Of a stretch of 64,000 nucleotides of DNA, positions 1 to 64,000 are shown one piece after another. The translations under genes were made by a program, and so were the position numbers. Each line of letters begins with the position of its first letter. Position 1 is the first letter of the stretch. Below the pieces are notes generated by a model. It searched no databases, had not been told where the DNA came from, and saw only the letters and a list, made by a program, of their open reading frames with translations. This DNA comes from Desulfobacterales bacterium (GTDB lineage Bacteria > Desulfobacterota > Desulfobacteria > Desulfobacterales > SpSt-501): NCBI GenBank assembly GCA_030834695.1, contig JAUQXK010000031.1:24079-88078 (forward strand). The letters are read 5' to 3'.

Positions 1-408
1 GGCCTGGAGTGGGCCGGCGAATTCGGCGAACCCGGGCGCCGCGCCGTGCGACCGCCGAGTCCGCCGGCCGGCCGACCGGCCGGCAACACCACCATCGGCG
101 TCGTGGCCACCGATGCCGCGCTCTCCAAGGTGCAGGCCCTCAAGGTGGCGCAGATGGCCCATGACGGACTGGCCAGGGCCATCCGGCCGGCCCACACCAT
201 GTTCGACGGCGACACTGTTTTCTGCCTGGCTACCGGCAGCTGCCCGCTTCCGGAAACTCCCGGCTTTTTCGAGGGCCGCCAGGCCCAGAGCCTCAACGAG
301 ATCGGACATGCGGCCGCCGACTGCACCGCGCGGGCCATCATCCATGCGGTGCTGTCGGCCACATCACTGGCCGGCATGGCCGCCGTGGCCGATCTCCCGT
401 CTCGATAG
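1..408 (+). CDS. P1/S58 (DmpA/BapA-like) Ntn aminopeptidase, C-terminal part (5' end outside window)
   Basis: Frame 1 is open from base 1 to TAG 406-408. The segment [52 protein letters not shown] matches the conserved core I recall for DmpA-type peptidases. Confidence 0.7.
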
Positions 409-537
409 CACTGGGATAGAATTCTATGGACATGGTCTCCGAGGAAGAGTATAGAAATTGGCTCGACTTTTGAGCCGGTGGCTGGACAGCCTGCAGCCAT
501 GCTGAAACCGCTTTTCCGAACGAAAAAAGGAGGATTC

Positions 538-2034
538 ATGAAACGCGCGCTGGTGATTGGTCTGATGATCCTGATGCTCGCTCCCCTGGCGTGGGCGGCG
601 GGCGAAACACCGAAAAAAGGCGGCAGCCTCATCGTCTGCGTGGGCGACGAGCCACCCGGCCTGGATCCCACGGCCAGCGCCTCTGCTGCGATCGATCGCG
701 TGGTTTACTCCAACGTTTTCGAAGGGCTGGTGAAAGTCGACCGCAACGGCAAGCTGGTGCCCGGCCTGGCCTCCAAGTGGGATGTTTCGGCCGATGGCAA
801 GGTCTACACGTTCCACCTGCGCAAGGGAGTCGTGTTCCACAACGGCGAAGCCTTCAACGCCGCGGTCGCCAAATGGAACCTGGAGCGGGGCGCCGCCGAA
901 GGTACCAAAAACGCCCACCCGGAGTTCTTCCGGGCGATCGAAAAGATCGAAACCCCGGATGACGCCACGCTGAAGCTGACGTTGAAAAACGTCAACTCCC
1001 TGTTCCTCGTCCAAATGGCCGAGGGCGATTCGGTCATGCTGCCCATGAAGGGCTTCGAGAACACCGCGGCCCAGCCGATCGGGACCGGCCCCTTCAAGTT
1101 CACCGTCTGGAACCGCGGCGACAGTGTGGAAATGGTCCGCAATGACAAATACTGGAACCCTCAGTTGCCCTACCTGGACAAAGTGACCTACCGGTTCATC
1201 AAAGATCCCAGCGCCCAGGTTGCCGCTTTGAAATCCGGAGACGTCGATGTCCTGGGCTGGATCCTGGCGCCCGAAATCGCGATGGGCATTTCCCGCGACA
1301 AGAAGTTCAAGGTGCAGTCCGGCGCATCCACCTCCGAAGTGATCATGTCCACCAACAACAAGGTGAAGCCCTTCGACAACATCCTCGTCCGCCAGGCCAT
1401 GGCGCATGCCATCGACCGCAAGGCCGTCAACGATCTGATCATGCTCGGCTACGCCACGCCCATCGGGTCGCACTGGTCGCCCATCACACCGTTTTATGTG
1501 GACCTGACCAAGAAGTTCCCATACGACCCGAAGAAAGCCAAGGAACTGCTGGCCAAGGCCGGCTACCCCAAGGGGTTCGAGGCCACCATCAAGCTCCCGG
1601 CCATTTACGCCTACGCCCAGAAGGCCGGTGAGGTGATCGCCGACATGCTGGGCCAGGTCGGAATCAAGCTCAAGATCGAAGTCGTGGAATGGGGCTTCTG
1701 GCTGGATCGCATCTTCAAGCAGAAGGATTTCCAGTTGAGCATGATCGGCCACGCCGAAGCATGGGACATCGGCATATACGCCAACCCGAACTACTACTTC
1801 CAGTATGACTCCGCCGACTTCCGGCAGGCGTATGAAAACGCCTTGAAGGCCACCACCGAAGCGGACCAGGCCAAGTGGTTCGGCCGCTGCCAGGAGATCA
1901 TCGCCACGGACGCCGTCAACGGCTATCTCTTTGCAAGCCCTTCGTTGTCCGCCATGAAAGCGGAGGTGATGAACTGGTGGAAGAACTATCCCACGATCGC
2001 GCTGGACTGCACGGAGGTGTGGTGGAATAAATAG
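538..2034 (+). CDS. ABC transporter substrate-binding protein, family 5 (peptide/nickel type)
   Basis: ORF 478..2034. The preferred ATG at 538 follows AAAGGAGGA. It has the signal peptide MKRALVIGLMILMLAPLAWAAG, is ~498 aa, and is followed by two permeases and two ATPases. Confidence 0.88.
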   Translation: MKRALVIGLMILMLAPLAWAAGETPKKGGSLIVCVGDEPPGLDPTASASAAIDRVVYSNVFEGLVKVDRNGKLVPGLASKWDVSADGKVYTFHLRKGVVFHNGEAFNAAVAKWNLERGAAEGTKNAHPEFFRAIEKIETPDDATLKLTLKNVNSLFLVQMAEGDSVMLPMKGFENTAAQPIGTGPFKFTVWNRGDSVEMVRNDKYWNPQLPYLDKVTYRFIKDPSAQVAALKSGDVDVLGWILAPEIAMGISRDKKFKVQSGASTSEVIMSTNNKVKPFDNILVRQAMAHAIDRKAVNDLIMLGYATPIGSHWSPITPFYVDLTKKFPYDPKKAKELLAKAGYPKGFEATIKLPAIYAYAQKAGEVIADMLGQVGIKLKIEVVEWGFWLDRIFKQKDFQLSMIGHAEAWDIGIYANPNYYFQYDSADFRQAYENALKATTEADQAKWFGRCQEIIATDAVNGYLFASPSLSAMKAEVMNWWKNYPTIALDCTEVWWNK

Positions 2035-2210
2035 TACGGCTTGGTCCAAGGTGGAATCGGCTTTCCGACGCAGCGGCTTCTCTGCAGGTTGATCGCGGCT
2101 GGAAAGCCGCTCCCACAAAGCATGACTGAATAAGCATTCTCGTGTATCGGGAGCTTATATCGAAAAACAGGGCAGTCCTGAAGCGTCGGGACTGCCCGAA
2201 TTGCATCGGC

Positions 2211-3155
2211 ATGTTACGTTATCTATCCAAAAAACTGATCACGCTGGTTCTCCTGCTGTTCCTGGTATCCATCACGGTGTTCTCGGTTCTGTTCGTGCTG
2301 CCCGGCGACCCGGCCCAGATCATCCTGGGAATCAACGCCACCCCGGAGTCTCTGGCCGCCCTGCGCGCCGATCTCGGCCTGGATCGGTCGTTTTTTGGAC
2401 AGTACTTCGATTGGATCGGCAAACTGGTGGTCGGCCAGAGCCACCAGTCGATCCATTACAAGATGCCGGTGTTCGAGTTGATCTTAAGCCGCCTGGCCGT
2501 GACCGGACCGCTGGCACTCATGGCCATGGTGTTTGCGGTCATCATTTCAATCCCCTTCGGAATATATGCCGCCCGGCATCAGAACCAGAGAGGGGACGTG
2601 ACCGTCATGGCCTTCACCCAGCTGGGGCTGGCGACGCCGGAGTTCTGGCTGGGGATTTTGCTGGTGTTGTTTTTTTCGGTCGAGCTCAACTGGTTTGCCG
2701 CCGGGGGATTCCCGGGCTGGAACGCGAATGCCTGGGGCTCTCTCAAGGCCTTGCTGCTACCGGCCTTCGCTCTGGGTGTCATCCGGGCCTCCATCCTGAC
2801 CCGGCTCACACGTTCTTCCATGCTGGAAGTGCTGCGCGAAGACTACGTGCGCACCGCCCGGGCCAAGGGTTTGCGGGAGCGCACGGTCGTTTATGTCCAC
2901 GCCCTGCGTAACGCCCTGATCCCAGTGCTCACCATTATGGGGCTTCAGCTCGGCCAGCTCCTGGCCGGCGCCATCATCATCGAAAACGTTTTTTTTCTGC
3001 CGGGACTGGGAAGACTGGTCTTCACCTCCATCGGCATGCGCGACCTGCCCGTGGTCCGCGACATCGTGCTCCTCATGGCCACGGCGGTCGTCTTCGTCAA
3101 TTTCGTCGTCGACCTGGCTTACGCTTACGTGGATCCGAGGATAAAACTAAGATAG
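2211..3155 (+). CDS. ABC transporter permease (DppB/OppB-like)
   Basis: ORF 2142..3155. The internal start MLRYLSKKLITLVLLLF is typical of DppB-type N-termini. The protein is multi-TM and carries the EAA-like loop REDYVRTARAKGLRERTV. Confidence 0.88.
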   Translation: MLRYLSKKLITLVLLLFLVSITVFSVLFVLPGDPAQIILGINATPESLAALRADLGLDRSFFGQYFDWIGKLVVGQSHQSIHYKMPVFELILSRLAVTGPLALMAMVFAVIISIPFGIYAARHQNQRGDVTVMAFTQLGLATPEFWLGILLVLFFSVELNWFAAGGFPGWNANAWGSLKALLLPAFALGVIRASILTRLTRSSMLEVLREDYVRTARAKGLRERTVVYVHALRNALIPVLTIMGLQLGQLLAGAIIIENVFFLPGLGRLVFTSIGMRDLPVVRDIVLLMATAVVFVNFVVDLAYAYVDPRIKLR

Positions 3156-3236
3156 TGTTAAGTGTTATGTTTTAAGTTTTAAGTAAGGGCAGGCCCACCT
3201 CCCTTCCCTTAAAACTTAACACGTAAAACTTAAAAC
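3155..3236 (+). repeat. AT-rich extragenic palindromic hairpin, copy 1 (29-nt arms, 24-nt loop)
   Basis: Arm 3155-3183 is GTGTTAAGTGTTATGTTTTAAGTTTTAAG and arm 3208-3236 is CTTAAAACTTAACACGTAAAACTTAAAAC. They pair at 25 WC plus 1 GU of 29 positions. The element starts on the G of the upstream stop codon and ends 7 nt before the next ATG. Confidence 0.85.
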
Positions 3237-3243
3237 GGTTTTT

Positions 3244-4068
3244 ATGAAACGCTTCTTCCACAATAAAAATTTTACGGTGGGCTTTGTCCTGTCGCTGGTC
3301 GTCGTGATCGCCGCCGCCGTCAGCCTTCTGTGGACGCCCTACGACGCCAACCGGATGAACGCCCGCGACCGGCTGCAGGGCCCCTCCTGGCAGCATCCCC
3401 TGGGCACCGACCAATACGGCCGGGACACGCTCAGCCGGGTGATGACGGGTTCCGTGAACTCGATCATCGTCGGCCTGGTTACCGTCGCCATCGGCCTGAC
3501 CCTCGGGGTCGGCCTCGGTTTGATATCGGCTTACTTCGGCCGCCTGGCGGACGAGGCCATCATGCGGTTTGCCGACCTGCTCTTCGGCTTTCCCGCCGTG
3601 CTGACGGCGATTCTCATCACCTCCATCCTGGGCCCTTCGATGGTGAACGCCATGCTCGCCATTGGCATTTTCTACATCCCGGTCTTCGCACGGCTGACTC
3701 GCGCGGTGGCCATGGTGGTCTGGGAAAGGGAATTCATTGCGGCCGCGCGCGCCTGCGGCATCAGCGAACTGGGCATCACCTGGCGGCATGTGCTGCCGAA
3801 CATCCTTTCACCGCTGCTCATCCAGGGCACCATCCAGTTTGCCGTCGCGATCCTGGCCGAAGCCGGACTGAGCTACCTCGGCCTGGGCACTCAGCCGCCG
3901 CATGCCTCCTGGGGCCGCATGTTGAACGAAGCCCAGACCTTCATGGACACGAACCCCTGGATGGCCATCTTCCCCGGCCTGGCCATCGCCTGGTCGGTGC
4001 TCGGTTTCAATCTGCTGGGCGACGGGCTGCGGGACACGCTGGATCCGAAGATGGTAAGGGTAAGATAA
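3244..4068 (+). CDS. ABC transporter permease (DppC/OppC-like)
   Basis: 274-aa multi-TM ORF with the DppC-like N-terminus LWTPYDANRMN...LGTDQYGRDTLSRV. Confidence 0.88.
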   Translation: MKRFFHNKNFTVGFVLSLVVVIAAAVSLLWTPYDANRMNARDRLQGPSWQHPLGTDQYGRDTLSRVMTGSVNSIIVGLVTVAIGLTLGVGLGLISAYFGRLADEAIMRFADLLFGFPAVLTAILITSILGPSMVNAMLAIGIFYIPVFARLTRAVAMVVWEREFIAAARACGISELGITWRHVLPNILSPLLIQGTIQFAVAILAEAGLSYLGLGTQPPHASWGRMLNEAQTFMDTNPWMAIFPGLAIAWSVLGFNLLGDGLRDTLDPKMVRVR

Positions 4069-4073
4069 AAATC

Positions 4074-4151
4074 GTGTTAAGTATTACGTTTTAAGTATTA
4101 AGAAAAATGCCAAATTCAACTGCTTAAAACTTAACACGTAATACTTAAAAC
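4074..4151 (+). repeat. AT-rich extragenic palindromic hairpin, copy 2 (29-nt arms, 20-nt loop)
   Basis: Arm 4074-4102 is GTGTTAAGTATTACGTTTTAAGTATTAAG and arm 4123-4151 is CTTAAAACTTAACACGTAATACTTAAAAC, pairing at 26 of 29 positions. The arms are near-identical to copy 1 but the loops are unrelated. Confidence 0.85.
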
Positions 4152-4173
4152 TTGAAGCCGTCAAAGGAATGAA

Positions 4174-5453
4174 ATGATACCCCAGAATCTTATAGAAAAA
4201 GTATTGAACGCCGTCGACCCCGATGAAGTCATTAATCTGACGGCTTCGTTGGTCAAAATCAATTCCGTTTGGGACCCGGCCGCCGGCACCAGCGAGCAGG
4301 CGGCAGCCGAATTGGTCGCGCGGTGGGCACAGACCCAGGGCTTCCAGGTGGAGATGGACGAAGTGGCCCCCGGCCGTCCGAACGTCGTTGTGACGCATGC
4401 AGCCGGCCCCGGCCGGCGAACGCTGATGTTCGAGGGTCATACCGACGTGGTGACCCCGGGAGACGTCTCGAAATGGACCTATGACCCGTTCGGTGCTCAG
4501 ATCGTGGGCCGGCGCATGTACGGCCGGGGCACCAACGACACCAAGGGCAATCTGGCCGCCATGCTGGCGGCCATGGCCGCCCTCAAACGATCCGGCGTTC
4601 GGCTTTCCGGAACGGTCGTCGGCGGTGTGCTCTGCGACGAAGAGGACCAGATGCTCGGCGTGCAGGACTTCATCCGCCGCGGGCACGCCGACCGCGTTAC
4701 GGCGGCGGTGATCTGCGAGCCTCAGGACGGGATGATCTGCACGTCCCAGAAAGGCGCGCTGCGGGCGCGCTTTGCGGTCACCGGTAAAATGAGCCATGGC
4801 GCCATGCCGCTGGCCGGCCTGAACACGGCACCCGCCGTGGCGGACCTGATCCGCGAGTTGCATGCCCTGGAGTGCGCCGCCGTCAAGGGCCTCGGCCGGG
4901 ATCCCCACCTCGGCTGGCCGAGCTTCACGCCGACCGTGGTCCAGGCACCCGCGGGGGGCGCGGCCCAACTCAACGTGATGCCCGCCGAGGCGCGGGTGCT
5001 GGTCGACATCCGCACGATTCCGGCCCAGTCGCATGCCGACATCGCCGCGGCGCTGCGCCGCCTCGCCGCTGACGTGCAGACGCGGGCCCGGTCCCATTAC
5101 TGCGACTATGACCGCCTGCTGGGGCTCGAACGCTGCCGGGATCTCACGGTCGACCTGGACATCCTGACCGACCGCCCCTGCACCCGAACGAGCCCGGATG
5201 ATCCGGTGGTGCTGGCCGCCGACTGGGCCACCCGTACCGTCGGCGGCCGGGAGCCGGTATATGGCGGCGTGCCGGGGGCGACCGACGGGACGTTCCTGTG
5301 GGCCGTCAAGCACATCCCGATCGTCACGATGGGAGCCGGAGACCGTGAGGTTCCGCACCAGAAAGATGAATGGGTCGATCTCGATCAACTGGCCGAAACC
5401 GTAAAAATATATGCCTTGATCGCGTTGCATTACCTGGCAGCCGAGGCTGCGGC

Positions 5454-5457
<4 letters not shown>
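4174..5457 (+). CDS. M20 family metallopeptidase (ArgE/DapE/ACY1-like)
   Basis: 427-aa ORF with the motifs [12 protein letters not shown] and [18 protein letters not shown], which are typical of M20 zinc peptidases. Confidence 0.82.
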
Positions 5458-6453
<996 letters not shown>

Positions 6454-6461
<8 letters not shown>

Positions 6462-7440
6462 AGCGCCCTTGCTGCAGGTAACCGGTCTGGTCAAGCATTT
6501 TCCGCTGGGCGGCGGGGTACTGGCTCGGCCGCACGCCTGGGTGCAGGCGGTCAGCGGCGTATCCTTTGCGGTCGGCCGCGGGGAAAGCTTCGGACTGGTC
6601 GGCGAGTCCGGCTGCGGAAAAACCACGGTCGGCCGCATGATCCTCCGGCTGATCGAACCCACGGACGGCCGGATCGAGTTCGACGGCCAGGATATCCTGC
6701 AGCTGTCGCGCCGGCAGTTTGCCGGGTTGCGGCGCCGCATGCAGATCATATTTCAGGATCCCTACTCGAGCCTGGATCCCCGCATGACGGTGGAGCAGAT
6801 CGTCACCGAACCCCTGCGGGTCGACCGCCGTGCCGGGCGCAGGGAGCGCAGCACCATCGCGGTCGGCCTGCTCGACAAGGTCGGCCTGCGTGCCGCCGAT
6901 CTATGCAAATTTCCCCATGAGTTCTCCGGCGGCCAGCGCCAGCGCATCGGCATCGCCCGCGCCCTGTGCGCACGCCCGGAACTGATCGTGGCGGATGAAC
7001 CCGTCAGCGCCCTGGATGTCTCCATCCAAGCCCAGGTCATCAACCTGCTGCAGGACCTCCAGCAGGAATTCGGACTGTCCTATATCTTCATCTCCCACGA
7101 CTTGAGCGTGGTGGAACACATCTGCAGCCGGATTGCCGTGATGTACCTCGGCTCCATCGTCGAGCTGGCCTCGGCCGGGAGCTTTAGCCGCGAACCGCGT
7201 CATCCCTACACCGTGGCTTTGCTGGCGGCGGTACCCCTGCCCGACCCCCACCGCCAGAGCACGGCCGTGCCGCTGGAGGGAGACGTCCCCAACCCCATCG
7301 ATCCGCCTTCCGGCTGCCCGTTTCACCCGCGCTGCCGGTACGTTTTTAACCGCTGCCCCGTCGAGAAACCGCCATTGGTCCCAGCAGCGGATGGGCATCT
7401 GGTGGCGTGCTGGCTGAACGACGGGCGCGGGGTGGAATGA
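6454..7440 (+). CDS. ABC transporter ATP-binding protein (DppF/OppF-like)
   Basis: ORF 6331..7440. ATG 6454 ([16 protein letters not shown]) overlaps the upstream stop. It has Walker A GESGCGKT and the signature FSGGQRQR. Confidence 0.88.
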
Positions 7441-7566
7441 AAAAAAACGGGGAGAAGCAAAAGGCGTGGACCCGTCGGTGCGCCCGCCCGAACAACAAGT
7501 AAGGAATTGTTCTTTTTCAAAGCAACGGGGAAACGAACCCACGAGCCAACGCGCGAACGCTTTTTT

Positions 7567-10542
7567 TTAGATCTTGTACAGCTCCAGCGCCTCCGGAAGC
7601 TTCGCGTTGGCCTCGCGCAGCTTCTCTTCGGAGCCGATCACCGCCACGGAACACTGACTCAGGCCGACGCCGAAATACCGCTCAGCGACAGCCGTCACCT
7701 CGCGCCGACGCAGGCCGATCAGCCGCTGCTTGAAGCGCTCGCGGATTTCGTCGGACAGCCCGATGACCCTGCGAAAGAAGGCCTTGCGAGCGGCCGGGCC
7801 GGGTGGATCCGGCTTGTCGATTTCCGAGCAAACCTGGAGGATGGCCTCTTTGATATCGGTCTCGCTGAACCCTCCGGCGCGTAGAAAACCGAACGCTCCG
7901 TCGAACACGTTCAAGGTGGCGGCGATGTGGGGGTCGCGGTAGGACGCCAGGCTGAAGACGCCGTCCTCGGAGTTGTAGAGCGCGAACCCCCCATATGCGC
8001 CGCCTTTTTCGCGGATCTCGCGGTGAAGGTAGAGGGAACGCAGCAATTTGGCCATGACCGCCAGGGCGGCGGAGTCCGTATGCTCCAGGCGCACCGTTGG
8101 AAAGGCGGCCGCCACGAAGTTCACCGCCGATTCGGTGCTCCAGCCTTCCCGCAGCCGGTCTCCGGGAAACCCGTTCTCCGGGCCGGCTAGCGATTCGGCC
8201 GTCCCCGGTCCAATCGCGTTCAGGGTGCTCGCCACCAGGTCGCCGGCGCGAGCGACCGCGTCGCGCTCGCCGATGACCGCCATCTGAAAACGGGAACGGT
8301 CCCACACGGTTGCACCGACCCGCGCGAGATCCGATGCCAGCCCGGCCAGGCGCTCATCCGAAAGATCCTCAAGCAGCCGTTTGACGTCCTTCAGCTGATG
8401 AATGCCGCTCCAGTCCTCGCTCAAGGCGCGCGCCCGGGAAAACCGGCGCGCAGCCAGCGACATGGCCAGCCGATGACCGTTGTGGACGATCATCGCCTCC
8501 AGCCCGGCCCGATACTCCAGCAGCAGGGTCTTCAATCGGCCGGCATCCGAAAAGACGGATTCGCCCAGCAGCTCCGCCAGGATGTCGAACATCGGATCGA
8601 GGTTGCGAACGAGGCTCTTGGACGTCAGCGCCACCAGCGGCAGGCAGCGGCCGCTGTCGCCGAAGCCGGTTCGGGGATTCGCAGACAGCCCCACGCCGCC
8701 GGTGAAGGCATCGATGCGCCGCGCCATCTCACTGTAATTCCGGCGGGCGGTGCCCATGCGCGAGAAGGCATGGCAGAAAAACGGCACCCAACCGATCAAC
8801 GGCTCAGGAAGCCCGCTGCAATCGGCGGCCGCGGCGACGTAGGCGATCCCGGAGGTGGCCTGCTCGAAATAGCTGACCGGCCGGCGCGGATCCGCTTCGG
8901 CTTCCGTAATCTTCTCGACATCCGGCGGGATGTCCTCGCGCTCGAGGGTCGGCAGACAATCGAGGGGTTCGTCGGCCTCCTGCAGGCGCCGCAGGGCGTC
9001 GGCATCCCGCCGCAGTTGCTCGACCGCATCGGCGCCCAGCTCCCGACGGAGGTGCTCCAGTTTTTCCCGTTCGCGCCGGGCCTCGCGTTCGGCCATATCC
9101 GGGTCGGGTGAAAGGGTCAGGCGCAGACGATGGGGGTTATCCAGAAAGGCGTGGGTCAACTGCTGCTCGAAGAAACGGCCCTGCGCCATGCGGCGGCGAA
9201 TTTCCGCCAGGTCCGCGTCGAATTTCAAAACGCGCAGCGGATCCCCCCCGTGGATCCAGGTGCTGCTGACGGCCAGCAGCAGCCGGATGCCGTAAGGGTA
9301 AGGGGTGTTGGTGATCTCGCGGCGGTGAAATTCCAGTTGATGGATGGCGGATTCGATCAGCTCCGGGTCGATCCCGTTTGCAACCAACCCCCGGATCACA
9401 TCGAAAATGATGCGTTCGACATCGTCGGCAGCCGCCCGCGCCACATCCTTCAGGCCGACGGTGAAATGCGTATCTCGGTTTTCAGCGTCATAGCCGCTGC
9501 CGTCGCACAACGCCGAGCCCAGGCCGGAGTCGATCAAGGCCTTGCGCAGCGGGGAGCCGGCATTTCCGATCAGAATCTGCTCGAGCAGAGACAGGCAGAG
9601 CACGTGCTGCGTATCGCGGACATCGCTGGTCAGCCAGGCCACACACGCCTGATGCTTTTTCGCCGGGTCTTCCCCACGACCGAACGGATAAGCGAAGGCG
9701 GCGGTGCGCGGGCCATCCCACCGCGGCTGAGGCAGGACATCGGTGTCGGGGTCGATGGCCTCAAACCGCCGCAACACGGTCTTTTCGATAAATGCCAGGC
9801 TCTCGGCGAGCGGCAGGTCGCCATAAGTAAAAAAATAGGCATTGCTGGGATGATAATGCCGCCGGTGGAATGCTTTGAGCTGCGCGTAGGTCAAGGACGG
9901 GATGTCGGCGGGCTCGCCGCCGGAGTTGTGGGCGTAGGTGGTGTCCGGATAAAGCGCCTTGAGAAGAGAACGCGCCAGGATCTGATCAGGGGAAGACATC
10001 GCCCCTTTCATCTCATTGTAGACAACGCCCTTGCACTCCAGGCGCTCGTTCCCCGCATCGTCCGGTCCGATTTCCAGCCGGTGGCCTTCCTGCTTGAAGC
10101 TGAGTTCCTCTATCTTCGGGAAGAACGCGGCGTCCAGGTACACGTCCATCAGGTTGAAGAAATCTTTTCGATTCTGAGTGGCAAACGGGTACATGGTCCA
10201 GTCCGAAGCGGTAAAGGCATTCATAAACGTGCTCAGACTGCGTTTCAGCATCGAAAAAAAAGGATCCCGCACCGGAAACCGTTCCGATCCGCAGAGCACG
10301 ACGTGCTCGAGGATGTGGGCCACACCGGTAGAGTCCCGCGGAACGGTTTTAAAAACCACGCCGAAGGCGTTCTCCCGGTCGGGGCGGCCGATGTGGATAT
10401 GCCGCGTGCCGGTCAGCGGATGCACCAACTCGTAGAAAACGGCGTGGATCTCCGGCAGGGGTTCCACCCGGAGCGTCTTGTAACCGTGAATAGCTTCGCC
10501 AACCGTCGCGGCGGGCGCAGGGGCATGCGGATGCGGGTTCAT
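7567..10542 (-). CDS. M16C family metallopeptidase (presequence-protease/PreP-like), no signal peptide
   Basis: 991-aa ORF with the inverted zincin motif HILEHVVLCGS (HxxEH). The size and layout are typical of PreP-type M16C enzymes. Confidence 0.82.
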   Translation of the reverse strand: MNPHPHAPAPAATVGEAIHGYKTLRVEPLPEIHAVFYELVHPLTGTRHIHIGRPDRENAFGVVFKTVPRDSTGVAHILEHVVLCGSERFPVRDPFFSMLKRSLSTFMNAFTASDWTMYPFATQNRKDFFNLMDVYLDAAFFPKIEELSFKQEGHRLEIGPDDAGNERLECKGVVYNEMKGAMSSPDQILARSLLKALYPDTTYAHNSGGEPADIPSLTYAQLKAFHRRHYHPSNAYFFTYGDLPLAESLAFIEKTVLRRFEAIDPDTDVLPQPRWDGPRTAAFAYPFGRGEDPAKKHQACVAWLTSDVRDTQHVLCLSLLEQILIGNAGSPLRKALIDSGLGSALCDGSGYDAENRDTHFTVGLKDVARAAADDVERIIFDVIRGLVANGIDPELIESAIHQLEFHRREITNTPYPYGIRLLLAVSSTWIHGGDPLRVLKFDADLAEIRRRMAQGRFFEQQLTHAFLDNPHRLRLTLSPDPDMAEREARREREKLEHLRRELGADAVEQLRRDADALRRLQEADEPLDCLPTLEREDIPPDVEKITEAEADPRRPVSYFEQATSGIAYVAAAADCSGLPEPLIGWVPFFCHAFSRMGTARRNYSEMARRIDAFTGGVGLSANPRTGFGDSGRCLPLVALTSKSLVRNLDPMFDILAELLGESVFSDAGRLKTLLLEYRAGLEAMIVHNGHRLAMSLAARRFSRARALSEDWSGIHQLKDVKRLLEDLSDERLAGLASDLARVGATVWDRSRFQMAVIGERDAVARAGDLVASTLNAIGPGTAESLAGPENGFPGDRLREGWSTESAVNFVAAAFPTVRLEHTDSAALAVMAKLLRSLYLHREIREKGGAYGGFALYNSEDGVFSLASYRDPHIAATLNVFDGAFGFLRAGGFSETDIKEAILQVCSEIDKPDPPGPAARKAFFRRVIGLSDEIRERFKQRLIGLRRREVTAVAERYFGVGLSQCSVAVIGSEEKLREANAKLPEALELYKI

Positions 10543-10597
10543 GGCGACCCTCGGAAAATATTGGAAAAGGAAAGCACGGGCTGCGTCAAGAGGTGCT

Positions 10598-10626
10598 GCC
10601 GCGACGCTCCCACGGTGCGTCGCGGC
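10598..10626 (-). terminator. GC-rich perfect 10-bp hairpin downstream of the small wHTH-like gene (no U-tract)
   Basis: GCCGCGACGC (10598-10607) pairs with GCGTCGCGGC (10617-10626) around a 9-nt loop, 49 nt past the stop codon on the minus strand. There is no adjacent T-run, so terminator function is uncertain. Confidence 0.3.
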
Positions 10627-10674
10627 TCAGTCACATGAAGGCCGGTGGCGGAACGCCGGATGATGGCGGTGGCG

Positions 10675-11034
10675 CTAGATGGCAATGTAGACGCCGCGGC
10701 TGTGCCGTTTGATCTTGCCGAGCTTGTGCAGACGGAAGATGGTGTTGCGGATTTTTTTGTCGACGAAACCGGTTTTGGTCTGAATGTCAGCAAACTTGAG
10801 GCCCTGCTTGGAGCGCTTGATCACATCCAATACAGCGTCGGTCGCGGGAACCGCCGCCCGCGGCCGGGCAGCCCGGGGTCGCGAGTTCGCCGAGGCGGCC
10901 GTCAGAAGGCTTTCCAGCCGATCCAATCGCACCATCAGCTTTTCTACGTCGCGCTTGGTTGGGATCTCGTAGCTGTGCATGAAGAATTTCACCATGGCAT
11001 CAAAACTGATGGATTTGCCTTTTTTTCTAGGCAT
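10675..11034 (-). CDS. hypothetical protein with a coiled-coil N-terminus and a winged-helix-like C-terminus
   Basis: ORF 10675..11289. The best start, ATG 11034 (MPRKKGKS), lies 6 nt after AGGAGG. The C-terminus VLDVIKRSKQGLKFADIQTKTGFVDKKIRNTIFRLHKLGKIKRHSRGVYIAI looks wHTH-like. No family is assigned. Confidence 0.5.
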   Translation of the reverse strand: MPRKKGKSISFDAMVKFFMHSYEIPTKRDVEKLMVRLDRLESLLTAASANSRPRAARPRAAVPATDAVLDVIKRSKQGLKFADIQTKTGFVDKKIRNTIFRLHKLGKIKRHSRGVYIAI

Positions 11035-11288
11035 GGACATCCTCCTGTTGCTTCGTGTGAAGTAATTGACGACGAAAGTAATTCCGGGAAAGCTAATGGA
11101 TAAATAAAAGAAAGTCAAGCTGTACGACGGGCCGATTAGGAATTCGTTCGGTGGAATCGATTGATCCGCAACCTTTTTCCTGCTACGGTATCGGAAAAAA
11201 TCAGGCCGCTCGTGCATCCCCGGGTGGCATCCGAGAATTCTCCGAGCGGCCGGCGCCCCCGCGCCGACGCCGGCGTTTAAGGCACGCA

Positions 11289-12536
11289 TTGAGATCGCCC
11301 CAACTTCTTTGCAAGATCCACGACCTGCGTCCCCAGAAGCAGTTGGGACAGAACTTCCTCTCCGACCCGACCACCGCTCAGACGATCGTCGATCGCGCGG
11401 GCGTCCAGCCGGACGACGTCATCGTTGAGATCGGCCCCGGACTGGGCGCTCTGACGATTCCGCTGGCGCGAACGGTGCGCACCACCGTCATCGCGATCGA
11501 AAAAGACCGCACCCTGGCATCCGTCCTGCGCGAGGAGCTTGCCGGCGCCGGAGTCGCCAACGTCGAGGTGGTGGAAGCCGACGTGTTGGACATCGACCTG
11601 GCCGGCTTGGCTCCCGAAACCGCTCACCCCCTCACGGTCTTCGGCAATCTGCCGTACAACATCTCTTCTCAAATCGTCATCCGACTCATCGCGGCGCGCC
11701 GGCGGATTCCGCGGGCGGTGCTCATGTTCCAGAAAGAACTGGCCGCCCGGCTGAGGGCCGCTCCCGGAGGCAGAGACTACGGGCGCATCACCGCCATGCT
11801 GCGCTACTGCGCCGTGATCCGCCGCGTCGCGGTGGTGACGTCCTCACGTTTTTTCCCGACGCCCAAGATCGATTCTGAGGTGCTGGAGATTTGCTTCCGC
11901 CCGCCGCCCCTCGCTCCGGCGCATGACGAAGACCGATTGTTTCGGCTGATCGCCGCCGCTTTCGCCCAGCGGCGCAAAACCCTGAAGAACACGCTCTCGG
12001 CGGCCGGGCTTCCGCTCCGGCCCCAGGCGATCGTCCAGGCGCTGACGCAAGCGGGAATCGACCCGGCTCGACGGGCCGAGACCCTCTCCCCCGAGGAATT
12101 CATCGCCCTGGAGATCAGCCTGCATCGGATGACATCCGATTCGGATGCGCGGCGGCCCCCGGACGCAGCCGGAATTGCCCTTGACCCCTGCAATCGTTTG
12201 GGCTACCCTGACACCAAACGAGCGCAGAAGGAGGGCGACATGGCAATCAAAGTTCTGATTAAACGGCGAGTCCCGCTGGAGAAAGCCCGCGAAACGATCA
12301 CGCTCTTCCGCCAACTGCGGATCCTGGCGACGGCACAGGAAGGCTACATTTCCGGCGAAACCCTGCGCAGCCTCGAAAAACCGGAGGAGTTCATCGTGAT
12401 CAGCGCCTGGCAATCTTCGCAGGACTGGAAGAACTGGCTGGCCAGCCGGCAGAGAAAAGAAATTCAGTCCAAGATCGACCAACTGCTGGGTGGCGAAACC
12501 ACCTATGATATTTACCACTATGGTTTCAGCGCCTAA
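11289..12536 (+). CDS. rsmA: 16S rRNA (adenine1518/1519-N6)-dimethyltransferase RsmA/KsgA; the ORF continues in frame through an ABM domain
   Basis: The motifs QKQLGQNFL and VIVEIGPGLGALT (SAM-binding) and FGNLPYNISS identify RsmA. The start is uncertain (TTG 11289; there is no ATG upstream of the motifs). No stop codon occurs before 12534-12536. Confidence 0.8.
   Translation: MRSPQLLCKIHDLRPQKQLGQNFLSDPTTAQTIVDRAGVQPDDVIVEIGPGLGALTIPLARTVRTTVIAIEKDRTLASVLREELAGAGVANVEVVEADVLDIDLAGLAPETAHPLTVFGNLPYNISSQIVIRLIAARRRIPRAVLMFQKELAARLRAAPGGRDYGRITAMLRYCAVIRRVAVVTSSRFFPTPKIDSEVLEICFRPPPLAPAHDEDRLFRLIAAAFAQRRKTLKNTLSAAGLPLRPQAIVQALTQAGIDPARRAETLSPEEFIALEISLHRMTSDSDARRPPDAAGIALDPCNRLGYPDTKRAQKEGDMAIKVLIKRRVPLEKARETITLFRQLRILATAQEGYISGETLRSLEKPEEFIVISAWQSSQDWKNWLASRQRKEIQSKIDQLLGGETTYDIYHYGFSA
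12240..12536 (+). CDS. antibiotic-biosynthesis-monooxygenase (ABM) domain protein, nested in frame in the rsmA ORF
   Basis: ATG 12240 lies 5 nt after AAGGAGG. The 98-aa product MAIKVLIKRRV...FIVISAWQSSQDWKNWLASRQRKE has the ferredoxin-like ABM size and pattern. Confidence 0.6.
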   Translation: MAIKVLIKRRVPLEKARETITLFRQLRILATAQEGYISGETLRSLEKPEEFIVISAWQSSQDWKNWLASRQRKEIQSKIDQLLGGETTYDIYHYGFSA

Positions 12537-12542
12537 CACCGG

Positions 12543-12567
12543 CGCAGGGCCGCCGGGCGGCCCTGCG
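12543..12567. terminator. perfect 10-bp GC hairpin between convergent genes (possible bidirectional terminator, no U-tract)
   Basis: CGCAGGGCCG (12543-12552) pairs with CGGCCCTGCG (12558-12567) around a 5-nt loop. It lies 6 nt after the rsmA/ABM stop and 68 nt past the minus-strand GAPDH-like stop. Confidence 0.35.
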
Positions 12568-12634
12568 TGAACGGTCTTCCATGCTGAAGCCGGAACGGCT
12601 TGCCGCACGTCAACACGGCCTCAGCGGCGGGTGT

Positions 12635-13891
12635 TCATAACGCTTCTGCGATCGATACGGTCCGGTCCCCCAGCATCCGAACGTAGCTGCCCTTCTCGTT
12701 GTCATACCAGCCATAAATAACCGCCTGGGTTACCGGAATGCGCACCACCACGCTTTTCAGCGACGCGAGCAGGGCGGGATCCATCCCCGGCACCTTGGCG
12801 AGATCGATGCAGGCCTCGGCCGTCCGGGTGTGGGTTTCCGCGCTTTCGATGATGGCCGCCGCACGCGGCATTCCGATGATATCCGTTGAAACATTCTGCT
12901 GCTCGGAATACATCAGATAACCGTTAAGGCTGTCGGCCGCCGCTTGACGGTAGATCGCGTTGATCGTCGCCCGGTCGATTCGACCCGCCGCGGTTTCTTC
13001 CTGCAGGTTGATCACCAAAATGATGAGCGACCCCGTACTGGTGGGAATGCGCACCGATTCGGCGATGAAAGGGATGTCCTTCATCTCCGGGATCACCAGC
13101 CGCAGCGCGTTGGCAGCGCCCGTGGACGTCAGGATGATGTTGTTCATGATGCTGCGGCTCTTGCGCAGGTCGCCCTTGCCGGCCTCCGGCAGGCGATCCA
13201 GCACCTCCTGGGAACTCGTCGCCGCATGCACGGTGGCCATCGTTGCCGACAGAATCCGTTTGGCCCCGAACGTGTCGATGAGCGGGCGCATCATATGGGC
13301 CAGACAGGTGGTGGTGCAGGAGGCGCAGGAGACGATGCGATGCTGCCGCGGGTCATAGTCGTTGCCGTTGATCCCCATGACGGTGGTGACGGCATCGGCG
13401 GGGACGGCGGCGGTCTTGTCCTTGATCTTGAAGGGCGCCGAGACCACCACTTTCTCGGCACCCGCCAGCAAATGCCCGCGCGCCGATCCCTTGGGGTCTT
13501 CCGGTCCGATGGTGGGGTCCAGGAATTGGCCGGTGGTGTCCACCACCAACCGGACACCGTATGCCCCCCAGCCGATATCCGCCGGATTGCGTTTTTCTCG
13601 CAGGAAGCGCACCGGCAGGCCGTCGATCCGGAGCGTTCCCTTTTTCTCATCGACTTCCGTGATCACCGGACGGGCTTGGTGGCCGTACAAGTATCCATGC
13701 AGCCACCCGTACGTCGAATCCCGCTCGACATAGTGCGCAACGTCCGCCAGCGATTTCCCGGCCGCCCTCCCGAGATTGACCACGACCTCCCCGAACGCCT
13801 TGCGCGCCACGTGGTGCCAGAGCGTCAGCTTCCCGATACGGCCGAGCCCGTTGATGCCCAGTTTGAGTCCTGAATCGGATAATCCGGCCAT
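12635..13891 (-). CDS. glyceraldehyde-3-phosphate dehydrogenase family protein, long divergent form (418 aa)
   Basis: It has the N-terminal Rossmann motif GINGLGRIGK, a catalytic-Cys motif SCASCTTTCLAH (canonical SNASCTTNCLAP) and TVHAATSSQ. The start follows GGGGAGG. It is about 80 aa longer than canonical GapA. Confidence 0.78.
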   Translation of the reverse strand: MAGLSDSGLKLGINGLGRIGKLTLWHHVARKAFGEVVVNLGRAAGKSLADVAHYVERDSTYGWLHGYLYGHQARPVITEVDEKKGTLRIDGLPVRFLREKRNPADIGWGAYGVRLVVDTTGQFLDPTIGPEDPKGSARGHLLAGAEKVVVSAPFKIKDKTAAVPADAVTTVMGINGNDYDPRQHRIVSCASCTTTCLAHMMRPLIDTFGAKRILSATMATVHAATSSQEVLDRLPEAGKGDLRKSRSIMNNIILTSTGAANALRLVIPEMKDIPFIAESVRIPTSTGSLIILVINLQEETAAGRIDRATINAIYRQAAADSLNGYLMYSEQQNVSTDIIGMPRAAAIIESAETHTRTAEACIDLAKVPGMDPALLASLKSVVVRIPVTQAVIYGWYDNEKGSYVRMLGDRTVSIAEAL

Positions 13892-13964
13892 GAAGGTCCT
13901 CCCCTTTCTGCTTCGCTCCCGGTAAGCTCGCGGATCGGCTGCAACCGTTCCAGGAGGCGTTGGG

Positions 13965-16900
13965 TCATGCTTCCCTCAGCTTGATGACTCCCCGATACAC
14001 CGATCCCTCATGACCGTCAATGCTGAGGTGATCACCGGTCTTCAGCACCGCCGACGGGAACCGGCATTGCTTTTCGCGTTCGCTGCACTCCAGGCTGCCG
14101 CACCCGACCACGCAGGTTTTTCCGAGCCGATGCGCCACGACGGCCGCATGGGAGGTCAGGCCGCCGCGGGCGGTCAGCAGACCGTCGGCCGCGTTGATCT
14201 CGCAGATGTCGTCCGGAACCGTGTCCGTGCGGGCCAGGATGAGATGCGTGGCCGGCTCCCGCTGCCGCCAGGCCTCGATTTCATCGAGACTGAAAACCAG
14301 CCGGCCGGTCATCGCGCCCCCGCTGACGCCGATGCCGTGTCCCAGCAGCCGGTCGTGGGGCGGCACCTCCAGGTCGAAGGCGAGCACCTTCGGGCTTTCG
14401 CGGATGGCCATGTCCCGGGTCTGCAGCATGTAAAGATCGATGGTGGACGGCCCCTCAAAGGTGAACTCGATCTCCTGCGGGCTCCAGCCGTGGTCGTCGA
14501 TGAGCACATGGGCCCAGCGCTGCAATTCGCGATAGATGTCTGGAAAGTGCGTTTCCAGGGTGACATCGGTCTCGCGCATTTCAATTTCCTGCTGGAAGAG
14601 CGAGATCGGCATCGTGCGCACCAGTCCGGATACCACGTCCTCTCCCTGATTGGCGGTAGTGAAGTCTCCCCACAGCTTCAGCACGTCTCCGGCCCACCGC
14701 GGGTTGTGCGTGAAGATCACTCCGGTCCCGGATTCGGAGGACAAGTTCCCGTACACCATGGCCTGTACGGCGATGGCCGTGCCCCAGTCGTCCGAGATTC
14801 CCATGATGCGCCGGTAAGCCAACGCTTTCGGAGATTCCCATGATGCCAGCACCCGACGGATCGCCAGCAGCAGCTGTTCGAAGGGCAAGTCGATAACCTC
14901 CACTCCCGCCTCTTCGATCAGACGCCGGTAGGCAAGCGCCACCTCCCGCATTTGTTCGCCGGAAAAATGCCGTTTCAACGGGATCCCGAGCCGCTGCTTA
15001 AAGCGGTCGATCACGGCATCGAAGTCGTCACGCGTCAGGTCGTGGGCCATGCCGTAGTTCTGGAGAAAGCGCCGGTAGTTGTCCCAGGCGAACCAGGCGT
15101 TGCCGGACCGAGCCGCCACGCCGGATGTGATCTCCTGGTTGTTGCCCACATCCAGCAAGGTGTCCATCATTCCGGGTTGGGAGATGGCCGATCCGCTGCG
15201 CACGGACAGGAGCAGCGGATTGGCGGGATCGCCGAAAGCCTTGCCCGTGGCCTGCTCCAGCCCGCGCAGGTGGTGGATGATCTGCTCGTGAAAGTTGCGC
15301 TGGGCCGGTGCATAGCTTTCGATCACCTCGCGGCAGCGGAAGACTTCGGTGGTCACGATGAAGCCGGGAGGCACTCGAAAACCCAGACTGTTCAGCTTGA
15401 CCAAATTGAAGCCTTTGGTGCCGAGATGAATGACGCCGATTTCGCGCTCGGCCGGCGAATCGATCGTCACCAGGCTGGCCTGCGGGTCGTAGAGCAGAAG
15501 CTTCTGGAGCTTGTCCTTGGGCAGCTTGTAGGATTGCTGGAAGAGGGTATTCAAAATCCGGCCCAAGAACAGATCCAACTGCTGGAGGCCGAGCGAACCG
15601 GCGATCTGATCGCGAAAAAATATCTCCGCGACGCGGTGGTCGAGCCGCTCGCGGTCCTCCAGAGGCTCTCGCGGGAGGTATTTCGGCAGGATGCGGTCGA
15701 TCGAGAGCGAGGGCAGGATGCGGTTCAGATTCGCTCCGTGCAGGTTGTTGAAGTGGTCCTTGATGATGTTCTGAACGGCCTGGGCGAATCCTTTGAAAAT
15801 GTCCAGATACTGGGTCAGCGTGAACCCCTTGACCGCCAGCGAATCCCTTAGGAACTCCAGCTGGCGCTCGAATTCCGCCGACCGGATGCCGTCCAGCCGC
15901 AGGGCTTGGTCGAACCGCTGCAGGGCCTGGTAAATCTGGGCGAAGGTGGCCTTGGTGATCAGGGTGAGATCGATATCGCGGATCAGGCCCTCGAAGAGCA
16001 CGTTCACCATCGCCTCCAGGCGCAGCGTCAGCCCGAGGCAGTCGAACTTCATTTCATGGTAGCTGCCGTACATGGAAGGGATGTCGATCGTGATGTGTCG
16101 CTTCTGGTAGATGTCCTCTCGGATTTCATAAAACGCATCCGAGGTGATGACGGCTTTCAGCGTCTCGAGGTAGTCCAGTATCCGCGTCAGCCGCCGCTCC
16201 GACTCGACTTCGTTCAACGCCTGCTCCAGGCGGCTCAGCTCCGGCAGCGCCTCGGGGCGCAGTTGGGCCAGGTAGTTCTCCATCTCCACGATGTCGAGCC
16301 GGTACTTCTGATGCAGCAGCTTGTAGAATTCCACCGCCAGATTAAACCGCTCCATGTCGGCGCCGGAAACGCCCGGAATGAACCCCAGCCGGGATGAGAG
16401 CTCCTCCGGCCTCAACGCCAGCAGGTCATCGGGGATGCGGACGCCCTTCTTCACCAGACGCTGCATCACCCGGTGAAGTCCCTTGACATAAGGACCCCGC
16501 GAATCGATCTGCTCGAAAATCACCGGCGGGACAAACAGCGCCAATCCGTCCTTTTCTTGGGTCTTCCAAAACTCGAACGTTGCCGCCATGAAGGGAATGA
16601 TCTGGTTGCTGCTTTCGACGTGGCTTTGCTTGCGCAGGAAATGAACCAGTACATCCCGGCGTTGGGAGAGCTCATCGATGCGGGTGGAGACATCCCGCAG
16701 CCGGCCCTCGGCGCCGATGTCGTTGAAGAACACCGGGCACAACCGGGAGAACTGTTTCACCAAATGATAAACGGGATCGACCGGGCTGTTGAGCAGCCCG
16801 GTGATGTCCCGCGGAAAGAGGTCGATGTCGCGGATCAGCACGCCGCATAGCGACAGATGGATGATCAGGGCCGAGAGCAGCCGGGTCGAACGCTTCGGGT

Positions 16901-18203
16901 TCAGCTTGATCAACTCGAGCCAGGTACGGATGTTCATCAGGTGGGCGCTGTTGGACTTGATGCGCCATTCGTCGTCGACTCCCTGCACCGAGGGCGCCTG
17001 GAAGCCGAGATCGATGAGGGCGTCGATGAAAAAATTCACCAGGTCGATGTCGTCTGTCTTATAAACCCCTCTTCCCATGTTGAGCACGCAGGTGAGGGCC
17101 GTCGCCGGATAGCTCTGGGAACGCTCCTTGAGAATCGTGAAGGTCTTGCGGATCAGCTGCTGGATGTTGCGGTAATTCTCGTTGACGATGATCCAGGTCA
17201 GGGTCTGGTTGATCTCCCTCAGGGTCTCTTCATGAATCAGGGCCAGCCCCGCGATGTTCATCATCTGGAAGAGGAAGATCAGCTTCAGGTGTTGGCCCCG
17301 GCCGCTCGCCGTCTTGCGGTCCAGCAGCTTTTGGGGGATGGTTTTGTATGCATCGACGAAATGGTTGAATCCGGGCAGGGCCAGCAGCCGGTCCGCGACC
17401 TCGGGCGAATCCGGATCGGTCGAGGATAAAACCGTGTTCAGGACGGTTTGCCATTCCTCGATCCGGCGGTGGGAAATGGCCTCAAAAAGATCGTCGCAGG
17501 CCTCGCCGCTCCCGAATTCAGAGGACTCCCGGCCGCATGCGCTTTCCGGATCGCTTTCGCTCAACCAGTAGGCATAGGTGCGCCCCAGGTACCGGGCCAG
17601 CAGGCGGTTGAGCGGAGCAAACCCCTCGCGGGCGGCCGCCGTTCGTTTCATGAAGGCAGCGGCCAGGCGGGCCGCCGGGTGATAGCTTCGAACCACCAAA
17701 TCGAAGGCCGCCTCCGGCAGTTGATGCAGCAGCTCGCACCCATCGTTGACGACCGGACGGAACCGCTCGAAGTCGGCGCCGGAATCTCGAACGATCGTCT
17801 GCAGGTACAACAGCAAATTATCGACCGCTGCGCCCTTTACATCCTCCGTTTTGGCGGAGTAAACGGCAGCGATGAGAATTTCCGTGATCCGTCGGGAAGC
17901 CTCCGGTCCCCGAGGGTGCTGCCGGAAGAGGTGGAAATAGTCCAGGGAGTATTTGCGCGCCTCCGCGACGATGAAGCGCCAATTGAGATAAGGGTGGGAC
18001 AGCTCTTCGAGAAAGGTGTTCAGCCCCTCCATCAAGCCGTAATATTTGTTCATGACCTCCTGAAGCACGGTGTACTTCGGATCTACGACGACATCGACAT
18101 GGTAATCCGCCAGATTGACTTCAAGTGCCCTGGATTTGGGCTTGGGGGCTGAATCCATGGAGCGCATTCCGTTCCGCCGAAGCGGGCTGTTTGCCTTCGG
18201 CAC
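13965..18203 (-). CDS. 1412-aa protein with a ~925-aa unassigned N-terminal region plus a PPDK-type ATP-grasp nucleotide-binding domain and a PEP-utilizer phosphohistidine swivel domain
   Basis: The C-terminal ~485 aa (nt 13968-15422) carry PPGFIVTTEVF, LLSVRSGSAISQPGMMDTLLDVG, WGTAIAVQAMVYGN..SGTGVIFTHNP, NQGEDVVSGLVRT, EIEFTFEG..LYMLQTRD and GGLTSHAAVVAHRLGKTCVVG. No PEP/pyruvate TIM-barrel segment follows. The start is uncertain (GTG 18203, or ATG 18167 or 18158). Confidence 0.8.
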   Translation of the reverse strand: MPKANSPLRRNGMRSMDSAPKPKSRALEVNLADYHVDVVVDPKYTVLQEVMNKYYGLMEGLNTFLEELSHPYLNWRFIVAEARKYSLDYFHLFRQHPRGPEASRRITEILIAAVYSAKTEDVKGAAVDNLLLYLQTIVRDSGADFERFRPVVNDGCELLHQLPEAAFDLVVRSYHPAARLAAAFMKRTAAAREGFAPLNRLLARYLGRTYAYWLSESDPESACGRESSEFGSGEACDDLFEAISHRRIEEWQTVLNTVLSSTDPDSPEVADRLLALPGFNHFVDAYKTIPQKLLDRKTASGRGQHLKLIFLFQMMNIAGLALIHEETLREINQTLTWIIVNENYRNIQQLIRKTFTILKERSQSYPATALTCVLNMGRGVYKTDDIDLVNFFIDALIDLGFQAPSVQGVDDEWRIKSNSAHLMNIRTWLELIKLNPKRSTRLLSALIIHLSLCGVLIRDIDLFPRDITGLLNSPVDPVYHLVKQFSRLCPVFFNDIGAEGRLRDVSTRIDELSQRRDVLVHFLRKQSHVESSNQIIPFMAATFEFWKTQEKDGLALFVPPVIFEQIDSRGPYVKGLHRVMQRLVKKGVRIPDDLLALRPEELSSRLGFIPGVSGADMERFNLAVEFYKLLHQKYRLDIVEMENYLAQLRPEALPELSRLEQALNEVESERRLTRILDYLETLKAVITSDAFYEIREDIYQKRHITIDIPSMYGSYHEMKFDCLGLTLRLEAMVNVLFEGLIRDIDLTLITKATFAQIYQALQRFDQALRLDGIRSAEFERQLEFLRDSLAVKGFTLTQYLDIFKGFAQAVQNIIKDHFNNLHGANLNRILPSLSIDRILPKYLPREPLEDRERLDHRVAEIFFRDQIAGSLGLQQLDLFLGRILNTLFQQSYKLPKDKLQKLLLYDPQASLVTIDSPAEREIGVIHLGTKGFNLVKLNSLGFRVPPGFIVTTEVFRCREVIESYAPAQRNFHEQIIHHLRGLEQATGKAFGDPANPLLLSVRSGSAISQPGMMDTLLDVGNNQEITSGVAARSGNAWFAWDNYRRFLQNYGMAHDLTRDDFDAVIDRFKQRLGIPLKRHFSGEQMREVALAYRRLIEEAGVEVIDLPFEQLLLAIRRVLASWESPKALAYRRIMGISDDWGTAIAVQAMVYGNLSSESGTGVIFTHNPRWAGDVLKLWGDFTTANQGEDVVSGLVRTMPISLFQQEIEMRETDVTLETHFPDIYRELQRWAHVLIDDHGWSPQEIEFTFEGPSTIDLYMLQTRDMAIRESPKVLAFDLEVPPHDRLLGHGIGVSGGAMTGRLVFSLDEIEAWRQREPATHLILARTDTVPDDICEINAADGLLTARGGLTSHAAVVAHRLGKTCVVGCGSLECSEREKQCRFPSAVLKTGDHLSIDGHEGSVYRGVIKLREA

Positions 18204-18432
18204 TCAGCGTAAAAGGAGGTACCGGATGGGATGCCGCCCACGGAGAGTCGTCGTGACGGACCGGCGCTCCAGAAAAGGCGAATCCTCGGCCTCTTTCTAC
18301 GGTAGTGTACCAGATGGGGTCTGGAGTGACAAGGTTTGGGGGGGCATGGCGGTATACAATTCGCGGCGCGCACGGTGCTCACGGGCGATGCAACGATCGG
18401 GTTGCATGAACCGTTCGGCGCCGGAATCGGGT

Positions 18433-19059
18433 TTAAGAAGCCAGTTCCCGGGAGAGGCCGATCAATCGGTACACCACCATGCCCGCCAGCCAAGCGATGT
18501 CCTCGGGAGAAAGCATCCGTTCGATGCTGCGATCGAACAGGATGGTGGCCTCGGCCGGAAACTCATCGTCGCCGGCGTGCAGGATCAGGCGCACCGGCAC
18601 TTTCGGAAATACCCGGAAATCGAATCCCGCATCGCCGAACTCCACGGCAACGCCGTCCAGCCGGGCGGCCGCATGCTTCAAGCCGGCGATATTCCGCCCG
18701 AACGCTTTTTTCAACGGTTCAACGGCTCGTTTGAGAAAGGCAGCGTAATAGAACGCCGCGCCCGGGATCTCGCGGTAGGCGACCCAATCCCCGGGCGAGT
18801 GCTCCGGCCGTCCGGCCAGCAGGTAATGCAGAATAAGAATCTGCTCCTGAATCGGCACCTCTTTGCCGGGTGTGGTGAGGTCTTGAAATTGAAAGTCGGG
18901 ATAGCCCAACCGAAAAACCCGATCGAGAAACGGAATTCGCAGCGCCTTCCCTTCTTCCGATTCGTATCCGGAGCGCAGTTGGAGGAATTCATACGGCTCC
19001 GCAGCCAGTCGCTCTCTGGCCAATGCACAGGCTGCGATGTAGTCATCGATACGGGGCAT
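18433..19059 (-). CDS. hypothetical protein (resembles DUF3786-type proteins that accompany corrinoid/CODH-ACS genes; assignment from memory only)
   Basis: 208-aa ORF with coding-like composition, sitting between acsE and the 1412-aa gene. There is no obvious SD before ATG 19059. Confidence 0.5.
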   Translation of the reverse strand: MPRIDDYIAACALARERLAAEPYEFLQLRSGYESEEGKALRIPFLDRVFRLGYPDFQFQDLTTPGKEVPIQEQILILHYLLAGRPEHSPGDWVAYREIPGAAFYYAAFLKRAVEPLKKAFGRNIAGLKHAAARLDGVAVEFGDAGFDFRVFPKVPVRLILHAGDDEFPAEATILFDRSIERMLSPEDIAWLAGMVVYRLIGLSRELAS

Positions 19060-19143
19060 GTTAGGAGATGCGCGATGCTGGATACTGGATAAGAGAAATG
19101 GTGGACTCCGCTCTATTCAGAATCCCGTCTCCGGTATCCAAAG

Positions 19144-19180
19144 TGAAAGAAAAGCCCTCCCCTCTTGCGAAGGAAGGGCT
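19144..19180 (-). terminator. rho-independent terminator candidate just after acsE
   Basis: The minus strand reads AGCCCTTCC-ttcgcaaga-GGGGAGGGCT followed by TTTTCTTTC. The stem spans 19153-19180 and the U-tract 19144-19152. It begins 29 nt after the acsE stop. Confidence 0.5.
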
Positions 19181-19208
19181 GCATGGTTTCTGATCACGGT
19201 GCCCGCAG

Positions 19209-20099
19209 CTAGATATCCAGCCAGGAATCCGAGTACAGGGCATTGCCAAGGATGACGTTGACCGTTTTTACGTAATCCTTCATTTCCTTGGTAAGGGATC
19301 CCATGTCCGGGGTTTTGCCGTCCATGACGCCGTAAATCAAGTCTACGATGTCCTGGCGTTTTCCCTTGGCGATGGCGGTCAGCTGATCGTCGAGCGGGTC
19401 GGAGATGACCGAATACATGCCGTGCTTCTGCAGCATGACCATGTAAGTCTGGTTGAGGATCGGCCGCAGATGGCCCGGAGGCCCATTGGAGATGTTTGAC
19501 AGGCCGCAGGTGCTCTTGGCGCCGGGGGCCATGTCCGGAATCATGGCCTGGAAGTTCATCAGGCTGATGGCCTGGGGCTGCTGAATGTTGACCGGTGTCA
19601 CGATCCCGTCGATCCAGATTTTTTCGTTGGGAATCCCGGCCTCGTTGGCGAAGTAGATCAGTTCCACGCACAGGGCCGCACGCTCGTTCTCATCACGCGG
19701 CAGGCCTTCCGGGCCCCACATCAAGGCGATGAAATCGGCGTTGCTATCCTTGGCGATGGGCACCATGCGCTCGTAACGCTCCGGCCGCACCATGATGGAG
19801 TTGATCAGCGGCGGTTGGGTCGTCGGCTTGTACACTTTGAGCGCAGCGGCGATGGCGTCAATGTTGGAGGTGTCCAGGGCCAGGGGAACGTCGGGGACCA
19901 CTTCCTGGACCGTCTTCACCACCCACGGCATTAGCTCATGGCCTTCCTTCTTGGCCGGACCGAGGTTGATATCGATGTAGTCCATGCCCTTTTCTTTCTG
20001 AAAAAGGGCTTCCTCCTGGATCGGCTTCGGATCGCGTTCTTTAAAGGCCTTTCCGATCTTCTTGTTGATGACGTTCAAGCTTTCACCGATTAAGATCAT
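19209..20099 (-). CDS. acsE: methyltetrahydrofolate:corrinoid/iron-sulfur protein Co-methyltransferase (pterin-binding domain)
   Basis: 296-aa ORF beginning MILIGESLNVINKKIGKAF...MDYIDINLGPA...PLALDTSN, which is a pterin-binding (DHPS-like) barrel pattern. It lies directly downstream of acsC. Confidence 0.82.
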   Translation of the reverse strand: MILIGESLNVINKKIGKAFKERDPKPIQEEALFQKEKGMDYIDINLGPAKKEGHELMPWVVKTVQEVVPDVPLALDTSNIDAIAAALKVYKPTTQPPLINSIMVRPERYERMVPIAKDSNADFIALMWGPEGLPRDENERAALCVELIYFANEAGIPNEKIWIDGIVTPVNIQQPQAISLMNFQAMIPDMAPGAKSTCGLSNISNGPPGHLRPILNQTYMVMLQKHGMYSVISDPLDDQLTAIAKGKRQDIVDLIYGVMDGKTPDMGSLTKEMKDYVKTVNVILGNALYSDSWLDI

Positions 20100-20185
20100 A
20101 CACCCCTCTCTCTCTCGAACGGAATGGTCAACGGCAGGCGCCGGGAGGAGGACATCCCGCCCGGCGGCATCCGTCGGGTCATTAG

Positions 20186-21526
20186 TTATTTCGACTTGAG
20201 GAAGGCCGGGAGGTGCGCGGCTTCCCGCGGACCCACCGTGATCTTCCAGCCGGGCAACTCTTCTTCCATGTCGCCGGCGATCGCAGCGGCGTAACCGGGT
20301 ATGATGACTTCCTTGTTCTTGATCTTCTCCTCGATGCCGCTCTTCTTCACGAACATGCCGACGTCGTCGCCCGCGAACTTGCCGGCCGCCCAGGCGGTCA
20401 TGACCGACAGGCCCTCGGAGTCCTTGATCAGCAGGTAGGAGGGGATACGGCTCGCCTCGATTTCGCCGGAGACGATGAAGTAGGTCAGGGCGAAGTTGGT
20501 GGTCACCATCACCGGGGAGGTCTCGTTCGGATTGTTGATTTCGTAAATCCCCTGGGTCACGGTCATGGGCCGCTGCGGGTCGGTGAAGATGTTCAGCCGT
20601 TCAAGCAGCAGCGGAAAGAGGTTCTCGCCCGCGAAGTCCGACATCACGACGATTCCGCCGTATTTGGCGACGAAGGTCCCGGCAATGAGGGTTTCCACAT
20701 CGAGGTTCCCGGCCATTTCACAGGGGAATACGATGGTCGGGAAGCCCAGGGCCCGGTTGCCGTCCTTAAGCGCAGAGCGCCGGATGGCGATCAAGTCTTG
20801 GTGGGCCTGCTTGATTTCCCGGCAGCCCGGGTCGAGCACCAGGTCCTTCAGCCCCATTTCGGTGAGTTTCTGTGTGAGCGGAACCAGGTCGGCCACCGAG
20901 CCGGCCGTGACGGCCAGGGGCAACTCGGTCTCTTTGGCCAGCGCACCCATCTCTGCCAGATTGGCGGCGTTGGCGGCATACATCAACGGGCGCTTGAACT
21001 TCGTGGCCGCGACGGCCGCTTTCATCACGGCCGGCTTATCGGTCATCAGCACGAGGTTGAACTCGGAGGTTTCGGCGATGGTTTTGGCAGTCTTGGCGAA
21101 GGCCTCGGCATTCCCGTTGACGTCCTTTACGGCCACCAGTTCCGGCCGCAGGTTGAGACCGACGCGCTCGTATTGAAAGGCGTTCCATTTCTTCAGCTTC
21201 GTCTGAAGGTCCGCTGCCGAAATGTCCGAGCCAACCTTAGCGGCCAACAGCGTCGGGTTGAAGAAGGTCTTTTCGTGGCGATACTGTACGGTCTCGCCGC
21301 CGGTGGTCGCCGCCCGCACCCCTTTTCCCAGAGCCACGGGCCGGATCGGGGGCGCTGAGGCCTCGGAGAGCGCCGCACGTGCTTCAGCCGACACGTAGGG
21401 GCAGCTGTCGAGTTCGGCCTTGCCGGAGGCGAGGTTCATCGCGAAGGCCAGGCAGGTCGGAACACCGCATTCCTTGCAGTTGGTTTTCGGAAGGAGCTTG
21501 AATATCTGAATTCCGGTTAATGCCAT
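20186..21526 (-). CDS. acsC: corrinoid/iron-sulfur protein large subunit (CdhE/gamma)
   Basis: ATG 21526 follows AAGGAGA. The N-terminal 4Fe-4S motif is MALTGIQIFKLLPKTNCKECGVPTCLAFAMNLASGKAELDSCPY. The product is 446 aa. Confidence 0.88.
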   Translation of the reverse strand: MALTGIQIFKLLPKTNCKECGVPTCLAFAMNLASGKAELDSCPYVSAEARAALSEASAPPIRPVALGKGVRAATTGGETVQYRHEKTFFNPTLLAAKVGSDISAADLQTKLKKWNAFQYERVGLNLRPELVAVKDVNGNAEAFAKTAKTIAETSEFNLVLMTDKPAVMKAAVAATKFKRPLMYAANAANLAEMGALAKETELPLAVTAGSVADLVPLTQKLTEMGLKDLVLDPGCREIKQAHQDLIAIRRSALKDGNRALGFPTIVFPCEMAGNLDVETLIAGTFVAKYGGIVVMSDFAGENLFPLLLERLNIFTDPQRPMTVTQGIYEINNPNETSPVMVTTNFALTYFIVSGEIEASRIPSYLLIKDSEGLSVMTAWAAGKFAGDDVGMFVKKSGIEEKIKNKEVIIPGYAAAIAGDMEEELPGWKITVGPREAAHLPAFLKSK

Positions 21527-21617
21527 CTCGGTCTCCTTTGTGCGTGTTTCAGGTACGGTGCCGACGGCGCGCGCCGTCATGCCGGTCGCGCGCCGCCCGA
21601 TAATCCCCCAATATCCG

Positions 21618-23834
21618 TCATCCGGTGATGATCGGGTCCATCGACAGCGCCGGATGGTTCTTTTCCTTCAGGAAGGGCAGGATCTCCTCTTCGGTCGTGC
21701 CAACGGTTTCATCGGCGATGCGGTCGACCAGATCCGGGATGCCGACCTCCTTGCCGCGCTTGATCAGCCGTTCGCGGATTTCTTCCTTGAGGATCTTCGG
21801 CATCCACACCAGGCGCTTGATGCCGCCGTCACCCAGGATGAACTTGCCCTGGGTGATGTTGAATTTGGAATGGCCCACGAATCCCGGCGAGGAAGCGCCG
21901 CCGCCCATGACGCCGGCGAGCGTCGTGAACTTCATGCCGCAGGGGGTCTCCCCGCTGTAATCGCGGTTGACGGTCATGATCCCGTTGCAGGAAGGCAGCA
22001 TGGCCGCGATGGCCTCGCAGCAGCCGCAGGTAGTCATCGGGCTGTGAACCATCGAGTAAAAATTGTAGTGGGTGACGGCACCGCGCGAAGCCTTCTGCAC
22101 GAACTCGTTGACTCCCTTCCACTGGCCAAGCTTGGGATCGAGGCATTCGCCCTTCTGGATGGGCTGGTTGGGCCCGGTCGGGTTGATCTCAAAGGAAGCC
22201 TTGCAGTCCATCCAGTTGTAGGCGCCGCAAAGTCCCGTCCGTTCCGGGCTGACGGTACAGACATGGTTGGGCGCAAAGGATTGGCATAGCGTGCAGGAAT
22301 AGTAGGTCTCGACCGACTCGTCGGTCATCTTCTCGACGCGTTCGTCGCGCATCTTGTACTCGGCCCGCGCCCTCTGGGTGAGCTTGTCCACGTCCTCCTT
22401 CTTGGTGAAGAGGGTGACCTGGACTTTATCGACGATCTTCTGAAAATCCTGGTGGAACTTGGCGTGCAGCACGACGCCGATGTGTTTCAGCGAGAAGCCC
22501 TTTTCAACGGCGGCCTTGCTCAGCCGGATCCAGGCGATGTCGCGCTGGCCGATGTGCATGATGCCCTGAATATAGTTGACCAGGTGGTGGATCTGACGCT
22601 CGATGATCGGTTCGAAATCGGTCTGGAACTCGCGTCCGGCGATCTGAACATAGATCCCGAGCGGTGAGGCGCCGCCCTCTTTCATCTCGTTCACGTCGGG
22701 CCCGACGATCGTTACCTTGCCGTCCTCGATCTCGTTCATCTCGGCCATCTTGACGAGCTCGGTGCACTGGGTCTTGCCGCCGCCCATCTGGCAATAGAGG
22801 TCCTGGCCGCGCACGCGCTCGCCCTCGTAAGCCGGACCGAAGGACATCGGGATGTCGATCGTGGCCACCTGGACCTTCAGGCCGCGGACTTCGACGGACT
22901 TCTGCACCATGTCGGCGTGGGCCACGTTGGCCACCACGTGCTCGTACGTGCAGATGCCGGTCGGCAAAACTTCGGGGATGTCCGTGTCGGCGATGGTGGG
23001 GAAGCCCCAGTTGACGCAGCCGGCTGCGGCCGCGGCCCAGTCGGTGCCGACTTCGCCCAGGGCGTTGACGAAGGCGAAGATACGGTTCTTGTTGTAGAGC
23101 AGCATGCGCTTGTAGTCCCCGGGCTGCACGCCGCCGAAGGCCATGGCGGCGCGGTTGGCGAACCCGAGAGCAAAGATGGCTGAAGAAATGAAAGGCCCGA
23201 AGGGCACGATGCGGGTGTTCCAGCCGATCTGCACCCCGGCCTGCAGCAGCTGCTGGGCTACCGAGGTGTTGTTCTGCTGGGCGGCCAGGAAGATGTAAAG
23301 GCTGCGCTTCTGGTACTCTTCCACGATCAGCTTGGCGGTCTCGGGATCCGGCGCCGCACCGACGATGGCGGCAAAACCGGGAGCCGATCCGTCCACGAAC
23401 TCGACCCCGCGCTTGCGGAACACGGTGTCGTCGGCGGCACCCAGCCAGATCTTTCCGGCTTCCTCGTCGATCTCCTCCGAGTGCAGATAGAACTCCGGCT
23501 CGTTGAGATAGCGCAGGGCCTCACGCAGCTCGAAGCTGAAGAGTGCGGCCATGCCGGCATCCAATAGCGGCCCGAGGTACGGCAGATGGTTCGTGCCCTT
23601 GATGTGCGGGGGCAGCATCTTGCGCACCGCGTCCAGCACGTTTTTCATGTCTTCCAGCTTCTCGACTTTGATGCCGAGCAGCGAGTAAATCACCGGCAGG
23701 TAGTAAGCCGTGTTGGGGAACCCGACCTTGGTGTCGGCGTTGAAGGTCTCCAAGGCCTTCTTGTACTCGCCTTCAACCTGGGAAACGATGTTGTAGGCAC
23801 CCTGAATCGCAGCGAACGCAACTAGTTTAGACAT
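21618..23834 (-). CDS. acsB: CO-methylating acetyl-CoA synthase (ACS catalytic subunit)
   Basis: 738-aa ORF whose N-terminus MSKLVAFAAIQGAYNIVSQVEGEYKKALE and size match AcsB/CdhC. The Cys-rich A-cluster region is CGCCEAIAAMLPSCNG. The SD is GAAGGAGG. Confidence 0.88.
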   Translation of the reverse strand: MSKLVAFAAIQGAYNIVSQVEGEYKKALETFNADTKVGFPNTAYYLPVIYSLLGIKVEKLEDMKNVLDAVRKMLPPHIKGTNHLPYLGPLLDAGMAALFSFELREALRYLNEPEFYLHSEEIDEEAGKIWLGAADDTVFRKRGVEFVDGSAPGFAAIVGAAPDPETAKLIVEEYQKRSLYIFLAAQQNNTSVAQQLLQAGVQIGWNTRIVPFGPFISSAIFALGFANRAAMAFGGVQPGDYKRMLLYNKNRIFAFVNALGEVGTDWAAAAAGCVNWGFPTIADTDIPEVLPTGICTYEHVVANVAHADMVQKSVEVRGLKVQVATIDIPMSFGPAYEGERVRGQDLYCQMGGGKTQCTELVKMAEMNEIEDGKVTIVGPDVNEMKEGGASPLGIYVQIAGREFQTDFEPIIERQIHHLVNYIQGIMHIGQRDIAWIRLSKAAVEKGFSLKHIGVVLHAKFHQDFQKIVDKVQVTLFTKKEDVDKLTQRARAEYKMRDERVEKMTDESVETYYSCTLCQSFAPNHVCTVSPERTGLCGAYNWMDCKASFEINPTGPNQPIQKGECLDPKLGQWKGVNEFVQKASRGAVTHYNFYSMVHSPMTTCGCCEAIAAMLPSCNGIMTVNRDYSGETPCGMKFTTLAGVMGGGASSPGFVGHSKFNITQGKFILGDGGIKRLVWMPKILKEEIRERLIKRGKEVGIPDLVDRIADETVGTTEEEILPFLKEKNHPALSMDPIITG

Positions 23835-23885
23835 GCAACGGTCCTCCTTCGTTGAGGATTTAGTGTAAACGGTTTACGCAGGCAT

Positions 23886-25484
23886 TCATCGATTACGGCG
23901 GTGGACCCAAACCAGGGTCTCCACGATTTTTTCAGAAACCGACTTCTCCGGCACAACCGCTCTCTTTTCGGCGTCTTTGGGAGCGGCTGCCTTCTTTTCG
24001 ATTTTGACCGGCGCCGCGCTCGGTGCCGCGGCGGCCCGGCTTTCGCGCTCTTGGGCGCGCTGCTGCCGGATCTTGTCGAGATCGGCCTCGATTTTGGCCT
24101 TCTCGTCCGCCAGGCGCTGCGCTTCGGCTGCAGCCTTGGCTTTGGCATCCGCTTCGGCCCGGGCCTTGGCGTCGGACTCGGCCTTGGCCTTGGCCTCGGC
24201 GTCGGCTTTGGCCCGCGCCGCCGCATCCAGCTGCGCCCGGGCCTCGGCTTCCGCCTTGGCTTTGGCATCCGCTTCGGCCTGGGTCTTGGCGGCGGACTCG
24301 GCCTTGGCCTTCAACGCCGCGGCGTCGACGGCAGGCGCCGCCGCAGCTGCTTTGGGCGGAGCCGCCGCCGGCTTGGCTTCGGCCTTGGGCGCTGCTTCGG
24401 CTTTGGGAGGTTGCGCCGCCGCCGGCTTCTTCTCTTTTTCCTCCGTGATGGTCAGGTTGGGTGCCGGGGAAAGACTCAGCAAATCGATGTCGACGACCGG
24501 CAGCTTCTTGGCAATCGGCGCAACGGCCGTTGCCGGCCCCCCCTTGTAAATCAGCTCGATATAGCTTTTCACCAGACGGACCGCTTCCGGATGGCGCATA
24601 ATCAGAATATTGGAGCCGCTCATGAGATAGGCGACCGCTCCCACGGCCTCCATCAGGATTGGGCGGCGCTCCGGGTCGCCCAGCGTGGGAGCATCCTTGG
24701 CCCCCAGTTTGGCTTCTTTGGATTTCCAGACCTCGTTGCCGAGGTTGTTAATAATGGGAAACTGGAGCTTGTCGTCGCCTTGGGCCAAGGCCGCCATACG
24801 GATGCGTTCCATGACCGAATAGGAGTATTCGAGACCGTACCCAAGCCCGCCGGTGGTCGGATCGATCAACATGCGGTTGGTCGGCATGCCGAGGTTTTCA
24901 AGGAGGATGTTGATCTGTTTGGCGAGGTTGACGTCGATGGGCGAGGATGCGATGATGGAATGGCCGAAACCCATGGCGGCCGCCCCAATGGCCTTGTGGT
25001 TCTTGTCTTCAACCGGCCCCAGGATGAGGTTATCGCCCTGACACGCTTCGGCGACTTTTTTGAGGACGGCTTCGTCCTTTTCCACGTTGGCCGACCCCCA
25101 AACCACCAGAGGCACATCCACCGCCGCCCGCACTTTTTTCACGGTTTTGACGGCGTCTTCCGCCGAGGCGTTCTTGCCGTTGGGGTCGATGCTCTTCAGC
25201 TGCAGCACGATGATCTCGGCGCCGAATTCCTTGACACATTTCCTTGCCCACCCCCCTGGGTCGGACACCACATCCTTAAATGGAGCCAGGGCGGCATCGG
25301 GCCAGTCCTCCGGAGCCATGTCCCAGACTTCCATGGCGATCTTTGGCAGGTGGGGCATGACACCCTCGAATTGGTAGAAGGGATAGCACGTCTCCCCGCC
25401 GACGGTTACCGTTTTTTGGCCTTTACCGAGCGTGATTTCCTTGATTTTGCCGGTGTAGGATTCTTTGTAGAATTGGAAGCCCAA
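23886..25484 (-). CDS. acsD: corrinoid/iron-sulfur protein small subunit (CdhD/delta) with a ~190-aa Ala/Lys/Glu-rich C-terminal extension
   Basis: The first ~320-345 aa (MGFQFYKESYTGKIKEITLGKG...AVRLVKSYIELIYKGG) match AcsD in length and pattern. Residues ~346-532 are low-complexity AKAEA-type sequence in the same frame. Confidence 0.82.
   Translation of the reverse strand: MGFQFYKESYTGKIKEITLGKGQKTVTVGGETCYPFYQFEGVMPHLPKIAMEVWDMAPEDWPDAALAPFKDVVSDPGGWARKCVKEFGAEIIVLQLKSIDPNGKNASAEDAVKTVKKVRAAVDVPLVVWGSANVEKDEAVLKKVAEACQGDNLILGPVEDKNHKAIGAAAMGFGHSIIASSPIDVNLAKQINILLENLGMPTNRMLIDPTTGGLGYGLEYSYSVMERIRMAALAQGDDKLQFPIINNLGNEVWKSKEAKLGAKDAPTLGDPERRPILMEAVGAVAYLMSGSNILIMRHPEAVRLVKSYIELIYKGGPATAVAPIAKKLPVVDIDLLSLSPAPNLTITEEKEKKPAAAQPPKAEAAPKAEAKPAAAPPKAAAAAPAVDAAALKAKAESAAKTQAEADAKAKAEAEARAQLDAAARAKADAEAKAKAESDAKARAEADAKAKAAAEAQRLADEKAKIEADLDKIRQQRAQERESRAAAAPSAAPVKIEKKAAAPKDAEKRAVVPEKSVSEKIVETLVWVHRRNR
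24133..24311 (-). repeat. tandem 120-bp (40-aa) duplication inside the acsD tail
   Basis: 24133-24191 and 24253-24311 are 59-nt blocks with 3 mismatches at an offset of 120 bp. The protein units are LKAKAESAAKTQAEADAKAKAEAEARAQLDAAARAKADAE and AKAKAESDAKARAEADAKAKAAAEAQRLADEKAKIEADLD. Confidence 0.85.
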
Positions 25485-25847
25485 TGTTCCCTCCTTGTCT
25501 TCTTGACCGGTTTATGGGTGTGGTGATGGAACCGTTGGATCAGCTCATCGACCTATGGGAACAAATCAGGTGAAACCAAGAAGCTAACGCCAAGATTCAA
25601 CTATGTTTTAACTTGATCGCCACGAACCTGCATCGAAGCTCATGGATCGTTCTTAATCCGCGCGTTAACAGCTGTTATCAAACGACGCCCGACCGATACC
25701 ATCCTCATCCATCCCGCATTTTGGGCAACGTACGGCGGTAACGGTTTGTATCTCTTTGGAATTGAAAAAAGCTTTTTCCCTTTATCGGCTGCATGAATTT
25801 TTGTCAAGAGAGGACGTGAAAAATTTCGCAGTTATTTCAATGCCCGA

Positions 25848-27800
25848 CTACGCGGGCGGGTTTGTCCGACCTGTTTCAAGCCGAGCTTGTAATCGTGGGA
25901 ACTGATGCAGGTCGGTATGCGGGAGAAACAGGGCTGCAATATAGTTATCCATGTAGGAGGTCGTCTCGGACAGTTCGAAGTTGGTCATCTTGCTAACGAC
26001 CTCTGCCACATCCCGGCGAATCCGGTTGGTGAGAGAGCTCATCTTGGCGCCCAATAGCGATCCATTGCCCAGGTAGGTCACCCGGTCTGCATCCATTTCG
26101 GGCAGCAGGCCGATCGTCATGGCCTTCTCAAGGTCGACGAAACTCCCGAATCCTCCGGCCAGAACGACTCGCTGAATGTCATTCAAGCTCAGCCCGACCT
26201 CTGTCAGCAGCGTCATGCAGCCGCTGTATATGGCCCCCTTGGTGCGGATCAGATTTTCGATGTCGATCTCGGACAGGGTGATGTCGCGGTCGATCTGGGT
26301 CTCGCCCTTCCAGGCCACCACGTATTCGTAGAAGCCGTCTCCGCGCCGGATGCGGGGCGTATCCAGCGCCGGGTTGAATTTTCCGAGGTTGTCGATGACC
26401 CCTGCCTCGAACATCACGGCCACCATATTGATCAAGCCCGAACCGCAAATGCCTTTTGGCCGCACTCGATCGATGGTCACGATCATGGGCTCAAGCGTGG
26501 CCGGATCCAGGGAGAAGTCCTCGATGGCCCCCTTGGCGGCGCGCATGCCGAACTGCAGGCCGCCTCCTTCGAAAGCCGGGCCGGCCGAACAAGCGGCACA
26601 GGCCAGCCAGTCCCGGTTTCCGATAACGATTTCGGCATTGGTGCCGACATCGAGAAACAAGGTGAGTTCTTCCGCACGGTAGATGCCGGAGCCCATGACG
26701 CCCGCTACGATGTCGCCGCCGACATAGCTCGACACGCAGGGATAAACCAATGCCGTGACGTGGTCCTCCAGATCCATGCCCAATTCCCGGGCTTTAATGG
26801 GGGGGTAAATCGAGGAAGCCGGAACATAGGGCGCCCTTCGAATGAAACGCGGGTTGACCCTGAGCAGCAGTTGGGTCATCGTGGTGTTGCCGGCCAGGGT
26901 GATAGTGGCGATGTCCTGTGGATCCGCTCCCGAGCGTCGCATCATCTTGCCTAAAATTTTATTGATGGTCCCGATGACCACTTCCTGAAGACGTTCCATC
27001 CCGCCGGGTTTTTCGGCATAGACGAGGCGGCTGATCACGTCCTCGCCGTAGCTGATTTGGGCGTTGAACTCCGCATGCTCGGCGCGGACCTCCCCGCTGA
27101 CGAGATCGATGAGCTGCCCGTAGATCGTGGTGGTGCCGATGTCCATGGCGATGGCCAAACTGCGGCCGGAGGTGTCGCCGGCCTGGATGTTGATAATGCG
27201 CGTCTTGCCGTCCGCGCGGACCGGACGCACCAGCGTGGCGGTCACCCGGAAATCGTCCTGACGGATCACCTGCGGAATTTTACGGATGACGGAGAGGTCG
27301 GCTTCCAGTTTATGTTCGTCGTGCTGCAGCTTGAGAAAGCCGATGAGACGGCTGAGATCCGGCAGGTTGTCGCTGGACGATGGGGGCGGGATCTTCAAGA
27401 ATTTTTTTTCGACCGGGGCGAGAAAAAGGCCCCGATCTTTCAATTCTTCGAAATTGAATTCCCGGATTCGAGCGCTGCGCCGCGGAGGTGCCGGGCGGCT
27501 GAGAACCGCTGTGTCGATCGTCGATTCCACCGGAATGCGTACGGTCAGATCGCCGGTGACGGCTGACCGGCAGGCGAGGCGATATCCTTTCTGGATATCG
27601 TCCGGACTCAGCTTCTCGCTGACGCCGTCCGCTACGCTGCCCGCTTCCACCCGGACACGGCACTTCCCGCACACCCCCTCTCCACCGCAGGAGGCGTTGA
27701 TATGCACGCCCGCATCCAGCGCCGCTTGGATGAGGGTGCTGCCGGCAGGCGCTATCACCGAGATATTATGGGGCAGGAACGTAATTTTGTGCTTTGGCAT
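25848..27800 (-). CDS. acsV: corrinoid activation/regeneration protein (RACo-type: N-terminal 2Fe-2S ferredoxin plus ASKHA ATPase)
   Basis: The plant-type ferredoxin motif is ASCGGEGVCGKCRV. The ~650-aa length and the position at the head of the acs genes fit RACo. The start is ATG 27800 (or TTG 27809). Confidence 0.78.
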   Translation of the reverse strand: MPKHKITFLPHNISVIAPAGSTLIQAALDAGVHINASCGGEGVCGKCRVRVEAGSVADGVSEKLSPDDIQKGYRLACRSAVTGDLTVRIPVESTIDTAVLSRPAPPRRSARIREFNFEELKDRGLFLAPVEKKFLKIPPPSSSDNLPDLSRLIGFLKLQHDEHKLEADLSVIRKIPQVIRQDDFRVTATLVRPVRADGKTRIINIQAGDTSGRSLAIAMDIGTTTIYGQLIDLVSGEVRAEHAEFNAQISYGEDVISRLVYAEKPGGMERLQEVVIGTINKILGKMMRRSGADPQDIATITLAGNTTMTQLLLRVNPRFIRRAPYVPASSIYPPIKARELGMDLEDHVTALVYPCVSSYVGGDIVAGVMGSGIYRAEELTLFLDVGTNAEIVIGNRDWLACAACSAGPAFEGGGLQFGMRAAKGAIEDFSLDPATLEPMIVTIDRVRPKGICGSGLINMVAVMFEAGVIDNLGKFNPALDTPRIRRGDGFYEYVVAWKGETQIDRDITLSEIDIENLIRTKGAIYSGCMTLLTEVGLSLNDIQRVVLAGGFGSFVDLEKAMTIGLLPEMDADRVTYLGNGSLLGAKMSSLTNRIRRDVAEVVSKMTNFELSETTSYMDNYIAALFLPHTDLHQFPRLQARLETGRTNPPA

Positions 27801-28002
27801 CACGCTCAAACTCTATCGTCCGGGTCCGTTGTCATGGTTGATTATCGCGATCGAGATGCTCGATACTCGATGCCGGCCGCTCGAAAAAATAAGAAAAACT
27901 CCATGGCTCCGCACGCTGAGCCGGCATCCACGAGTCGGGTATCGGGTACCCCGTATCAAGTAGCCGGTGCAGTCACGGGACGGCATCAAAATCGACACTT
28001 CA

Positions 28003-29883
28003 TCAGTTCATCGGTTCACTGAAGCTGCAGCGCAGGGTCACCATGTCCCCGTCGAAGACCGTGGCCACTTTGTAGGGCAGACGCTTGAACAGCCGGATCA
28101 TGCCCTGGTTCTGGGCCGAGGTATAGGCGAAGAAGCCGGCAATGCCGTGCTCGCGCGCGGCGGACTCCAGCTTGCGGAGCAACACCTGGCCGAGTCCCAT
28201 TTTTTGGTAAGGCTTGCTGATGGAAAACGCGATTTCAGCGTAGTTGGTCGCGGGGTCCAGAAGGTACTCACCGATGCCGACGGCTTGCCCAAAGCCGAAC
28301 TCCCCGACGATCGCAAGCAGGGTGAGGTCCTTGATATAGTCGATCTGGGACACCTCTTCGGCTTCATCCTTATCAAAGCTACGCTTATCGTGGAAAAACC
28401 GAGCGATCACGTCGTCTTTGTCGAGACTGTAGAAATGCTCCTGGATGCGGCGTTCATCCACCGGTTTGGCCGGCCGAACGGTGACCTGCTGGCCGTTGAT
28501 TTCCATCACCGTCTCCAAGTGCACGGGATAGACGCCGTGGATGGACTCGTGCAGGGTTCGCTCGGCACCCAGCAACCCCAGTTTCTTGGCCTGAGAAAAA
28601 AGCTCGTCCCGGAAATCCGGGTGTGCGATGCTGATCAGGCCGAGGGCCCGCTCCTGAAAGCTCTTGCCGAAGAGATTGACGGCCCCGTATTCCGTCACGA
28701 CATGCTGGACATCGCTGCGGGGAACAACCACGGCCGTATCGGCCAACAGCGGAACAATGCGGCTTTTCTTGCCCTGAGAAGTCGTTGAGGACAGCATCAG
28801 GATGGACTTCCCGCCGGGGGACAGTGTCGCCCCGCGGATGAAATCAAGTACCCCCGTGACGCCCGAAAACTGGTTTTGCGGCAGGGCGTCGGCTGCCGCC
28901 TGCCCGGTCAGATCAATGGTCATGACCACGCTCATCGCCACCATCTTATGGTGCCGGGCGATAATAGCCGGATCGTTGACATAGTCCGAGGGGTGAAATT
29001 CGATGGCCGGATTGTCGTTGAGAAATTCATAAAAAGCCTCGTTGCCGATCGCGCTGGAGGCCACCATCTTGCCGTCATTGAAGCCCTTCTTGCGGTTGGT
29101 GATGACCCCTCTCGAAAACAGATGCATCATGTCGCTGGTCAGGCATTGGGTATGAACCCCCAGATCGTTTTTATTCGACAGGGCCAGGAGCACGGCCTCG
29201 GAGGTGGCGCCCAGGCCGATGGAGATGGTGGAGCCGTCGTCGATGAGGCGCGAAGCGATCAGGCGGGCAATCCCCTTGGCAGCCTCCACTTCCGGCGTTT
29301 CGGCGATGGAAAGCAGCGGCTGATCGCACTCAACAAACACATCCACATCGTTCACGTGGATGAAACTGCGGCCCAGGATCCGTGGCATACGCGAATTGAC
29401 CTGAGCGATTACCAGATCGGCGGACTCGGCCGCGGCGAGGGTGATGTCCACCGAAACTCCCAGGCTCATCCAGCCGAAATCATCCGGCGGAGATACCTGA
29501 ATCAGGGCTGCGTTGATCGGCAGCATACGGCTTTTGAACAGCCGCGGTACGGCCGAAAGGTTGATCGGTGTCAGAAAACGCTGGTTGCGGGCGATAGCCT
29601 TGGTCCGGGCCGAGCCGGAATAGAATGACCGGATATTCAACGCCTGATCGCCGGTCTTGTTGGCGATCAGCGTGAGCGGAGTGGTTTCGAGATTGAACAG
29701 ACGGACGATCTCGACATCCTTCAGGGACTCGAAGGCATTGGTCAACTCCCGCATGAGGTGCTGGGGCTCGCCGCAGGAGGAGCCGATAAATACCCGCCAG
29801 CCGGGCCGGATCATCGCAATGGCCTCCGCCCCGCTACGCCGATTGGCGATGTATTTGTCGGCCCAATAGGTGGTCACGGCCAT
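28003..29883 (-). CDS. acetyl-CoA hydrolase/transferase family domain fused to a C-terminal GNAT acetyltransferase domain
   Basis: 626-aa ORF. The N-terminus AEAIAMIRPGWRVFIGSSCGEPQHLMREL is typical of 4-hydroxybutyrate/acetyl-CoA transferase family proteins. The C-terminal ~150 aa carry the GNAT-like YQKMGLGQVLLRKLESAAREHGIAGFFAYT. The SD is GGAGGAGG. Confidence 0.78.
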   Translation of the reverse strand: MAVTTYWADKYIANRRSGAEAIAMIRPGWRVFIGSSCGEPQHLMRELTNAFESLKDVEIVRLFNLETTPLTLIANKTGDQALNIRSFYSGSARTKAIARNQRFLTPINLSAVPRLFKSRMLPINAALIQVSPPDDFGWMSLGVSVDITLAAAESADLVIAQVNSRMPRILGRSFIHVNDVDVFVECDQPLLSIAETPEVEAAKGIARLIASRLIDDGSTISIGLGATSEAVLLALSNKNDLGVHTQCLTSDMMHLFSRGVITNRKKGFNDGKMVASSAIGNEAFYEFLNDNPAIEFHPSDYVNDPAIIARHHKMVAMSVVMTIDLTGQAAADALPQNQFSGVTGVLDFIRGATLSPGGKSILMLSSTTSQGKKSRIVPLLADTAVVVPRSDVQHVVTEYGAVNLFGKSFQERALGLISIAHPDFRDELFSQAKKLGLLGAERTLHESIHGVYPVHLETVMEINGQQVTVRPAKPVDERRIQEHFYSLDKDDVIARFFHDKRSFDKDEAEEVSQIDYIKDLTLLAIVGEFGFGQAVGIGEYLLDPATNYAEIAFSISKPYQKMGLGQVLLRKLESAAREHGIAGFFAYTSAQNQGMIRLFKRLPYKVATVFDGDMVTLRCSFSEPMN

Positions 29884-29966
29884 GGGAAGCCTCCTCCAGC
29901 GGTTGAAGTTGCCTTTCCGGACGACACCGAAAGGTCGTGAGGATACCCATACCAGAAGGGCTAAAT

Positions 29967-30695
29967 TCAGGCAACCGATGCGGGAGCGTCCAAGGCCTGC
30001 CCCAGGTAGGTGCTGATGACGGCCGGATCGGACATCAGCTGTTGGGCCGGCCCTTCCAACACGATTTTCCCGTTCTCCATGACATAGGCGTGGGAAGAGA
30101 CGAGGAGCGCTTGGCGGGCATTCTGTTCAACGAGCAGGATGGTTTGGCCGCCGGATCGCAGTTCGCCGACAATATCGAAGATCGTCTTGACCAGCAGCGG
30201 CGCCAGCCCCAGCGAGGGCTCATCCAGCAGCAGAAGTTTGGGCCTGGCCATGAGGCCCCGCGCGATGGCGAGCATCTGCTGTTCGCCGCCGGACAGGGTG
30301 CCGGCCAGCGCATTGCGGCGTTCCGCTAAAATCGGAAATCGCGCCTCAACCGCGGCAATGCCCGCCTTGAATTCGCTGGCCGGTCGGCGGTAAGCCCCCA
30401 TCTCCAGGTTTTCGCGCACCGTCATACCGGCCAACACCAACCGTCCTTCGGGGATCTGAACAATGCCCTGGGATACCCGCTGGTGAGGACTCAAATGGGT
30501 TATGTCACGACCCTGGAATAAGATCCGCCCCCTGGCGGCGGGAACCACTCCGCTGAGAGCGTTCAGAGTGGTGCTTTTGCCCGCCCCGTTGGGGCCCACC
30601 AGCGACACGACCGTTCCCTCTGTCACGCGGAGGGAAATCTCCCGGACCGCCTCGATCGGCCCGTAGGACACAGTCAATCCTGCCACTTCAAGCAT
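29967..30695 (-). CDS. livF: branched-chain amino acid ABC transporter ATP-binding protein
   Basis: Walker A GPNGAGKST and signature LSGGEQQML. It overlaps livG by 8 nt. Confidence 0.85.
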   Translation of the reverse strand: MLEVAGLTVSYGPIEAVREISLRVTEGTVVSLVGPNGAGKSTTLNALSGVVPAARGRILFQGRDITHLSPHQRVSQGIVQIPEGRLVLAGMTVRENLEMGAYRRPASEFKAGIAAVEARFPILAERRNALAGTLSGGEQQMLAIARGLMARPKLLLLDEPSLGLAPLLVKTIFDIVGELRSGGQTILLVEQNARQALLVSSHAYVMENGKIVLEGPAQQLMSDPAVISTYLGQALDAPASVA

Positions 30696-31458
30696 CGTGG
30701 CCCCCCGAGCCGAGATAAGCTTCGATCACTTCCCGGTGGCCCCGCACCTCCTCGGGACTACCGGTGGTGATCACACGGCCGAAATTTAAAACGGTGATCC
30801 GCGAACATAGGTTCATTACAAACGACATGTTGTGTTCGATCAGCAGAATCGTCATGCCTTCGCCTGCCAGCGAACGCACAAGGTTCGCCACTTCGGCGGC
30901 CTCCGCCCGGCGCATGCCGGCCACCGGTTCATCCAGCAGAAGCAGCCTGGGTCTGAAGGACAAGGCCCGGGCAATCTCCAAACGACGGCGCTCGCCGTAT
31001 GAGAGGTTTTTGGCCAGGTGGGAGTCTTTTGCATCAAGGCCGACTCTTGCCAGAATCCCACGGGACTTCGCCGCAAGCTCACGGTCCTCTCGGCCGGCCG
31101 ACGGCAGTCGCAGCAGCCTTGGCAGCAACGGTCGCGGAGCCGTCAGGTGATGGCCAGCCTGGACGTTTTCCAAGCAGGTCATGGTCGGGAACAGCCGGAT
31201 ATTCTGAAACGTCCGGGCGACCCCCATGGCGGCCACTCGATGGGCGGGTACCCGATGCAGTGCCTGGTCCCGGTAGAAAACCTCTCCGGATGTAGGCGCA
31301 AGCACACCGCTCAAGATGTTGATCAGGGTGGTCTTGCCGGCCCCGTTCGGTCCGATCAGGCCGTGGACATTGCCGCTCGCCACATCAAAGCTGACCCCCT
31401 GCAGGGCCTGCAGTCCGCCGAAACTCCGCGATATGTTGTTCACGCGCAGATCATTCAT
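30688..31458 (-). CDS. livG: branched-chain amino acid ABC transporter ATP-binding protein
   Basis: ATG 31458 (MNDLRVNNISRSFGGLQAL) forms an ATGA overlap with livM. Walker A is GPNGAGKTT and the signature is LSYGERRRLE. The longer ORF up to 31830 overlaps livM and is rejected. Confidence 0.85.
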   Translation of the reverse strand: MNDLRVNNISRSFGGLQALQGVSFDVASGNVHGLIGPNGAGKTTLINILSGVLAPTSGEVFYRDQALHRVPAHRVAAMGVARTFQNIRLFPTMTCLENVQAGHHLTAPRPLLPRLLRLPSAGREDRELAAKSRGILARVGLDAKDSHLAKNLSYGERRRLEIARALSFRPRLLLLDEPVAGMRRAEAAEVANLVRSLAGEGMTILLIEHNMSFVMNLCSRITVLNFGRVITTGSPEEVRGHREVIEAYLGSGGHDA

Positions 31459-32330
31459 GCGGTCTCCGCCTTGGCCGCCGCCGGGCGGACCCGGGCGAAG
31501 ATGGACGCCAGCCCATTCGGCAAAAACAAGATGACCAGCAGCAGGATCAGGCCGTTGACACCCATGCGGATGGGGCCGGCGGTCACACCGACGCCCCGCA
31601 GGATTTCCGGCAATGCGGTGATCAGCGCCGCTCCCAGGATCGGGCCATACCAAATCCGCGTGCCGCCCACGATGTTGTAAATCAACAGGTCCACCGCAAT
31701 GAAAAAACCGAAATCGCGTGGGGTGATGAGGTAGTTCAGATGGGCGTACATGCCTCCAGCCAGCCCCGCTATCATGGCGCCGATGGTGAAGGCTACGACC
31801 TTGTAATAAGTGACGTGGATGCCCAAACAAGCGGCGGCCGTTTCATCTTCGCGCATACTCACCAACGCCCAGCCCAGCTTGGAACTCCGAAGAACAGCCA
31901 TGAAATAGGCCGTGCCGGCCAACGTCAAATAGATGATCCAGGTCTTGGTGACATTGGGGATGCCGGTGAGCCCTTCGGCGCCGCCGGTGATGTCGAGGTT
32001 GACCGCGGCGATGCGCACCACCTCGCCGAAGGCCAGAGTGGCCATGGCCAAAAACACCCCTCTCAGCCGCAGCACCGGCAACCCCAAGACCAACCCGACG
32101 ATACCTGCCACCAGAGCGCCGCCGCAAAGCGAAACGACGTAAGGCAGCTTAAAATAAATGGTCAGGATGCCGGCCGCGTACCCGCCCAGCCCGGCAAAGG
32201 CTGCGTTGCCCAGGGACAGCATGCCGGCCGCCAGGGTCACGTTCAGGCTGAGGGCCAGCAGGGCGTTGATGCCGATGAAGTTGATCACGCTGCCGTAAAC
32301 AGCGTAAAACTGAGCCAATTGCTCCAGCAT
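31455..32330 (-). CDS. livM: branched-chain amino acid ABC transporter permease
   Basis: 291-aa multi-TM ORF located between livH and livG. Confidence 0.82.
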   Translation of the reverse strand: MLEQLAQFYAVYGSVINFIGINALLALSLNVTLAAGMLSLGNAAFAGLGGYAAGILTIYFKLPYVVSLCGGALVAGIVGLVLGLPVLRLRGVFLAMATLAFGEVVRIAAVNLDITGGAEGLTGIPNVTKTWIIYLTLAGTAYFMAVLRSSKLGWALVSMREDETAAACLGIHVTYYKVVAFTIGAMIAGLAGGMYAHLNYLITPRDFGFFIAVDLLIYNIVGGTRIWYGPILGAALITALPEILRGVGVTAGPIRMGVNGLILLLVILFLPNGLASIFARVRPAAAKAETA

Positions 32331-32333
32331 GCC

Positions 32334-33224
32334 TTAGGCCTCCCGCATCTTGCCCCTGCCCAGCAGGCCGGAGGGTCGGATCAGCAGAATAGCAAAGAGC
32401 ACCGTGAAGGCGACGGCATCCCTCAGGTTGGAGGTCCCGGTGATGGCCACCGTCAGCACTTCGCTCAAGCCGAAGGCCAGCCCGCCCAGGATGGCGCCTG
32501 GGATACTGCCCATGCCACCCAGGATGATGACGGCCAGTCCCTTCAGCTCGATGGAACGGCCCATGTCAGGGGCCAGGGCGTCAAAGTAAAGCCCATAGAG
32601 AATGCCCGCAGCCCCGCCCAATGCGGATGAAATTAAGAAGGTGGATGCGATGATGCCGTTGACATTTACGCCCAGCAGCATGGCCGCGCGCTCGCTTTCG
32701 GCCACGGCACGAATGGCCTTTCCGATGCGGGTGCGTTGAATGAAGAGGGTCAGGACCACCATAAGCAACGCTGCGACGAGCACGATTCCGACCTGCAGCG
32801 AAGTGATCGTCACCCCGGCAATGTGCCAGATGTGGACTGAAACCGTGCCTTGCGGGAAGCGCACCGAGCGCGCACCGAACAGACCCATTGCCACGGCCTC
32901 GAAGATGATGGCCATGGCAATGCTGGATATCAGACCCGAAAACTGGCTGTCGGCCCGTTTGCGCAACGGGGCGAAAGCCACCTGGTTCAGCAGCAGCCCG
33001 AGCAATCCTGCGAAAAGCGTGGCCAGCGGGAACGCCAGCCAGATGGACATTCCGGCGGTCTGGACCAGCCACAAGGCCACCAGCCCGCCGAGGGTGAAAA
33101 CCGCGGCATGAGCCAGGTTCAGGATGTCCAGCACCCCGAACACCAACGTATAGCCCACCGCGAACAGCCCGTAGACGCTGCCGATGAACAATCCATTGAC
33201 CAACTGCTGTGCAAGCAGGTTCAC
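32334..33224 (-). CDS. livH: branched-chain amino acid ABC transporter permease
   Basis: 296-aa ORF with the typical LivH N-terminus MNLLAQQLVNGLFIGSVYGLFAVGYTLVFGV. Confidence 0.85.
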   Translation of the reverse strand: MNLLAQQLVNGLFIGSVYGLFAVGYTLVFGVLDILNLAHAAVFTLGGLVALWLVQTAGMSIWLAFPLATLFAGLLGLLLNQVAFAPLRKRADSQFSGLISSIAMAIIFEAVAMGLFGARSVRFPQGTVSVHIWHIAGVTITSLQVGIVLVAALLMVVLTLFIQRTRIGKAIRAVAESERAAMLLGVNVNGIIASTFLISSALGGAAGILYGLYFDALAPDMGRSIELKGLAVIILGGMGSIPGAILGGLAFGLSEVLTVAITGTSNLRDAVAFTVLFAILLIRPSGLLGRGKMREA

Positions 33225-33251
33225 CCGGTTTCCCTCCGGCGGCAGGTTCTA

Positions 33252-34376
33252 TCAGTTTCCGAACACGACGAACTTGCCGCCCTTGACTTCCTGGACCACC
33301 GGGGTGTGGTCGGCGTCCCGTCCCTCGGTGAAGGAAAACTGGCCGAGGAGCGTGTCCAAGCCTTTTATTTTGACCATGGCATCACGGATGGCCTTGCGGT
33401 TGTCAGCAGCCTTGGCCGCCTGGTAGGCAATGTGCACGCCGGCGAAGGCCTGCGCGGCGAACTGGTCAGGCGGCCGGTTGTATTTCTTGGTGTAATCATC
33501 AACGAACTTCACGTTCAGCGGGCTGGTTGAGGAGATGTTCCAGGCCGCGCCAACGACAACGCCCTCGGAGGCGTCGCCGGCATTCTTGATCAGTGCCGGA
33601 GAGTTGAAGCCGTTGCCACCGATGATGCGCACGGTCTTGGGAATGCCCAGCTGCCGGGCCTGATTGACGATGCCGGAGGCCTCCTCCACCAGCGCCGAGC
33701 AGACGACCGCATCCGGGTTCTGGGATTTGATCTGGGTCAGCTGCGGGGAAAAATCCCGATCGCCTTTGGCGAAGGTCTGTTCGCTCAGGATCTGAATGCC
33801 TTCAGCCTGCAGCACCTTGCGGAACACGTCGGCACCGCTCTTGGTGAAGGCGTCGTCATTTCCGTAGAAAAGCACCACTTTTTTGAGCCCCAATTTCTCC
33901 TTGGCCACTTTGATCGTGTTGGGGATGACCACAGCCTCGGTCAGGGAGTTACGAAAGATGTAATCGCCAATCTCGGTGATCCCACCGGCGGTGTTGCTGA
34001 CGCCAAGTACCGTAACGCCGATCTGCTGGGCGATGGGGTTGGTGATTTTGGCGGTGTTGCTCAAAGTGGGGCCGATTATGACGGCAACCTTATCGCCGTT
34101 GATGAGCTTGTTGTAGACGTTCGTACCCTGCTGGGGCACGCTGGCATCGTCCTCAAAGATGGGGGCGATCTTAACGCCGCCGGCGGCGGCATTGATTTGC
34201 TCGACGGCCAGTTCAGCGCCCTCTTTCTGAGTGGCACCGTAGGCAGCCGCACCACCCGTCATGCTGAAAACAAAACCGATTTTGATGGCCTCGGCGGAAA
34301 AAGCCGGGTTAACGGCGGTTGAGATAAACCCCACTGAAACCACTGCTGCAAAAAGCAAGCGATTGAATCTTTTCAT
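33252..34376 (-). CDS. ABC transporter substrate-binding protein (LivK/LivJ-type, periplasmic binding protein type I)
   Basis: ATG 34376 follows AGGAGG. The signal peptide is MKRFNRLLFAAVVSVGFISTAVNPAFSA. The mature protein starts AEAIKIGFVFSMTGGAAAYG, typical of Leu/Ile/Val-binding proteins. Confidence 0.85.
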   Translation of the reverse strand: MKRFNRLLFAAVVSVGFISTAVNPAFSAEAIKIGFVFSMTGGAAAYGATQKEGAELAVEQINAAAGGVKIAPIFEDDASVPQQGTNVYNKLINGDKVAVIIGPTLSNTAKITNPIAQQIGVTVLGVSNTAGGITEIGDYIFRNSLTEAVVIPNTIKVAKEKLGLKKVVLFYGNDDAFTKSGADVFRKVLQAEGIQILSEQTFAKGDRDFSPQLTQIKSQNPDAVVCSALVEEASGIVNQARQLGIPKTVRIIGGNGFNSPALIKNAGDASEGVVVGAAWNISSTSPLNVKFVDDYTKKYNRPPDQFAAQAFAGVHIAYQAAKAADNRKAIRDAMVKIKGLDTLLGQFSFTEGRDADHTPVVQEVKGGKFVVFGN

Positions 34377-34532
34377 AACGGCCTCCTGATGAGAAATTAG
34401 AATAGGAACCCCCTGTTGTCCTGAATACCGCTGGAATCGCACGATGCATTCTGGCGGGATACGATTAGAAATTTTCTGCAAAATACTCAGCCACTAACGG
34501 ATGTCAAGAAAAAAACTGGAACCTGATAGCGT

Positions 34533-35882
34533 TCAGCCACCCGGGGTGTCATCCAATCCCAAGGAGATTTGTGCGTCGGGCGGGACATCCTCCACCCGCC
34601 GTAGGGTCCGCTCGATGGCGCGGGTGCGCACCTCAGCCTGGTCGATGGTGCTGGCGGCCTCCTGCAGTTTTTTCTTGGTCTTGGAAAGTGTATCCCCGAA
34701 CTTCCCAAATTCGGTTTTGACCACACCTAAAAGTTCCCACACCTCGCTCGAACGCCGCTCGATGGCGAGCGTACGGAAACCCATCTGCAGGCTGTTCAAG
34801 AGCGCCGCCAGCGTGGTCGGCCCCGTCACCACGACCCGGTGCTCGCGCTGCAGGCAGTCGCACAGACCGGGGATGCGCAACACCTCGGCGTAAAGACCTT
34901 CCACCGGCAGGAACAGTATGGCGAAGTCGGTGGTGTGCGGCGGGCTGATGTACTTGTCACGAATGGCCTTGGCTTCGGCCCTGACGCGGACCTCGAGGTT
35001 GCGCAGCGACCGGGCGGACTGCTCTTTGTCGGCCGCTTCCTGGGCGTCGAGCAGGCGCTGGTAGTCTTCCTGCGGAAACTTGGCGTCGATCGGCAGCCAG
35101 ACCGTCTCCTCACGGTCTGCGGCGGGCCCCGGCAGCCGGATGGCGAACTCCACCCGCTCGCTGCCGCCTGCCTTGGTAACCACGTTAACGGCGTACTGCT
35201 CCGGTGTGAGGATTTGGTCCAGAATCTGGCCCAGGCGAATCTCTCCCCAGATGCCGCGGGTCTTGACGTTGGTGAGTACCTTCTTGAGGTCACCCACGCC
35301 GGCCGCCAGCGTGCGCATCTCGCCCAAACCGGCATAGACCTGCTCCAGACGTTCGCTGACTTGCTTGAACGAATCCCCCAGCCGCTTCTCAAGGGTAGAC
35401 TGGAGTTTCTCGTCCACCACGACCCGCATCTGTTCAAGCTTTGCGGTGTTGTCGGCCTGCAGGGCCTGCAAGCGCTCCGCCATCGTCCGTCGCAGGGCCT
35501 CAAGCTTACCTTCATTGAGCGCGGTGAGATCGGCGAGCTGCCGGGAGAAACTGTCGAGCTGGCCTTTCTGTAGTCGAGCGATCTCGGCCATCCGCGCCAG
35601 AAGGGAATCAGTCAGTTGGCCGAGTCCAGACCGAAGCTCCTCGCGCGCCTGGCGGTCGCTGTGGGCCGTCTCCTGCCGGCTCAGCGCCTGCTCCTCGCGC
35701 CAGGCTCGTTCGATCCGGTCGAGGCGCCTTCCCAAATCGTCGGCCGCTTCACGGATGTCCGCCGGGGCCGCCGCTGGTCTGCGCCGCACCAGCACGACGA
35801 GAAACACAAGGCCGATGAGACCTAACGCCACTGTTGCCAGCGGCAACAGTTCGGTCGGCCATCCGGATAGAACCGCGATCAT
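34533..35882 (-). CDS. rmuC: DNA recombination protein RmuC
   Basis: 449-aa ORF with an N-terminal TM helix, a long coiled coil and a conserved C-terminal RmuC region (VEFAIRLP...WLPIDAKFP...DFAILFLP). Confidence 0.82.
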   Translation of the reverse strand: MIAVLSGWPTELLPLATVALGLIGLVFLVVLVRRRPAAAPADIREAADDLGRRLDRIERAWREEQALSRQETAHSDRQAREELRSGLGQLTDSLLARMAEIARLQKGQLDSFSRQLADLTALNEGKLEALRRTMAERLQALQADNTAKLEQMRVVVDEKLQSTLEKRLGDSFKQVSERLEQVYAGLGEMRTLAAGVGDLKKVLTNVKTRGIWGEIRLGQILDQILTPEQYAVNVVTKAGGSERVEFAIRLPGPAADREETVWLPIDAKFPQEDYQRLLDAQEAADKEQSARSLRNLEVRVRAEAKAIRDKYISPPHTTDFAILFLPVEGLYAEVLRIPGLCDCLQREHRVVVTGPTTLAALLNSLQMGFRTLAIERRSSEVWELLGVVKTEFGKFGDTLSKTKKKLQEAASTIDQAEVRTRAIERTLRRVEDVPPDAQISLGLDDTPGG

Positions 35883-35941
35883 GGGTTTCCCCTTTCAAGA
35901 AAATTATTATTCCGGCAATTGGCACATCTCCAGCCGAGGTC

Positions 35942-36168
35942 CGGCGGGGCGGGTTTTCGGCCGCAGCGCACCGCAACCAATTTTTCAGCTGACCCTGCCA
36001 TGCCAGCCAGCCGTCTAGAGGAACTGCGGGCAGGCAGAGACGGCCGGCGGCTGCGTGGGTATCGGTCCTCCGGGGCTGTCCGGACAAGTATGGAGCGGGC
36101 TTGCTGCCGTACGTTGGTTCGTTGAACGGATGGTTGCGGCACGCTGCGGCCGAAAACCCGCCCCGCCG
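35942..36168. repeat. 38-bp inverted repeats (36/38 identical) flanking a 151-bp GC-rich non-coding core
   Basis: IR-L 35942-35979 is CGGCGGGGCGGGTTTTCGGCCGCAGCGCACCGCAACCA. The reverse complement of IR-R 36131-36168 is CGGCGGGGCGGGTTTTCGGCCGCAGCGTGCCGCAACCA. The core contains nested short stems (CCGTCT/AGACGG and CCTGCC/GGCAGG). Confidence 0.85.
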
Positions 36169-36287
36169 ATGAGTGATAGGGCCACTTTGAACCTATTTTA
36201 TTGCCGGAGTAACAGTCGCCCGGCTTGCGCAAGTCCGCGGCCGGCGCCATGACCTGTCCGCCGCCGACAAGCTTGCAACAGGAATAT

Positions 36288-37337
36288 TCAAGTGGCGGTC
36301 GGATCATCGTCAAGCCGGAGTTCGTGGCAGCGGCGATAGAGACCTCGGAACTGATCATAGCTCAGGCCAAGCAGGACCGCCGCTTTGCGCTGATTGTAAC
36401 GGGAGCGTTCCAGGGCATACGTCAGCATGCGCATCTTCAAGTCCAGAACGGCCTTCTTCATCGGCACGGCCAGCGGATCCGATCCCGTCTCCGGAACCTG
36501 GGCCGACACGCGGCTGAGGCCCGGCCGGACCGGTGTTTCAACCTTTTTCAAAACGCCGGCAAAGGGATCCAGAACGATCTCGGTAATGAGCGGGGAATCC
36601 GACCGATAGACCGCCCGCTCGACGACGTTTTTCAACTCACGGACATTCCCCGGCCACCGATAGCCTTCAAGGACGTCCAATGCCCCGGCGCTGAAATCGG
36701 GCATCTCCGCACGCTCTATCTCGCGGGCCATGCTGACAGCGAAATGTCTGGCCAGGAGCAAGATGTCGCCGGTGCGCTCCCGCAACGGCGGCACGGTCAA
36801 AACCTCGAAGGACAACCGATCCAGAAGGTCCGGTCGAAAGCGACCAACGGCTGCCATTTCCGGCAGGTTCGCATGGGTTGCTGCCAAAATGCGTACATCC
36901 ACCGCCACCTTTTCAGCACTGCCCACGCGTTCGAAGATCTGGTACTCGACTGCTCTGAGGATTTTCTCTTGGACTTCGATGGGTACGTTGCCGATCTCGT
37001 CCAGGAAAAGCGTTCCGCCGTCCGCCACTTCGAAACGACCAACCCGCCGCTGCAATGCGCCGGTGAAGGCCCCGCGCTCATAGCCGAAAAGCTCGGATTC
37101 GATCAGCGATGCGGACAGAGACGCACAATTCAGGGTGACCAGAGGTTTCTGCCAGCGCCCCGAAAGGTAGTGCAGCCGCGCCGCAGCCAGTTCTTTTCCG
37201 GTTCCACGCTCACCAACCAGCAATACGGGTCGCTGGATAGGTGCCACTCGCGACAACCCTTCCTGAAAGGCGAGAAAAGCATCCGACTGACCAAGCGCTT
37301 CCACCGAAGCGCTTATATGTTTATTTAGCCTTGGCAT
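36288..37337 (-). CDS. pspF: sigma54-dependent transcriptional activator without a receiver domain (PspF-type)
   Basis: 349-aa ORF starting directly with the AAA+ domain (VLLVGERGTGKELAA, GAFTGA loop, ESELFGYERGAFTGA) and ending in a C-terminal HTH. It is divergent from pspABC. Confidence 0.85.
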   Translation of the reverse strand: MPRLNKHISASVEALGQSDAFLAFQEGLSRVAPIQRPVLLVGERGTGKELAAARLHYLSGRWQKPLVTLNCASLSASLIESELFGYERGAFTGALQRRVGRFEVADGGTLFLDEIGNVPIEVQEKILRAVEYQIFERVGSAEKVAVDVRILAATHANLPEMAAVGRFRPDLLDRLSFEVLTVPPLRERTGDILLLARHFAVSMAREIERAEMPDFSAGALDVLEGYRWPGNVRELKNVVERAVYRSDSPLITEIVLDPFAGVLKKVETPVRPGLSRVSAQVPETGSDPLAVPMKKAVLDLKMRMLTYALERSRYNQRKAAVLLGLSYDQFRGLYRRCHELRLDDDPTAT

Positions 37338-37460
37338 TGATTGGCTTTATTTACCATTATTTAGGTTTTTTTACCTTTTTATGGTTATAATAGTTGATAA
37401 CTAAATTTGATGTCAATGACTATTTTAATTTATTTCAGCCAGATAACACATTTTTGGACT

Positions 37461-37477
37461 TGGCACCGACCATGCAA
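37461..37477 (+). promoter_or_regulatory. sigma54 (-24/-12) promoter of pspABC
   Basis: TGGCACCGACCATGCAA has the GG(37462-63)-N10-GC(37474-75) spacing of the TGGCAC-N5-TTGCA consensus. It lies ~90 nt upstream of the pspA ATG, downstream of a 120-bp AT-rich region and divergent from pspF. Confidence 0.7.
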
Positions 37478-37565
37478 TTCCACCGCAATCATATTCACCA
37501 ATTTGGTATATGGCGTTAACATTTTAACCCGCCGCTCGATGGAGGCGGCAAATTTGGAGGATTTC

Positions 37566-38243
37566 ATGGGCATCTTCACACGCTTTCGTGACATCATCAG
37601 CTCCAATATCAATGCAATGCTGGACCGGGCTGAGGATCCGGAGAAACTGATCCGGCTGATGATCCGGGAAATGGAGGATACCCTGGTAGAGCTGAAGTCA
37701 GCCTGTGCCGGAGTCATGGCCGAAGCCAAGAAAGCGCAGCGCCAACGCGACGAAGCTGCAGAGCGCTGCCGGTTCTGGTCCGGAAAGGCCGACCTCGCGG
37801 TCAGCAAGGGCCGGGACGACCTCGCCCGGGAAGCGTTGGTTGAAAAACGCCGGTACCAGGAGCGCTCGGAAACCCTCGACCGTGAGCTCAGCGATCACCG
37901 GTCCCTGTCCGATCAGTACCAGGAGGACATCCGCCAGCTCGAAGAAAAATTGAAATCCGCACGGGAAAAGCAACGTCTGCTCGTGCAGCGACACATCCAT
38001 GCCGAGCGCAAACGCCGCGCACAGGAGGACATGCGCCGGGTGGATAGCACCGAGGCCGTCTTCAAGTTCGACGAGCTTGAAGGCCGCATCGAACGCATGG
38101 AGGCCGAAGCCGAACTGGTGAACTTCGGCCGCAGGCACAACCTGGAAGATCAGCTCAATCGGCTTTCGGTAGACGAGGACATCGAGCGCGAGCTGGAGAG
38201 ACTGAAAGCCAGGCGCTCCGCCGACACCGGAAAGACCGCTTAA
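37566..38243 (+). CDS. pspA: phage shock protein A (PspA/IM30 family)
   Basis: ATG 37566 follows GGAGG. The product MGIFTRFRDIISSNINAMLDRAEDPEKLIRLMIREMEDTLVELK is a canonical PspA N-terminus. It is 225 aa of coiled coil. Confidence 0.9.
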   Translation: MGIFTRFRDIISSNINAMLDRAEDPEKLIRLMIREMEDTLVELKSACAGVMAEAKKAQRQRDEAAERCRFWSGKADLAVSKGRDDLAREALVEKRRYQERSETLDRELSDHRSLSDQYQEDIRQLEEKLKSAREKQRLLVQRHIHAERKRRAQEDMRRVDSTEAVFKFDELEGRIERMEAEAELVNFGRRHNLEDQLNRLSVDEDIERELERLKARRSADTGKTA

Positions 38244-38329
38244 ATCGGGTTGATGGCTGCGGCCGGATATCGTAAGATCGTTTTGGAGCAGGACGATCGA
38301 TCCGGTTCACGGCCGGACGGAAGGAGTGA

Positions 38330-38563
38330 GTGCACGTGAGCATTTTTGTCGAGGGAGCTCTGGTCTTGGTTTTAGCCGGTATCGCGGCGGTCGTCGTCGC
38401 ACTGGGTATCAAGCTGTTCAAAGGGAGCGGGGATCGTGCCGCAACGGCTGAAGATGCCAGAGTGATCCAGGAAATCTACCAAGGCCTAACGCGGCTGGAG
38501 AAGCGAATTGAAACGCTTGAAACGATTCTGTTTGATCGCAGGCAGGAGGATCGCAGAGAATGA
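38330..38563 (+). CDS. pspB: phage shock protein B-like (single TM helix plus C-terminal helix)
   Basis: ~75-aa product with the TM helix IFVEGALVLVLAGIAAVVVALGI and the PspB-like segment EIYQGLTRLEKRIETLETIL. The start is GTG 38330 or GTG 38336, after AAGGAG. It forms an ATGA overlap with pspC. Confidence 0.68.
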   Translation: MHVSIFVEGALVLVLAGIAAVVVALGIKLFKGSGDRAATAEDARVIQEIYQGLTRLEKRIETLETILFDRRQEDRRE

Positions 38564-38931
38564 AGACGGATCGCAGGGGCATCTATCGATCCCGACAGGG
38601 CGCGATTTTCGGCGTCTGCCGGGGTCTGGCGGAGCACTTCGATTTTTCAGTGTTCTGGGTGAGGTTTCTGGCGGTAGCCCTGCTCATCATTTCCGGCCTG
38701 TGGCCGGCCATGATTCTTTATATCTTGGCGGCACTGATCATGAAGCCGGAGCCGGCGCTGCCGATATCTTCACCGGACGAACAGCAGTTCTATGATGTCT
38801 ACACTTCATCCCGGCACGAAGCCGCCCAACGCTTAAAGCGCCGCTACGACGGCATGGAAAAACGCATCCGGCGGATGGAGGACGTCGTCACCTCGCGTGA
38901 ATACAATTGGGAGCGCCGCCTTCACACATGA
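38560..38931 (+). CDS. pspC: phage shock protein C (PspC domain membrane protein)
   Basis: The PspC domain is LYRSRQGAIFGVCRGLAEHFDFSVFWVRFLAVALLI. The product is 123 aa. Confidence 0.85.
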   Translation: MKTDRRGIYRSRQGAIFGVCRGLAEHFDFSVFWVRFLAVALLIISGLWPAMILYILAALIMKPEPALPISSPDEQQFYDVYTSSRHEAAQRLKRRYDGMEKRIRRMEDVVTSREYNWERRLHT

Positions 38932-38971
38932 CTGCCGTGAAGCGAAGGGCTGCCGCTCGCATCGACGGACA

Positions 38972-39199
38972 TTAAATCCGGTCCAGCACCTCCAGCGGGA
39001 GACAATAAGATTCCGCCGCCGAATAGTTGTGCACGCTGGAAAGGCTGTCGCAAAGCGCATTCTGAACGCGATCCAGCAACGCACACCGGTCCATGCAATC
39101 CGGAAACGCTGCGTAGGTGCCGCAGTTCCGACAAGGGCTTTTGACCAGGTAACCACTATCATAGTCGAATTTGTGGGATAGTGCCTTGCTATGTTTCAT
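38972..39199 (-). CDS. small cysteine-rich hypothetical protein (75 aa; CX2CX9CX3C plus 3 further Cys)
   Basis: ATG 39199 (MKHSKALSHKF) follows GAGGGTGAG. The Cys pattern is CRNCGTYAAFPDCMDRC. It is convergent with pspC and has a 320-bp AT-rich region upstream. Confidence 0.5.
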   Translation of the reverse strand: MKHSKALSHKFDYDSGYLVKSPCRNCGTYAAFPDCMDRCALLDRVQNALCDSLSSVHNYSAAESYCLPLEVLDRI

Positions 39200-39517
39200 G
39201 CTCTCACCCTCTTGTCTTCGTGAGCGATGCAAATCTGGTAAGTTTATCGTCTTTTTGAATGGCAGACTTTAATTCCTGATTCTCTACAGATCTATACAAC
39301 TATCATGCCAAGACACTAAAAAAACATGTTTTTATATAATTTTCAAATAGTTGTTTAGTTTAACAACCTGTCGTGGTTCCAATTTTGGACTTGCTTTCCC
39401 GGATATGGGTGTCAAAAAATTGTCAGAATTCGGCAAGAAGCTACAGAAATGACCTGGTTTTCTTGCTGCTGCGATCAATCGGAAAGGCGGTCGCCCCCGG
39501 CAGATGATTCTGAATGG

Positions 39518-39736
39518 TCAGATGGGCTTGGGCTTGGTGTTGGCAGGCGCGGGTTTAGGAAGTGAAGTGCCCACCCGGGCAGGCTTACGTCTTCGTTTCT
39601 CACGGCGATGGAGCGAGGTTCCGATCATCAGCATCGACGCATGGACGGCAAAAAAATAAAAGAGGTTTCCTTCAGCCGAATGCGCCCCCAGGACCGCCAT
39701 TGCCGCCGCCAGCCAGAATAAAATTTTAGACCCCAT
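39518..39736 (-). CDS. small membrane protein (72 aa, two predicted TM helices, basic Pro/Lys tail)
   Basis: ATG 39736 lies 7 nt after GGAGG. The hydrophobic segments are ILFWLAAAMAVLGA and LFYFFAVHASMLMIG. Confidence 0.45.
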   Translation of the reverse strand: MGSKILFWLAAAMAVLGAHSAEGNLFYFFAVHASMLMIGTSLHRREKRRRKPARVGTSLPKPAPANTKPKPI

Positions 39737-39914
39737 CGCGTTGCCTCCGATCGAACACGCCCGAGAAAGGTATCGTCACTGTCGCCACAAAACATGAGCC
39801 GAAGGATGCGCCGTCGCTCAAGTCCGGAAATAAGGTGACCGATATATGCAACAGGCACCGTTGCAGGCGCTGCCTGGCGGGGCCACAAGCCCTGTATTCT
39901 GCCTGGAGGACATC

Positions 39915-41027
39915 ATGAAAAAGCCGGTCATGGCCTTTGTCAAGGACCTCAAGTCCAATAAAAAAATGCATTCCCTCGATGAGGCCTCCATCAGACAGGC
40001 CGTGGCTTTGAGGTTGCTGTCGTTGCTGGGTTGGGATATTTTCAACGTGGAAGAGGTCTACCCGGATTTTTCGTCCGAGTCCGTGACGGTGTCCTATGCG
40101 TTGCGCATCGACGGCGTCGGCAAGATGATTCTGGACGTGAAGCGTCCGGGCGAAAACCCGGATGAACTGCATAAGCAACTCGTTGCCTTTGCCGCCCGCG
40201 AAGGCGTTGACCTTGCCGCGCACACCGATGGGGCCCGCTGGTGGTTTTACTTGCCGACGGTCAAGGGTAGCCTGGCCCAGAAACGCTGCCATGTCTGCGA
40301 TTTGTTCGAACAAAAGCCGGAGGACATGGCGTTAGACCTGATGGCTTTTTTAAGCCGGGACAAGATCCTCAGCGGTGAATACCTCGAGTCGGCCAAAACG
40401 GCCTATCAGAAACATAAGCGCAAAATGGCGGCCAATGTCCTGCCGGACGCCTGGAACCGGGTGCTGACAGGGCCGAATAAGATCCTGGTGGAAATTTTAA
40501 GCGATGCGACCGAAAAAATATGCGGCTACAAAGCCGATCCGGGAGTGGTGGAGGAATTCATTCGGGCCCACTTCGAACAGTGGGCGCTTGCGCGCGAGCA
40601 GGTCAATGCCCCCCCGGCGCCCCCCCCATCCAACACGCGGATGGCTCCGTCCTTCCCCGTGCTCTCCGACAACAGCTCCGACATCAAAACCAAGAAACCC
40701 GAATTCTTTGCAGACAAAACGATTACCTCCTTCAGCTTCCAGGGCAACACGTACCCGGTAAAAACCTGGGAGGACATGTTGACCACGCTATGCAACTGTT
40801 TCGCTTCCACCCACTCTCAGGATTTTGAAAAAGTGCTCTGGCTTTACGACGACTTGAAGCCCTCTTTCTCGCGTTATTCGGACCAGCTGAGAATCCCGGA
40901 AAAAATCCGCAAGACGAACATCTACGTGGAAACCAAACTGCCCCCCGATGAAATCGTGAAAACCGTGGGCGACCTGCTGACCGAATTCGGCTACGCCCAC
41001 GACGATTTGGTTATCACCACCCAGTAA
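39915..41027 (+). CDS. hypothetical protein with an N-terminal HsdR_N-like (type I restriction enzyme R N-terminal, PD-(D/E)xK-like) domain
   Basis: ATG 39915 follows GGAGG. The N-terminal pattern is LDEASIRQAVALRLLSLLGWDIFNVEEVYPDF...VSYALRIDG..KMILDVKRPG. The C-terminal ~200 aa are unassigned. Confidence 0.55.
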   Translation: MKKPVMAFVKDLKSNKKMHSLDEASIRQAVALRLLSLLGWDIFNVEEVYPDFSSESVTVSYALRIDGVGKMILDVKRPGENPDELHKQLVAFAAREGVDLAAHTDGARWWFYLPTVKGSLAQKRCHVCDLFEQKPEDMALDLMAFLSRDKILSGEYLESAKTAYQKHKRKMAANVLPDAWNRVLTGPNKILVEILSDATEKICGYKADPGVVEEFIRAHFEQWALAREQVNAPPAPPPSNTRMAPSFPVLSDNSSDIKTKKPEFFADKTITSFSFQGNTYPVKTWEDMLTTLCNCFASTHSQDFEKVLWLYDDLKPSFSRYSDQLRIPEKIRKTNIYVETKLPPDEIVKTVGDLLTEFGYAHDDLVITTQ

Positions 41028-41106
41028 CCGGCTCTGTGTCCAAGGTTCGGGGCCCACGACCCAAGCAGCCATCCCGAATATCCGCTAATCCAGCGGCTTG
41101 CTTCCT

Positions 41107-41146
41107 GCACCGCACACCGTGTGCCGTGCGCTTTTCGCCGTTTTTT
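41107..41146 (+). terminator. candidate rho-independent terminator after the HsdR_N-like gene
   Basis: GCAC-c-GCA(caccgtg)TGC-c-GTGC stem at 41107-41129, followed by the T-runs CTTTTCGCCGTTTTTTC. Confidence 0.35.
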
Positions 41147-41184
41147 CTTGACAAAGGACGGCCGTACGGAACACAGATGGGCGC

Positions 41185-42624
41185 ATGGCCGACACGTTTC
41201 TTTTCTACGACACCGAGACCTCGGGCCTGAATCGGGCATTCGATCAGATTCTCGAATTTGCAGCCATCCGCACGGACCTCCGGCTGAATGAACTGGAGCG
41301 CTTCAGCGTCCGGATTCGGCTGCGGCCGGATGTGGTCCCCTCCCCCCAGGCCATTCTGGTCAACCGCATCCGCACCGACCGCTTTTCGTCGGGCCGCTGT
41401 GAATACGAGGCGATGCGAGAGATCCATGCGCAAGTGAACCGGCCGGGGACCACGAGCATCGGCTACAATTCGATCGGATTCGATGATGAGTTTTTGCGCT
41501 TTTCCTTTTACCGTAACCTGCTGCCGCCTTACACGCATCAATATGCCAGCCACTGCCGACGGATGGACCTTCTGCCCATTGCCATCATTTACTGGCTCTA
41601 TCGCGGCGACGTGCTGCAGTGGCCGGTCCTCAACGGAAAAGCCTCTTTGAAGCTGGAGGACATCGGGTCGCTCAACGAACTTTTTACGGGCCCGTCCCAC
41701 GAGGCCATGTCCGACGTAGAGGCTGCTTTAAGGCTCGCTCGGATTCTTTCCAGCGACCCGAAGATGTGGCTGTACCTGGACGGCTGTTTCCGCAGGGATG
41801 TGGACGCACAGCGCGCAGAGGAACTCCCTGCCGTGATCCGGAGCAGCCTGGGACCTCATCCGTTGGCTCTGCTGACGGGCAGTGAATTCGGCACCCGCCT
41901 GGCGTTTCAGGCACCGGTGGTGTCGATCGGATCTTCAATTCCTTATCCCAAGCAGACCCTCTGGCTGCGCCTGGACCTGCCCGATCTACGGGAAACCCGA
42001 CTCGAATCCATAGCCGATACCACCTGGGTGGCCCGCAAACGCTTCGGCGAACCGGCCATCCTGCTTCCGCCTCATGAACGCTACCTCGAGCGGATCGACC
42101 CCGATCGCCGCCAATGCATGCAGACAAACCTCGAATGGCTGGAGTCCCGCCCGCACGTTTTCGAGCGCATCATCCGCCACCACCGCCACTACCGTTACCC
42201 GTTCATACCGGACCTGGATGTCGATGCCGGCCTTTACCAGAACGGCTTTTTCGCAAAGTCGGATGAGGCCCTATGCCGCGAATTTCACGCCGGAGCTCTG
42301 CCCGCGAAAATCGCCACCCTCAACCGTTTCGCCGGGAGAGAGGCCCGCAGCCTGGCCGCTCGGGTGCTGTTCCGAAACCACACGGCCGACCTGCCCGATC
42401 CTCTTCGGGCCGAGTCCACCGCTTTTCTGGAACGCATTCGCCGCGGAGAGCCGATGCTGGACTTTACCGGCAGCCCGCGCCGCAGCCCGCAGTCGGCGCT
42501 GTCAGAAATAAATCAGTTGCAGCCGTCGGCCGGGCCCGGCACCGAACCGGCGGATATTTTGGCGGACCTGGAACACTACATCAAGAACCGTTTCGTCAAC
42601 GGCTTTGACGCGGGTAAAACATGA
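41185..42624 (+). CDS. sbcB: exodeoxyribonuclease I
   Basis: 479-aa ORF. The DEDDh exonuclease N-terminus is FLFYDTETSGLNRAFDQILEFAAIRTD and the later motif is HEAMSDVEA. The length matches ExoI. Confidence 0.88.
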   Translation: MADTFLFYDTETSGLNRAFDQILEFAAIRTDLRLNELERFSVRIRLRPDVVPSPQAILVNRIRTDRFSSGRCEYEAMREIHAQVNRPGTTSIGYNSIGFDDEFLRFSFYRNLLPPYTHQYASHCRRMDLLPIAIIYWLYRGDVLQWPVLNGKASLKLEDIGSLNELFTGPSHEAMSDVEAALRLARILSSDPKMWLYLDGCFRRDVDAQRAEELPAVIRSSLGPHPLALLTGSEFGTRLAFQAPVVSIGSSIPYPKQTLWLRLDLPDLRETRLESIADTTWVARKRFGEPAILLPPHERYLERIDPDRRQCMQTNLEWLESRPHVFERIIRHHRHYRYPFIPDLDVDAGLYQNGFFAKSDEALCREFHAGALPAKIATLNRFAGREARSLAARVLFRNHTADLPDPLRAESTAFLERIRRGEPMLDFTGSPRRSPQSALSEINQLQPSAGPGTEPADILADLEHYIKNRFVNGFDAGKT

Positions 42625-43790
42625 GCGCACCTCGGCCGGCAATGGACCGCCTTCGGCGCCAGTGGGCCGTCCTTGCAGCAATCGGCGCCGCCGGCACCGT
42701 CAGCGTCGCCGGCGCCCTGGCGCTGCGGGTCAGCCTGGGCGCAGCCATTCGCTGGAGCATTCCCACCGTCGTCGTTCTATCCTGGTTTCTTTGGCGCCTG
42801 CGAACCTCCTTGGATCGCAATCATCCCCCCGACGTCCCTGGATTGCATCCATCCCTCGGCGCTGCCAATGTGATCACCATGGCGCGGGCGGCGCTGGCAG
42901 CGTCGCTGGCCGGATTTCTTTTCCAGACGCCGATCATGGCGGCGGGCACCGTCTGGGACTGGCTGCCGGGGCTGGTCTATCTTTCCGTGGTGGCCATGGA
43001 TTTCGCCGACGGCCAAGTCGCGCGCATCACTGGAAACGTCACGTGCCTGGGAGCGTATCTCGACACTCAGGCCGATGCGCTCGGGTTGCTGCTGGCCGGT
43101 CTGCTCCTGGTAATCAGCGCCAAAGCCCCGCTGCCCTATCTTTGGGTCGGCATCGGCTACTACCTGCTGCAGGCGGCAATCCGGCTGCGCCGCGCCGTCG
43201 GCTGTTCGGTTAAGCCGGTGCCCCCGCGGCCGGACGCTCGGTGGGTGGCCGGATGCCAAATGGTCTTCGCCGCCTTGGCGCTGCTGCCGGTTTTCAAGCC
43301 GGAGGCCACGCAGCCGGCGGCTTGGGTCATGGCCTTGGCGCTGGGAGCCAGTTTGGGCATGGACTGGCATATCATCTGCCGCTCGGCCGTGTCGCCCGAC
43401 CGAACGTCCCCTCGAACACGGGGCGGCATGGCGCGGGCGGTGCTGGCCCGCAGCCTGCCCTTGGCGCTGCGGTTCGCCGTGGCGCTCAGCCTGATCCTGG
43501 CCGTTTTCGCAACGCCGGATGACGGATGGCGCGATGTGCCCGCGCCCGTCCGCGTGGGCGTGCTGGCGTGCGCCGCCCTTTGTGTTTTAGGGGTTGTCGC
43601 CCGGGTTGCTGCAATGCTATTAAGCCTGCTATGCGGGTTTTGGCTGGTTCCGGCGATGCCCGCAGGTGCCGCGACCCTCACCCTGACGGCGGCACTGTCT
43701 TTGGTGATGACCGGTGCCGGCGATGTGCGTCTGTGGCAGCCTGAAGACAGGATTCTGATGGGCACCCCGAGCGCGGACGCCGCCCGTTAA
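42621..43790 (+). CDS. CDP-alcohol phosphatidyltransferase family membrane protein with extra C-terminal TM helices
   Basis: The motif DFADGQVARITGNVTCLGAYLDTQADAL equals D-x2-DG-x2-AR-x8-G-x3-D-x3-D. The ATG overlaps the sbcB stop (ATGA). Confidence 0.8.
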   Translation: MSAPRPAMDRLRRQWAVLAAIGAAGTVSVAGALALRVSLGAAIRWSIPTVVVLSWFLWRLRTSLDRNHPPDVPGLHPSLGAANVITMARAALAASLAGFLFQTPIMAAGTVWDWLPGLVYLSVVAMDFADGQVARITGNVTCLGAYLDTQADALGLLLAGLLLVISAKAPLPYLWVGIGYYLLQAAIRLRRAVGCSVKPVPPRPDARWVAGCQMVFAALALLPVFKPEATQPAAWVMALALGASLGMDWHIICRSAVSPDRTSPRTRGGMARAVLARSLPLALRFAVALSLILAVFATPDDGWRDVPAPVRVGVLACAALCVLGVVARVAAMLLSLLCGFWLVPAMPAGAATLTLTAALSLVMTGAGDVRLWQPEDRILMGTPSADAAR

Positions 43791-43802
43791 CGCCCGGAAG
43801 AA

Positions 43803-44564
43803 ATGGAAAACGAACTCTCCGATCCTACTGCCCGCCATCGCTTCGTTCGGGGGCTGCCGGATTTGAGCGCCCTCCTGTCGGAAGCGGCCGAGTTCCGTTC
43901 CAGGCGGCGCCGTCCGTTCGTGGTGTTAAGCTATGCCCAGAGCGTCGACGGCAGCATTGCCGGCCGGAGGCGCGAGCGCATCCGGCTGAGCGGGGCCGAA
44001 TCCATGCATCTCACCTACTCCATCCGGGCGCGGTGCGATGTGATCTTGGTGGGGATCGGCACCATCCTGGCGGACGATCCCCGTTTGACGGTCAAGCAGG
44101 TGGATGGCCCCCACCCCCATCCCGTCGTTCTGGACACCCGTTTGCGAACCCCGCCGGCGGCTCGCCTGCTTCAGCGGCCGGACGTGCGGCCGTGGCTGAT
44201 CCACGCTCCGGCCGCACCGCCGGAGCGGATTCGCAGGCTGAGCCGGTCCGGCGCGGACCCAATGCCCTGCTCCGCGGCATCCGACGGCCGTATCGACCTG
44301 CCCGCCCTGATGCAGGCACTGGCCGAGCGGGCGGTCAACAGCGTCATGGTGGAAGGCGGCGCCCGGGTGATTACCAGTTTCCTGCGGCAACGGCTGGCGG
44401 ATGTGGTCATCGTCACCATCAGCCCGCAACTGGTCGGCGGCCTGCCCGTGATCGACCCCGGCGAGTCGGACCGGACGCTCGATCTGCACATAGACCATCC
44501 GTTCTACCAGACCCTGGGGCGCGATCTCGTCATATGGGGCCGCCCGCGATGGACGGCCGCATGA
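43803..44564 (+). CDS. RibD C-terminal domain (DHFR-fold) reductase
   Basis: VVLSYAQSVDGSIAGRRRERIRLSGAESMHLTYSIRARCDVILVGIGTILADDPRLTV is typical of 5-amino-6-(5-phosphoribosylamino)uracil reductase-like proteins. Confidence 0.75.
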   Translation: MENELSDPTARHRFVRGLPDLSALLSEAAEFRSRRRRPFVVLSYAQSVDGSIAGRRRERIRLSGAESMHLTYSIRARCDVILVGIGTILADDPRLTVKQVDGPHPHPVVLDTRLRTPPAARLLQRPDVRPWLIHAPAAPPERIRRLSRSGADPMPCSAASDGRIDLPALMQALAERAVNSVMVEGGARVITSFLRQRLADVVIVTISPQLVGGLPVIDPGESDRTLDLHIDHPFYQTLGRDLVIWGRPRWTAA

Positions 44565-45583
44565 ACCGCACCGCCGTCATCATGCACGGCCCCTTCCATA
44601 TCGGCGTGGACCGTGAAGCGTTCCGCCCGCCGGAGTCGGGCGAAGTCCTTGTTCAAGCGCATCGGTCGGCCATCAGCGCCGGCACCGAACTCCTGTTCTA
44701 TCGCGGCCGGGTGCCGCCAGACCAGCCTTTGGACGCAGGGCTGGCATCGCTGGCCGGGCCGGCGGCCTATCCGCTGCGCTACGGATATGCCGCCGTCGGC
44801 CATGTGGTCGGAACCGGCCCGGATGTTTCCGACCGCCTCTTGGGGCGGCGCGTGTTCTGCTTTCACCCGCATGCCAGCCACTTCGCCATAAGAACGACCG
44901 AAATCGTGCCGATTCCGGACAACCTGAACGACCACGACGCATTATTTTTCGCCAATATGGAGACCGCCGTCACCCTGACGCTGGACGGGCGCCCGGCGAT
45001 CGGCGAAACGGCGGCGGTCCTCGGCCAGGGAATCGTGGGACTGCTCACGGCGGCCCTGCTTGGCCGGCATCCGCTGCGCGGGCTTTTCACCGTCGATCCC
45101 ATTCCACGCCGGCGCAGGGCCTCTCTGGATATGGGCGCGCATGCCGCCTGGGATCCTGGGGAGATCACCCAGCTGAAGTCGCAGCTGGCATCCGGCACCG
45201 GCGGCGCCATGGCCGACCTGGTGTTCGAACTCTCGGGCGAACCATCCGCCCTAAATGCCGCCATCGAACTGGCCGGGTTCGGCAGCCGCATCGTCATAGG
45301 CTCCTGGTATGGAACCTCGTCGGCCGGGATCAACCTCGGCAGCCGTTTTCACCGCAGCCGCATCCGCATGATCGCCAGTCAGGTGAGCACCCTGCCCACG
45401 GATTTATCGGCGCGCTGGGACCGGCAGCGGCGCAGGGAGACCGCCTGGGAGATGATTCGTCTCACGCGGCCGGCCCGGCTCATCACTCACGAAATGCCGG
45501 TCGAGCATGCGGCGGAAGCCTATGACCTGCTCGACCGCCGGCCGGAGGAAGCGCTTCAGGTCGTTTTTGCTTATCCAGACTGA
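44561..45583 (+). CDS. medium-chain dehydrogenase/reductase (zinc-ADH-like) family protein
   Basis: ATG 44561 overlaps the upstream stop (ATGA). It has a GroES-like N-terminus (GEVLVQAHRSAISAGTELLFYRG) and a Rossmann segment AVLGQGIVGLLTAALL. The part of the ORF upstream of 44561 overlaps the previous gene and is rejected. Confidence 0.75.
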   Translation: MNRTAVIMHGPFHIGVDREAFRPPESGEVLVQAHRSAISAGTELLFYRGRVPPDQPLDAGLASLAGPAAYPLRYGYAAVGHVVGTGPDVSDRLLGRRVFCFHPHASHFAIRTTEIVPIPDNLNDHDALFFANMETAVTLTLDGRPAIGETAAVLGQGIVGLLTAALLGRHPLRGLFTVDPIPRRRRASLDMGAHAAWDPGEITQLKSQLASGTGGAMADLVFELSGEPSALNAAIELAGFGSRIVIGSWYGTSSAGINLGSRFHRSRIRMIASQVSTLPTDLSARWDRQRRRETAWEMIRLTRPARLITHEMPVEHAAEAYDLLDRRPEEALQVVFAYPD

Positions 45584-45598
45584 TGAGGAGGCATCCGA

Positions 45599-45976
45599 AT
45601 GTACACCGTTGCAGTCCAGGGCGAGCTCATCGCTCAGCATTACCTGATCGGCGCGGATTTCGGATTGGAGAACCAACTTCATTCTCACGCATACCGCATC
45701 GAATTTCGACTGAGCGGCAACGGCCTGGACCCCCACGGGTTCCTGGCGGATATCGACGCGATGTCGACGGCGCTCGATGAGGCGCTGGCCGGTTTCCGCG
45801 ACAAGACCCTGAACGATCTTCCGGAGTTTCAGGGGCTCAACCCGAGCATCGAGCATCTGGCGCGAATCCTGTGCCGCACCCTGCAGCCCCGATTCCCAAA
45901 CGCCGACCTGCGCGAAGTCGCCGTGACGATCTGGGAAACCCCCAGTGCTTGGGCGGCCTACCGGGAAACGATCTGA
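45599..45976 (+). CDS. 6-pyruvoyl-tetrahydropterin synthase/QueD (COG0720) family protein, atypical active site
   Basis: 125-aa ORF with the SD GAGGAGG. A three-His pattern is present (H14, H28, H30: AQH...LHSH), as is the LND motif. Confidence 0.72.
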   Translation: MYTVAVQGELIAQHYLIGADFGLENQLHSHAYRIEFRLSGNGLDPHGFLADIDAMSTALDEALAGFRDKTLNDLPEFQGLNPSIEHLARILCRTLQPRFPNADLREVAVTIWETPSAWAAYRETI

Positions 45977-47073
45977 TGCAGGTCGGCCTGGTCATCCGCG
46001 GCCGAATCGACACCCTGACCGGCGGATATCTCTACGACCGATTTCTGCGGGATGCCCTGTGCGCACGCGGCCACCGGGTGGAGGTGATCTCGTTGCCCTT
46101 GAAGCCCTATGCGTGGGGCCTTCTGGACAACCTCTCCGGCGCAACGACGGCCCGGCTGACCCACCGCAGGTGGGACCTGCTGCTGCAGGACGGGTTGTGC
46201 CATCCGTCCCTGATACGCGCCAACCGCCGCATTCGCGTCCGGCGGCGATCGACGATCGTCGCCATCGTGCACCAGGTGCTTTGCCGGCAGCCCCGCCGCC
46301 GGCTTCTCAATTGCGCCTACGGTTGGATGGAGCGGCTTTATTTTCGAACGACCGATGGGTTTCTGCTGACCAGCCGCTACACCCGCGACGCGGCCCGAAG
46401 GCTGGCGGCGGATAACGCCCCGATGCAGGTCGTCCCCCCGGCCGGGGACCGATTGGGGCAGAGCCTATCGCAGCAAGCCATCCTCGAACGCAGCCATCGA
46501 GCCGGCCCGCTGCAGTTGCTGTTCGTCGGCAACCTCTCGCCCGTCAAGGGCCTGGATTCCCTGTTGGAAAGCCTGTCACGCCTGCCGCCTGCCATGTGGC
46601 GGCTGGCCGTCGCGGGCAGTCTGACAGCCGACCGCAAGCACACGCGCGCCATTCGGAACTTTATTTCCGGTCGGGCGATGGGAGCGCAGGTGCAATTGCT
46701 CGATACCGTGGACGGCGATCATCTGCGCGCGTTGTTCACGTCCGCCCAAGTCTTCGTCATGCCCTTCGCGCACGAGAGCTTCGGCATCGCCGCTCTCGAG
46801 GCTATGGGCTTCGGCTTGCCGGTAATCGGTTCTGAAGACGGAGGCGTGAGGGAGTTCGTACATCACGCGCGCAACGGATTTCTGGTGGCGGCCGGGGATC
46901 ATGCGGCCGTTGGTCGCCATCTCGAATTTCTCCACAACGACCGCGCACGGTTGGCGGCAATGGGCCTGGCCGCCCGGCAGACGTTTTCAACGAGCCCCTC
47001 CTGGGCACAATCGATGCAGCGCGCCTGCGAGTTTTTGGAGGGTGTAGCCGGCGCCCGGCCGGGTGATCCCTGA
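45976..47073 (+). CDS. GT4-family (GT-B) glycosyltransferase
   Basis: The ATG overlaps the upstream TGA by 1 nt. The C-terminal motif FVMPFAHESFGIAALEAMGFGLPVIGSEDGGVREFV is the E-x7-E retaining-GT4 signature. Confidence 0.8.
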   Translation: MQVGLVIRGRIDTLTGGYLYDRFLRDALCARGHRVEVISLPLKPYAWGLLDNLSGATTARLTHRRWDLLLQDGLCHPSLIRANRRIRVRRRSTIVAIVHQVLCRQPRRRLLNCAYGWMERLYFRTTDGFLLTSRYTRDAARRLAADNAPMQVVPPAGDRLGQSLSQQAILERSHRAGPLQLLFVGNLSPVKGLDSLLESLSRLPPAMWRLAVAGSLTADRKHTRAIRNFISGRAMGAQVQLLDTVDGDHLRALFTSAQVFVMPFAHESFGIAALEAMGFGLPVIGSEDGGVREFVHHARNGFLVAAGDHAAVGRHLEFLHNDRARLAAMGLAARQTFSTSPSWAQSMQRACEFLEGVAGARPGDP

Positions 47074-47098
47074 GCCGAAAAAAGGGCCGAGGATCGTC

Positions 47099-48880
47099 AT
47101 GAACTGCATTTGCTTCCGCACCGACAGGCCCCTTCATGAAGCGCCACCGAGCCCGTGGCTGCCGGCGCTCCGGTTCGCGGCGGCGTTTTTATTCCTCAAC
47201 GCCCTTCTATGCCTGGAGATTCCATTCGGAAAGACGGATGGGGGCTCGCAGTGGCGGATCTCCTTGGACGGGCTCTGTCTGCTGGCCGCCATGTGCCTGT
47301 TGGTCCGTCCGGGTCGGCGTTTCAGACCGGCCGTTTATGCCGCCGTCACGGCGGGCGTAATACTGCTCAAGCTGTTTCAGTGGACCGACCGCCTGGTCCC
47401 GGCCGTCTTCAACCGCGCCTTCAGCCTGTTTCTGGATTCCCAGCGCCTGCCGGACCTGATATTTTTATTCTGGCTGACCCGGCCACTGGAGACGCTGCTG
47501 GCGGGGATGCTCGGCGCCGGGACGATCATCGCGGGTCTGAGTTGGAGTTGTTGGGTGACGCTCAAGATCCTGCATGACGGGTTGGCAGGCCGCCCACCGG
47601 CGCACCGGAACATCCGCCTGGCCGCTACCGTTTGGTCGGGTGTGGTGCTGGCTGCCGCCGCGGGCGCGCCCGCGGGCTGGGTCGGCGGGTCCGTTGTTCC
47701 GCGGGTGGCCGAGGAAGTGGGCTTCATCCTGAACCTGGGTGAAATCCGGGACCGGCACCAGGCGCTCCTGGGGCAAGCCATGCAGCGGGCGCTTCACGCC
47801 AGCAACGACCTGCGCGAGCTGGACCGAACCTCGGTGGTTCTGATCGTGGTCGAGTCCTACGGCATGAGCGCCTTCAGCGACCCGCGCCATGCCGCAACCG
47901 TCCTTCCGGCCGTACGGGCGGCGGAAGCGGAGCTGCGGTCCATCGGCTTCGACATGTGCTCGGCCTATCTATCCGCCCCGACCTTCGGCGGAGGATCCTG
48001 GCTGTCCCACGCCACGTTGGCCAGCGGCGTCCGCATCGACAGCCAGATCGCGCACGACCTGCTGCTGGCGTCGCGTCTCGTGCCCCTGGCCGAATATTTC
48101 AACCGGGCCGGCTACCGCACGGTCCGCGCCATGCCGGCAACCTTCTGGCCCTGGTCCGAGGGCGCTTATTACCGCTACGGCCAGGTGTTCATCGCACCGG
48201 ATTTCGGCTACCGCGGCCCGACCTTCGGCTTCGCCCCCATGCCGGATCAATTCGTGCTGGACTGGGTGGCACGCCGGACCATCCAGGCGGCGCCCGCCCC
48301 GTTGTTCGCCGAGGTGATTCTGACCGGCAGCCACGCGGCCTTCGATATCCAGGCACCTTACCTTGACGACTGGGACCGGATCGGCGACGGCTCCGTTTTT
48401 CACACCCTTCTGCCCGTGCGCTTCCCCTTCGGTTGGGCCCAGTTGTCCGAGGCGTCCCCGGCTTACAGCCACGCCGTCGTCCACGTCATGACGGTGCTGA
48501 AGAACTTCATGCGCCGCTTTATCGATGGGTCTGGACTCGTCATCGTGGTGGGCGATCATCAACCGTGCGTCGAGCTCATTGGCGAGGACCAGCCCTGGTC
48601 GGTTCCGGTTCACGTGATCAGCGCCGAGCCGGACTTCATCCGGGAATTCATGCGCAGGGGGTTTACCTCCGGCCTGGTGCCGGCGCAGCCGCCGCCGCAT
48701 CCCGGCCTGGAGACGCTGTTCTGGGATTTGATCGAGGGATTCAGCAGCGGCCGAGCCGACGCCGGCAGCTGGCCTGAGCTGGGAGAACACCGCGCCCCCG
48801 CTTCCGGAGGCCGCGCACGGTCAAGGCCTGCTCACGCACCGCCATCGGCCTTTCGGCAAACCGCCGAGTTCGGCAGATAG
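47099..48880 (+). CDS. membrane-anchored sulfatase/alkaline-phosphatase superfamily protein (LtaS/phosphoglycerol-transferase-like)
   Basis: About 5 N-terminal TM helices are followed by VVLIVVESYGMSAF...FGGGSWLSHATLASG, which is the pattern of LtaS/MdoB-type transferases. The start is ATG 47099 (or GTG 47063). Confidence 0.68.
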   Translation: MNCICFRTDRPLHEAPPSPWLPALRFAAAFLFLNALLCLEIPFGKTDGGSQWRISLDGLCLLAAMCLLVRPGRRFRPAVYAAVTAGVILLKLFQWTDRLVPAVFNRAFSLFLDSQRLPDLIFLFWLTRPLETLLAGMLGAGTIIAGLSWSCWVTLKILHDGLAGRPPAHRNIRLAATVWSGVVLAAAAGAPAGWVGGSVVPRVAEEVGFILNLGEIRDRHQALLGQAMQRALHASNDLRELDRTSVVLIVVESYGMSAFSDPRHAATVLPAVRAAEAELRSIGFDMCSAYLSAPTFGGGSWLSHATLASGVRIDSQIAHDLLLASRLVPLAEYFNRAGYRTVRAMPATFWPWSEGAYYRYGQVFIAPDFGYRGPTFGFAPMPDQFVLDWVARRTIQAAPAPLFAEVILTGSHAAFDIQAPYLDDWDRIGDGSVFHTLLPVRFPFGWAQLSEASPAYSHAVVHVMTVLKNFMRRFIDGSGLVIVVGDHQPCVELIGEDQPWSVPVHVISAEPDFIREFMRRGFTSGLVPAQPPPHPGLETLFWDLIEGFSSGRADAGSWPELGEHRAPASGGRARSRPAHAPPSAFRQTAEFGR

Positions 48881-50457
48881 ACGTCGAACCGGGTGCCTTT
48901 TCCGATCCGGCTTTCAACGACAATGGCGCCTTTGTGGCTTTTGACGATGCCGGATACGACCGCCAGGCCCATTCCGGTTCCTTCCCCGCGGTGTTTGGTG
49001 GTGAAAAACGGCTCGAAGATGCGCGACCGGATTTCGGCAGGAATACCGTGACCGCTGTCCTGAACAGTGAGCTTCTGATAGGCGCCCGGCCGCAGCTCAG
49101 GATGTTCGCTTAAGAAGGCCGGAGCCGGGCGGCAGCCTTCAAGACCGATGAAGACCTCGCCGCCGTTCTGACGCATGGCGTGGGCCGCGTTCGTACACAG
49201 ATTGATGATCACCTGGTGAATCTGCGTGGGGTCTGCCATGACCTCGGTTTGGCTGAGGAGCTGCGTGCGGATCGATATCGTTGAAGGCAGCGAGGCCCGC
49301 ATCAGATTCAAGGCTTCCTCGACGATGAGGCCGACCTGAACCGGTTTGAATTCGCAATCGGACTCCCGGCTGAACGTCAGGATTTGCCTGACCAGATCCC
49401 GGGCGCGATGGCCGGCCTTGAGGACCTGCTGCAGATTGCGATTCACTGCAGATGACGCTCCGGCTCCCATCATGGCGATTTCGGTGTGCCCCAGAATGGC
49501 CGTCAGGATATTGTTGAAGTCGTGAGCGATTCCGCCGGCGAGCGTACCGATGGCCTCCATTTTTTCGGCCTGCTGCAGCCGATCTCGAAATCGGTTCGTC
49601 TCCATTTCAAGATTTTTTAACCGGGAAATGTCCGTGGCGATCTGAAGCCGGACCAAACGACCGTCCACCCACTTAATGGCCCGGTCGTAGTTGAGGTACC
49701 ATTTCCCGGTGTCCTCGCTGCGGCTTTCCCAGACAAACCCCGTTCCGGGTTGACCGCCCGAGCCGACCCGCTCGGAATCGGCGCAGCGGGCGCAGGGACC
49801 GGTTTCCCGAGGGAAAACCTCCCGGCACGTCCGTCCCCTGAGCTCCCGTCCGTAGCCAGCCTGCAAATGCCGGTTCACGAAAAGGATTTCGTGGGTGTCC
49901 AGATCGGCCACATAAATATCCGCATCGATGCTGTCGAGAACGGTGACAAAACGGGCATGCGATTCGATCAGTGCTTTCTGGAAGAGTTTGCGTTCGGTGA
50001 TATCGGATGCCGCACCGGCCAGCGCCGTCAACCGGACGGATTCATCATAGACGCCCCGCACTCGGTTGCGAATCCAGCGAATGCCGCCGTCCGGCCGGAG
50101 GATGCGATATTCGATGTCCCGCGGGCTGTCACGAATCGAGCGGATTTCCTTGAGCACCCGCGGAAGGTCCTCCGGGTGCGCGGCCCCGACGATGGCGGCT
50201 GGCGGATGCGGCGCTTGTTCCCACGGCTGCCCCCAAACGCGCTCGAAGCCGGGGCTCGCAAACAGCAATGCACTCATATCCGGCAGGCTGACCCAGAATA
50301 CTTCCTGGATCGTGGCAGCCATTTGATGAAGCAGGAAGTCCGCGGATGGGACCGTGGCCGAATTCGGATGGTCAGGGCCGGCCGGCGCCATCCGGCCTAA
50401 TAAGAGAGCGTCACCAGGTTGTTCCATGCCCTGCTTTCCTCCACAGAAAAAAGCCAT
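48832..50457 (-). CDS. PAS-domain sensor histidine kinase (HisKA plus HATPase_c), orphan
   Basis: The H-box is IGTLAGGIAHDFNNILTAILGHTEIAM and the ATPase motifs are DSGHGIP and GTGMGLAVV. Two PAS-like segments are present. No response regulator is adjacent. The start is uncertain (50457 or 50427). Confidence 0.85.
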   Translation of the reverse strand: MAFFCGGKQGMEQPGDALLLGRMAPAGPDHPNSATVPSADFLLHQMAATIQEVFWVSLPDMSALLFASPGFERVWGQPWEQAPHPPAAIVGAAHPEDLPRVLKEIRSIRDSPRDIEYRILRPDGGIRWIRNRVRGVYDESVRLTALAGAASDITERKLFQKALIESHARFVTVLDSIDADIYVADLDTHEILFVNRHLQAGYGRELRGRTCREVFPRETGPCARCADSERVGSGGQPGTGFVWESRSEDTGKWYLNYDRAIKWVDGRLVRLQIATDISRLKNLEMETNRFRDRLQQAEKMEAIGTLAGGIAHDFNNILTAILGHTEIAMMGAGASSAVNRNLQQVLKAGHRARDLVRQILTFSRESDCEFKPVQVGLIVEEALNLMRASLPSTISIRTQLLSQTEVMADPTQIHQVIINLCTNAAHAMRQNGGEVFIGLEGCRPAPAFLSEHPELRPGAYQKLTVQDSGHGIPAEIRSRIFEPFFTTKHRGEGTGMGLAVVSGIVKSHKGAIVVESRIGKGTRFDVYLPNSAVCRKADGGA

Positions 50458-50609
50458 TCACCATCACCCGCCGGTTGCGGTGGGGCGGTTTTTTTGGGTT
50501 TCACCTTCAGCACGATACACGGCCGATGGGAGGGGAGCCGTGCCAGAGGAAGGAACAGGGCCTATTTTCTGGATATTCTAACACCAACCTACTGTAACCG
50601 CAAGGAAAA

Positions 50610-53600
50610 TTAACGCAGTGGAATTTCCTGAAACGACAAGCCCAGGTTCTGCGAAAGCGCCTTCAGGTCGTCCTCGAGCCGGATCGTCCGGCCGTCGGCT
50701 TTGGAAACCGAAATCGTCTTATCGGCCACGACCACCACCTGAATCTTCCGGGGGTCGAGCAGCCGTCGTGCAAGGTGCTGGAGTTCGTCCTGCGTGCTGG
50801 TGAAAAATGCGTCCTGGATCCGATTCAGCGTGTCGAGCGGCTCACGGCGCATGGCGTAGCGGCTGTACGCCTGAACCAGCTCCGCTTTGGTGTCCACATT
50901 GAAGACGAAGCTGTTCAACGTGTCCAGGCGTTTGAGTTCCAGCTCGCGGCCGGGAATACCCTGATGCAGGGATTTCATGATGTTGACCGTTTCAAGGATG
51001 GCGTCTCCGGCCTTGTCCCCCTTGCAGCCGATGACTCCCACGAGAAGCCCTGCTTGCCATTTGGCGGTTTGATAGAATCCGGCGGAGTAGACATATCCGA
51101 GGTCATCCCGCAGCCGGGTGTACATCAGTGAGTCGTTTCCGCCGAAAACGCTCATTAAAAGGTTCAGTTTCCAAAACTCCGGGTCGGCACGGGTAAGGCC
51201 GGGCAGTATCGCCACGACATTGGACTGGACCTGCCCCGGCTTGTGAATCAGGGCGACCGCGGGCGGGCCTGTCAATGGAGCCGCCGTCGGCCGCGGCGCC
51301 GGCTCGCCGGCCGGCAAGCCGGCGATGAACCGGCTCAACGTATGCCGCACCGGCTCGAGTTGAATATCCCCGGAAATCGCCACCACCATGTTGGCGGGAA
51401 CAAAGTAGGTGGAAAGGAACCGAATCATGTCCTCGCGGGTGATGGCCGGGATGGTGTTCAGCGCGGCCAGCGGATCCCTGCCGTAGGGATGGTCTTTGAA
51501 ATGCTGGATCAGGGCCTCTCGCATGGCCACGGCCTGGGCGTCCTCACCTTGCCGCCTTAAGTTGGCCATTTCCTGCTCTTTCGCTACTCCAAACACTTTG
51601 GCATCGAATCGCGGCCGGGTGAGCACCTCTTGCAGAATCCCGAGCCCCTTCTCCCAGTCGGAGGACATCACCGAGAGCTTGACGGCGGTTTCTTCCAAGC
51701 CGATGTCCACGCCCATTTTGATGGCGTTGTCATCGAGAAGCCCGGCCAACTGCACCGGCGTGTAGCTCTCGGTTCCGCCGCGGATGATCGTGCTGTCCAG
51801 AAGGTCCGTCAATCCGGCCTTGGAATCCGGCAGGTCGACTGCACCGGATCGAAGGTAAATCGTCATGTCGATGATCGGCAGCTCGGGGTCGGGCAGAAAA
51901 AACACCTGGGCCCCGCCGATCGTCATCTGAACGGCTTCGGGATAGTCTACGCGATGCGGATGGCGGTCAAAGGACAGCGGGTGTTTCCATCCGGCGGGCG
52001 TCGGATAAATCGAATGATTCCGAAGCGGCCCCTGGTAAAGTTCGCGTTCGGCGGCGGCATTGCCGCTGAGCGAGCGGACCTCCGCATAGGCTTCGGCCGG
52101 GCCGCGCGCCGCTCCGCCCGGGATTACGTAGCTCGTCGTCTGGTTCTCGGATCGGCCATATTCCCGGGCCACTCGCCGGATGTCTTCGGGGGTGACGGCC
52201 TCCATCCGGCCCAAGTAGTCGTTGAGGTAACGCCACCCGGCCTGCACTTCCAGCGTCGCCAGGGTTCCGGCGACACTTTCGTTGCTGCGCAGCCGATCGA
52301 TGAAATCGCGCCGATTGAGCTTCTTCAGACGCTCGAGCTCCTGGGGTGCAACCAATTCGGTCTTGAGCTTTTCCAACTCGGCGAGCAGGGCCCGCTCCAC
52401 GGATTCGCAGGCCGCAAGATAAGCGGTGCGTTTTTCCTCGTCGGCGGTTCCCGGCCGCTTCAATTCAGCGGGTTCGTTGGGCGAGCCGCCCAGGATCAGC
52501 ATCCCGCCGTAGCGCTGGTCGGGGTTCCCGGCCCAGGCTTCGACCGCCAACCCTTGTTCGACGATGTTTTGGGTCAGACGGGCGCTGCGCCCCTGACTCA
52601 GCACCATGGTCAGCGCATCCAGAGCGAAGAAGTCGGGCGTGTTGATGCGTGCACCGTGGAAGCCGATGCGAACCACGGGCGTGCGCGCCCCCTCCAGGAA
52701 ACGTACGCTCTTGCGCGGCCCCTGTTGGGGCGGCTCCGCCGTGACCGATTCCGGTGCGCGCGGTCCGGTCGGGTAGCGCTCGAAGTATCGTTCGGCCAGC
52801 CGTCGGGCGTCGGCCAGGGTCACATCCCCTGCCAGCACGCAGACCGCGTTGGCCGGATGGTAGTATTTCGAGTGGAATTCCATGGCATCCCGGGTGCTGA
52901 ACCCTTCCATGTCGGATTTCCAACCGATGACCGGATTGCGGTAAGGGTGGGCGGTGTAGGCCGTTGCATTCAGGTCGAGCCAGGCCGCGCCCTCCGGATT
53001 GTTGATGTAGCGAAAGGCCCACTCGCGCTGCACGACTTCCTTTTCGACGTAAAATTCGCGCCAGGACGGTTCGAATAGCTGTTCGCTGATGATCGCGAAC
53101 CATTGCTCGATCATGTCGGACGGCACAGAGGCGACGTATTGGGTTTGATCCTGGCTGGTGAAGGCGTTGACGCCGACCGCACCGTTTTTCCCAAGCTGAG
53201 AGGAAAAGACCTGCGGGATGTACAGTTTCTGGGCTTCCAGCCTCAACTGTTCCATCTCCGCGAGATTTTCCCGAATCACCTGGAGGTCGGGATTGCGTTT
53301 GGCCTGCTCGGCCTTGACCCGATCGTAGGCGGCATCGATGCGGCCCTGGAGTTCGGCGTCCTTCTGGAAGTCGGTCGACCCGAAGTTCTTGGTGCCCTTG
53401 AACATCATGTGTTCCAGCATGTGGGCAATGCCGGTTTTACCGCGCTCTTCCAGCGCGGACCCGGCACGGATCGCCAGGCGCACCGCCACCTGGGGGGTCG
53501 CCGGCCGCTCCACGACCAGGAACAACATCCCGTTCTTCAAGGAGAACTCTTTGACCTCCAACTGGAGCCGAGCGCCGCTTTCCGACGCGCTCGTCCCCCC

Positions 53601-53657
53601 GACGGCGATCAGCGCCGCAACCAGAAAAACCATACCGAATCGTAGAATCCGCATCAT
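50610..53657 (-). CDS. secreted tandem M16 (pitrilysin/insulinase) family zinc peptidase
   Basis: ATG 53657 follows GGAGAG. The signal peptide is MMRILRFGMVFLVAALIAVGGTSASE and the HxxEH motif is HMLEHMMFKGT. The ~1015-aa length corresponds to two M16 active/inactive domain pairs. Confidence 0.85.
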   Translation of the reverse strand: MMRILRFGMVFLVAALIAVGGTSASESGARLQLEVKEFSLKNGMLFLVVERPATPQVAVRLAIRAGSALEERGKTGIAHMLEHMMFKGTKNFGSTDFQKDAELQGRIDAAYDRVKAEQAKRNPDLQVIRENLAEMEQLRLEAQKLYIPQVFSSQLGKNGAVGVNAFTSQDQTQYVASVPSDMIEQWFAIISEQLFEPSWREFYVEKEVVQREWAFRYINNPEGAAWLDLNATAYTAHPYRNPVIGWKSDMEGFSTRDAMEFHSKYYHPANAVCVLAGDVTLADARRLAERYFERYPTGPRAPESVTAEPPQQGPRKSVRFLEGARTPVVRIGFHGARINTPDFFALDALTMVLSQGRSARLTQNIVEQGLAVEAWAGNPDQRYGGMLILGGSPNEPAELKRPGTADEEKRTAYLAACESVERALLAELEKLKTELVAPQELERLKKLNRRDFIDRLRSNESVAGTLATLEVQAGWRYLNDYLGRMEAVTPEDIRRVAREYGRSENQTTSYVIPGGAARGPAEAYAEVRSLSGNAAAERELYQGPLRNHSIYPTPAGWKHPLSFDRHPHRVDYPEAVQMTIGGAQVFFLPDPELPIIDMTIYLRSGAVDLPDSKAGLTDLLDSTIIRGGTESYTPVQLAGLLDDNAIKMGVDIGLEETAVKLSVMSSDWEKGLGILQEVLTRPRFDAKVFGVAKEQEMANLRRQGEDAQAVAMREALIQHFKDHPYGRDPLAALNTIPAITREDMIRFLSTYFVPANMVVAISGDIQLEPVRHTLSRFIAGLPAGEPAPRPTAAPLTGPPAVALIHKPGQVQSNVVAILPGLTRADPEFWKLNLLMSVFGGNDSLMYTRLRDDLGYVYSAGFYQTAKWQAGLLVGVIGCKGDKAGDAILETVNIMKSLHQGIPGRELELKRLDTLNSFVFNVDTKAELVQAYSRYAMRREPLDTLNRIQDAFFTSTQDELQHLARRLLDPRKIQVVVVADKTISVSKADGRTIRLEDDLKALSQNLGLSFQEIPLR

Positions 53658-53860
53658 GCCTGTCTCTCCGTAAGGATATGAATGAAGCCGCAAGAATCGC
53701 GACGAGGCAGAACGTATGGCCGGCCGCGGCGTTTTTCAAGCCCGGAGTTGCCTCCTGCTCCGCGACGCCCCGCTTTCAAGGAAAAGGGTGCGCCGGCATC
53801 CGCTCCAACCAGACGGGAAAAAGGCGCTCGCGCTCACCCGGCCGGTCGGCATTTTGGGGC

Positions 53861-53899
53861 TTGACTTGCGGTTCATATGGTCTGTATAAAGATATACCA
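53861..53899 (+). promoter_or_regulatory. candidate sigma70 promoter with an overlapping GntR-type imperfect palindrome
   Basis: TTGACT (53861-66), an 18-nt spacer, and TATAAA (53885-90). The overlapping TGGTCTGTATAAAGATATACCA (53878-99) resembles GT-n-TA-n-AC HutC/GntR operators. It lies ~165 nt upstream of the GntR ATG. Confidence 0.35.
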
Positions 53900-54058
53900 A
53901 CATGATTTTTCAGCCGGCGGTCCGATGCAGACACACCTCATCGCAAGGTTGCAGGTGACGCTCACGCGCTTCAGCGCCGGCATCCGTTTCAACCGACGCC
54001 GCTGCCGGGAGGCCCTGGCGACACCCTGTTTTATACAACCGGAGAATTAGGCAAGGCG

Positions 54059-54859
54059 ATGCAGCAGCGTGGCGTCCCCCTGTATCTCAAAGTAGCGGCG
54101 ACCGTCAAAAGCCGGATCCACAGTGGGATCTATCAACGGGGCGAATGGATCCCGGCGGCCAAGGACCTGGCGCTGGAATTCGGGGTCAGCACCATCACGA
54201 TCCGCAAGGCCGTGGAACGCCTGATTCAGGAAGGCTATCTCGCCGCCCGTCAGGGAGCCGGCACCCGGGTGACGCTTCCGGAATTGAAAAAGGTGGAAAT
54301 CCAGATCAGTGGGGATTTCCGCGAATGGTTCGATTCAGCCTCAGGACGAAGCCCGCGACTCGAAATCCAACTGTTGGACATCGCTGCGATCCCGACTCCC
54401 CAACACATTCGCACCCTCCTGGGCGCCGGTCGGGATGAACGCGTCGGACGCCTCCGGCGACTGCGACGACACCAGGGCCACATTGTCTCCTATTTCATCA
54501 ATTACTTCCGCGTGGGGCATTTGCGACGGCTGCCGCGACGAAAACTGACCAAGCGGTCTTTCATTGAAGTCTTCCAGGAATCCACCCGCATCCGTCTGAA
54601 ACGAGCTGAGCAGCGCGTCGAATCCATCATCGCCGAGATGGACCTGGCCAACGTGCTCGACACCGACTACGGCTCACCGCTTTTTTTCGTTGAAAACATC
54701 TACTACTCGAATCAGGATCAACCGGTGGTGGTCACCCACATGTACTACCGGGGAGACTGTTACATGTATCGCGCCTCCATCTCCTTACCCGAGGGCCCCC
54801 TGCCCCTGCAACGCTCGTTTGCGATCCTGAAATCAACCGCTACGTGTCTGGAGAGCTGA
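54059..54859 (+). CDS. GntR/HutC family transcriptional regulator (wHTH plus UTRA)
   Basis: The N-terminus is PLYLKVAATVKSRIHSGIYQRGEWIPAAKDLALEFGVSTITIRKAVERLIQEGYLAARQGAGTRV. The product is 266 aa. Confidence 0.85.
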   Translation: MQQRGVPLYLKVAATVKSRIHSGIYQRGEWIPAAKDLALEFGVSTITIRKAVERLIQEGYLAARQGAGTRVTLPELKKVEIQISGDFREWFDSASGRSPRLEIQLLDIAAIPTPQHIRTLLGAGRDERVGRLRRLRRHQGHIVSYFINYFRVGHLRRLPRRKLTKRSFIEVFQESTRIRLKRAEQRVESIIAEMDLANVLDTDYGSPLFFVENIYYSNQDQPVVVTHMYYRGDCYMYRASISLPEGPLPLQRSFAILKSTATCLES

Positions 54860-54860
54860 T

Positions 54861-56129
54861 ATGCCGATGACCATCAGTGAAAAAATTCTGGCCGCCCATA
54901 GCGACCGCCCGGAGGTGACGCCCGGGGATCTTGTCGAAGCCCGCCTGGATTTTGCTTTTGCCAACGATATCACCGCACCCATGTCGATCCGGGTTTTCAG
55001 GGACGCCGGGGGGGAGCGGGTCTTCGATCCGCAACGGGTCGCCATGATCCCGGACCATTTCGTCCCCAACAAAGACATCAATTCCGCCATACAGGCCAAG
55101 GAACTGCGCGATTTCGCCCGCGACCAGCAACTGCCCCACTACTTCGAAGTCGGCCGCATGGGGATCGAACACGTCCTGCTGCCCGAACAAGGTCTGGTCC
55201 TGCCGGGGGACGTCATCATCGGTGCGGACAGCCACACCTGCACTTATGGCGCACTGGGGGCCTTCGCCACCGGCGTAGGGTCAACCGACCTGGGCGCCGC
55301 CCTGGTCACGGGCCGTACCTGGTTCAAGGTTCCGGAATCGCTTCGATTCGTTTTCAGCGGAGAGTTGGGCCCGTGGGTCGGCGGCAAGGATTTGATCCTC
55401 TACACCATCGGCCGGATCGGCGTGGACGGTGCACGCTATAAGGCTATGGAATTCACCGGCCCGGTCATCGAAAGTCTGCCCATGAGCGACCGGTTCACCA
55501 TGTGCAACATGGCCATCGAGGCCGGAGCCAAAGTGGGCATCATCGCTCCGGATGCCGTCACCGAAGCCTACGTCCGCGGTCGGGCCAAACGGCCCTTCCG
55601 ATTCTACCGTTCGGATCCGGAAGCGGTGTACGAGGCGGTGCATGAGTGGGATATCTCCGGGCTGGAGCCGCAAGTGGCCTGTCCCCACCTGCCGGAGAAC
55701 GTACGCGGGGTCAGCGAGCTGCGTGAAGTCCCGATCGACCAGGCCGTCATCGGCTCCTGCACCAACGGCCGCATAGAGGACCTGCGCATAGCCGCCAGCC
55801 TTCTCAAAGGCCGTCGCATTGCCCCTCATGTCCGCTGCATCGTCATTCCGGGCACGCCGGAGGTCTGCCGCCAGGCTCTGGCGGAAGGATTGTACGAAAT
55901 TTTCATGAATGCGGATGCGGTCGTCTCCACGCCCACCTGCGGCCCCTGCCTGGGCGGATACATGGGTATCCTCGCCGCCGGCGAACGGGCGGTGTCCACC
56001 ACCAACCGGAATTTCGTCGGACGGATGGGGCATGTGCAGAGTGAGGTTTACCTGGCGTCACCGGCGGTCGCCGCAGCCAGTGCGCTGGTCGGCCGCATCG
56101 CCCACCCGGCCGATATCGCGGCCCGATGA
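54861..56129 (+). CDS. aconitase-family hydro-lyase large subunit (LeuC/HacA-like)
   Basis: MPMTISEKILAAHS..., GADSHTCTYGALGAFATGVG and the Fe-S Cys motifs CTNGR and TPTCGPCLG. The 422-aa length is the archaeal-type LeuC size. Confidence 0.85.
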   Translation: MPMTISEKILAAHSDRPEVTPGDLVEARLDFAFANDITAPMSIRVFRDAGGERVFDPQRVAMIPDHFVPNKDINSAIQAKELRDFARDQQLPHYFEVGRMGIEHVLLPEQGLVLPGDVIIGADSHTCTYGALGAFATGVGSTDLGAALVTGRTWFKVPESLRFVFSGELGPWVGGKDLILYTIGRIGVDGARYKAMEFTGPVIESLPMSDRFTMCNMAIEAGAKVGIIAPDAVTEAYVRGRAKRPFRFYRSDPEAVYEAVHEWDISGLEPQVACPHLPENVRGVSELREVPIDQAVIGSCTNGRIEDLRIAASLLKGRRIAPHVRCIVIPGTPEVCRQALAEGLYEIFMNADAVVSTPTCGPCLGGYMGILAAGERAVSTTNRNFVGRMGHVQSEVYLASPAVAAASALVGRIAHPADIAAR

Positions 56130-56137
56130 GGTTGACT

Positions 56138-56644
56138 ATGTCGATTCGAGGAAAAATCTGGAAGTTCGGCAACGACGTCGACACCGATGTCATCATTCCC
56201 GCAAGGTACCTGAACACCTCGGAACCGGACGAACTGGCCCGCCATTGCATGGAAGACGCCGACCCCGAGTTCATCCGCAAAATCCGTCCAGGGGATATCA
56301 TTCTGGCCGGCAAGAACTTCGGGTGCGGATCGTCGCGGGAGCACGCCCCCATTGCCATCAAGGGCGCCCGGATCGGGCTGGTCATCGCCGAATCGTTTGC
56401 GCGCATTTTTTACCGCAACGCATTCAACATCGGCCTGCCCATCCTGGAATCCGCGCCAGCCGCCGCCGAGATTCAAGAAGGTGACGAGGTTGAGGTCGAT
56501 ATCGAAACCGGTGCGATCGTCGACCGCACCACCCGAAAGCACTATCAGGCCAAGGCCATCGCTCCGTTCATGCAGGAGTTGCTCGCGGCCGGAGGTCTGG
56601 TCCCTTATGTGCGACGCCTGCAGCGGCAGGCCAGCGAACGCTGA
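56138..56644 (+). CDS. aconitase-family hydro-lyase small subunit (LeuD/HacB-like)
   Basis: MSIRGKIWKFGNDVDTDVIIPARYL and GKNFGCGSSREHAP. An alternative start at ATG 56126 overlaps the leuC-like stop. Confidence 0.85.
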   Translation: MSIRGKIWKFGNDVDTDVIIPARYLNTSEPDELARHCMEDADPEFIRKIRPGDIILAGKNFGCGSSREHAPIAIKGARIGLVIAESFARIFYRNAFNIGLPILESAPAAAEIQEGDEVEVDIETGAIVDRTTRKHYQAKAIAPFMQELLAAGGLVPYVRRLQRQASER

Positions 56645-56672
56645 AATCCAAATTCAAGAAAGCGAGTGAGCC

Positions 56673-57746
56673 ATGATGTCACCACCTTCCTATCGAATCG
56701 CCGTTATCCCAGGAGACGGAACAGGCCCCGAAGTCATCCGCGAAGCCCTCAAGGCGCTGAAAGCAGCCGGAACTCGCGAAAATCTCCTGTTTGACCTGCA
56801 GCACTACGATCTGGGCGGCGACCGGTATCTGAAAACCGGCGAAATTCTGCCTGAAAGCGTCCTGGCCGAGCTGCGGCAGGTGGATGCCATCCTCCTGGGA
56901 GCCATCGGACATCCGGATGTCAAACCCGGCATCCTGGAAAAAGGGCTGCTTCTGGAGCTGAGGTTTCGGCTGGATCAGTACATCAACCTGCGGCCGGTGG
57001 TGCTCTATCCCGGAGTGGAAACACCCCTGAAGGATAAAGGCCCGGCGGAAATCAATTTCGTGGTGGTCCGGGAAAACACCGAGGGGCTCTACACCGGCGG
57101 AGGCGGGTTTCTGAAAAAAGGCACCCCGCAGGAGGTGGCGATCCAGGAATCGATCAACACCCGGTTCGGCGTCGAACGCTGCCTGCGGTATGCTTTCGAT
57201 TATTGTCGCAAACGCAACCAACGCAAGAAACTCACCCTGTGCGGCAAGACCAATGTCCTGACCTATGCCTTCGACCTCTGGGAGCGGGTCTTCCACGAAG
57301 TCGCGGCCGAATACCCGGACGTCACCACCGACTATGGCCATGTGGACGCCGTCAGCATGTGGATGATCAAGAACCCCGAATGGTTCGATGTCATCGTCAC
57401 CGATAACATGTTCGGGGACATCATCACGGACATCGGCGCCATCATCCAGGGCGGCCTCGGCATCGCCGCCGGCGGGAACATCAATCCGGCCGGCGTATCC
57501 ATGTTCGAACCCATCGGCGGATCGGCCCCCAAGTACACCGGGCAGAACGTCATCAATCCCCTGGCCGCGATCGGCGCGGCGGCGATCATGCTCGATCACC
57601 TCGGACAGCCGGCAGCCGCTGCCCGCATCGAGGATGCCGTTAGAAAAGCAGTGGCCGGAGACATCCGCAGCCTGGCTTCCGGGAAAATGGGCAAAAGCAC
57701 CACGGAAGTCGGTGACCGGGTAGCCGGCTACATTGCTGCGGACTGA
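56673..57746 (+). CDS. beta-decarboxylating dehydrogenase (isopropylmalate/tartrate/homoisocitrate dehydrogenase family)
   Basis: YRIAVIPGDGTGPEVIREALKAL, VRENTEGLYTG and NMFGDIITDIGA. Confidence 0.85.
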   Translation: MMSPPSYRIAVIPGDGTGPEVIREALKALKAAGTRENLLFDLQHYDLGGDRYLKTGEILPESVLAELRQVDAILLGAIGHPDVKPGILEKGLLLELRFRLDQYINLRPVVLYPGVETPLKDKGPAEINFVVVRENTEGLYTGGGGFLKKGTPQEVAIQESINTRFGVERCLRYAFDYCRKRNQRKKLTLCGKTNVLTYAFDLWERVFHEVAAEYPDVTTDYGHVDAVSMWMIKNPEWFDVIVTDNMFGDIITDIGAIIQGGLGIAAGGNINPAGVSMFEPIGGSAPKYTGQNVINPLAAIGAAAIMLDHLGQPAAAARIEDAVRKAVAGDIRSLASGKMGKSTTEVGDRVAGYIAAD

Positions 57747-57790
57747 TCCGCCATCTGAGGCTCGAGCCAATGAACATGGAGGTTCAAAAC

Positions 57791-58723
57791 ATGACAACGA
57801 TGCGAAAAATCCGGATTCGAGAAGTGGGGCCGCGCGACGGGTTCCAGTCCTGGCCGGAATTTGTCCCAACGGAACAAAAACTGGAAGTGATCCGGATGCT
57901 GATCGATGCCGGGGTTCAAGAGATGGAGACCACCTCGTTCGTCAGCCCCAAGGCGATTCCTCAAATGAGGGACGCGGCCGAGGTCCTGGCCGGCGTGCCG
58001 CGGGCCGGGTGCATCCACGGCCCCCTGGTGCCCAATCTGAAAGGCGCCACGCTGGCTCTGGACAACGGTGCGGACAAACTGGTGGTGGTGATCTCCGCCA
58101 GCGACGCCCACAATCTGGCCAACGTCCGCCGGACCATCAACGAGTCCCTGTCCGATTTGAAAGCGATTTTCGAGCTGGCTCGGCAGCACGGCAAACCCGT
58201 AGTGGGTTCCATGGCCGTGGCCTTCGGATGCCCCTATCAGGGTGACGTGCCGGAGGACGATGTCTTCAGGCTGGCCGACGCTTACATCACCGGTGGTGCG
58301 GCTTCGGTCGTGCTGGCGGACACCACCGGCATGGCCACGCCGCCGCGGGTCATAAAGTTGGTGAAAGGCTTCGCCCGCCGGTTCCCCGAAATCCCCTATT
58401 CGCTGCATTTTCACAACAACCGGGGCACGGCCATGGCCAATCTGTATGCGGCCCTGGAAGCCGGCGCCGACACCTTCGACACGGCGTTGGGCGGCATCGG
58501 CGGATGTCCCAACGTGCCCCAGGCCGCCGGAAACCTGGCCACCGAGGATGTGGTCTACATGCTGGAAGACATGGGCTGCGACACCGGCATCGACTTGATG
58601 AAGCTCATCACCGCTGCTCAGCGACTGGAAGCCATCCTCGGCCGGACCTTGTTCGGGCAGGTCATGAAAAGCGGACCACGCGACCCGAAACTGGCCGCAG
58701 CAGTCTGCCGGATCGGCCACTGA
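57791..58723 (+). CDS. HMG-CoA-lyase-like (DRE-TIM metallolyase) protein
   Basis: ATG 57791 lies 8 nt after GGAGG. The motifs are IREVGPRDGFQS and HFHNNRGTAMANLYAALEAGADTFDTALGGIGGCP. Confidence 0.8.
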   Translation: MTTMRKIRIREVGPRDGFQSWPEFVPTEQKLEVIRMLIDAGVQEMETTSFVSPKAIPQMRDAAEVLAGVPRAGCIHGPLVPNLKGATLALDNGADKLVVVISASDAHNLANVRRTINESLSDLKAIFELARQHGKPVVGSMAVAFGCPYQGDVPEDDVFRLADAYITGGAASVVLADTTGMATPPRVIKLVKGFARRFPEIPYSLHFHNNRGTAMANLYAALEAGADTFDTALGGIGGCPNVPQAAGNLATEDVVYMLEDMGCDTGIDLMKLITAAQRLEAILGRTLFGQVMKSGPRDPKLAAAVCRIGH

Positions 58724-58761
58724 GCCGGATCCTCTATCGCGAACTGACAGGAGAGACCACC

Positions 58762-59973
58762 ATGCCATTGACCGGACTAAAAGTACTGGACCTGACCCGG
58801 GTGGTTTCGGGCCCTTTTTGCACCATGCTGCTGGCGGATTTCGGCGCGGACGTCATCAAAGTCGAAGCTCCCGACGGCGACCCCTCGCGGGTGACCGGAA
58901 TCGTGGGCGCGGGGGAAAACCCCTATTTCGTCAACCTCAACCGCAACAAGCGAACCATCACCATTGACATGAAGCAGGAGCGCGGCAAGGAGATCGTCCG
59001 CCGGTTGGCCCAGACCGCGGATGTGCTGGTGGAGAATTTTCGTCCTGGCGTCATGGAACGGCTGGGATTGGGCTATCCGGCACTGAGCGCCTTGAATCCG
59101 GCACTGGTTTATGCCGCCATCACCGGATTCGGGAAAACCGGCCCTTATAAGGACCGGCCTGCGTTCGACTTCATCGCGCAGGCGATGTCAGGCTTCATGA
59201 GTTTGAACGGCGATCAGACCATGCCCTATTTGAGAGTCGGGATCCCCATCAGCGACACCATCGCCGGGCTGTATGCGGCCTTTGCCATTTTGGCGGCTCT
59301 AAGGGAGCGGGACCGCACCGGACGAGGACAGGAGATTCAGACCGCCATGGTCGACGGATTGATCAGCATGTTCACATTCGCTTCGGCCGCCTATTTCAGC
59401 ACGGGCCAATTGCCGCCGCGCAACGGCAACGACCACATGGTGGTCGCGCCCTACGGTTTGTTCAATGCCAGCGACGGTCCCATTGCGATCGCCCCCAGCA
59501 CCGAAAAGAACTGGCAGCAACTCTGCACCGCCCTGAAACAGGAGCATCTGATGACCGACCCGCGGTTCGACAGCGCCGAAAAGCGGCGGGAGCACCGAAG
59601 CGAAATCAATGTACTGGTCCAGGCCGTCATCGGCGGCCGCACCCGGGAAGAGTGGATCAACCGGCTGAACCTGGCCGGCGTCCCTTGCGGGCCGGTGAAC
59701 AATCTTTCGCAAGCCTTTTCGGATCCGCAGGTCCTTCACCAGGAAATGGTCCTTCAATCGCTGCAGCCGGGCGGGCCGGTCCGCATGCCCGGCTTCCCCG
59801 TTAAGCTGTCGAACACGCCGGCCCGACTGCGCAAGCCATCCCCCCAGGTCGGCGAACACACCGTTGGGGTCCTGCGGGAACTCGGCTATCGGGAAGAAGA
59901 CATAGAAGGTCTGCTCAAGACAAACACGGTATCCATGGCCCCTTCACCATCAACCGCTAACTCTCCCGACTAG
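58762..59973 (+). CDS. family III CoA-transferase (CaiB/BaiF/Frc-like)
   Basis: ATG 58762 follows GGAGAG. The N-terminus is MPLTGLKVLDLTRVVSGPFCTMLLADFGADVIKVE. The product is 403 aa. The longer ORF from 58504 overlaps the previous gene. Confidence 0.85.
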   Translation: MPLTGLKVLDLTRVVSGPFCTMLLADFGADVIKVEAPDGDPSRVTGIVGAGENPYFVNLNRNKRTITIDMKQERGKEIVRRLAQTADVLVENFRPGVMERLGLGYPALSALNPALVYAAITGFGKTGPYKDRPAFDFIAQAMSGFMSLNGDQTMPYLRVGIPISDTIAGLYAAFAILAALRERDRTGRGQEIQTAMVDGLISMFTFASAAYFSTGQLPPRNGNDHMVVAPYGLFNASDGPIAIAPSTEKNWQQLCTALKQEHLMTDPRFDSAEKRREHRSEINVLVQAVIGGRTREEWINRLNLAGVPCGPVNNLSQAFSDPQVLHQEMVLQSLQPGGPVRMPGFPVKLSNTPARLRKPSPQVGEHTVGVLRELGYREEDIEGLLKTNTVSMAPSPSTANSPD

Positions 59974-60005
59974 TTTTTAAACCCTATCGACCTTCGGTGA
60001 ATGGA

Positions 60006-60875
60006 ATGCAGCCCAACGTGAAGGCAAAGCAATTACGCGATCTTCTGCAAAAGCCCGGTCTGGTTCGCGCTCCGGGTGCCTTTGACGCCTGGTCCGCCCG
60101 GCTGGTGGAGATGGCCGGTTTCCCGGCCGCCTATATGACCGGCTATGGCGCCTCCGCCAGCGTGATCGGACGGCCCGATATCGGTTTGATGACCATGTCG
60201 GAAATGGTGACCCAGGCGAAAAACATGGCGGCCGCTGTCGACATCCCCTTGATCGCCGACGGGGACACCGGCTATGGAGGGGTTCTTAACGTCATCCGAA
60301 CGGTGCAGGAATTCGAAACGGCGGGAGTCGCCGGTCTTCAATTGGAGGATCAGGTTTTTCCAAAACGCTGCGGGCACATGGAGGGAAAGCAGCTCGTTTC
60401 CAGGGAGGAGATGGCGGCTAAAATCAGGGCGGCGGTCCATGCCCGCCGCTCCCACGATTTCATCATCATCGCCCGGACCGATGCGCGGGCGGTGACGGGT
60501 TTAGCGGATGCGATTGCCAGAGCGACGGCCTATGCCGAGGCCGGTGCCGACGTCCTGTTTGTCGAGGCGCCGCAGACCGTCCAGGAAATGGAGGAAATCG
60601 CCAGCGCGCTCAAACGTCCCCTGATCGCCAACATGGTCGAACGGGGGAAGACCCCTGTGCTGACGGCATCCGAACTGGAGCGGATCGGGTACCGGATCGC
60701 CATATACCCTGTTTCCGCGCTCTATGCCGCCACGCGAGCCATGAGGCAGGTTTTGAAGCGCATGAAAGAAGAAGGCTCCGCCGCAACAGGCTATGATGAC
60801 ATGGTCGGTTTTGAAGAATTCAATCAACTGATCGGGGTTGCCGAGATGCGGGCACTGGAGAAAAAATTTTCGTGA
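60006..60875 (+). CDS. isocitrate lyase/PEP mutase superfamily lyase (methylisocitrate-/dimethylmalate-lyase-like)
   Basis: PGAFDAWSARLVEMAGF, IADGDTGYGG and QLEDQVFPKRCGHMEGK (the K-[KR]-CGH motif). The start is ATG 60006 or GTG 59997. Confidence 0.8.
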   Translation: MQPNVKAKQLRDLLQKPGLVRAPGAFDAWSARLVEMAGFPAAYMTGYGASASVIGRPDIGLMTMSEMVTQAKNMAAAVDIPLIADGDTGYGGVLNVIRTVQEFETAGVAGLQLEDQVFPKRCGHMEGKQLVSREEMAAKIRAAVHARRSHDFIIIARTDARAVTGLADAIARATAYAEAGADVLFVEAPQTVQEMEEIASALKRPLIANMVERGKTPVLTASELERIGYRIAIYPVSALYAATRAMRQVLKRMKEEGSAATGYDDMVGFEEFNQLIGVAEMRALEKKFS

Positions 60876-60977
60876 TCACGAGCGCGAGGGAGATGCTTCT
60901 TCCCGCCCGGCCATTCCTATGAATGGCCCATCCTGAGCCGAAGCAACACCTTGCTTGCCGGTCGCTGAGGGAGATTT

Positions 60978-62273
60978 ATGACAACGTTGCTGGTGGTGGT
61001 GCTGTTATTGGTCCTGATCGCCCTGGGGGCTGATATTTTCATTGCCCTGGGCCTGGCAGGCGTCCTGGGAATTCTGGCTTTCCGAGGGCCTGATGCGCTG
61101 ACGCTGGCAGCGACCGCCTTTTTCGGCCAGGAAACGACCTTTGAACTATTGGCGCTTCCGCTCTTCGTCCTGATGGGCCATATCCTGGCGAAAAGCCCGA
61201 TCGGCAGCGATCTATACACCATGGCGACGCGGTGGCTTTCCTGGCTGCCGGGGGGGCTGGCCATCGCCTCGATCGGCGCCTGTACGGTCTTCGGCGCGGT
61301 CAGCGGCGTAAGCGTCGCCGGTGTCGCCGCGATCGGTTCCATTGCGGTGCCGGAGATGCTCAAGCGCGGTTATTCCTACAAGATCGCCGCCGGATCGGTC
61401 GTAACGGCGGGTGCCCTCGCGATGCTGATCCCGCCGAGCGTGCCCTTCATCATCTACAGCGCGATCACGGGCGAGTCGATCGCCAAGCTTTTCATCGGCG
61501 GCATCGTCCCCGGCTTGATTTTGGCTTTCATGCTCAGTCTCTATGTCCTCATTCGGACCATCATATCGCCGGAACTGGCCCCCCGCGGCACCGACACTGG
61601 CTTCACCTGGAAGGATCGCTGGGCTAGTTTGGCCAAGGTATGGCACACGCTCATCCTGATCCTCCTGGTACTGGGTTCGATCTACGCCGGCATCGCCACG
61701 CCGACCGAAGCGTCGGCCATCGGTACGGTTGGCGCTTTCGTCGTCGCCGCCATCGCCTACCGCAACATCGATCTGCGCCGGACTCTACAGATCATCAAAG
61801 AAAGCATGCGCATCAGCGTCGCCATCATGGTCATCATCGGCTGCGCCATGATCTTCGGATCCTATCTCAACATGGTCCGCCTGCCGGAAATGCTGAGCAA
61901 TTTCCTCATCGATCTCCACCTGCACCGGATGGTTCTGATTCTGGCCATCCAGGCGCTCCTGATCGTTGGGGGCATGTTCGTGGACGCCGCCTCGCTCATC
62001 GTAATCACGACCCCGATCTTGTTGCCCCTGGTCAAAGCCCTGGGCTTCGATCCGCTCTATTATGGGATCATCCTGGTCATCAATCTCGAATTGGCCGTCG
62101 TGACGCCTCCGGTGGGTCTCAACCTCTACACGTTGAAGAGCTGCGTTCCATCGCTGGCGCTGGAGGAAATCATCCGGAGCAGCATCCCCTTCTTGATCAT
62201 CCAGTTGCTTTGCCTGCTCATGTTTACGTTATACCCGCCGTTGAGCCTATGGTTGCCGAACATGGTCCAATAA
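60978..62273 (+). CDS. dctM: TRAP transporter large permease subunit
   Basis: 431-aa polytopic ORF with the typical DctM N-terminus (LVLIALGADIFIALGLAGVLGI...ALPLFVLMGHIL). Confidence 0.88.
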   Translation: MTTLLVVVLLLVLIALGADIFIALGLAGVLGILAFRGPDALTLAATAFFGQETTFELLALPLFVLMGHILAKSPIGSDLYTMATRWLSWLPGGLAIASIGACTVFGAVSGVSVAGVAAIGSIAVPEMLKRGYSYKIAAGSVVTAGALAMLIPPSVPFIIYSAITGESIAKLFIGGIVPGLILAFMLSLYVLIRTIISPELAPRGTDTGFTWKDRWASLAKVWHTLILILLVLGSIYAGIATPTEASAIGTVGAFVVAAIAYRNIDLRRTLQIIKESMRISVAIMVIIGCAMIFGSYLNMVRLPEMLSNFLIDLHLHRMVLILAIQALLIVGGMFVDAASLIVITTPILLPLVKALGFDPLYYGIILVINLELAVVTPPVGLNLYTLKSCVPSLALEEIIRSSIPFLIIQLLCLLMFTLYPPLSLWLPNMVQ

Positions 62274-62309
62274 ACAGGGGATTCAGCCAACAGCAAAAAG
62301 GAGGAACCG

Positions 62310-63347
62310 ATGAGAAAATTTACACGCAGGGATTTTTTGCGAACCACGGGGACGGGTGTCGCCATGCTCGGCCTGTCCGATCCATGGATCCCCGACGCAT
62401 GGGCCAACCCGCCGACCTATACCGGTGTCACGTATCTGACCCCGGCGTACAAGGACCTCTTCCCGCCCATCGCGGCGTTCGTGGATCGGTTGAAAAAGCA
62501 TCCCGACCTCATGAAGATCGACTTTTTCGATTCCGGAACGCTGGTCAAAACGGACGAGCAGGTGTCGGCGCTGCGGGCTGGAACGATCCAATTCATGTTC
62601 CATACGACCTCGTATATTACGCGCAACTACCCCATTTTGGGGCTTCTGGGCCTGCCCAGCCTCTGCGAGGACCTCTACGAGCACGGCGAAAGACTCTCCA
62701 TGGAGGGTCCTCTGTGGAAGCTGATCAACGACGTCCTCGCCAAAAGCAACACCTTCATGTTGACAGCCGGCGGCGGCATCCTGGAACCGGAGTATATCTG
62801 GAGCGGAAGCAACAAGATCGCCAGCCTCGCGGATCTGAAGGGCAAGCGGGTCCGGACCGTCAGCTTCGAAGCCGAGGAAGTGCTGAAGCCTTACGGTGTG
62901 GGCGGTTCGCGCATCCCGTCATCGGAACTCTACCTGGCCGTCCAACGGGGAACGGTGGATGCCACCCTCGCCAATATCAGCACGATCATGGGCCGAAAAA
63001 TTTACGAACAGGTCAAACACTGCTACAAGCTGCCCATGACGGGATTTTCCATCGCCATTTTCTTTTTGAAAGACAAATGGGACCAGATGCCCGATAAGGT
63101 CAAAGCCGCATTCTGGGACGCCGGCAAAGAGTTCGACCGAACCTACGCCGCGGGCATCAACCAGACATTCTATCCGAAAGAGTTCTGGCCGCAGATCGAA
63201 AAAGCGGGCATCAAGATCTTCCAGCCTACCCAGGAAGAATTGAAGGATTTTGAAGAAAAGAGCGGGCCCGTGTGGGCTTGGTGGAAGAAGGAGATCGGCG
63301 AAGAAGTGGGCCAAAAGGCCATCAACCTTGCGTTGGGTAAGGGATGA
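62310..63347 (+). CDS. dctP: TRAP transporter substrate-binding subunit with a twin-arginine signal peptide
   Basis: MRKFTRRDFLRTTGTGVAMLGLS is a Tat motif (RRDFL). The 345-aa DctP-size protein lies between the M and Q subunits. Confidence 0.8.
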   Translation: MRKFTRRDFLRTTGTGVAMLGLSDPWIPDAWANPPTYTGVTYLTPAYKDLFPPIAAFVDRLKKHPDLMKIDFFDSGTLVKTDEQVSALRAGTIQFMFHTTSYITRNYPILGLLGLPSLCEDLYEHGERLSMEGPLWKLINDVLAKSNTFMLTAGGGILEPEYIWSGSNKIASLADLKGKRVRTVSFEAEEVLKPYGVGGSRIPSSELYLAVQRGTVDATLANISTIMGRKIYEQVKHCYKLPMTGFSIAIFFLKDKWDQMPDKVKAAFWDAGKEFDRTYAAGINQTFYPKEFWPQIEKAGIKIFQPTQEELKDFEEKSGPVWAWWKKEIGEEVGQKAINLALGKG

Positions 63348-63353
63348 AGACAA

Positions 63354-63866
63354 ATGAATGCATCGGCGAGTTTTATTCCACGGCTATCCAAGGCAACGGG
63401 CATTTTGGGGCAAGCCGCCATGGCCTTCATGGTGGTGAGCCTGTTTTACGACGTGATGATGCGGTATCTCTTCGCCAGCCCGACGAATTGGGCCTTGGAG
63501 GTGAACACCTTCCTGCTCTTGTTTGTCTGCACGATACCGACGGCCGACGTCCTGAGTTCCAACGTCCACATCCGCGTGACCTTTCTGACCGATCGGATGC
63601 CGAAGCGCGTCGTCGATCGCCTGCAGATCCTGCGGGGCGTGGCGGGAATCCTTTTCTGCGCGGCCATGGCCTGGAAGGGTTCCGTCATGACCTGGCAGGC
63701 CTGGCAGCACAACGACCGCATGTCCACCTCGTTGGGCACGCCCATGTTCATCCCATATCTTTTTCTCCCGATCGGTTTTATCCTGCTGGGGCTTCAGTAT
63801 TCAATTCTCCTCAAGTCGGGATTGACCTCGAAACCGAAAGAGACCAGAATCGAGCAGCAGATTTGA
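63354..63866 (+). CDS. dctQ: TRAP transporter small permease subunit
   Basis: 170 aa with 4 TM helices and the DctQ-like segment VSLFYDVMMRYLFASPTNWALEVNTFLL. Confidence 0.78.
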   Translation: MNASASFIPRLSKATGILGQAAMAFMVVSLFYDVMMRYLFASPTNWALEVNTFLLLFVCTIPTADVLSSNVHIRVTFLTDRMPKRVVDRLQILRGVAGILFCAAMAWKGSVMTWQAWQHNDRMSTSLGTPMFIPYLFLPIGFILLGLQYSILLKSGLTSKPKETRIEQQI

Positions 63867-63909
63867 ACAAAAGAAACCATCACCCCTATCAAAAAAGGAG
63901 GTAGTCCAG

Positions 63910-64000
63910 ATGAACATGAAAAGATGTCTTCGATGGCTATGCTTGGTTTTACTAGCGGGTGGGTTGGTGTTCCACGGTGCCGTGCAGGCGGCATACCCGG
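63910..64000 (+). CDS. secreted protein, N-terminal fragment (3' end outside window)
   Basis: ATG 63910 lies 8 nt after AAAGGAGG. The translation MNMKRCLRWLCLVLLAGGLVFHGAVQAAYP is a signal peptide. The frame is open to the window end. Confidence 0.5.
   Translation, partial: MNMKRCLRWLCLVLLAGGLVFHGAVQAAYP

Follow-up and report, generated by a model that had tools for sequence, protein, structure and literature searches.

In the window, a stretch of 64,000 nucleotides from a Desulfobacterales genome, we detected a gene for a giant protein derived from pyruvate, phosphate dikinase (PPDK), here designated giant, followed by a gene for a long glyceraldehyde 3-phosphate dehydrogenase (GAPDH), designated gapL. 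Comparison of related loci supports a functional coupling of gapL to this His-relay, dikinase-like protein, and the two genes appear to form a module with its own, conserved promoter. The pairing of giant with GAPDH suggests that sugar-phosphate metabolism includes a step not described so far. We found no literature on this module, and databases name the giant protein PPDK.

Three ORFs follow acsE (19209-20099) in the same direction on the minus strand: a DUF3786 gene (18433-19059; PF12654, 178 bits, E = 1e-52), giant (13965-18158) and gapL (12635-13891). Unless noted otherwise, features given below are also on the minus strand. The giant ORF extends to a GTG (13965-18203, 1412 aa); in relatives, it is the ATG at 18158 (MDSAPK..., 1397 aa) that is conserved as the start. 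The preliminary description of this DNA reported three co-oriented genes with spacers of 229 bp (DUF3786-giant) and 73 bp (giant-gapL), and both spacers were present, the first being counted from the GTG and amounting to 274 bp from the conserved ATG. The terminator that it had noted after acsE also proved credible. This intrinsic terminator (19153-19180), recognized by its stem and U-run, fold energy and positional conservation, has a stem of 12 bp, a loop of 4 nt and a U-run, with an MFE of -22.9 kcal/mol (z = -4.2) and equally good folding in 0/200 shuffles. A hairpin with a T-run occurs at the same position in ~30 related loci with differing stem sequences; thus, the terminator is conserved by function and not by chance. 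It is most likely the end of the acs operon. A promoter scan, together with conservation in relatives, located a sigma-70-like promoter of the giant-gapL unit at 18304-18332 (TTGTCA, a 17 nt spacer and a TG-extended TACACT). Both hexamers were invariant in 6 relatives, whereas the spacer sequence around them was variable and contained indels. DUF3786 lies upstream of this promoter. On the other side, a GC-rich hairpin (12543-12567, no strand assigned) is located between the convergent gapL and rsmA/ABM genes. As described previously, its stem is perfect (11 bp, with a 3 nt loop), and it folds with -29.3 kcal/mol including flanking pairs (z = -3.6). It has no U-run and its sequence is not conserved among relatives; it is the probable end of the giant-gapL unit.

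The association of giant with GAPDH was examined in three independent scans, in which linkage was defined as a GAPDH gene within 2.5 kb of giant. GAPDH was found beside giant in 195 of the 208 informative loci (71/71 in Desulfobacterales, and 63/70 and 61/67 in the other two scans). These loci come from anaerobes in over a dozen major bacterial lineages, including Desulfobacterales, Bacteroidales, Clostridia, Geobacter, Cloacimonadota, Thermoleophilia and Nitrospirota. No other conserved neighbor of giant was detected across the examined loci. In the reverse scan, which started from gapL, giant was present in 61 of 75 loci; it was missing from about seven of them although at least 2.6 kb of upstream sequence was available. 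The two genes occur in five arrangements: the long GAPDH downstream of giant, the long form convergent with it, a canonical short form divergent from it, a short form upstream in the same operon, and both forms together. The partner GAPDHs are likewise of several kinds, and some are fully canonical (433-444 bits on TIGR01534); those paired with giant in Bacteroidales and Desulfobulbales score above the cut-off of the type I GAPDH model. Gene order is gapSHORT-giant-gapLONG-pgk-tpiA-secG in three loci (L254, L257 and L303), giant-gapLONG-pgk-tpiA-secG in L278, and glgA-like-gapSHORT-giant in Desulfobulbales. Because the pair sits inside gap-pgk-tpiA-secG operons in several genomes, it is tied to lower glycolysis or gluconeogenesis. 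The preliminary description had suggested a dehydrogenase coupled to a His-relay enzyme, and the coupling turned out to be far stronger than could be known from a single locus. Its proposal that the conversion is separate from glycolysis is contradicted by these operons and by the location of the pair beside canonical gap and a glgA-like gene elsewhere.

The C-terminal half of the giant protein corresponds to the nucleotide-binding and phospho-His part of PPDK, so that the earlier designation as a pyrophosphokinase was imprecise. Residues 927-1412 match residues 18-514 of C. symbiosum PPDK (E = 3e-89), and this half superposes on 1kbl with an rmsd of 3.1 A. It contains a PPDK-type ATP-grasp nucleotide/Pi-binding domain (14364-15458; PF01326; approximately residues 916-1280, the boundaries being approximate) and a phospho-histidine swivel domain (13968-14363; PF00391 and PPDK alignment), in which codon 14148-14150 specifies the catalytic His1352 of the TSH motif. 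In 47 diverse representatives, this His and the ATP/Pi residues of PPDK were invariant, with K930, R1002, G1011, R1045, E1244, E1246, Q1261 and R1263 conserved family-wide. In addition, M1013, the residue aligned with PPDK M103, does not vary among close relatives. Both the ATP/Pi site and the catalytic His of the giant protein are intact. The alignment also places the C-terminus of the protein at the point where the PEP/pyruvate barrel of PPDK would start. Some members of the family carry an N-terminal hemerythrin domain, which is a typical O2/NO/redox sensor; in one of these members, Tyr replaces the catalytic His.

The remaining ~900 aa (15459-18158) form a novel N-terminal domain, which is presumed to be an acceptor or docking domain. 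It was found in 585 clusters at 50% identity and had no match in Pfam or NCBIfam. AF2 models predicted it with good confidence to be all-alpha (pLDDT 80 and 89). A Foldseek comparison with the PDB yielded no fold relative; the only matches were generic solenoids (TM < 0.17), all of them protein-binding HEAT/ARM scaffolds. About 40 positions, rich in Arg, Lys, His, Asp and Glu, were kept in at least 95% of the 47 representatives. The invariant motif E-x-I-Y-x-KRHIAxGIPSMYGxYxExKF(D/E)ALGL (16029-16118; residues 696-725 in the 1412-aa numbering), predicted to be a beta-hairpin in the AF2 model, is conserved in 47 full-length representatives, whose overall identity is 28-56%.

GapL (418 aa; PF00044 and PF02800) retains the catalytic Cys192 (SCASCTT, codon 13316-13318) and His222 (TVHAAT, codon 13226-13228), as had been recognized, and is ~85 aa longer than type I enzymes of ~331-335 aa, close to the earlier estimate of ~80. 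Equivalents of S148, C149, T150, H176, T179, T208-G209, R231, N313 and E314 are kept, as are the binding residues for the C3 phosphate and for inorganic phosphate, and GapL retains the complete active site of a phosphorylating GAPDH. Two changes were observed: R195 is replaced by K, and D32 by N-x-G-R-E-x-G with an invariant Arg. The possibility that GapL is an ordinary Gap was ruled out, in agreement with the preliminary description: it scores 321.7 bits on TIGR01534 (cut-off 367.2), it belongs to a separate, monophyletic clade (100/100 bootstraps), and its inserts are specific to this clade and conserved across the whole of it.

We tentatively suggest that the giant protein may be a 3-phosphoglycerate/1,3-bisphosphoglycerate dikinase coupled to GAPDH, with the acceptor proposed from gene context only. 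The module would act at the glyceraldehyde-3-P/1,3-bisphosphoglycerate/3-phosphoglycerate step. Like PPDK, the protein would autophosphorylate His1352 from ATP and Pi, yielding AMP and PPi, and the phosphate would then be transferred to the carboxylate of 3-phosphoglycerate at a site in the N-terminal domain. The net reaction would be 3-PG + ATP + Pi <-> 1,3-BPG + AMP + PPi. By textbook free energies the forward reaction would lie near +5 kJ/mol and hence be reversible. The labile 1,3-BPG would be passed to or from the partner GAPDH, for which the clade-specific inserts of GapL may serve as docking elements. Such a route would be parallel to PGK and linked to PPi/AMP, and it could be direction-specific, e.g., gluconeogenic with a GapL that is not restricted to NAD. 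Several considerations count against this proposal. To our knowledge, the phosphate acceptor in known members of the PPDK superfamily is an enolate, a hydroxyl or water, and never a carboxylate. Binding of a C3 acid would hardly call for a solenoid-like domain as large as 900 aa, which bears more resemblance to a scaffold for protein binding. In some genomes the operon also includes pgk; the module is thus dispensable as a substitute for PGK, and PGK and the module together would risk a futile cycle. GAPDH is absent from the vicinity of giant in 13 of 208 informative loci, Acetobacterium among them. Finally, the members with hemerythrin domains, including the one lacking the catalytic His, fit a regulatory role equally well.

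Another view takes the database names (pyruvate, orthophosphate dikinase and glyceraldehyde 3-phosphate dehydrogenase) at face value, i.e., an ordinary PPDK beside an ordinary glycolytic GAPDH. The strong similarity to PPDK residues 18-514 agrees with it; however, the PEP/pyruvate-binding domain is missing (no PEP-utilizers_C match in the Pfam/NCBIfam profile search), the PPDK models TIGR01828 (394 bits, cut-off 843) and NF004531 (316 bits, cut-off 456) are not reached, no separately encoded barrel is conserved near giant in the examined loci, and GapL, as noted above, falls below the GAPDH-I cut-off in a clade of its own. We regard this view as extremely unlikely. Nearly as improbable is a unit of DUF3786, giant and gapL tied to acs (Wood-Ljungdahl) and non-glycolytic, or forming the tail of the acs operon. 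The three genes are adjacent and co-oriented in the window, and the order acsE-(DUF3786)-giant-gapL is kept in most Desulfobacterales loci. However, acsE is followed by a conserved terminator, and DUF3786 is separated from giant by a conserved promoter; no more than about half of the Desulfobacterales loci have DUF3786, and no cross-phylum locus does; and the syntenic block also holds rsmA and a pitrilysin-like peptidase gene, which are unrelated housekeeping genes. Moreover, L055-L060 and L070 contain giant and gapL but no acs, the neighbors there being efflux-pump, LOG-family and DNA-methylase genes, neither acs nor DUF3786 was found near the pair in the cross-phylum loci scanned, and the pair is elsewhere located inside gap-pgk-tpiA operons. 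The last scan showed genuine acs and DUF3786 neighbors in Desulfobacterales loci only, apart from partial, weak matches to acs-like genes in L241, L264 and L295. The comparative data largely refute this reading, and the adjacency of giant-gapL to acs is a lineage-specific synteny of Desulfobacterales. The single three-gene unit of the preliminary description could not be upheld: neighborhood conservation held for the giant-GAPDH pair and failed for the trio, with DUF3786 being a neighbor outside the conserved module.

Two other explanations are, in our estimation, rather unlikely. The giant protein might serve a different small acceptor and feed, or be fed by, a GAPDH-type dehydrogenase, either by phosphorylating a hydroxyl (glyceraldehyde to G3P, glycerate to 3-PG or dihydroxyacetone to DHAP) or by activating another phospho-acid, e.g., 4-phosphoerythronate, with GapL acting on the product. 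Hydroxyl and enolate acceptors have precedent in the superfamily (rifampin phosphotransferase, glucan water dikinase, PEPS and PPDK), and rifampin phosphotransferase gave weak matches to the giant protein in profile, sequence and structure comparisons. The divergence of GapL (its TIGR01534 score, the R195 to K change and an altered cofactor pocket) means that its substrate need not be G3P, and tpiA and glgA-like neighbors would also suit a triose or glycogen-related substrate. On the other hand, the type I GAPDHs paired with giant in Bacteroidales and Desulfobulbales tie the module to G3P and 1,3-BPG, and GapL keeps its phosphate-binding residues. G3P, 3-PG and DHAP are stable and diffusible, which leaves a dedicated and co-evolving clade of GAPDHs without a rationale, and we know of no obvious source of free trioses in many of the hosts, which oxidize acetate, alkanes or fatty acids. 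Alternatively, the protein might act on GAPDH itself, with the helical domain clamping the tetramer and the phospho-His domain phosphorylating, regulating or reactivating it, for example by ATP-dependent rescue of an oxidized or blocked catalytic Cys, or as a redox- or energy-dependent switch of flux direction. The solenoid-like fold with its HEAT/ARM matches, the variety of partner GAPDHs, the hemerythrin fusions and the presence of pgk in the same operon are in line with this idea. Yet the ATP/Pi site and catalytic His are invariant almost universally, the dense constellation of invariant charged residues in the N-terminal domain is typical of a small-molecule active site, and GapL, as a dedicated, co-inherited paralog with an intact active site, resembles a partner in metabolism more than a target of regulation. 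We found no precedent in the PPDK/PEPS superfamily; Enzyme I of PTS, a relative, phosphorylates a protein but uses PEP and a different architecture.

The proposed 3-PG dikinase would follow a general logic of the GAPDH dehydrogenase fold, in which a kinase is paired with an acyl-phosphate reductase, as in PGK/GAPDH, AK/ASD, NAGK/ArgC and ProB/ProA. With PPDK, the giant protein shares the ATP/Pi site and the catalytic His, whereas the PEP/pyruvate barrel is swapped for a helical domain of ~900 aa.

On the minus strand of the window, the CODH/ACS genes (a CdhD-like gene, 23886-25484; acsB, 21618-23834; acsC, 20186-21580; and acsE, 19209-20099) are followed, 3' of acsE, by three co-oriented ORFs. 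These are a DUF3786 gene (18433-19059), the PPDK-derived dikinase-like gene that we call the giant (13965-18203, 1412 aa from a GTG start) and gapL, the long GAPDH gene (12635-13891, 418 aa). The first product matches PF12654 (E = 1e-52, 178.4 bits with a gathering score of 27), and the other two were identified by ORF calling and Pfam. A literature search, with subscription journals outside its scope, found nothing on DUF3786 in a relevant context. The genes, hairpins and GAPDH motifs of the preliminary description were confirmed as written, with one correction: the start of the giant that is kept in relatives is the ATG at 18158 (MDSAPK...), which gives 1397 aa, the modal homologue length. 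Residue numbers below refer to the 1412-aa form.

A hairpin with a 12-bp stem and a U-run (19180-19153, minus strand; MFE -22.9 kcal/mol, z = -4.2) follows acsE, and a terminator-like hairpin with a differing stem sequence was found 3' of acsE in about 30 relative loci. Upstream of the giant, a putative promoter (18332-18304, minus strand) consists of TTGTCA, a 17-nt spacer and a TG-extended TACACT. Both hexamers are invariant in six relatives, while the remainder of the DUF3786-giant spacer is rich in substitutions and indels. The 5' leader of the giant is not conserved among relatives, and Rfam searches of the leader and spacers for known RNAs or riboswitches gave sub-threshold chance matches only. 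The spacer between the giant and gapL varies from 2 to 385 bp across Desulfobacterales loci and has no predicted terminator in the window. From the terminator and promoter, transcription of giant-gapL is predicted to be independent of acs, and the predicted transcription units are acs...acsE, DUF3786 and giant-gapL. A perfect GC hairpin (12543-12567; 11-bp stem, 3-nt loop; -29.3 kcal/mol with flanking pairs, z = -3.6) lies between convergent genes downstream of gapL and has no U-run. It was considered as a conserved terminator and rejected: the hairpins of relatives at this place are assorted, some of them canonical terminators, and none is conserved in sequence.

Several flanking genes deserve mention. 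Upstream of the acs genes are a RACo-type reductive activator of corrinoid protein with Fer2 and RACo domains (25848-27809, minus strand) and an acetyl-CoA hydrolase/transferase fused to a GNAT acetyltransferase domain (28003-29883, minus strand). The CdhD-like ORF (532 aa) matches Pfam CdhD at residues 16-297 only (model positions 1-241 of 387), and its C-terminal ~235 residues have no match. On the plus strand, a 461-aa ORF (11151-12536) contains an RsmA/KsgA rRNA adenine dimethylase domain (62-322) and an ABM monooxygenase-like domain (366-439) in one frame; its tblastn match spans both parts in several relatives and the RsmA part alone in most, so it is either a fusion or two genes without a stop between them. 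A 991-aa ORF at 7567-10542 (minus strand) is, by our reading of its sequence, a pitrilysin-like peptidase.

We compared 80 Desulfobacterales loci (55-93% identity), among which the closest named relatives were Desulfatibacillum MAGs (93% identity). In all 71 informative loci gapL lies 3' of the giant, and only about half of the loci have a DUF3786 gene. Thus, of the three-gene synteny originally suggested, the giant-gapL part holds and the DUF3786 part does not. acsE is upstream in most loci, not in all: RND-pump, LOG-family or DNA-methylase genes take its place in seven relative loci (L055-L060 and L070), and two others (L044 and L050) are rearranged. In most loci the same syntenic block continues through acs, the giant and gapL into rsmA and the pitrilysin-like peptidase, and because it does so, the acs adjacency looks like inherited gene order and not functional linkage. 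The whole region, rsmA and the peptidase gene included, is thus a stretch of preserved gene order whose members are not all related in function. The conserved terminator after acsE, the giant's own conserved promoter and the loci of this order in which the pair has no acs neighbor also speak against a place in the acs operon. In other lineages the only acs-like genes seen near the pair were weak partial matches of 23-24% identity in L241, L264 and L295.

The distribution of the pair was followed in three further scans, two of them using profiles built on distant clades of the giant and the third starting from gapL. Each cross-phylum scan for the giant returned at least 600 matches. Together, the scans reached Bacteroidales, Lentimicrobium, Clostridia (Anaerovoracaceae, Syntrophomonadaceae, Oscillospiraceae), Geobacter, Syntrophaceae/Smithella, Syntrophorhabdus, Desulfobulbales including cable bacteria, Thermodesulfobacteriales, Nitrospirota, Cloacimonadota, Atribacterota, Calditrichales, Acidobacteria/Aminicenantes, Sumerlaeota, Chloroflexia, Spirochaetales, Thermoleophilia, Gaiellales, Acidimicrobiia and Coriobacteriaceae. 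Among the matches listed in the two cross-phylum scans, 63 of 70 and 61 of 67 informative loci had a GAPDH gene no more than 2.5 kb from the giant; if a genome has one or two gap genes, we estimate chance adjacency at less than about 1%. Started from gapL, the scan found the giant at 61 of 75 newly fetched loci; about seven lacked it despite at least 2.6 kb of upstream sequence, and the remainder were too short to tell. When neighboring ORFs were clustered all against all, GAPDH was the only conserved neighbor (58 of 80 loci in the first set, with 8 for the next cluster; 121 of 148 in the second, followed by acsE at 10 loci, nine of which had Desulfobacterales-type acs neighborhoods). The giant-GAPDH pairing is ancient and specific.

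The arrangement of the two genes differs between lineages. The long GAPDH may be downstream of the giant in an operon or, in Smithellaceae, convergent with it. In Bacteroidales a fully canonical short GAPDH (TIGR01534, 433-444 bits) is upstream and divergent; elsewhere a short GAPDH precedes the giant with overlapping stop and start, or long and short GAPDHs occur together with it. Thirteen informative loci, including that of Acetobacterium carbinolicum, had no GAPDH near the giant. Neighbors at the Acetobacterium locus and at two yak-rumen loci of this kind (L081, L082) were ABC-transporter, anti-sigma-type, HTH, CAT and Lcl-domain genes, which were uninformative as to function. Long-type GAPDHs without a giant in the upstream sequence were seen in L180, L206, L209, L215 and L226 (6 kb in most), L184 (about 2.6 kb) and L214 (5 kb), from Lentimicrobium, Bacteroidales, Spirochaetales, Actinomycetes and Peptostreptococcaceae.

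A functional context was provided by loci in which the pair is part of a lower glycolysis/gluconeogenesis operon. In L254 (Thermodesulfobacteriales), L257 and L303 (a Desulfobulbus propionicus MAG), the gene order is gapSHORT-giant-gapLONG-pgk-tpiA-secG, all co-oriented, where gapSHORT is a canonical-type GAPDH; L278 has giant-gapLONG-pgk-tpiA-secG. In addition, tpiA adjoins the giant in L239 and L246, with secG also present in L239. This context contradicts the earlier suggestion that the pair serves a phospho-metabolite conversion rather than glycolysis, and these operons show that PGK co-exists with the module. We consider it very likely that the giant and gapL act as a GAPDH-coupled module in triose-phosphate metabolism, without dependence on acs. 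In locus coordinates, the giant and long GAPDH are set between gap and pgk of a classical gap-pgk-tpiA-secG operon at L254:2431-11618, L257:369-9748 and L303:4927-14050, so that the two GAPDH paralogues, PGK and the giant are all products of a single operon; the giant-gapLONG-pgk operon of L278 is at 1733-10074. A glgA-like glycosyltransferase gene (starch-synthase catalytic domain) precedes gapSHORT-giant in five Desulfobulbales loci (L281, L284, L294, L297 and L301; about 2.4-10.3 kb in locus coordinates), and an ArsR-type regulator is convergent downstream in L281, L284 and L297.

Residues 927-1412 of the giant, comprising an ATP-grasp nucleotide/Pi domain and a phospho-histidine swivel domain, can be aligned over their whole length with C. 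symbiosum PPDK residues 18-514 (E = 3e-89, about 34% identity), and the C-terminal half superposes on PPDK 1kbl with an rmsd of 3.1 A over about 540 columns. The giant terminates at the equivalent of PPDK residue 514, where the PEP/pyruvate barrel would start. Pfam detected PPDK_N (PF01326, E = 5e-29) and PEP-utilizers (PF00391, E = 1e-17) only, with no Pfam match to the PEP/pyruvate TIM barrel (PF02896) in the giant, and scores against PPDK equivalogs were below cut-off (TIGR01828, 394.4 bits vs 843.45; NF004531, 315.7 vs 456). Key residues of the ATP-grasp region (927-1267) are kept: K930, R1002, G1011, M1013, R1045, E1244, E1246, Q1261 and R1263 align with PPDK active-site residues that we take to be K22, R92, G101, M103, R135, D321 (Glu in the giant), E323, Q335 and R337, respectively. 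The mobile domain carries His1352 in the motif GGLTSHAAV. Among 47 full-length sequences of 28-56% identity, eight of the nine positions and His1352 (T-S-H) are each kept by at least 95%; M1013, which aligns to PPDK, is invariant among close relatives. Because these ATP/Pi-site residues and His1352 are conserved, the first PPDK partial reaction (enzyme-His + ATP + Pi -> enzyme-His-P + AMP + PPi) is very probably retained. As in the rest of the superfamily, His1352 would be expected to be autophosphorylated from the ATP beta-phosphate and then to transfer the phosphate to an acceptor.

The N-terminal ~900 residues (the N-domain) matched no Pfam or NCBIfam model. AlphaFold2 predicted this region confidently as all-alpha and solenoid-like (pLDDT 80, 19 sequences); a deeper model of residues 213-1412 (51 sequences) had pLDDT 89 and pTM 0.76. 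Foldseek against the PDB returned generic HEAT/ARM scaffolds only for the N-domain, with TM-scores below 0.17. Two ways of retaining a complete PPDK were considered and rejected: a permuted enzyme with the barrel hidden in the N-terminal 900 aa (the AlphaFold2 model is all-alpha and Foldseek found no barrel), and a split enzyme with the barrel encoded nearby (none was conserved among neighbors clustered over 228 loci, which rejects it for cis-encoded partners). The N-domain has many invariant polar residues (H421, D459, D461, E499, R503, D510, R515, D517, H521, R524, K525, H528, K633, Y634, E860, R864 and D877) and a signature, E-x-I-Y-x-KRHIAxGIPSMYGxYxExKF(D/E)ALGL (residues 696-725), which forms a beta-hairpin in the deeper model. 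The invariant polar pattern resembles that of a third active site, and on account of these residues we take the N-domain to be the putative acceptor-binding domain. The giant thus has an ATP-grasp domain, a phospho-His carrier and a separate third domain in one polypeptide, the composition of a histidine-swivel dikinase. The catalytic His is kept in 45 of 47 aligned sequences, the exceptions being two family proteins, P0270, in which T-S-Y replaces T-S-H, and P0278, whose C-terminus looks frameshifted. Some family members (P0270 and P0278, both from representative-library matches) have an N-terminal hemerythrin HHE domain, and P0270 may be a non-catalytic or regulatory variant.

The giant family comprises 585 clusters at 50% identity. 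Public sources name its members 'pyruvate, orthophosphate dikinase' or 'PEP/pyruvate-binding domain-containing protein', and the long GAPDHs are named plain GAPDH. The PPDK-type name is a misannotation, because the PEP/pyruvate domain is absent. Hundreds of protein clusters are therefore labelled 'pyruvate, phosphate dikinase' without a pyruvate/PEP domain, a conclusion that holds even without a mechanism. For the same reason, genome-based metabolic reconstructions that count the giant as PPDK are wrong, and those of anaerobe MAGs may over-count PPDK. The literature search, again outside subscription journals, found no report of the giant or its GAPDH pairing. The fold modules are already known; new are the putative acceptor domain of this histidine-swivel dikinase and its conserved pairing with a GAPDH.

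The partner in the window, gapL, has both GAPDH domains (PF00044 and PF02800), with Cys192 in SCASCTT and His222 in TVHAAT, each invariant in the long clade. Its best solved relatives are bacterial GAPDHs (E = 2e-41). Against TIGR01534 it scored 321.7 bits (cut-off 367.2), with other long-clade members at 297-309 and canonical GAPDHs adjoining the giant at 433-444, and its 418 aa compare with about 330-340 aa for ordinary GAPDHs. We aligned 44 long with 23 short GAPDHs, all taken from the retrieved loci. The long enzymes keep S148, C149, T150, H176, T179, T208-G209, R231 and WYDNE, including the phosphate-site residues S148, T150, T179, T208-G209 and R231; the exception is R195, whose place is taken by Lys in the whole clade. 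Where ordinary enzymes have the NAD-determining N-D (Asp32), the long ones have N-x-G-R-E-x-G with an invariant Arg, a change that points to an altered cofactor preference. The clade also shares four or five insertions, one of about 30 aa ahead of WYDNE; in gapL the inserts lie at about residues 57-77, 125-135, 154-166 and 345-390. In a neighbor-joining tree, with a hand-entered E. coli GapA reference sequence, the long clade was monophyletic (100/100 bootstraps; 55% identity within the clade and 34% to short GAPDHs) and gapL did not cluster with ordinary GapA-type enzymes, in agreement with the original proposal that it is not an ordinary Gap. The phosphorylating active site of gapL is intact in sequence.

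How might a dikinase and a GAPDH cooperate? The metabolite most plausibly common to a phosphotransferase and GAPDH is 1,3-bisphosphoglycerate (1,3-BPG), and for this reason we tentatively propose that the giant would catalyze 3-PG + ATP + Pi <-> 1,3-BPG + AMP + PPi at the N-domain and that 1,3-BPG would be passed directly to or from the partner GAPDH; this mechanism may well be wrong. The scheme is in keeping with the universal pairing of kinases with acyl-phosphate reductases (PGK/GAPDH, AK/ASD, NAGK/ArgC, ProB/ProA). From textbook free energies, 3-PG + ATP + Pi -> 1,3-BPG + AMP + PPi is near +5 kJ/mol, so it could run either way, as the levels of AMP and PPi dictate. The co-evolution of the giant with a dedicated GAPDH clade that has extra surface inserts would be accounted for by the lability of 1,3-BPG. 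Direction-specific enzyme pairs are known, such as GapA/GapB of B. subtilis and archaeal GAPN/GAPOR vs PGK/GAPDH, and gapL, which lacks the NAD-determinant Asp and stands in operons beside an NAD-type short Gap and PGK, recalls them. The broader reading is more doubtful: that many anaerobes possess an unrecognised second 3-phosphoglycerate/1,3-bisphosphoglycerate enzyme, a three-site '3-phosphoglycerate, phosphate dikinase', assembled from PPDK modules with a new acceptor domain, that would work in a channelling complex with its dedicated GAPDH and use AMP/PPi instead of ADP.

Several observations count against the 3-PG mechanism, and some of them bear on its rivals. A solenoid as large as 900 aa would be more usual in a protein-binding role, and the giant might act on the GAPDH protein itself, in regulation or reactivation; the invariant polar residues predicted to form a third active site speak for a small acceptor. 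We regard a protein-directed role as unlikely. It is equally unlikely, in our view, that the acceptor is a different small molecule, for example a triose or glycerate hydroxyl or another phospho-acid. To our knowledge no family member phosphorylates a carboxylate, which weighs against 3-PG; 1,3-BPG is the compound that a GAPDH partner would most plausibly share. Where pgk shares the operon, a futile cycle would be a concern, and the hemerythrin-domain members, one with Tyr for the catalytic His, and the thirteen loci without a nearby GAPDH are further weaknesses of the 3-PG mechanism. An acs-linked function of all three genes would fit the gene order of most Desulfobacterales loci and is very improbable given the patchy DUF3786, the loci without acsE and the acs-free pairs of other phyla. 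Least credible is the database annotation taken at face value, which has the PPDK-like C-terminal half in its favor and the missing pyruvate/PEP domain and the below-cut-off scores of both proteins against it.

If the triose-phosphate context is correct, a core central-carbon reaction has an undescribed alternative enzyme in sulfate reducers, syntrophs, rumen and sediment Bacteroidales, Cloacimonadota, Clostridia, Thermoleophilia and Nitrospirota, with a bearing on ATP/AMP/PPi balance in energy-limited organisms. Sulfate reducers produce PPi for each sulfate activated. A 3-PG dikinase would make its step direction-specific or PPi-energy-conserving, as PPDK does at pyruvate/PEP. The pair makes a sharply defined experimental target: two soluble proteins with predicted chemistry in tractable hosts.

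Among known systems, PPDK (EC 2.7.9.1; C. symbiosum 1KBL/1DIK) shares with the giant homologous ATP-grasp and phospho-His domains in the order nucleotide then His domain, and the TSH His. However, PPDK has a PEP/pyruvate TIM barrel and the giant has none; instead, an all-alpha domain of ~900 aa stands ahead of the ATP-grasp, scores are far below the PPDK cut-offs, and the conserved gene partner is GAPDH and nothing in pyruvate metabolism. Rifampin phosphotransferase (RPH; 5HV1/5FBS), to which sequence and structure matches were weak, and alpha-glucan, water dikinase (GWD), a protein of about 1,400 aa, likewise combine an ATP-grasp, a mobile phospho-His and a family-specific acceptor domain (predicted in the case of the giant), but their domain order differs and their acceptor domains are unrelated to that of the giant. 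One article also gives about 1,400 aa for GWD, similar to the giant (PMC13553574). The giant's nucleotide domain is nearer to PPDK (394 bits) than to the PEPS/RPH type (38-88 bits), which suggests Pi/PPi chemistry rather than water.

Type I GAPDHs (GapA/GapB; TIGR01534) have both Pfam domains, the catalytic Cys/His, the phosphate-site residues and WYDNE in common with gapL, whereas gapL is about 85 aa longer, has a changed Asp32 motif, shows about 34% identity, falls in a separate clade and almost always adjoins a giant gene. The ArsJ-associated GAPDH (NF033735) is similarly a specialised paralogue genetically coupled to a partner that handles an unstable acyl-anhydride product; however, gapL reaches 177 bits (cut-off 450), and its partner is a soluble dikinase-like protein instead of a transporter, in a gene context that lacks ars. 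With PGK/GAPDH, aspartokinase/ASD, NAGK/ArgC and ProB/ProA the module would share a principle, an ATP-dependent acyl-phosphate maker coupled to a dehydrogenase of the GAPDH fold or a related one, or the reverse, and with PGK/GAPDH it also shares genomic context, the pair lying between gap and pgk in L254, L257 and L303. The analogy is functional only and drawn from gene context: unlike the kinases of these pairs, the giant is a three-site dikinase that would take ATP to AMP.

Follow-up and report, generated by a model that had tools for sequence, protein, structure and literature searches.

A conserved C-terminal tail on the corrinoid Fe-S protein subunit AcsD of Desulfobacterota and its putative role as a tether

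The corrinoid Fe-S protein (CFeSP) carries the methyl group between the methyltransferase and acetyl-CoA synthase (ACS), and must also meet RACo, which reactivates it. Its small subunit, AcsD, has been solved from Moorella thermoacetica (4DJD chain D), Carboxydothermus hydrogenoformans (2H9A/2YCL chain B) and Clostridium autoethanogenum (9FZY chain E), and these bacterial proteins, 310–323 aa long, end with the barrel. In the archaeal ACDS of Methanosarcina acetivorans, an N-terminal disordered region of the CdhD subunit, with an embedded helix, oligomerises the CoFeSP and scaffolds the ACDS supercomplex; no oligomerisation is known for the bacterial CoFeSP, and bacteria generally lack the archaeal N-terminal region (bioRxiv 10.64898/2026.07.07.736967).

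Here we describe the AcsD encoded in a 64,000-nucleotide stretch of a Desulfobacterales genome (the window, at its full length). This protein has the same core as the solved bacterial subunits and runs about 220 residues further. On balance, we lean towards a reading in which its tail is a tether or spacer that ends in a putative docking or oligomerisation helix and would organise the CODH/ACS-CFeSP machinery.

Architecture of AcsD and its tail

The acsD open reading frame (window positions 23886..25484, minus strand) encodes 532 aa and belongs to an acs operon that also encodes RACo, AcsB, AcsC and AcsE. AcsB and AcsC are directly downstream and RACo is upstream, a synteny kept in 57–67 of 80 relatives. 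Residues 16–297 match Pfam CdhD (PF03599, E=1e-47), the score for the NCBIfam model NF003377 is 658 bits (cutoff 527), and residues 1–313 are clearly orthologous to the solved AcsD chains (E = 1e-90 to 1e-74; 1e-90 for 4djd_D, with the alignment ending at residue 311–313). By core homology (PF03599, NF003377, 4djd_D) and by genomic association with AcsC and ACS, the protein belongs to the CFeSP small subunits of the AcsD/CdhD type. AF2 places a barrel over the core (pLDDT 80–97), with which the N-terminus opens directly. The alignments with 4djd_D (323 aa), 2h9a_B (310 aa) and 9fzy_E (314 aa) run no further than query residue 310–313, and the in-frame extra part therefore amounts to about 220 aa. 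A reading of the DNA made earlier without database searches (the sequence-only reading) had set the end of the canonical core near residues 320–345.

The low-complexity tail proper spans residues 347–532 (186 aa) and is preceded by a clade-specific conserved segment, residues 314–346. The tail contains 35% A, 15% K, 12% E, 6% P and 6% R (A+K+E = 62%) and has a net charge of +8; the in-frame, Ala/Lys/Glu-rich tail of about 190 aa that the sequence-only reading had described is present as such. The order of the elements is the conserved segment, linker 1, a helix of about 97 residues, linker 2 and a conserved C-terminal amphipathic helix (Table 1), and the protein finishes with the residues EKIVETLVWVHRRNR.

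Table 1. Features of acsD and of the encoded protein, in window coordinates
Feature	Position	Strand	Evidence
AcsD catalytic/structural core, residues 1–313; TIM-barrel small subunit of the corrinoid Fe-S protein; TTG start	24546..25484	-	Pfam CdhD, 4djd_D match, AF2 barrel
Clade-specific conserved extension, residues 314–353, KGGPATAVAPIAKKLPVVDIDLLSLSPAPNLTITEEKEKK	24426..24545	-	Alignments; beyond the ends of solved AcsD
Pro/Ala/Lys-rich disordered linker 1, residues 354–389	24318..24425	-	AF2, species alignment lengths
Continuous Ala/Glu/Lys helix, 97 residues (390–486), (AKAEAEAK)n 8-aa repeat, single-alpha-helix type	24027..24317	-	AF2, charge pairs, TRF, checked translation
Paired 59-nt stretches 24133–24191 and 24253–24311, 120 nt apart; lineage-specific repeat duplication or conversion in the helix-coding array	24133..24311	-	TRF, shift comparison
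End-of-helix conserved motif, residues 458–481, LADEKAKIEADLDKIRQQRAQERE	24042..24113	-	Alignments
Ala/Pro/Lys-rich disordered linker 2, residues 487–512	23949..24026	-	AF2 pLDDT <50
Conserved C-terminal amphipathic helix / putative docking motif, residues 513–532, EKSVSEKIVETLVWVHRRNR	23889..23948	-	AF2, alignment, checked translation
acsD stop codon	23886..23888	-	ORF list

The segment next to the barrel is strongly conserved: the invariant columns within residues 314–353 include G315, G316, A318, A322, K326, L328, D334, P340, P342, L344, I346, E349 and K350 (alignments A1 and A2). A D-h-D-L-S-L element similar to that of this segment also opens the AcsD tails of the Desulfomonilaceae. Beyond it, residues 348–388 have an AF2 pLDDT below 50 and no secondary structure, and the Pro-rich linker 1 varies between 37 and 60 aa across species.

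AF2 models residues 390–486 as one unbroken helix (pLDDT 70–83), in line with the long charged helix that had been anticipated from the sequence. Within it, opposite charges are paired at i/i+4 28 times, against 8.7 ± 2.4 in 5000 shuffles, and like charges only 2 times, against 8.4 expected. Large hydrophobic residues (L/I) number 6 in 97, and 4 of these are clustered within residues 458–472; L458, I465, L469 and I472 give the helix its single hydrophobic stripe, inside the end-of-helix motif, in which R473, R476, E479 and R480 are invariant (alignments A1 and A2). Single alpha-helix (SAH, ER/K-type) domains and domain II of TolA consist of Ala/Glu/Lys repeats that form a long, isolated spacer helix, with dense i/i+4 salt bridges and no hydrophobic seam. 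The helix of AcsD shares these traits without homology to either: its opposite-charge pairs are dense and a hydrophobic heptad seam is absent. The 97-residue segment is accordingly predicted to be a single alpha-helix, a semi-rigid spacer that would measure about 145 Å if straight, although its last ~15 residues could still pair.

The likeness to TolA, which the sequence-only reading had raised for this linker, holds for composition and not for descent. The Pfam search of AcsD returned CdhD as the sole family, with no match to TolA or to any other family in the tail. TolA is anchored in the membrane and reaches across the periplasm; the helix described here belongs to a cytoplasmic metabolic enzyme. 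With no family match, no anchor and a resemblance confined to composition, membership in the TolA family was rejected.

The repeats that encode the helix have their own history. TRF reports a 120-nt period (1.8 copies, 84% identity) at 24124–24345 over an underlying 24-nt, or 8-aa, period (7.5 copies). The two 59-nt stretches in Table 1 are identical at 56 of 59 positions (94.9%), exactly the 95% noted before, and all the remaining in-frame shifts reach 76% identity at most. At the 120-nt shift, identity is 0.93 here, 0.88 in a 95%-identical relative and at background level in more distant relatives, and other lineages show high-identity shifts of 24, 48 or 72 nt, each its own. The tail is no longer for it, at 186 aa here and 166–189 aa in relatives. 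Compared in this way, the duplication is best described as lineage-specific repeat turnover without net lengthening; the recent duplication proposed earlier holds in this narrow sense only.

Conservation, selection and length of the tail

The sequence-only reading had regarded the appendage as unusual for AcsD, but it is widespread. The best 120 protein matches are all 484–548 aa long, and among the complete ORFs of the best 80 species-level genomes, 76 of 78 encode 509–569 aa. The tail is found in nearly all of these best 80 species-level relatives, which are Desulfobacterales, the closest named ones being Desulfobacterales and Desulfatibacillum MAGs; 71 of the 80 carry the terminal motif H[RK][RK] with the same frame and architecture. 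Its distribution extends over at least three orders of Desulfobacterota, including members of the Desulfobulbales and Desulfatiglandales, and Desulforhopalus, Desulfobulbaceae and Desulfatiglandaceae have the identical tail architecture at a core identity of 55–60%. Common as it is, the tail goes without comment in databases: the NCBIfam subfamily model NF003377 reaches over part of it, and the annotation is simply 'subunit delta'. The sequence-only reading had said that tails already common and annotated in AcsD orthologues would undermine it; half of this applies, the tails being common but not described in their annotation. The literature that we searched yielded no published description of the AcsD tail, and its role as a tether seems so far undescribed.

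The reading frame is under purifying selection, with a dN/dS of 0.11–0.22 in the tail and 0.045–0.10 in the core. The motif and architecture shared by 71 of 80 relatives, this dN/dS, and the quite different look of genuinely frameshifted assemblies (P0121 and L048) together establish that the frame is genuine. We had to consider that a sequencing frameshift or a missed stop falsely extends an AcsD of about 35 kDa, since frameshifts do occur here in some MAG assemblies (P0121, L048 and L087), and an early stop had been named as what would overturn the observation. However, complete isolate genomes (Desulfonema magnum, L040) and about 70 assemblies independent of one another encode the tail in frame, with the same terminal motif, the identical protein is present in NCBI (P0001), and selection acts in the tail frame. 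The comparative data on relatives' tails and dN/dS led us to reject such an artefact, whose probability we regard as negligible. The low-complexity region does cause frameshifts and gaps in MAG assemblies, and the Lys-rich tail would largely escape tryptic proteomics.

The length of the tail is controlled as well. From the end of the core to the RQQRAKERE motif, the distance is 124.8 ± 3.6 aa over 72 species, which are not phylogenetically independent. The Pro-free part varies between 66 and 89 aa across species while this total stays nearly constant. The lengths of the Pro-rich and Pro-free parts are correlated at r = -0.80, a value that is partly circular because the boundary was set at the last Pro, so that the low variance of the sum alone was counted. 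The R..R..ERE motif, present in 71 species, stands at a fixed distance from the core, and from it to the C-terminus the distance is mostly 34–44 aa, with a smaller group at 50–60 aa.

These data bear on the simplest view of such a sequence, namely that it is a passive low-complexity appendage, a solubility aid or entropic bristle or a tolerated repeat expansion with no specific partner. The extreme composition bias (A+K+E 62%), the independent turnover of repeat units in each lineage and the frequent frameshifts and breaks of assemblies in the region would all fit this view. A passive appendage would be hard to reconcile, however, with the low dN/dS of the tail, an architecture kept in at least three orders, a length held within ±3.6 aa and an invariant terminal motif. 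Given this conservation, the view appears largely refuted, and we consider it very unlikely. The comparison of sequences shows a genuine tail of long standing, under constraint and maintained by selection.

The C-terminal motif

The distinct short end that the sequence-only reading had pointed out is a conserved motif with the consensus TPAAxQK[ST]xx[ED][KR][MIL][LIV][ED]xLx[WR][IV]H[RK]R. Among the 71 terminal sequences, the His is present in 71, the Arg at +2 in 70 and the Leu at -4 in 68, while Trp at the [WR] position is replaced by Arg in 26. AF2 predicts a helix over residues 516–531 with modest confidence (pLDDT ~60), and this helix is amphipathic, with a hydrophobic moment of 0.41–0.53 and a mean hydrophobicity of about 0. 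A 410-aa variant (P0126) lacks the long helix and keeps the terminal motif. A search of all ORFs of the window and of 95 loci for the motif on other proteins found it at AcsD C-termini only, apart from one frameshifted AcsD. The invariant His, Leu and Arg, the retention in the short variant and the restriction to AcsD suggest that the motif acts like a specific binding element.

The terminal helix might instead bind the membrane. C-terminal amphipathic helices of MinD and FtsA do so, and the basic-ended helix of AcsD (…LxWIHRRNR) could insert at the surface of the cytoplasmic membrane, so that the long helix and linkers would hold CFeSP by membrane redox complexes. Its amphipathicity (moment 0.41–0.53), its Trp and the 2–4 basic residues at its end are consistent with this possibility, as are the strongly basic ends (…LSKFKKIRR or …KLKRGRR) that replace the motif in a subgroup including Desulfonema magnum. 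However, the polar face bears conserved acidic positions ([ED] at -10 and -6) and the net charge is just about +1 to +2, in which the helix differs from typical membrane-targeting helices such as those of MinD and FtsA. Furthermore, the Trp is exchanged for Arg in 26 of 71 sequences, the invariant His and the exact spacing favour specific protein recognition, and the operon encodes no membrane-associated products. We therefore regard membrane targeting as unlikely.

Another possibility would be that the helix folds back on the AcsD barrel or on the AcsC interface and controls whether the methyltransferase, ACS or RACo can reach the corrinoid, with the long helix and linkers serving as slack. 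A conserved motif on a flexible connection is what such intramolecular regulation would look like, and the barrel-adjacent segment 314–353 is likewise conserved. Nevertheless, a connection of about 200 residues with a length-controlled, rigid helix of 97 residues exceeds the needs of a lid, for which the short-tailed P0126 type would be enough; the pLDDT of the terminal helix stays at ~60 in AF2; and covalent fusions of AcsD to other enzymes (see below) suggest an intermolecular use. This intramolecular role seems to us quite unlikely, even slightly more so than membrane targeting.

Finally, the terminal helix on its flexible linker could send CFeSP into a microcompartment or another shell. 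Encapsulation peptides of microcompartment cargo are short amphipathic helices on poorly conserved linkers, and the hhxxhhxxh pattern of the AcsD helix (e.g. KMIDNLNWI or KIVETLVWV) recalls them. Against this, no shell genes were found among the window ORFs scanned or beside the operon in relatives, and we know of no Wood-Ljungdahl compartment. Such targeting is highly improbable.

Related systems and the tether reading

The tether that we favour would work as follows. The 97-residue, salt-bridged helix would be a semi-rigid spacer between two disordered linkers, and the terminal helix would be a docking or oligomerisation element, possibly with a contribution from the hydrophobic residues that line the last part of the long helix. 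The terminal helix may bind another Wood-Ljungdahl component, either CODH/ACS or more copies of CFeSP; the methyl-carrying CFeSP would then remain leashed, within a defined reach, beside its partner enzymes while acetyl-CoA is cleaved or made. A tether or scaffold of the CODH/ACS-CFeSP machinery, which the sequence-only reading had already suggested, is the role best supported by the comparative evidence, because AcsD occurs in natural linker fusions with CODH, ACS and MTHFR, and the archaeal CdhD scaffold provides a precedent.

The fusions occur in other lineages. In 18 of 22 Desulfomonilaceae loci, AcsD is joined to CooS in the order AcsD-linker-helix-linker-CooS, and AcsB-linker-AcsD and MTHFR(-TPR)-linker-AcsD proteins also exist. 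Like the tailed AcsD, these fusions attach Pro/Ala-rich linkers to the same barrel, in their case of 130–160 residues with a short embedded helix; they differ in that the link is covalent and the (AKAEAEAK)n helix is absent. Since the embedded helix motif of the Desulfomonilaceae, LTKEDIQGLKEMVGVFRAVKNL, differs in sequence from the helix here, their fusion illustrates the principle and not the same interaction. Their length is also far more variable, with an SD of 17 aa against the 124.8 ± 3.6 aa above, although this value was obtained from total protein lengths, the pattern for linker parts having fitted just 6 loci.

The archaeal CdhD region and the AcsD tail are alike in several respects. 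Both are carried by the CFeSP small subunit, both combine Pro/Ala-rich disorder with an embedded amphipathic helix (here, AF2 disorder at 348–388 and 487–512 and the helix at 516–531), and for both the proposed role is to keep CODH, ACS and CoFeSP together. Methanosarcina and the present host also both use the pathway to cleave acetyl-CoA. On the other hand, the archaeal element is N-terminal, comprises about 90 residues and has no long charged helix, whereas the tail is C-terminal and shows no detectable sequence similarity to it.

A more distant analogy is offered by the 'swinging arms' of 2-oxo acid dehydrogenase E2, whose Pro/Ala-rich linkers allow a mobile carrier to reach several active sites. 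The linkers of the tail resemble them in their A/P/K/E composition and in the logic of a carrier kept within reach, but the tail has no lipoyl or peripheral-subunit-binding domain, and the comparison is one of analogy only.

More tentatively, and with less confidence than for the tether itself, Desulfobacterota that oxidise acetyl-CoA by the reverse Wood-Ljungdahl pathway may build a bacterial counterpart of the ACDS supercomplex. The AcsD tail would be its organiser and the terminal helix its hub, through self-association or docking to CODH/ACS, while the length-controlled SAH would be a molecular ruler that sets how far CFeSP stands from its partners; the arrangement would be convergent with the archaeal CdhD N-terminus. 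A conserved, length-controlled putative tether on AcsD suggests that the dominant marine sulfate reducers that oxidise acetate have a pathway organisation unlike that of acetogens. The 20-residue motif, the deletable tail and the natural fusion variants offer experimental handles on it.

As for candidate partners, one point in favour of the tether is that in 50 of the 80 relatives cooS directly follows the tail-bearing acsD. Counting against it, a tblastn search with the CooS portion of P0128 found no CODH gene in the window. Here, acsB starts at 23834, 51 nt downstream of acsD, and the 51-nt spacer between them holds two stop codons. A further point against the tether is that AcsC and AcsB are both canonical, with no obvious receptor-like insertion or tail relative to the solved structures; the A1 domain of AcsB has a few short insertions.

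Extent and predicted anatomy of the AcsD tail

AcsD, the small subunit of the corrinoid iron-sulfur protein (CFeSP), is encoded by a 532-aa ORF with a TTG start, the second gene of the acs operon. It matches Pfam CdhD over residues 16–297 and scores 658 bits against the NCBIfam subfamily NF003377 (cutoff 527), whose 432-position profile reaches residue 416. Alignments with four solved AcsD sequences of 309–323 aa (chains 4djd_D, 2h9a_B, 4c1n_B and 9fzy_E) end at query residue 310–313, and the appendage therefore comprises ~220 residues, slightly more than the ~190 proposed in the sequence-only reading, which was right about its existence. The Ala/Lys/Glu-rich composition and short distinct end described there were both recovered: Ala accounts for 35%, Lys for 15% and Glu for 12% of the 186 residues past position 346, and the protein closes with …EKIVETLVWVHRRNR.

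An AlphaFold2 model employing 38 homologues likewise reproduced the long charged helix, an (AKAEAEAK)n array. This helix has 28 opposite-charge i/i+4 pairs versus 8.7 ± 2.4 in shuffles, and 2 like-charge pairs versus 8.4 expected. Large hydrophobic residues number only six, four of which (L458, I465, L469 and I472) lie in the conserved last turns. These dense opposite-charge pairs and few large hydrophobics are typical of a single-alpha-helix spacer and not of a coiled coil, except possibly at the end of the helix. Disorder is predicted on either side of it.

Features of the AcsD tail and of the acs region (window positions)
Feature	Position	Strand	AcsD residues	Description
TIM barrel			1–~314	confident (AlphaFold2)
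Tail segment			348–388	disorder; pLDDT < 50, no secondary structure (AlphaFold2)
Long helix			390–486	single continuous helix, pLDDT 70–83 (AlphaFold2)
Tail segment			487–512	disorder (AlphaFold2)
Short helix			516–531	pLDDT about 60 (AlphaFold2)
PPDK_N/PEP-utilizers ORF	13965..18203	-		1412 aa, downstream of acs genes
DUF3786	18433..19059	-		acs operon
Pterin-binding AcsE-like gene	19209..20099	-		acs operon
AcsC	20186..21580	-		acs operon; listed start
AcsB	21618..23834	-		acs operon
AcsD	23886..25484	-		acs operon
RACo	25848..27809	-		acs operon
Hydrolase/transferase–GNAT fusion	28003..29883	-		626 aa, immediately upstream of RACo
Operon including upstream fusion gene	18433..29883	-

The claimed 95% identity over 59 nt was reproduced exactly (56/59, 24133–24191 versus 24253–24311), the best 59-nt window at other in-frame shifts reaching at most 76% in the sliding comparison. 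Tandem Repeats Finder reported a 120-nt period (1.8 copies, 84%) superimposed on a 24-nt period (7.5 copies). As to the recent duplication, the 120-nt identity is 0.93 in the window, 0.88 in L001 (a relative with 95% identity), 0.77 in L002 and at background level in further relatives. High-identity shifts in other lineages are different ones, of 24, 48 or 72 nt (e.g. 0.92 at 48 nt in L019), and relatives have tails at least as long as the 186 aa of the window. The repeat pattern is one of continuing duplication/conversion of 24-nt units under a length constraint, not a single 40-residue gain. The repeat region is also a trouble spot in assemblies, several MAG versions having either a frameshift that yields a false, Arg/Pro-rich tail or interruptions by Ns (faults in P0121, L048 and L087; N-runs in L033, L086 and L087).

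Distribution, conservation and length of the tail

Comparison with orthologues, suggested in the sequence-only reading as a check, placed the tail in all of the best 120 protein-collection matches (484–548 aa), which, where named, are solely 'acetyl-CoA decarbonylase/synthase complex subunit delta'. A genome scan with one genome per species gave 566 loci, and the best 80 are Desulfobacterales nearly throughout, including Desulfatibacillum, Desulfosarcina, Desulfosudis oleivorans, Desulfatirhabdium, the Olavius symbiont Delta1 and the complete genome of Desulfonema magnum. Among these 80, 76 of the 78 complete ORFs measure 509–569 aa; the two short exceptions are L048 (430 aa), whose assembly is frameshifted, and L032 (434 aa), in which the tail is shorter and different. 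An assembly artefact is a less likely origin for a tail that recurs in this manner. A more distant query retrieved the same architecture in Desulforhopalus singaporensis, a Desulfobulbaceae MAG and a Desulfatiglandaceae MAG; AcsD of some Desulfatiglandales is plain, at 316 aa. Judged from these orthologues, the tail is old, widespread in Desulfobacterota and not peculiar to the window genome.

Four contigs with an AcsD of Desulfobacterota type bear other labels, namely Hyphomicrobiales (L005), Gammaproteobacteria (L028), Candidatus Brocadiia (L167) and Alkalispirochaeta odontotermitis (P0116); their AcsD is of the Desulfomonilaceae type in L167 and of the Desulfobacterales type in the others. 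Mis-binning or contamination is the likely cause, horizontal transfer a less likely one.

Conserved across species are segment 314–353 (…DIDLLSLSPAPNLTIxEEKEKK) and the motif closing the long helix (…EKAKIEAELDKIRQQRAKERE). The 23-residue C-terminal consensus, TPAAxQK[ST]xx[ED][KR][MIL][LIV][ED]xLx[WR][IV]H[RK]R, is conserved too, with His in all 71 sequences, Arg(+2) in 70 of them and Leu(-4) in 68. Because P0126, a 410-aa relative whose linker is short and which lacks the long helix, keeps the end motif (…MVDRLTRHLARMHRRF), this motif looks like the core functional piece of the tail. Such a piece might also act as an encapsulation-type peptide or an intramolecular lid, both of which we consider less likely than a tether. 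A small clade including Desulfonema has an alternative basic end (…LSKFKKIRR), and membrane targeting through an amphipathic basic end is likewise a less probable role.

In seven pairs, dN/dS was 0.11–0.22 for the tail versus 0.045–0.10 for the core, indicating purifying selection on a region that is less likely to be a passive low-complexity bristle. Between the end of the core and the RQQRAKERE motif, 72 phylogenetically non-independent species have 124.8 ± 3.6 residues. Inside this stretch, the Pro-rich part (37–60 aa) and the Pro-free part (66–89 aa) vary, often in four-residue steps, with a negative correlation partly produced by the boundary definition. Given this boundary effect and the non-independence of the species, only the low spread of the total serves as evidence here. 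Desulfomonilaceae fusions of AcsD to CooS, the CODH catalytic subunit, offer a rough control: their length SD is 17 residues, and they differ chiefly in their Pro/Ala linkers.

A tether reading and AcsD architectures in other lineages

The analysis shows the anatomy of the tail, its conservation, the purifying selection on it and its constant length. The best-supported reading of the tail is a tether for CFeSP, for which we infer a binding event and a partner. Flexible linkers together with a semi-rigid helix, salt-bridged and controlled in length, would form the tether, which would close with a specific docking or oligomerisation helix and may hold CFeSP near CODH/ACS or near further CFeSP copies. 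A 2026 preprint shows for Methanosarcina that CdhD, through a disordered N-terminus in which a helix is embedded, oligomerises CoFeSP and serves as scaffold of the ACDS complex (bioRxiv 10.64898/2026.07.07.736967); this newest structural paper on the system makes no mention of a C-terminal extension of bacterial AcsD. The sequences are public by the thousands, with an NCBIfam subfamily model already in existence, and we found no mention of the tail in the literature searched. The subunit is known, as is the organising principle, from archaea and multienzyme complexes; its bacterial, C-terminal, helix-containing form appears undescribed. The finding would be clearly more interesting if the tail did build a bacterial ACDS-like supercomplex.

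An exhaustive HMMER search with the core alone over 50%-identity cluster representatives gave 1031 relatives. Among the representatives listed, 84 contain the whole core, and these comprise 52 plain proteins (~310–325 aa), 14 with C-terminal tails and 18 with N-terminal extensions or fusions. The fusions give comparative hints at the function of the tail. In 18 of 22 Desulfomonilaceae loci (L096–L115, L142 and L148; match at 4001–~7400 in most), AcsD, a Pro/Ala linker, a helix, a second Pro/Ala linker and CooS form one ORF of 1097–1146 aa, the helix being conserved (LTKEDIQGLKEMVGVFRAVKNL). A second Desulfomonilaceae paralogue (L159–L171; 431–454 aa) has a Pro/Ala linker and then a terminal amphipathic helix, which shares the motif of the AcsD-CooS fusion but differs from the Desulfobacterales tail helix. 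Long Pro/Ala-rich connectors also occur in the AcsB-AcsD fusions P0152, P0155 and P0160 (~160 aa) and in the MTHFR(-TPR repeats)-AcsD fusions P0134 and P0137. In three further relatives (P0131, P0132 and P0141; 562–764 aa), a Pro/Ala linker precedes two to four ~70-residue acidic helical repeats (…IPLEDVDFSxEEIxSYxDIQSLGxAL…) that have no Pfam match.

The acs operon and its surroundings

The gene order RACo-AcsD-CooS-AcsB-AcsC occurs in 50 of the best 80 of 566 loci, cooS lying directly past the tail-coding end of acsD in 50/80 Desulfobacterales loci. No CODH gene (cooS/acsA) was found between acsD and acsB or elsewhere in the 64-kb window, whose arrangement RACo-AcsD-AcsB-AcsC-AcsE-DUF3786 is a minority type among these 80 relatives. 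The upstream gene, which fuses an acetyl-CoA hydrolase/transferase to a GNAT acetyltransferase domain, is syntenic with RACo in 49/80 relatives. The 1412-aa ORF matches Pfam PPDK_N and PEP-utilizers solely in its last ~450 residues, its ~960 N-terminal residues having no match, and keeps its position in several relatives (L003, L008, L019, L021 and L024). The listed AcsC start lies 18 codons upstream of the MALTG… start common to all solved AcsC, and the true start is probably Met19.

Follow-up and report, generated by a model that had tools for sequence, protein, structure and literature searches.

A six-gene cluster conserved across bacterial phyla that most likely makes and uses an undescribed phospholipid head group

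The LtaS, EptA (MCR-1), OpgB and GacH enzymes combine about five N-terminal membrane helices with an extracytoplasmic domain of the alkaline-phosphatase fold; phosphatidylglycerol is the donor for LtaS and phosphatidylethanolamine for EptA. In lipoteichoic-acid synthesis YpfP, LtaA and LtaS follow a glycosyltransferase/flippase/LtaS logic. The mycobacterial PI/PIM operon pairs a polyol-phosphate-using CDP-alcohol phosphatidyltransferase, the PIP synthase PgsA1, with the GT4 enzyme PimA, while DIPP synthase, of the CDP-alcohol transferase family, makes a soluble phosphodiester. The archaeal/fungal branch of riboflavin synthesis comprises GTP cyclohydrolase II or III (GCH II or III), the ArfB deformylase and a diaminopyrimidine reductase; PTPS, QueD and PTPS-III are T-fold enzymes of COG0720; and pterin glycosides occur in cyanobacteria, Chlorobium and Sulfolobus. 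In Streptomyces coelicolor the region SCO6648-SCO6655 includes the PTPS homologue SCO6650 (PDB 3D7J) and the GTP cyclohydrolase II homologue SCO6655. The M120 switch reportedly makes SCO6655 yield a 5-formylamino product, SCO6650 reportedly lacks both Zn and PTPS activity, and the SCO6650/SCO6655 neighbourhood is said to have been examined biochemically with no physiological role found.

The window, a 64,000-nucleotide stretch of DNA from a Desulfobacterales bacterium, contains six co-directional genes, g1 to g6, at 42621-48880 (Table 1). Direct reading of the open reading frames and junctions bore out the coupled cluster of the original prediction, including its overlap with the stop of the sbcB-like gene. 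The joints are ATGA/TGATG overlaps or gaps of 12-25 nt: an ATGA links the sbcB-like stop to the g1 start and another joins g2 to g3, the g4 stop and g5 start share a TGATG, and gaps of 12, 15 (with GAGGAGG inside) and 25 nt separate g1-g2, g3-g4 and g5-g6, respectively. For g6 the ATG at 47099, giving the 593-residue form on record (P0001), is a likelier start than the GTG at 47063; the last ~40 residues of the protein are unconserved and overlap a convergent histidine-kinase gene. The six predicted domain assignments all hold, five through scores above the Pfam cut-off and g6 through an AlphaFold2 model and Foldseek. The view that no single described pathway uses this combination also stands: no curated NCBIfam equivalog model assigns the cluster genes to a characterised pathway, and literature searches returned no searchable paper that does so for the six-gene set.

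Table 1. Genes of the cluster and its upstream neighbour (positions are those of the window).
Feature	Position	Strand	Size	Basis
sbcB-like exonuclease I (RNase_T + Exonuc_X-T_C)	41185-42624	+		Pfam, junction reading
g1, CDP-alcohol phosphatidyltransferase-family membrane protein	42621-43790	+	389 aa	Pfam
g2, stand-alone RibD_C pyrimidine reductase	43803-44564	+		Pfam, TIGR00227, PDB matches
g3, medium-chain dehydrogenase/reductase (MDR)	44561-45583	+	340 aa	Pfam
g4, T-fold PTPS/QueD-like protein	45599-45976	+	125 aa	Pfam, alignment
g5, GT4 (GT-B fold) glycosyltransferase	45976-47073	+	365 aa	Pfam
g6, LtaS/EptA-like membrane protein	47099-48880	+		family alignment, AlphaFold2 model, Foldseek

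Comparison with other bacteria showed that the genes have been kept together as one module in several phyla. Among loci flanked by 7 kb or more, all five partners adjoin the g6 homologue in 10 of 17 from Desulfobacterota, where the gene order is strictly collinear, and in 23 of 32 from Actinomycetota. A few proteobacteria have part of the set, as in locus L073 with its sulfatase-like, CDP-OH, MDR, PTPS, GT4 and methyltransferase genes. This synteny is far above chance and the cluster is no chance neighbourhood; the original prediction had made synteny in relatives its own test, and it survives. The window, locus L080 and the Streptomyces locus L083 share the order MDR, PTPS-like, GT4, and in relatives the GT4 gene always follows the PTPS-like gene. 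The sbcB-like gene is an upstream neighbour outside the conserved module; among relatives, just the closest ones (L001, L002 and L020) have it next to the cluster. Lipid-type accessory genes occur in relatives: a flippase-like LPG_synthase_TM gene is present in 34 loci, and methyltransferases have been added, those of L004 and L006 belonging to the PEMT family (phospholipid type). GCH II, with its canonical Tyr kept, stands beside RibD_C in 10 actinobacterial loci. As these are only 10 of about 35 clusters, and as RibD_C is missing from the Streptomyces and some proteobacterial versions, loci L073, L049 and L075 being among those without it, a front end that starts from GTP is not shared by all versions. 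Neither the flippase-like gene nor GCH II occurs within 64 kb in the window or its closest relatives, and no version of the cluster encodes a cytidylyltransferase to make a CDP-alcohol.

The first gene product, g1, scores 51.9 bits against CDP-OH_P_transf (PF01066; cut-off 22), contains the full D-x2-D-G-x2-A-R-x8-G-x3-D-x3-D motif (DFADGQVARITGNVTCLGAYLDTQAD) and displays about eight hydrophobic segments by hydropathy. It reaches none of the NCBIfam equivalogs for characterised phosphatidyltransferases, the best scores (with cut-offs) being 29.5 (180) for archaetidylinositol-phosphate (AIP) synthase, 23.6 (170) for PIP synthase, 22.7 (109) for PgsA and 22.6 (107) for PssA. Because g1 fits no characterised subfamily, its donor could be other than CDP-diacylglycerol. 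The identity of the two best, though weak, matches recalls the mycobacterial PI/PIM operon, as does the pairing of such an enzyme with a GT4 protein, and in L013 and L017 the part of the PIP phosphatase could fall to a gene of the tyrosine-phosphatase family. In contrast to that operon, however, the cluster contains no inositol-phosphate synthase, g1 lies far below the equivalog cut-offs, and the head-group branch is made up of a RibD_C, an MDR and a T-fold protein.

For the two membrane-bound enzymes at either end of the cluster the original prediction suggested assembly of an unusual lipid head group or envelope polymer, and the view that they cooperate is strongly backed by the fusion of their counterparts in actinobacteria. 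At about 25 loci, complete isolate genomes included, the CDP-OH_P_transf and sulfatase-like domains form one polypeptide of ~750-830 residues, typically about 785. Its N-terminal part aligns with g1 (E 4e-10, with 41% identity in the motif region) and its C-terminal part with g6 (E 2e-54), while its 13 hydrophobic segments match the eight of g1 plus the five of g6. One fusion of the CDP-OH domain with LPG_synthase_TM was also found, in L006.

The g6 protein has no match in NCBIfam, and its family profile found no chain among PDB sequences. The Pfam Sulfatase score (PF00884) is only 18.4 bits, short of the cut-off of 25, and the assignment as LtaS-like is drawn from the best Foldseek matches of its AlphaFold2 model. 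The model (pLDDT 78) places helices at residues 21-187, followed by an alpha/beta domain, and together with five hydrophobic peaks predicts about five N-terminal helices and an extracytoplasmic domain of the alkaline-phosphatase superfamily. Its top PDB matches are LtaP/LtaS, full-length MCR-1, EptC, GacH and PbgA, with E values of 4e-9 to 1e-7 against LtaP, LtaS, MCR-1 and EptC. Within the family alignment (A1) E252, S300, H412, D486 and H487 do not vary, and at least 90% of members keep T295. All six lie in the predicted catalytic domain, where the Thr, Glu, His and Asp-His residues may correspond to the nucleophile and metal ligands of the LtaS/EptA-type enzymes; in the model E252 and D486/H487 come just after strands and T295 lies between a strand and a helix. 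By analogy with LtaS and EptA, the donor for g6 would be a phospholipid derived from a CDP-alcohol transferase. Unlike the known enzymes, with which it shares no detectable sequence similarity, g6 is genetically tied to its own dedicated head-group synthase. The family numbers 2571 representatives among 1.84e9 proteins, and many of its alphaproteobacterial members stand alone.

These fold matches raise the possibility, which we consider unlikely, of a system resembling lipoteichoic-acid synthesis, in which g1 would supply the donor phospholipid, g5 would make a glycolipid anchor and g6, outside the membrane, would build a polymer of the phospho-head group on it instead of decorating a molecule already present. 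LtaP and LtaS are the best fold matches of g6, and the combination of a GT-B glycosyltransferase, a flippase-like protein (encoded in most relatives) and an LtaS-like enzyme is that of YpfP, LtaA and LtaS. However, the single-transfer enzymes MCR-1, EptC and GacH fit the g6 fold about equally well, and the cluster is also found in diderm Desulfobacterota and in proteobacteria. Furthermore, the constant translational coupling of the GT4 gene to the T-fold gene suggests the head group, rather than diacylglycerol, as the substrate of the glycosyltransferase.

The enzymes encoded between g1 and g6 bear on the possible chemistry of the head group. The g2 protein scores 139.4 bits against Pfam RibD_C, above the curated cut-off, and marginally passes TIGR00227 (ribD_Cterm; 150.3 against 150.15 bits). 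It is of the archaeal/fungal type, without a deaminase domain, and its best PDB matches are 2,5-diamino-6-ribosylamino-pyrimidinone 5'-phosphate reductases (6p8c, 7lrh and 2azn; E 1e-30 to 3e-25). A second likeness to the archaeal/fungal riboflavin branch is provided by relatives in which GCH II and a creatininase-family gene (the family of ArfB) are linked to the cluster. In contrast to that branch, the deaminase, lumazine synthase and riboflavin synthase are absent from every version of the cluster, g2 falls below the archaeal reductase equivalog (TIGR01508; 134.6 against 186.45 bits), and on the ArfB model the creatininase-family protein of Streptomyces reaches 38, with a cut-off of 180. 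In g3 the Rossmann half is recognized by Pfam ADH_zinc_N (39.5 against 31.8 bits) and the nucleotide site GxGxxG is present (GQGIVG). The ADH_N domain, by comparison, is below its cut-off (18.8 against 23.5 bits), and inspection of the sequence by eye found no catalytic zinc ligands, GYA (in GYAAVGH) replacing GHE and ISAGTE replacing CGSD; on both grounds a zinc-dependent alcohol dehydrogenase was rejected. Its best NCBIfam match, BchC, scores 78 bits, far below the cut-off. Against the MDRs of actinobacterial clusters g3 scores 127 and 111 bits, above any named family (at most 78) or PDB entry, and among solved structures it is nearest to polyol dehydrogenases, namely those for butanediol, xylitol and iditol.

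The T-fold protein g4 exceeds the cut-off of Pfam PTPS (PF01242) with 87.2 bits. In an alignment with an E. coli QueD sequence, His14, His28 and His30 coincide with the zinc histidines of QueD, while the catalytic Cys is replaced by Glu/Asn and the Asp-His dyad reads DK for DH. These are differences from PTPS/QueD/PTPS-III, and g4 scores 37.1 bits against a QueD equivalog cut-off of 89.25 (TIGR03367). It keeps the NPSxE and C-terminal Glu motifs, and NP(S/T)xE and the C-terminal Glu, which are pterin/pyrimidine-binding motifs, are conserved across phyla in these T-fold proteins. Because the PTPS/QueD catalytic residues are missing, and because the actinobacterial orthologues additionally lack one zinc histidine, the protein may only bind a ligand. 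Its GT4 partner, g5, contains a C-terminal Glycos_transf_1 domain (PF00534; 103.1 bits, above cut-off) and a GT4-type N-terminal domain (Glyco_trans_4_4; 29.0 bits, just under the cut-off of 29.7), placing it in GT4. It reaches no NCBIfam equivalog, and its PDB relatives are generic GT4 enzymes: sucrose-phosphate-synthase-like proteins, MshA, tetrahydrobiopterin glucosyltransferase and PimB'.

Among solved structures g4 is closest to 3D7J, deposited as 'Uncharacterized protein SCO6650' (E 1e-8), although identity to SCO6650-type T-fold proteins is only about 26-32%. The PTPS-like protein of the actinobacterial cluster is 68% identical to 3D7J and that of Streptomyces L083 98% identical. L083 encodes CDP-OH, MDR, PTPS-like, GT4, methyltransferase, LPG_synthase_TM and creatininase-family proteins and a GCH II with Met where RibA has Tyr105, consistent with the M120 switch of SCO6655. 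Spoonamore et al. (Biochemistry 2006) is reference 32 in PMC13151069. The Streptomyces version differs from the window in having a stand-alone 261-residue CDP-OH enzyme, in lacking a nearby sulfatase-like gene and RibD_C, and in possessing its own flippase-like gene, methyltransferase and GCH II; its T-fold protein has lost one zinc histidine (LHGA), whereas g4 keeps three. As no sulfatase-like gene is nearby in Streptomyces, the transfer step of the g6 type is optional. The pterin-like alcohol of the original prediction gains support from the actinobacterial GCH II-RibD_C pairs, from the Streptomyces creatininase-family gene and Met-variant GCH II, and from the retained T-fold motifs.

We doubt, by contrast, that some ordinary derivative of a sugar or polyol, unrelated to GTP, serves as the head group, with the RibD_C, MDR and T-fold proteins acting on a sugar phosphate and the GCH II link secondary. 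The restriction of GCH II to 10 loci, the versions without RibD_C, the missing PTPS catalytic residues of g4 and the polyol dehydrogenases nearest to g3 would suit such a product. On the other hand, g2 passes the riboflavin-type cut-off and is closest to diaminopyrimidine reductases, Streptomyces swaps RibD_C for another pair from the GTP branch (GCH II and the creatininase-family gene), and the pterin/pyrimidine-binding motifs persist across phyla.

We consider it very unlikely that the cluster makes a soluble compound, whether a glycoside or a phosphodiester of a pterin or pyrimidine, for use as a cofactor, pigment or compatible solute; g1 would then join two soluble alcohols in the manner of di-myo-inositol-phosphate synthase and g6 would be a hydrolase. 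The precedents of DIPP synthase and of pterin glycosides elsewhere are consistent with this, but the weak similarity of g5 to tetrahydrobiopterin glucosyltransferases (E 2e-9 and 9e-8) is no better than to other GT4 enzymes, the cytidylyltransferase is absent from all versions, and flippase-like and PEMT-type membrane genes are recurrent. Moreover, g6 is fused in actinobacteria to the CDP-OH enzyme and has five membrane helices, an odd number that makes its domain extracellular. A chance neighbourhood of envelope genes and housekeeping genes for riboflavin, folate or queuosine, as generic names in public records (RibD, 6-carboxytetrahydropterin synthase) might suggest, is scarcely credible given the cross-phylum conservation, fusion and translational coupling of the set, the absence of deaminase, RibB, RibH, QueC and QueE genes, and a g4 that is below the QueD cut-off and without the catalytic Cys.

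We propose instead, with moderate confidence, that a GTP-derived pyrimidine- or pterin-like alcohol is modified, glycosylated and joined to CDP-diacylglycerol, after which the LtaS/EptA-like enzyme transfers the phospho-head group outside the membrane; we infer each chemical step from family membership. GCH II, encoded by the cluster in some actinobacteria and presumably a housekeeping copy here, would open GTP towards 2,5-diamino-6-ribosylamino-pyrimidinone 5'-phosphate, whose ribosyl group g2 would reduce to ribityl, like the archaeal/fungal riboflavin reductases. The trio of g3 (as an NAD(P)-dependent MDR), g4 (as a T-fold protein still bearing 2-amino-4-oxo-pyrimidine-binding motifs) and g5 would then oxidise or reduce, possibly cyclise, and glycosylate the pyrimidine/pterin-like polyol; alternatively, g5 may glycosylate the finished lipid, as PimA does phosphatidylinositol. 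At the cytoplasmic face of the membrane g1 would couple the alcohol to CDP-diacylglycerol, and the lipid would reach the outer leaflet, in most relatives via the LPG_synthase_TM flippase-like protein, the gene for which is missing here. Acting like LtaS, EptA or OpgB, g6 would use a Thr/metal centre to remove the phospho-head group from the lipid and either pass it to an envelope acceptor or polymerise it.

The analysis supports and sharpens the original prediction. The cluster is a compact copy of one that sulfate reducers have in common with some proteobacteria and with actinobacteria, Streptomyces among them, and its six genes most likely work as a single module in making and using an unusual, undescribed phospholipid head group.

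The genes partnering the LtaS/EptA-like ('sulfatase-like') gene at the end of the cluster are conserved well beyond the window. A profile scan for the sulfatase-like family, with one genome per species, recovered at least 590 relatives; 80 loci were kept, and the tblastn queries run against them comprised every window protein as well as proteins taken from two reference loci. Where the flank was at least 7 kb, all five partner genes (CDP-alcohol transferase (CDP-OH), RibD_C reductase, MDR, PTPS-like T-fold protein and GT4) lie beside the sulfatase-like homologue in 10 of the 17 Desulfobacterota and 23 of the 32 Actinomycetota loci. Within Desulfobacterota the order, with accessory genes in brackets, is invariant: CDP-OH, (LPG_synthase_TM), RibD_C, MDR, (PEMT), PTPS-like, GT4, (methyltransferase), sulfatase-like. 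A stripped-down six-gene form is found in the window and in L001, L002, L004 and L020, although tblastn found no CDP-OH gene in L020. The closest locus, L001 from an uncultured Desulfatibacillum sp., shares 65-82% identity with the window proteins. A proteobacterial metagenome-assembled genome (L073) contains sulfatase-like, CDP-OH, MDR, PTPS-like, GT4 and methyltransferase genes, and in Roseibium aestuarii (L049) an MDR/PTPS-like/GT4/methyltransferase cassette adjoins the sulfatase-like gene. Cross-phylum identity is even over all members (~28-41%), and between the window MDR and that of the actinobacterial cluster the match reaches 127 bits, far above any named family, in keeping with a cluster inherited as one unit. 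These data establish the six genes as a real module, and the conservation check attached to the original prediction thus found synteny in two phyla and a part-set in proteobacteria. The G+C content of the cluster (0.64-0.68 over 42500-48500) exceeds that upstream (0.50-0.57, 39000-41000) and downstream (0.59-0.62, 49000-51500), which may be a trace of earlier horizontal acquisition; the low cross-phylum identities argue against a recent transfer.

The six open reading frames occupy 42621-48880 on the forward strand, and neither strand carries a further gene between them. Direct reading of the junctions bore out the proposed coupling by ATGA or TGATG overlaps and short gaps, as well as the overlap of the first gene with the sbcB stop. 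The RibD_C and MDR genes are joined by ATGA and the PTPS-like and GT4 genes by TGATG, while gaps of 12 nt (CDP-OH/RibD_C), 15 nt (MDR/PTPS-like, containing a GAGGAGG Shine-Dalgarno sequence) and 25 nt (GT4/sulfatase-like) separate the others, the last given a start at ATG 47099 and a 593-aa product as in the public record P0001. The tail of ~40 residues of this product, in the histidine-kinase overlap, is unconserved and modelled with pLDDT <50. No riboswitch was detected by Rfam in the window or in seven related loci.

Coordinates of the cluster genes, their neighbours and selected features of related loci
Feature	Locus	Position	Strand	Remark
ORF without Pfam match	Window	39846-41027	+	Cluster neighbour only in closest relatives (L001, L002, L020)
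sbcB-like exonuclease gene	Window	41185-42624	+	Stop shares ATGA with CDP-OH start (junction inspected); adjacent to cluster only in closest relatives (L001, L002, L020)
CDP-alcohol transferase (CDP-OH)	Window	42621-43790	+	
RibD_C reductase	Window	43803-44564	+	
MDR	Window	44561-45583	+	
PTPS-like T-fold protein	Window	45599-45976	+	
GT4	Window	45976-47073	+	
LtaS/EptA-like (sulfatase-like) protein	Window	47099-48880	+	
PAS/HisKA/HATPase_c histidine-kinase gene	Window	48832-50457	-	Convergent; 49-bp 3' overlap with sulfatase-like gene (48832-48880)
Double M16 peptidase, 1027 aa	Window	50610-53693	-	Cluster neighbour only in L001, L002, L020
Y_phosphatase3 tyrosine-phosphatase-family gene	L013 (Desulforhopalus)	2447-3232		Cluster edge; recurs in L017
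Nucleoside 2-deoxyribosyltransferase-like gene	L013 (Desulforhopalus)	11644-12090		Cluster edge
Class IV aminotransferase	L080 (Mumia)	2345-3178		Cluster edge
Sulfatase-like homologue, AsmA/YhdP-like gene	L030	11449-15018		Stand-alone homologue directly upstream of large AsmA/YhdP-like gene
Sulfatase-like homologue, AsmA/YhdP-like gene	L057	11523-15011		As in L030
PTPS joined to N-terminal GT4 half, and C-terminal GT4 half joined to sulfatase-like gene	L081	2075-5280		Split pattern; P0069 holds C-terminal GT4 half and sulfatase-like part
Creatininase-family ORF	L083 (Streptomyces)	13044-13808	-	226 bits; between LPG_synthase_TM and Met-variant GTP cyclohydrolase II

The domain assignments of the original prediction were upheld for all six products. 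Pfam matches above cut-off identified the first five (CDP-OH_P_transf, RibD_C, ADH_zinc_N, PTPS and Glycos_transf_1), while the sixth, which matches Sulfatase below threshold only, was assigned as LtaS-like from its AlphaFold2 model and fold matches. The CDP-alcohol transferase has a complete motif and ~8 hydrophobic segments; it falls below every equivalog cut-off, its weak top matches being inositol-phosphate-type synthases. The RibD_C protein is a stand-alone pyrimidine reductase without a deaminase domain that narrowly passes the ribD_Cterm domain model, with archaeal and fungal 2,5-diamino-6-ribosylamino-pyrimidinone 5'-phosphate reductases as its nearest relatives. The MDR protein has the nucleotide-binding motif, lacks the zinc ligands, and finds its closest solved relatives, at low scores, among polyol dehydrogenases; the GT4 enzyme is generic. 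In the alignment the T-fold protein keeps the three zinc histidines together with the Thr/Ser-x-Glu and C-terminal Glu motifs, by which PTPS and QueD bind the 2-amino-4-oxo-pyrimidine ring. Its catalytic Cys and Asp-His dyad are absent and it fails the QueD cut-off, so that it may be non-catalytic.

The sulfatase-like family is small (2571 representatives among 1.84 billion proteins) and sequence-isolated, its profile giving no match to PDB sequences. The model (pLDDT 78) displays membrane helices at the N-terminus followed by an alpha/beta domain, and its top structural matches are LtaP/LtaS, full-length MCR-1, EptC, GacH and PbgA. Five residues (E252, S300, H412, D486 and H487) do not vary in the family alignment and T295 hardly does; in the model E252, D486 and H487 lie right after strands and T295 between a strand and a helix. 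Other alphaproteobacterial homologues are mostly stand-alone, and a search for alternative partner genes found mostly unrelated contexts. In two alphaproteobacterial loci (L030 and L057) the neighbour is an AsmA/YhdP-like gene, of a family linked to lipid transport, which suggests envelope-lipid roles for the sulfatase-like family beyond this cluster. In Desulfobacterota L007 and L018 a paralogue lies off-cluster beside DUF1786, beta-CASP and Lon protease genes, indicating that the family has diversified within the phylum.

A joint role for the membrane-bound first and last enzymes, as originally suggested, is borne out by gene fusion. In ~25 actinobacterial loci, some of them in complete genomes of isolates, a single polypeptide of ~750-830 aa comprises an N-terminal CDP-OH and a C-terminal sulfatase-like part, to which the two window proteins respectively align. 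This establishes that the CDP-alcohol transferase and the LtaS-like protein serve the same process. The fusion has 13 hydrophobic segments, the sum of eight from the former and five from the latter. In solved CDP-alcohol transferases the N-terminus is cytoplasmic; if the same holds for the fusion, the odd number of segments would place the C-terminal domain across the membrane from the CDP-OH active site. The flippase-like LPG_synthase_TM is a recurrent accessory gene (34 loci) and is fused to CDP-OH in one Desulfobacteraceae locus; class-I and PEMT-family phospholipid methyltransferases also recur, as does a tyrosine-phosphatase-family gene (L013 and L017), one of several lineage-specific genes at the cluster edges. 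The flippase-like and PEMT-type partners establish that the process involves a membrane lipid. A GT4-sulfatase fusion (P0069) was dropped as Rosetta-stone evidence, since the pattern in L081 is typical of assembly frameshifts and P0069 is probably such an artefact, a warning that lone metagenomic 'fusions' are to be read with caution.

The head-group branch is tied repeatedly to those intermediates of riboflavin synthesis in which the GTP ring has been opened. This link draws on the presence in the clusters of genes for GTP cyclohydrolase II (GCH II), RibD_C and creatininase-family proteins and on the intact pyrimidine-binding site of the T-fold protein, features that also lend support to the earlier proposal that the middle enzymes build a pterin-like alcohol. 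GCH II directly adjoins RibD_C in ten actinobacterial loci. A Tyr-to-Met switch like that of SCO6655 was expected in these cluster-linked copies; all ten keep the RibA Tyr, and Met occupies the position in the Streptomyces GCH II copy only.

That copy belongs to a Streptomyces counterpart of the module. The best solved relative of the window T-fold protein is 3D7J, 'Uncharacterized protein SCO6650', which shares 68% identity with its PTPS-like counterpart in the Mumia cluster and whose homologues are ubiquitous in Streptomyces under generic names only. In L083 (Streptomyces) a PTPS-like protein 98% identical to 3D7J is encoded in the order divergent stand-alone CDP-OH, MDR, PTPS-like, GT4, methyltransferase-like, LPG_synthase_TM, creatininase-family ORF and GCH II, a spacing that fits SCO6648 to SCO6655. 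The GCH II of L083 has KLRAMALQ at the site of RibA Tyr105, in agreement with Met120 of SCO6655, because of which, as Spoonamore et al. reportedly described in Biochemistry in 2006, SCO6655 turns GTP into a 5-formylamino product. A structure paper from the same laboratory is said to have found SCO6650 without zinc or PTPS activity and to have assigned it no function. SCO6650 has two of the zinc histidines, against three in the window T-fold protein. ArfB, an archaeal formamide hydrolase, is a member of the creatininase family, and the creatininase-family protein of L083, which is missing from the record's called-gene list, could deformylate the product of the Met-variant GCH II; as the Streptomyces protein scores 38 bits against an ArfB cut-off of 180, this ArfB-type role is offered as a hypothesis only. 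In our literature search SCO6650/SCO6655 appeared only in a metabolic-model table, and a 2026 review, which cites Spoonamore et al., still presents the third GCH II copy only as one with a new role not connected with flavin synthesis (PMC13151069).

The most economical mechanism is a four-step assembly of a GTP-derived lipid head group, each chemical step of which we infer; we hold this model about as likely as not. The constant MDR/T-fold/GT4 trio would tailor an aminopyrimidine that stems from GTP and bears a ribosyl or ribityl group, or else a pterin arising from this compound, with methylation in many lineages; the CDP-alcohol transferase would attach the tailored alcohol to CDP-diacylglycerol; the lipid would be flipped; and it would then act as donor from which the LtaS/EptA-like protein either passes the phospho-head group on to an acceptor in the envelope or polymerises it. 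Caution on the exact chemistry is warranted: some clusters are without the GTP front end, the transferase is missing from Streptomyces and a flippase from the window, and the T-fold protein may be non-catalytic. Of the main rivals, an LTA-like polymer would accord with the fold matches to LtaP/LtaS, set against MCR-1, EptC and GacH, which match about as well, and a polyol head group made without GTP with the relatives of the MDR protein and the clusters lacking the GTP front end, set against the GCH II genes and pyrimidine-binding motifs of the module. A soluble metabolite is at odds with the flippase-like and PEMT-type partners.

The gene set is, in architecture, a variation on a familiar scheme in which a head-group synthase is followed by an alkaline-phosphatase-type transferase. 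No NCBIfam equivalog was found for any of the six window proteins or their actinobacterial orthologues, and neither a curated model nor a paper in our literature search assigns the gene set to a pathway, in keeping with the original view that no single described pathway uses this combination. We know of no membrane lipid with riboflavin/pterin-type head chemistry, and a GTP-derived head group would define a new lipid class. We tentatively propose, at somewhat less than even confidence, a new class of lipid or envelope substituent. Its head, a glycoside of ribitylamino-diaminopyrimidine or pterin-like type derived from GTP by opening of the purine ring, would be linked by a phosphodiester to diacylglycerol, and an LtaS-like transferase that is dedicated to the task and isolated in sequence would then move it to the cell surface. 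Genetically tractable hosts in which the question can be tested directly emerge from the comparison (S. coelicolor, Micromonospora and Roseibium aestuarii), and the minimal six-gene version suits heterologous expression. Ribityl-aminopyrimidine derivatives are precursors of MAIT-cell ligands, and surface-displayed versions may therefore be of immunological interest. If correct, the model would add a third branch of GCH II chemistry besides riboflavin and F420, set apart a new subfamily among LtaS/EptA-like transferases, and account for the orphan Streptomyces proteins SCO6650/SCO6655, giving a role to proteins whose crystallisation and assay nearly two decades ago had revealed none. A widespread module, present in thousands of Streptomyces genomes, many soil actinobacteria, sulfate reducers and some proteobacteria, would then build an envelope lipid or surface modification from a riboflavin/pterin-type intermediate.
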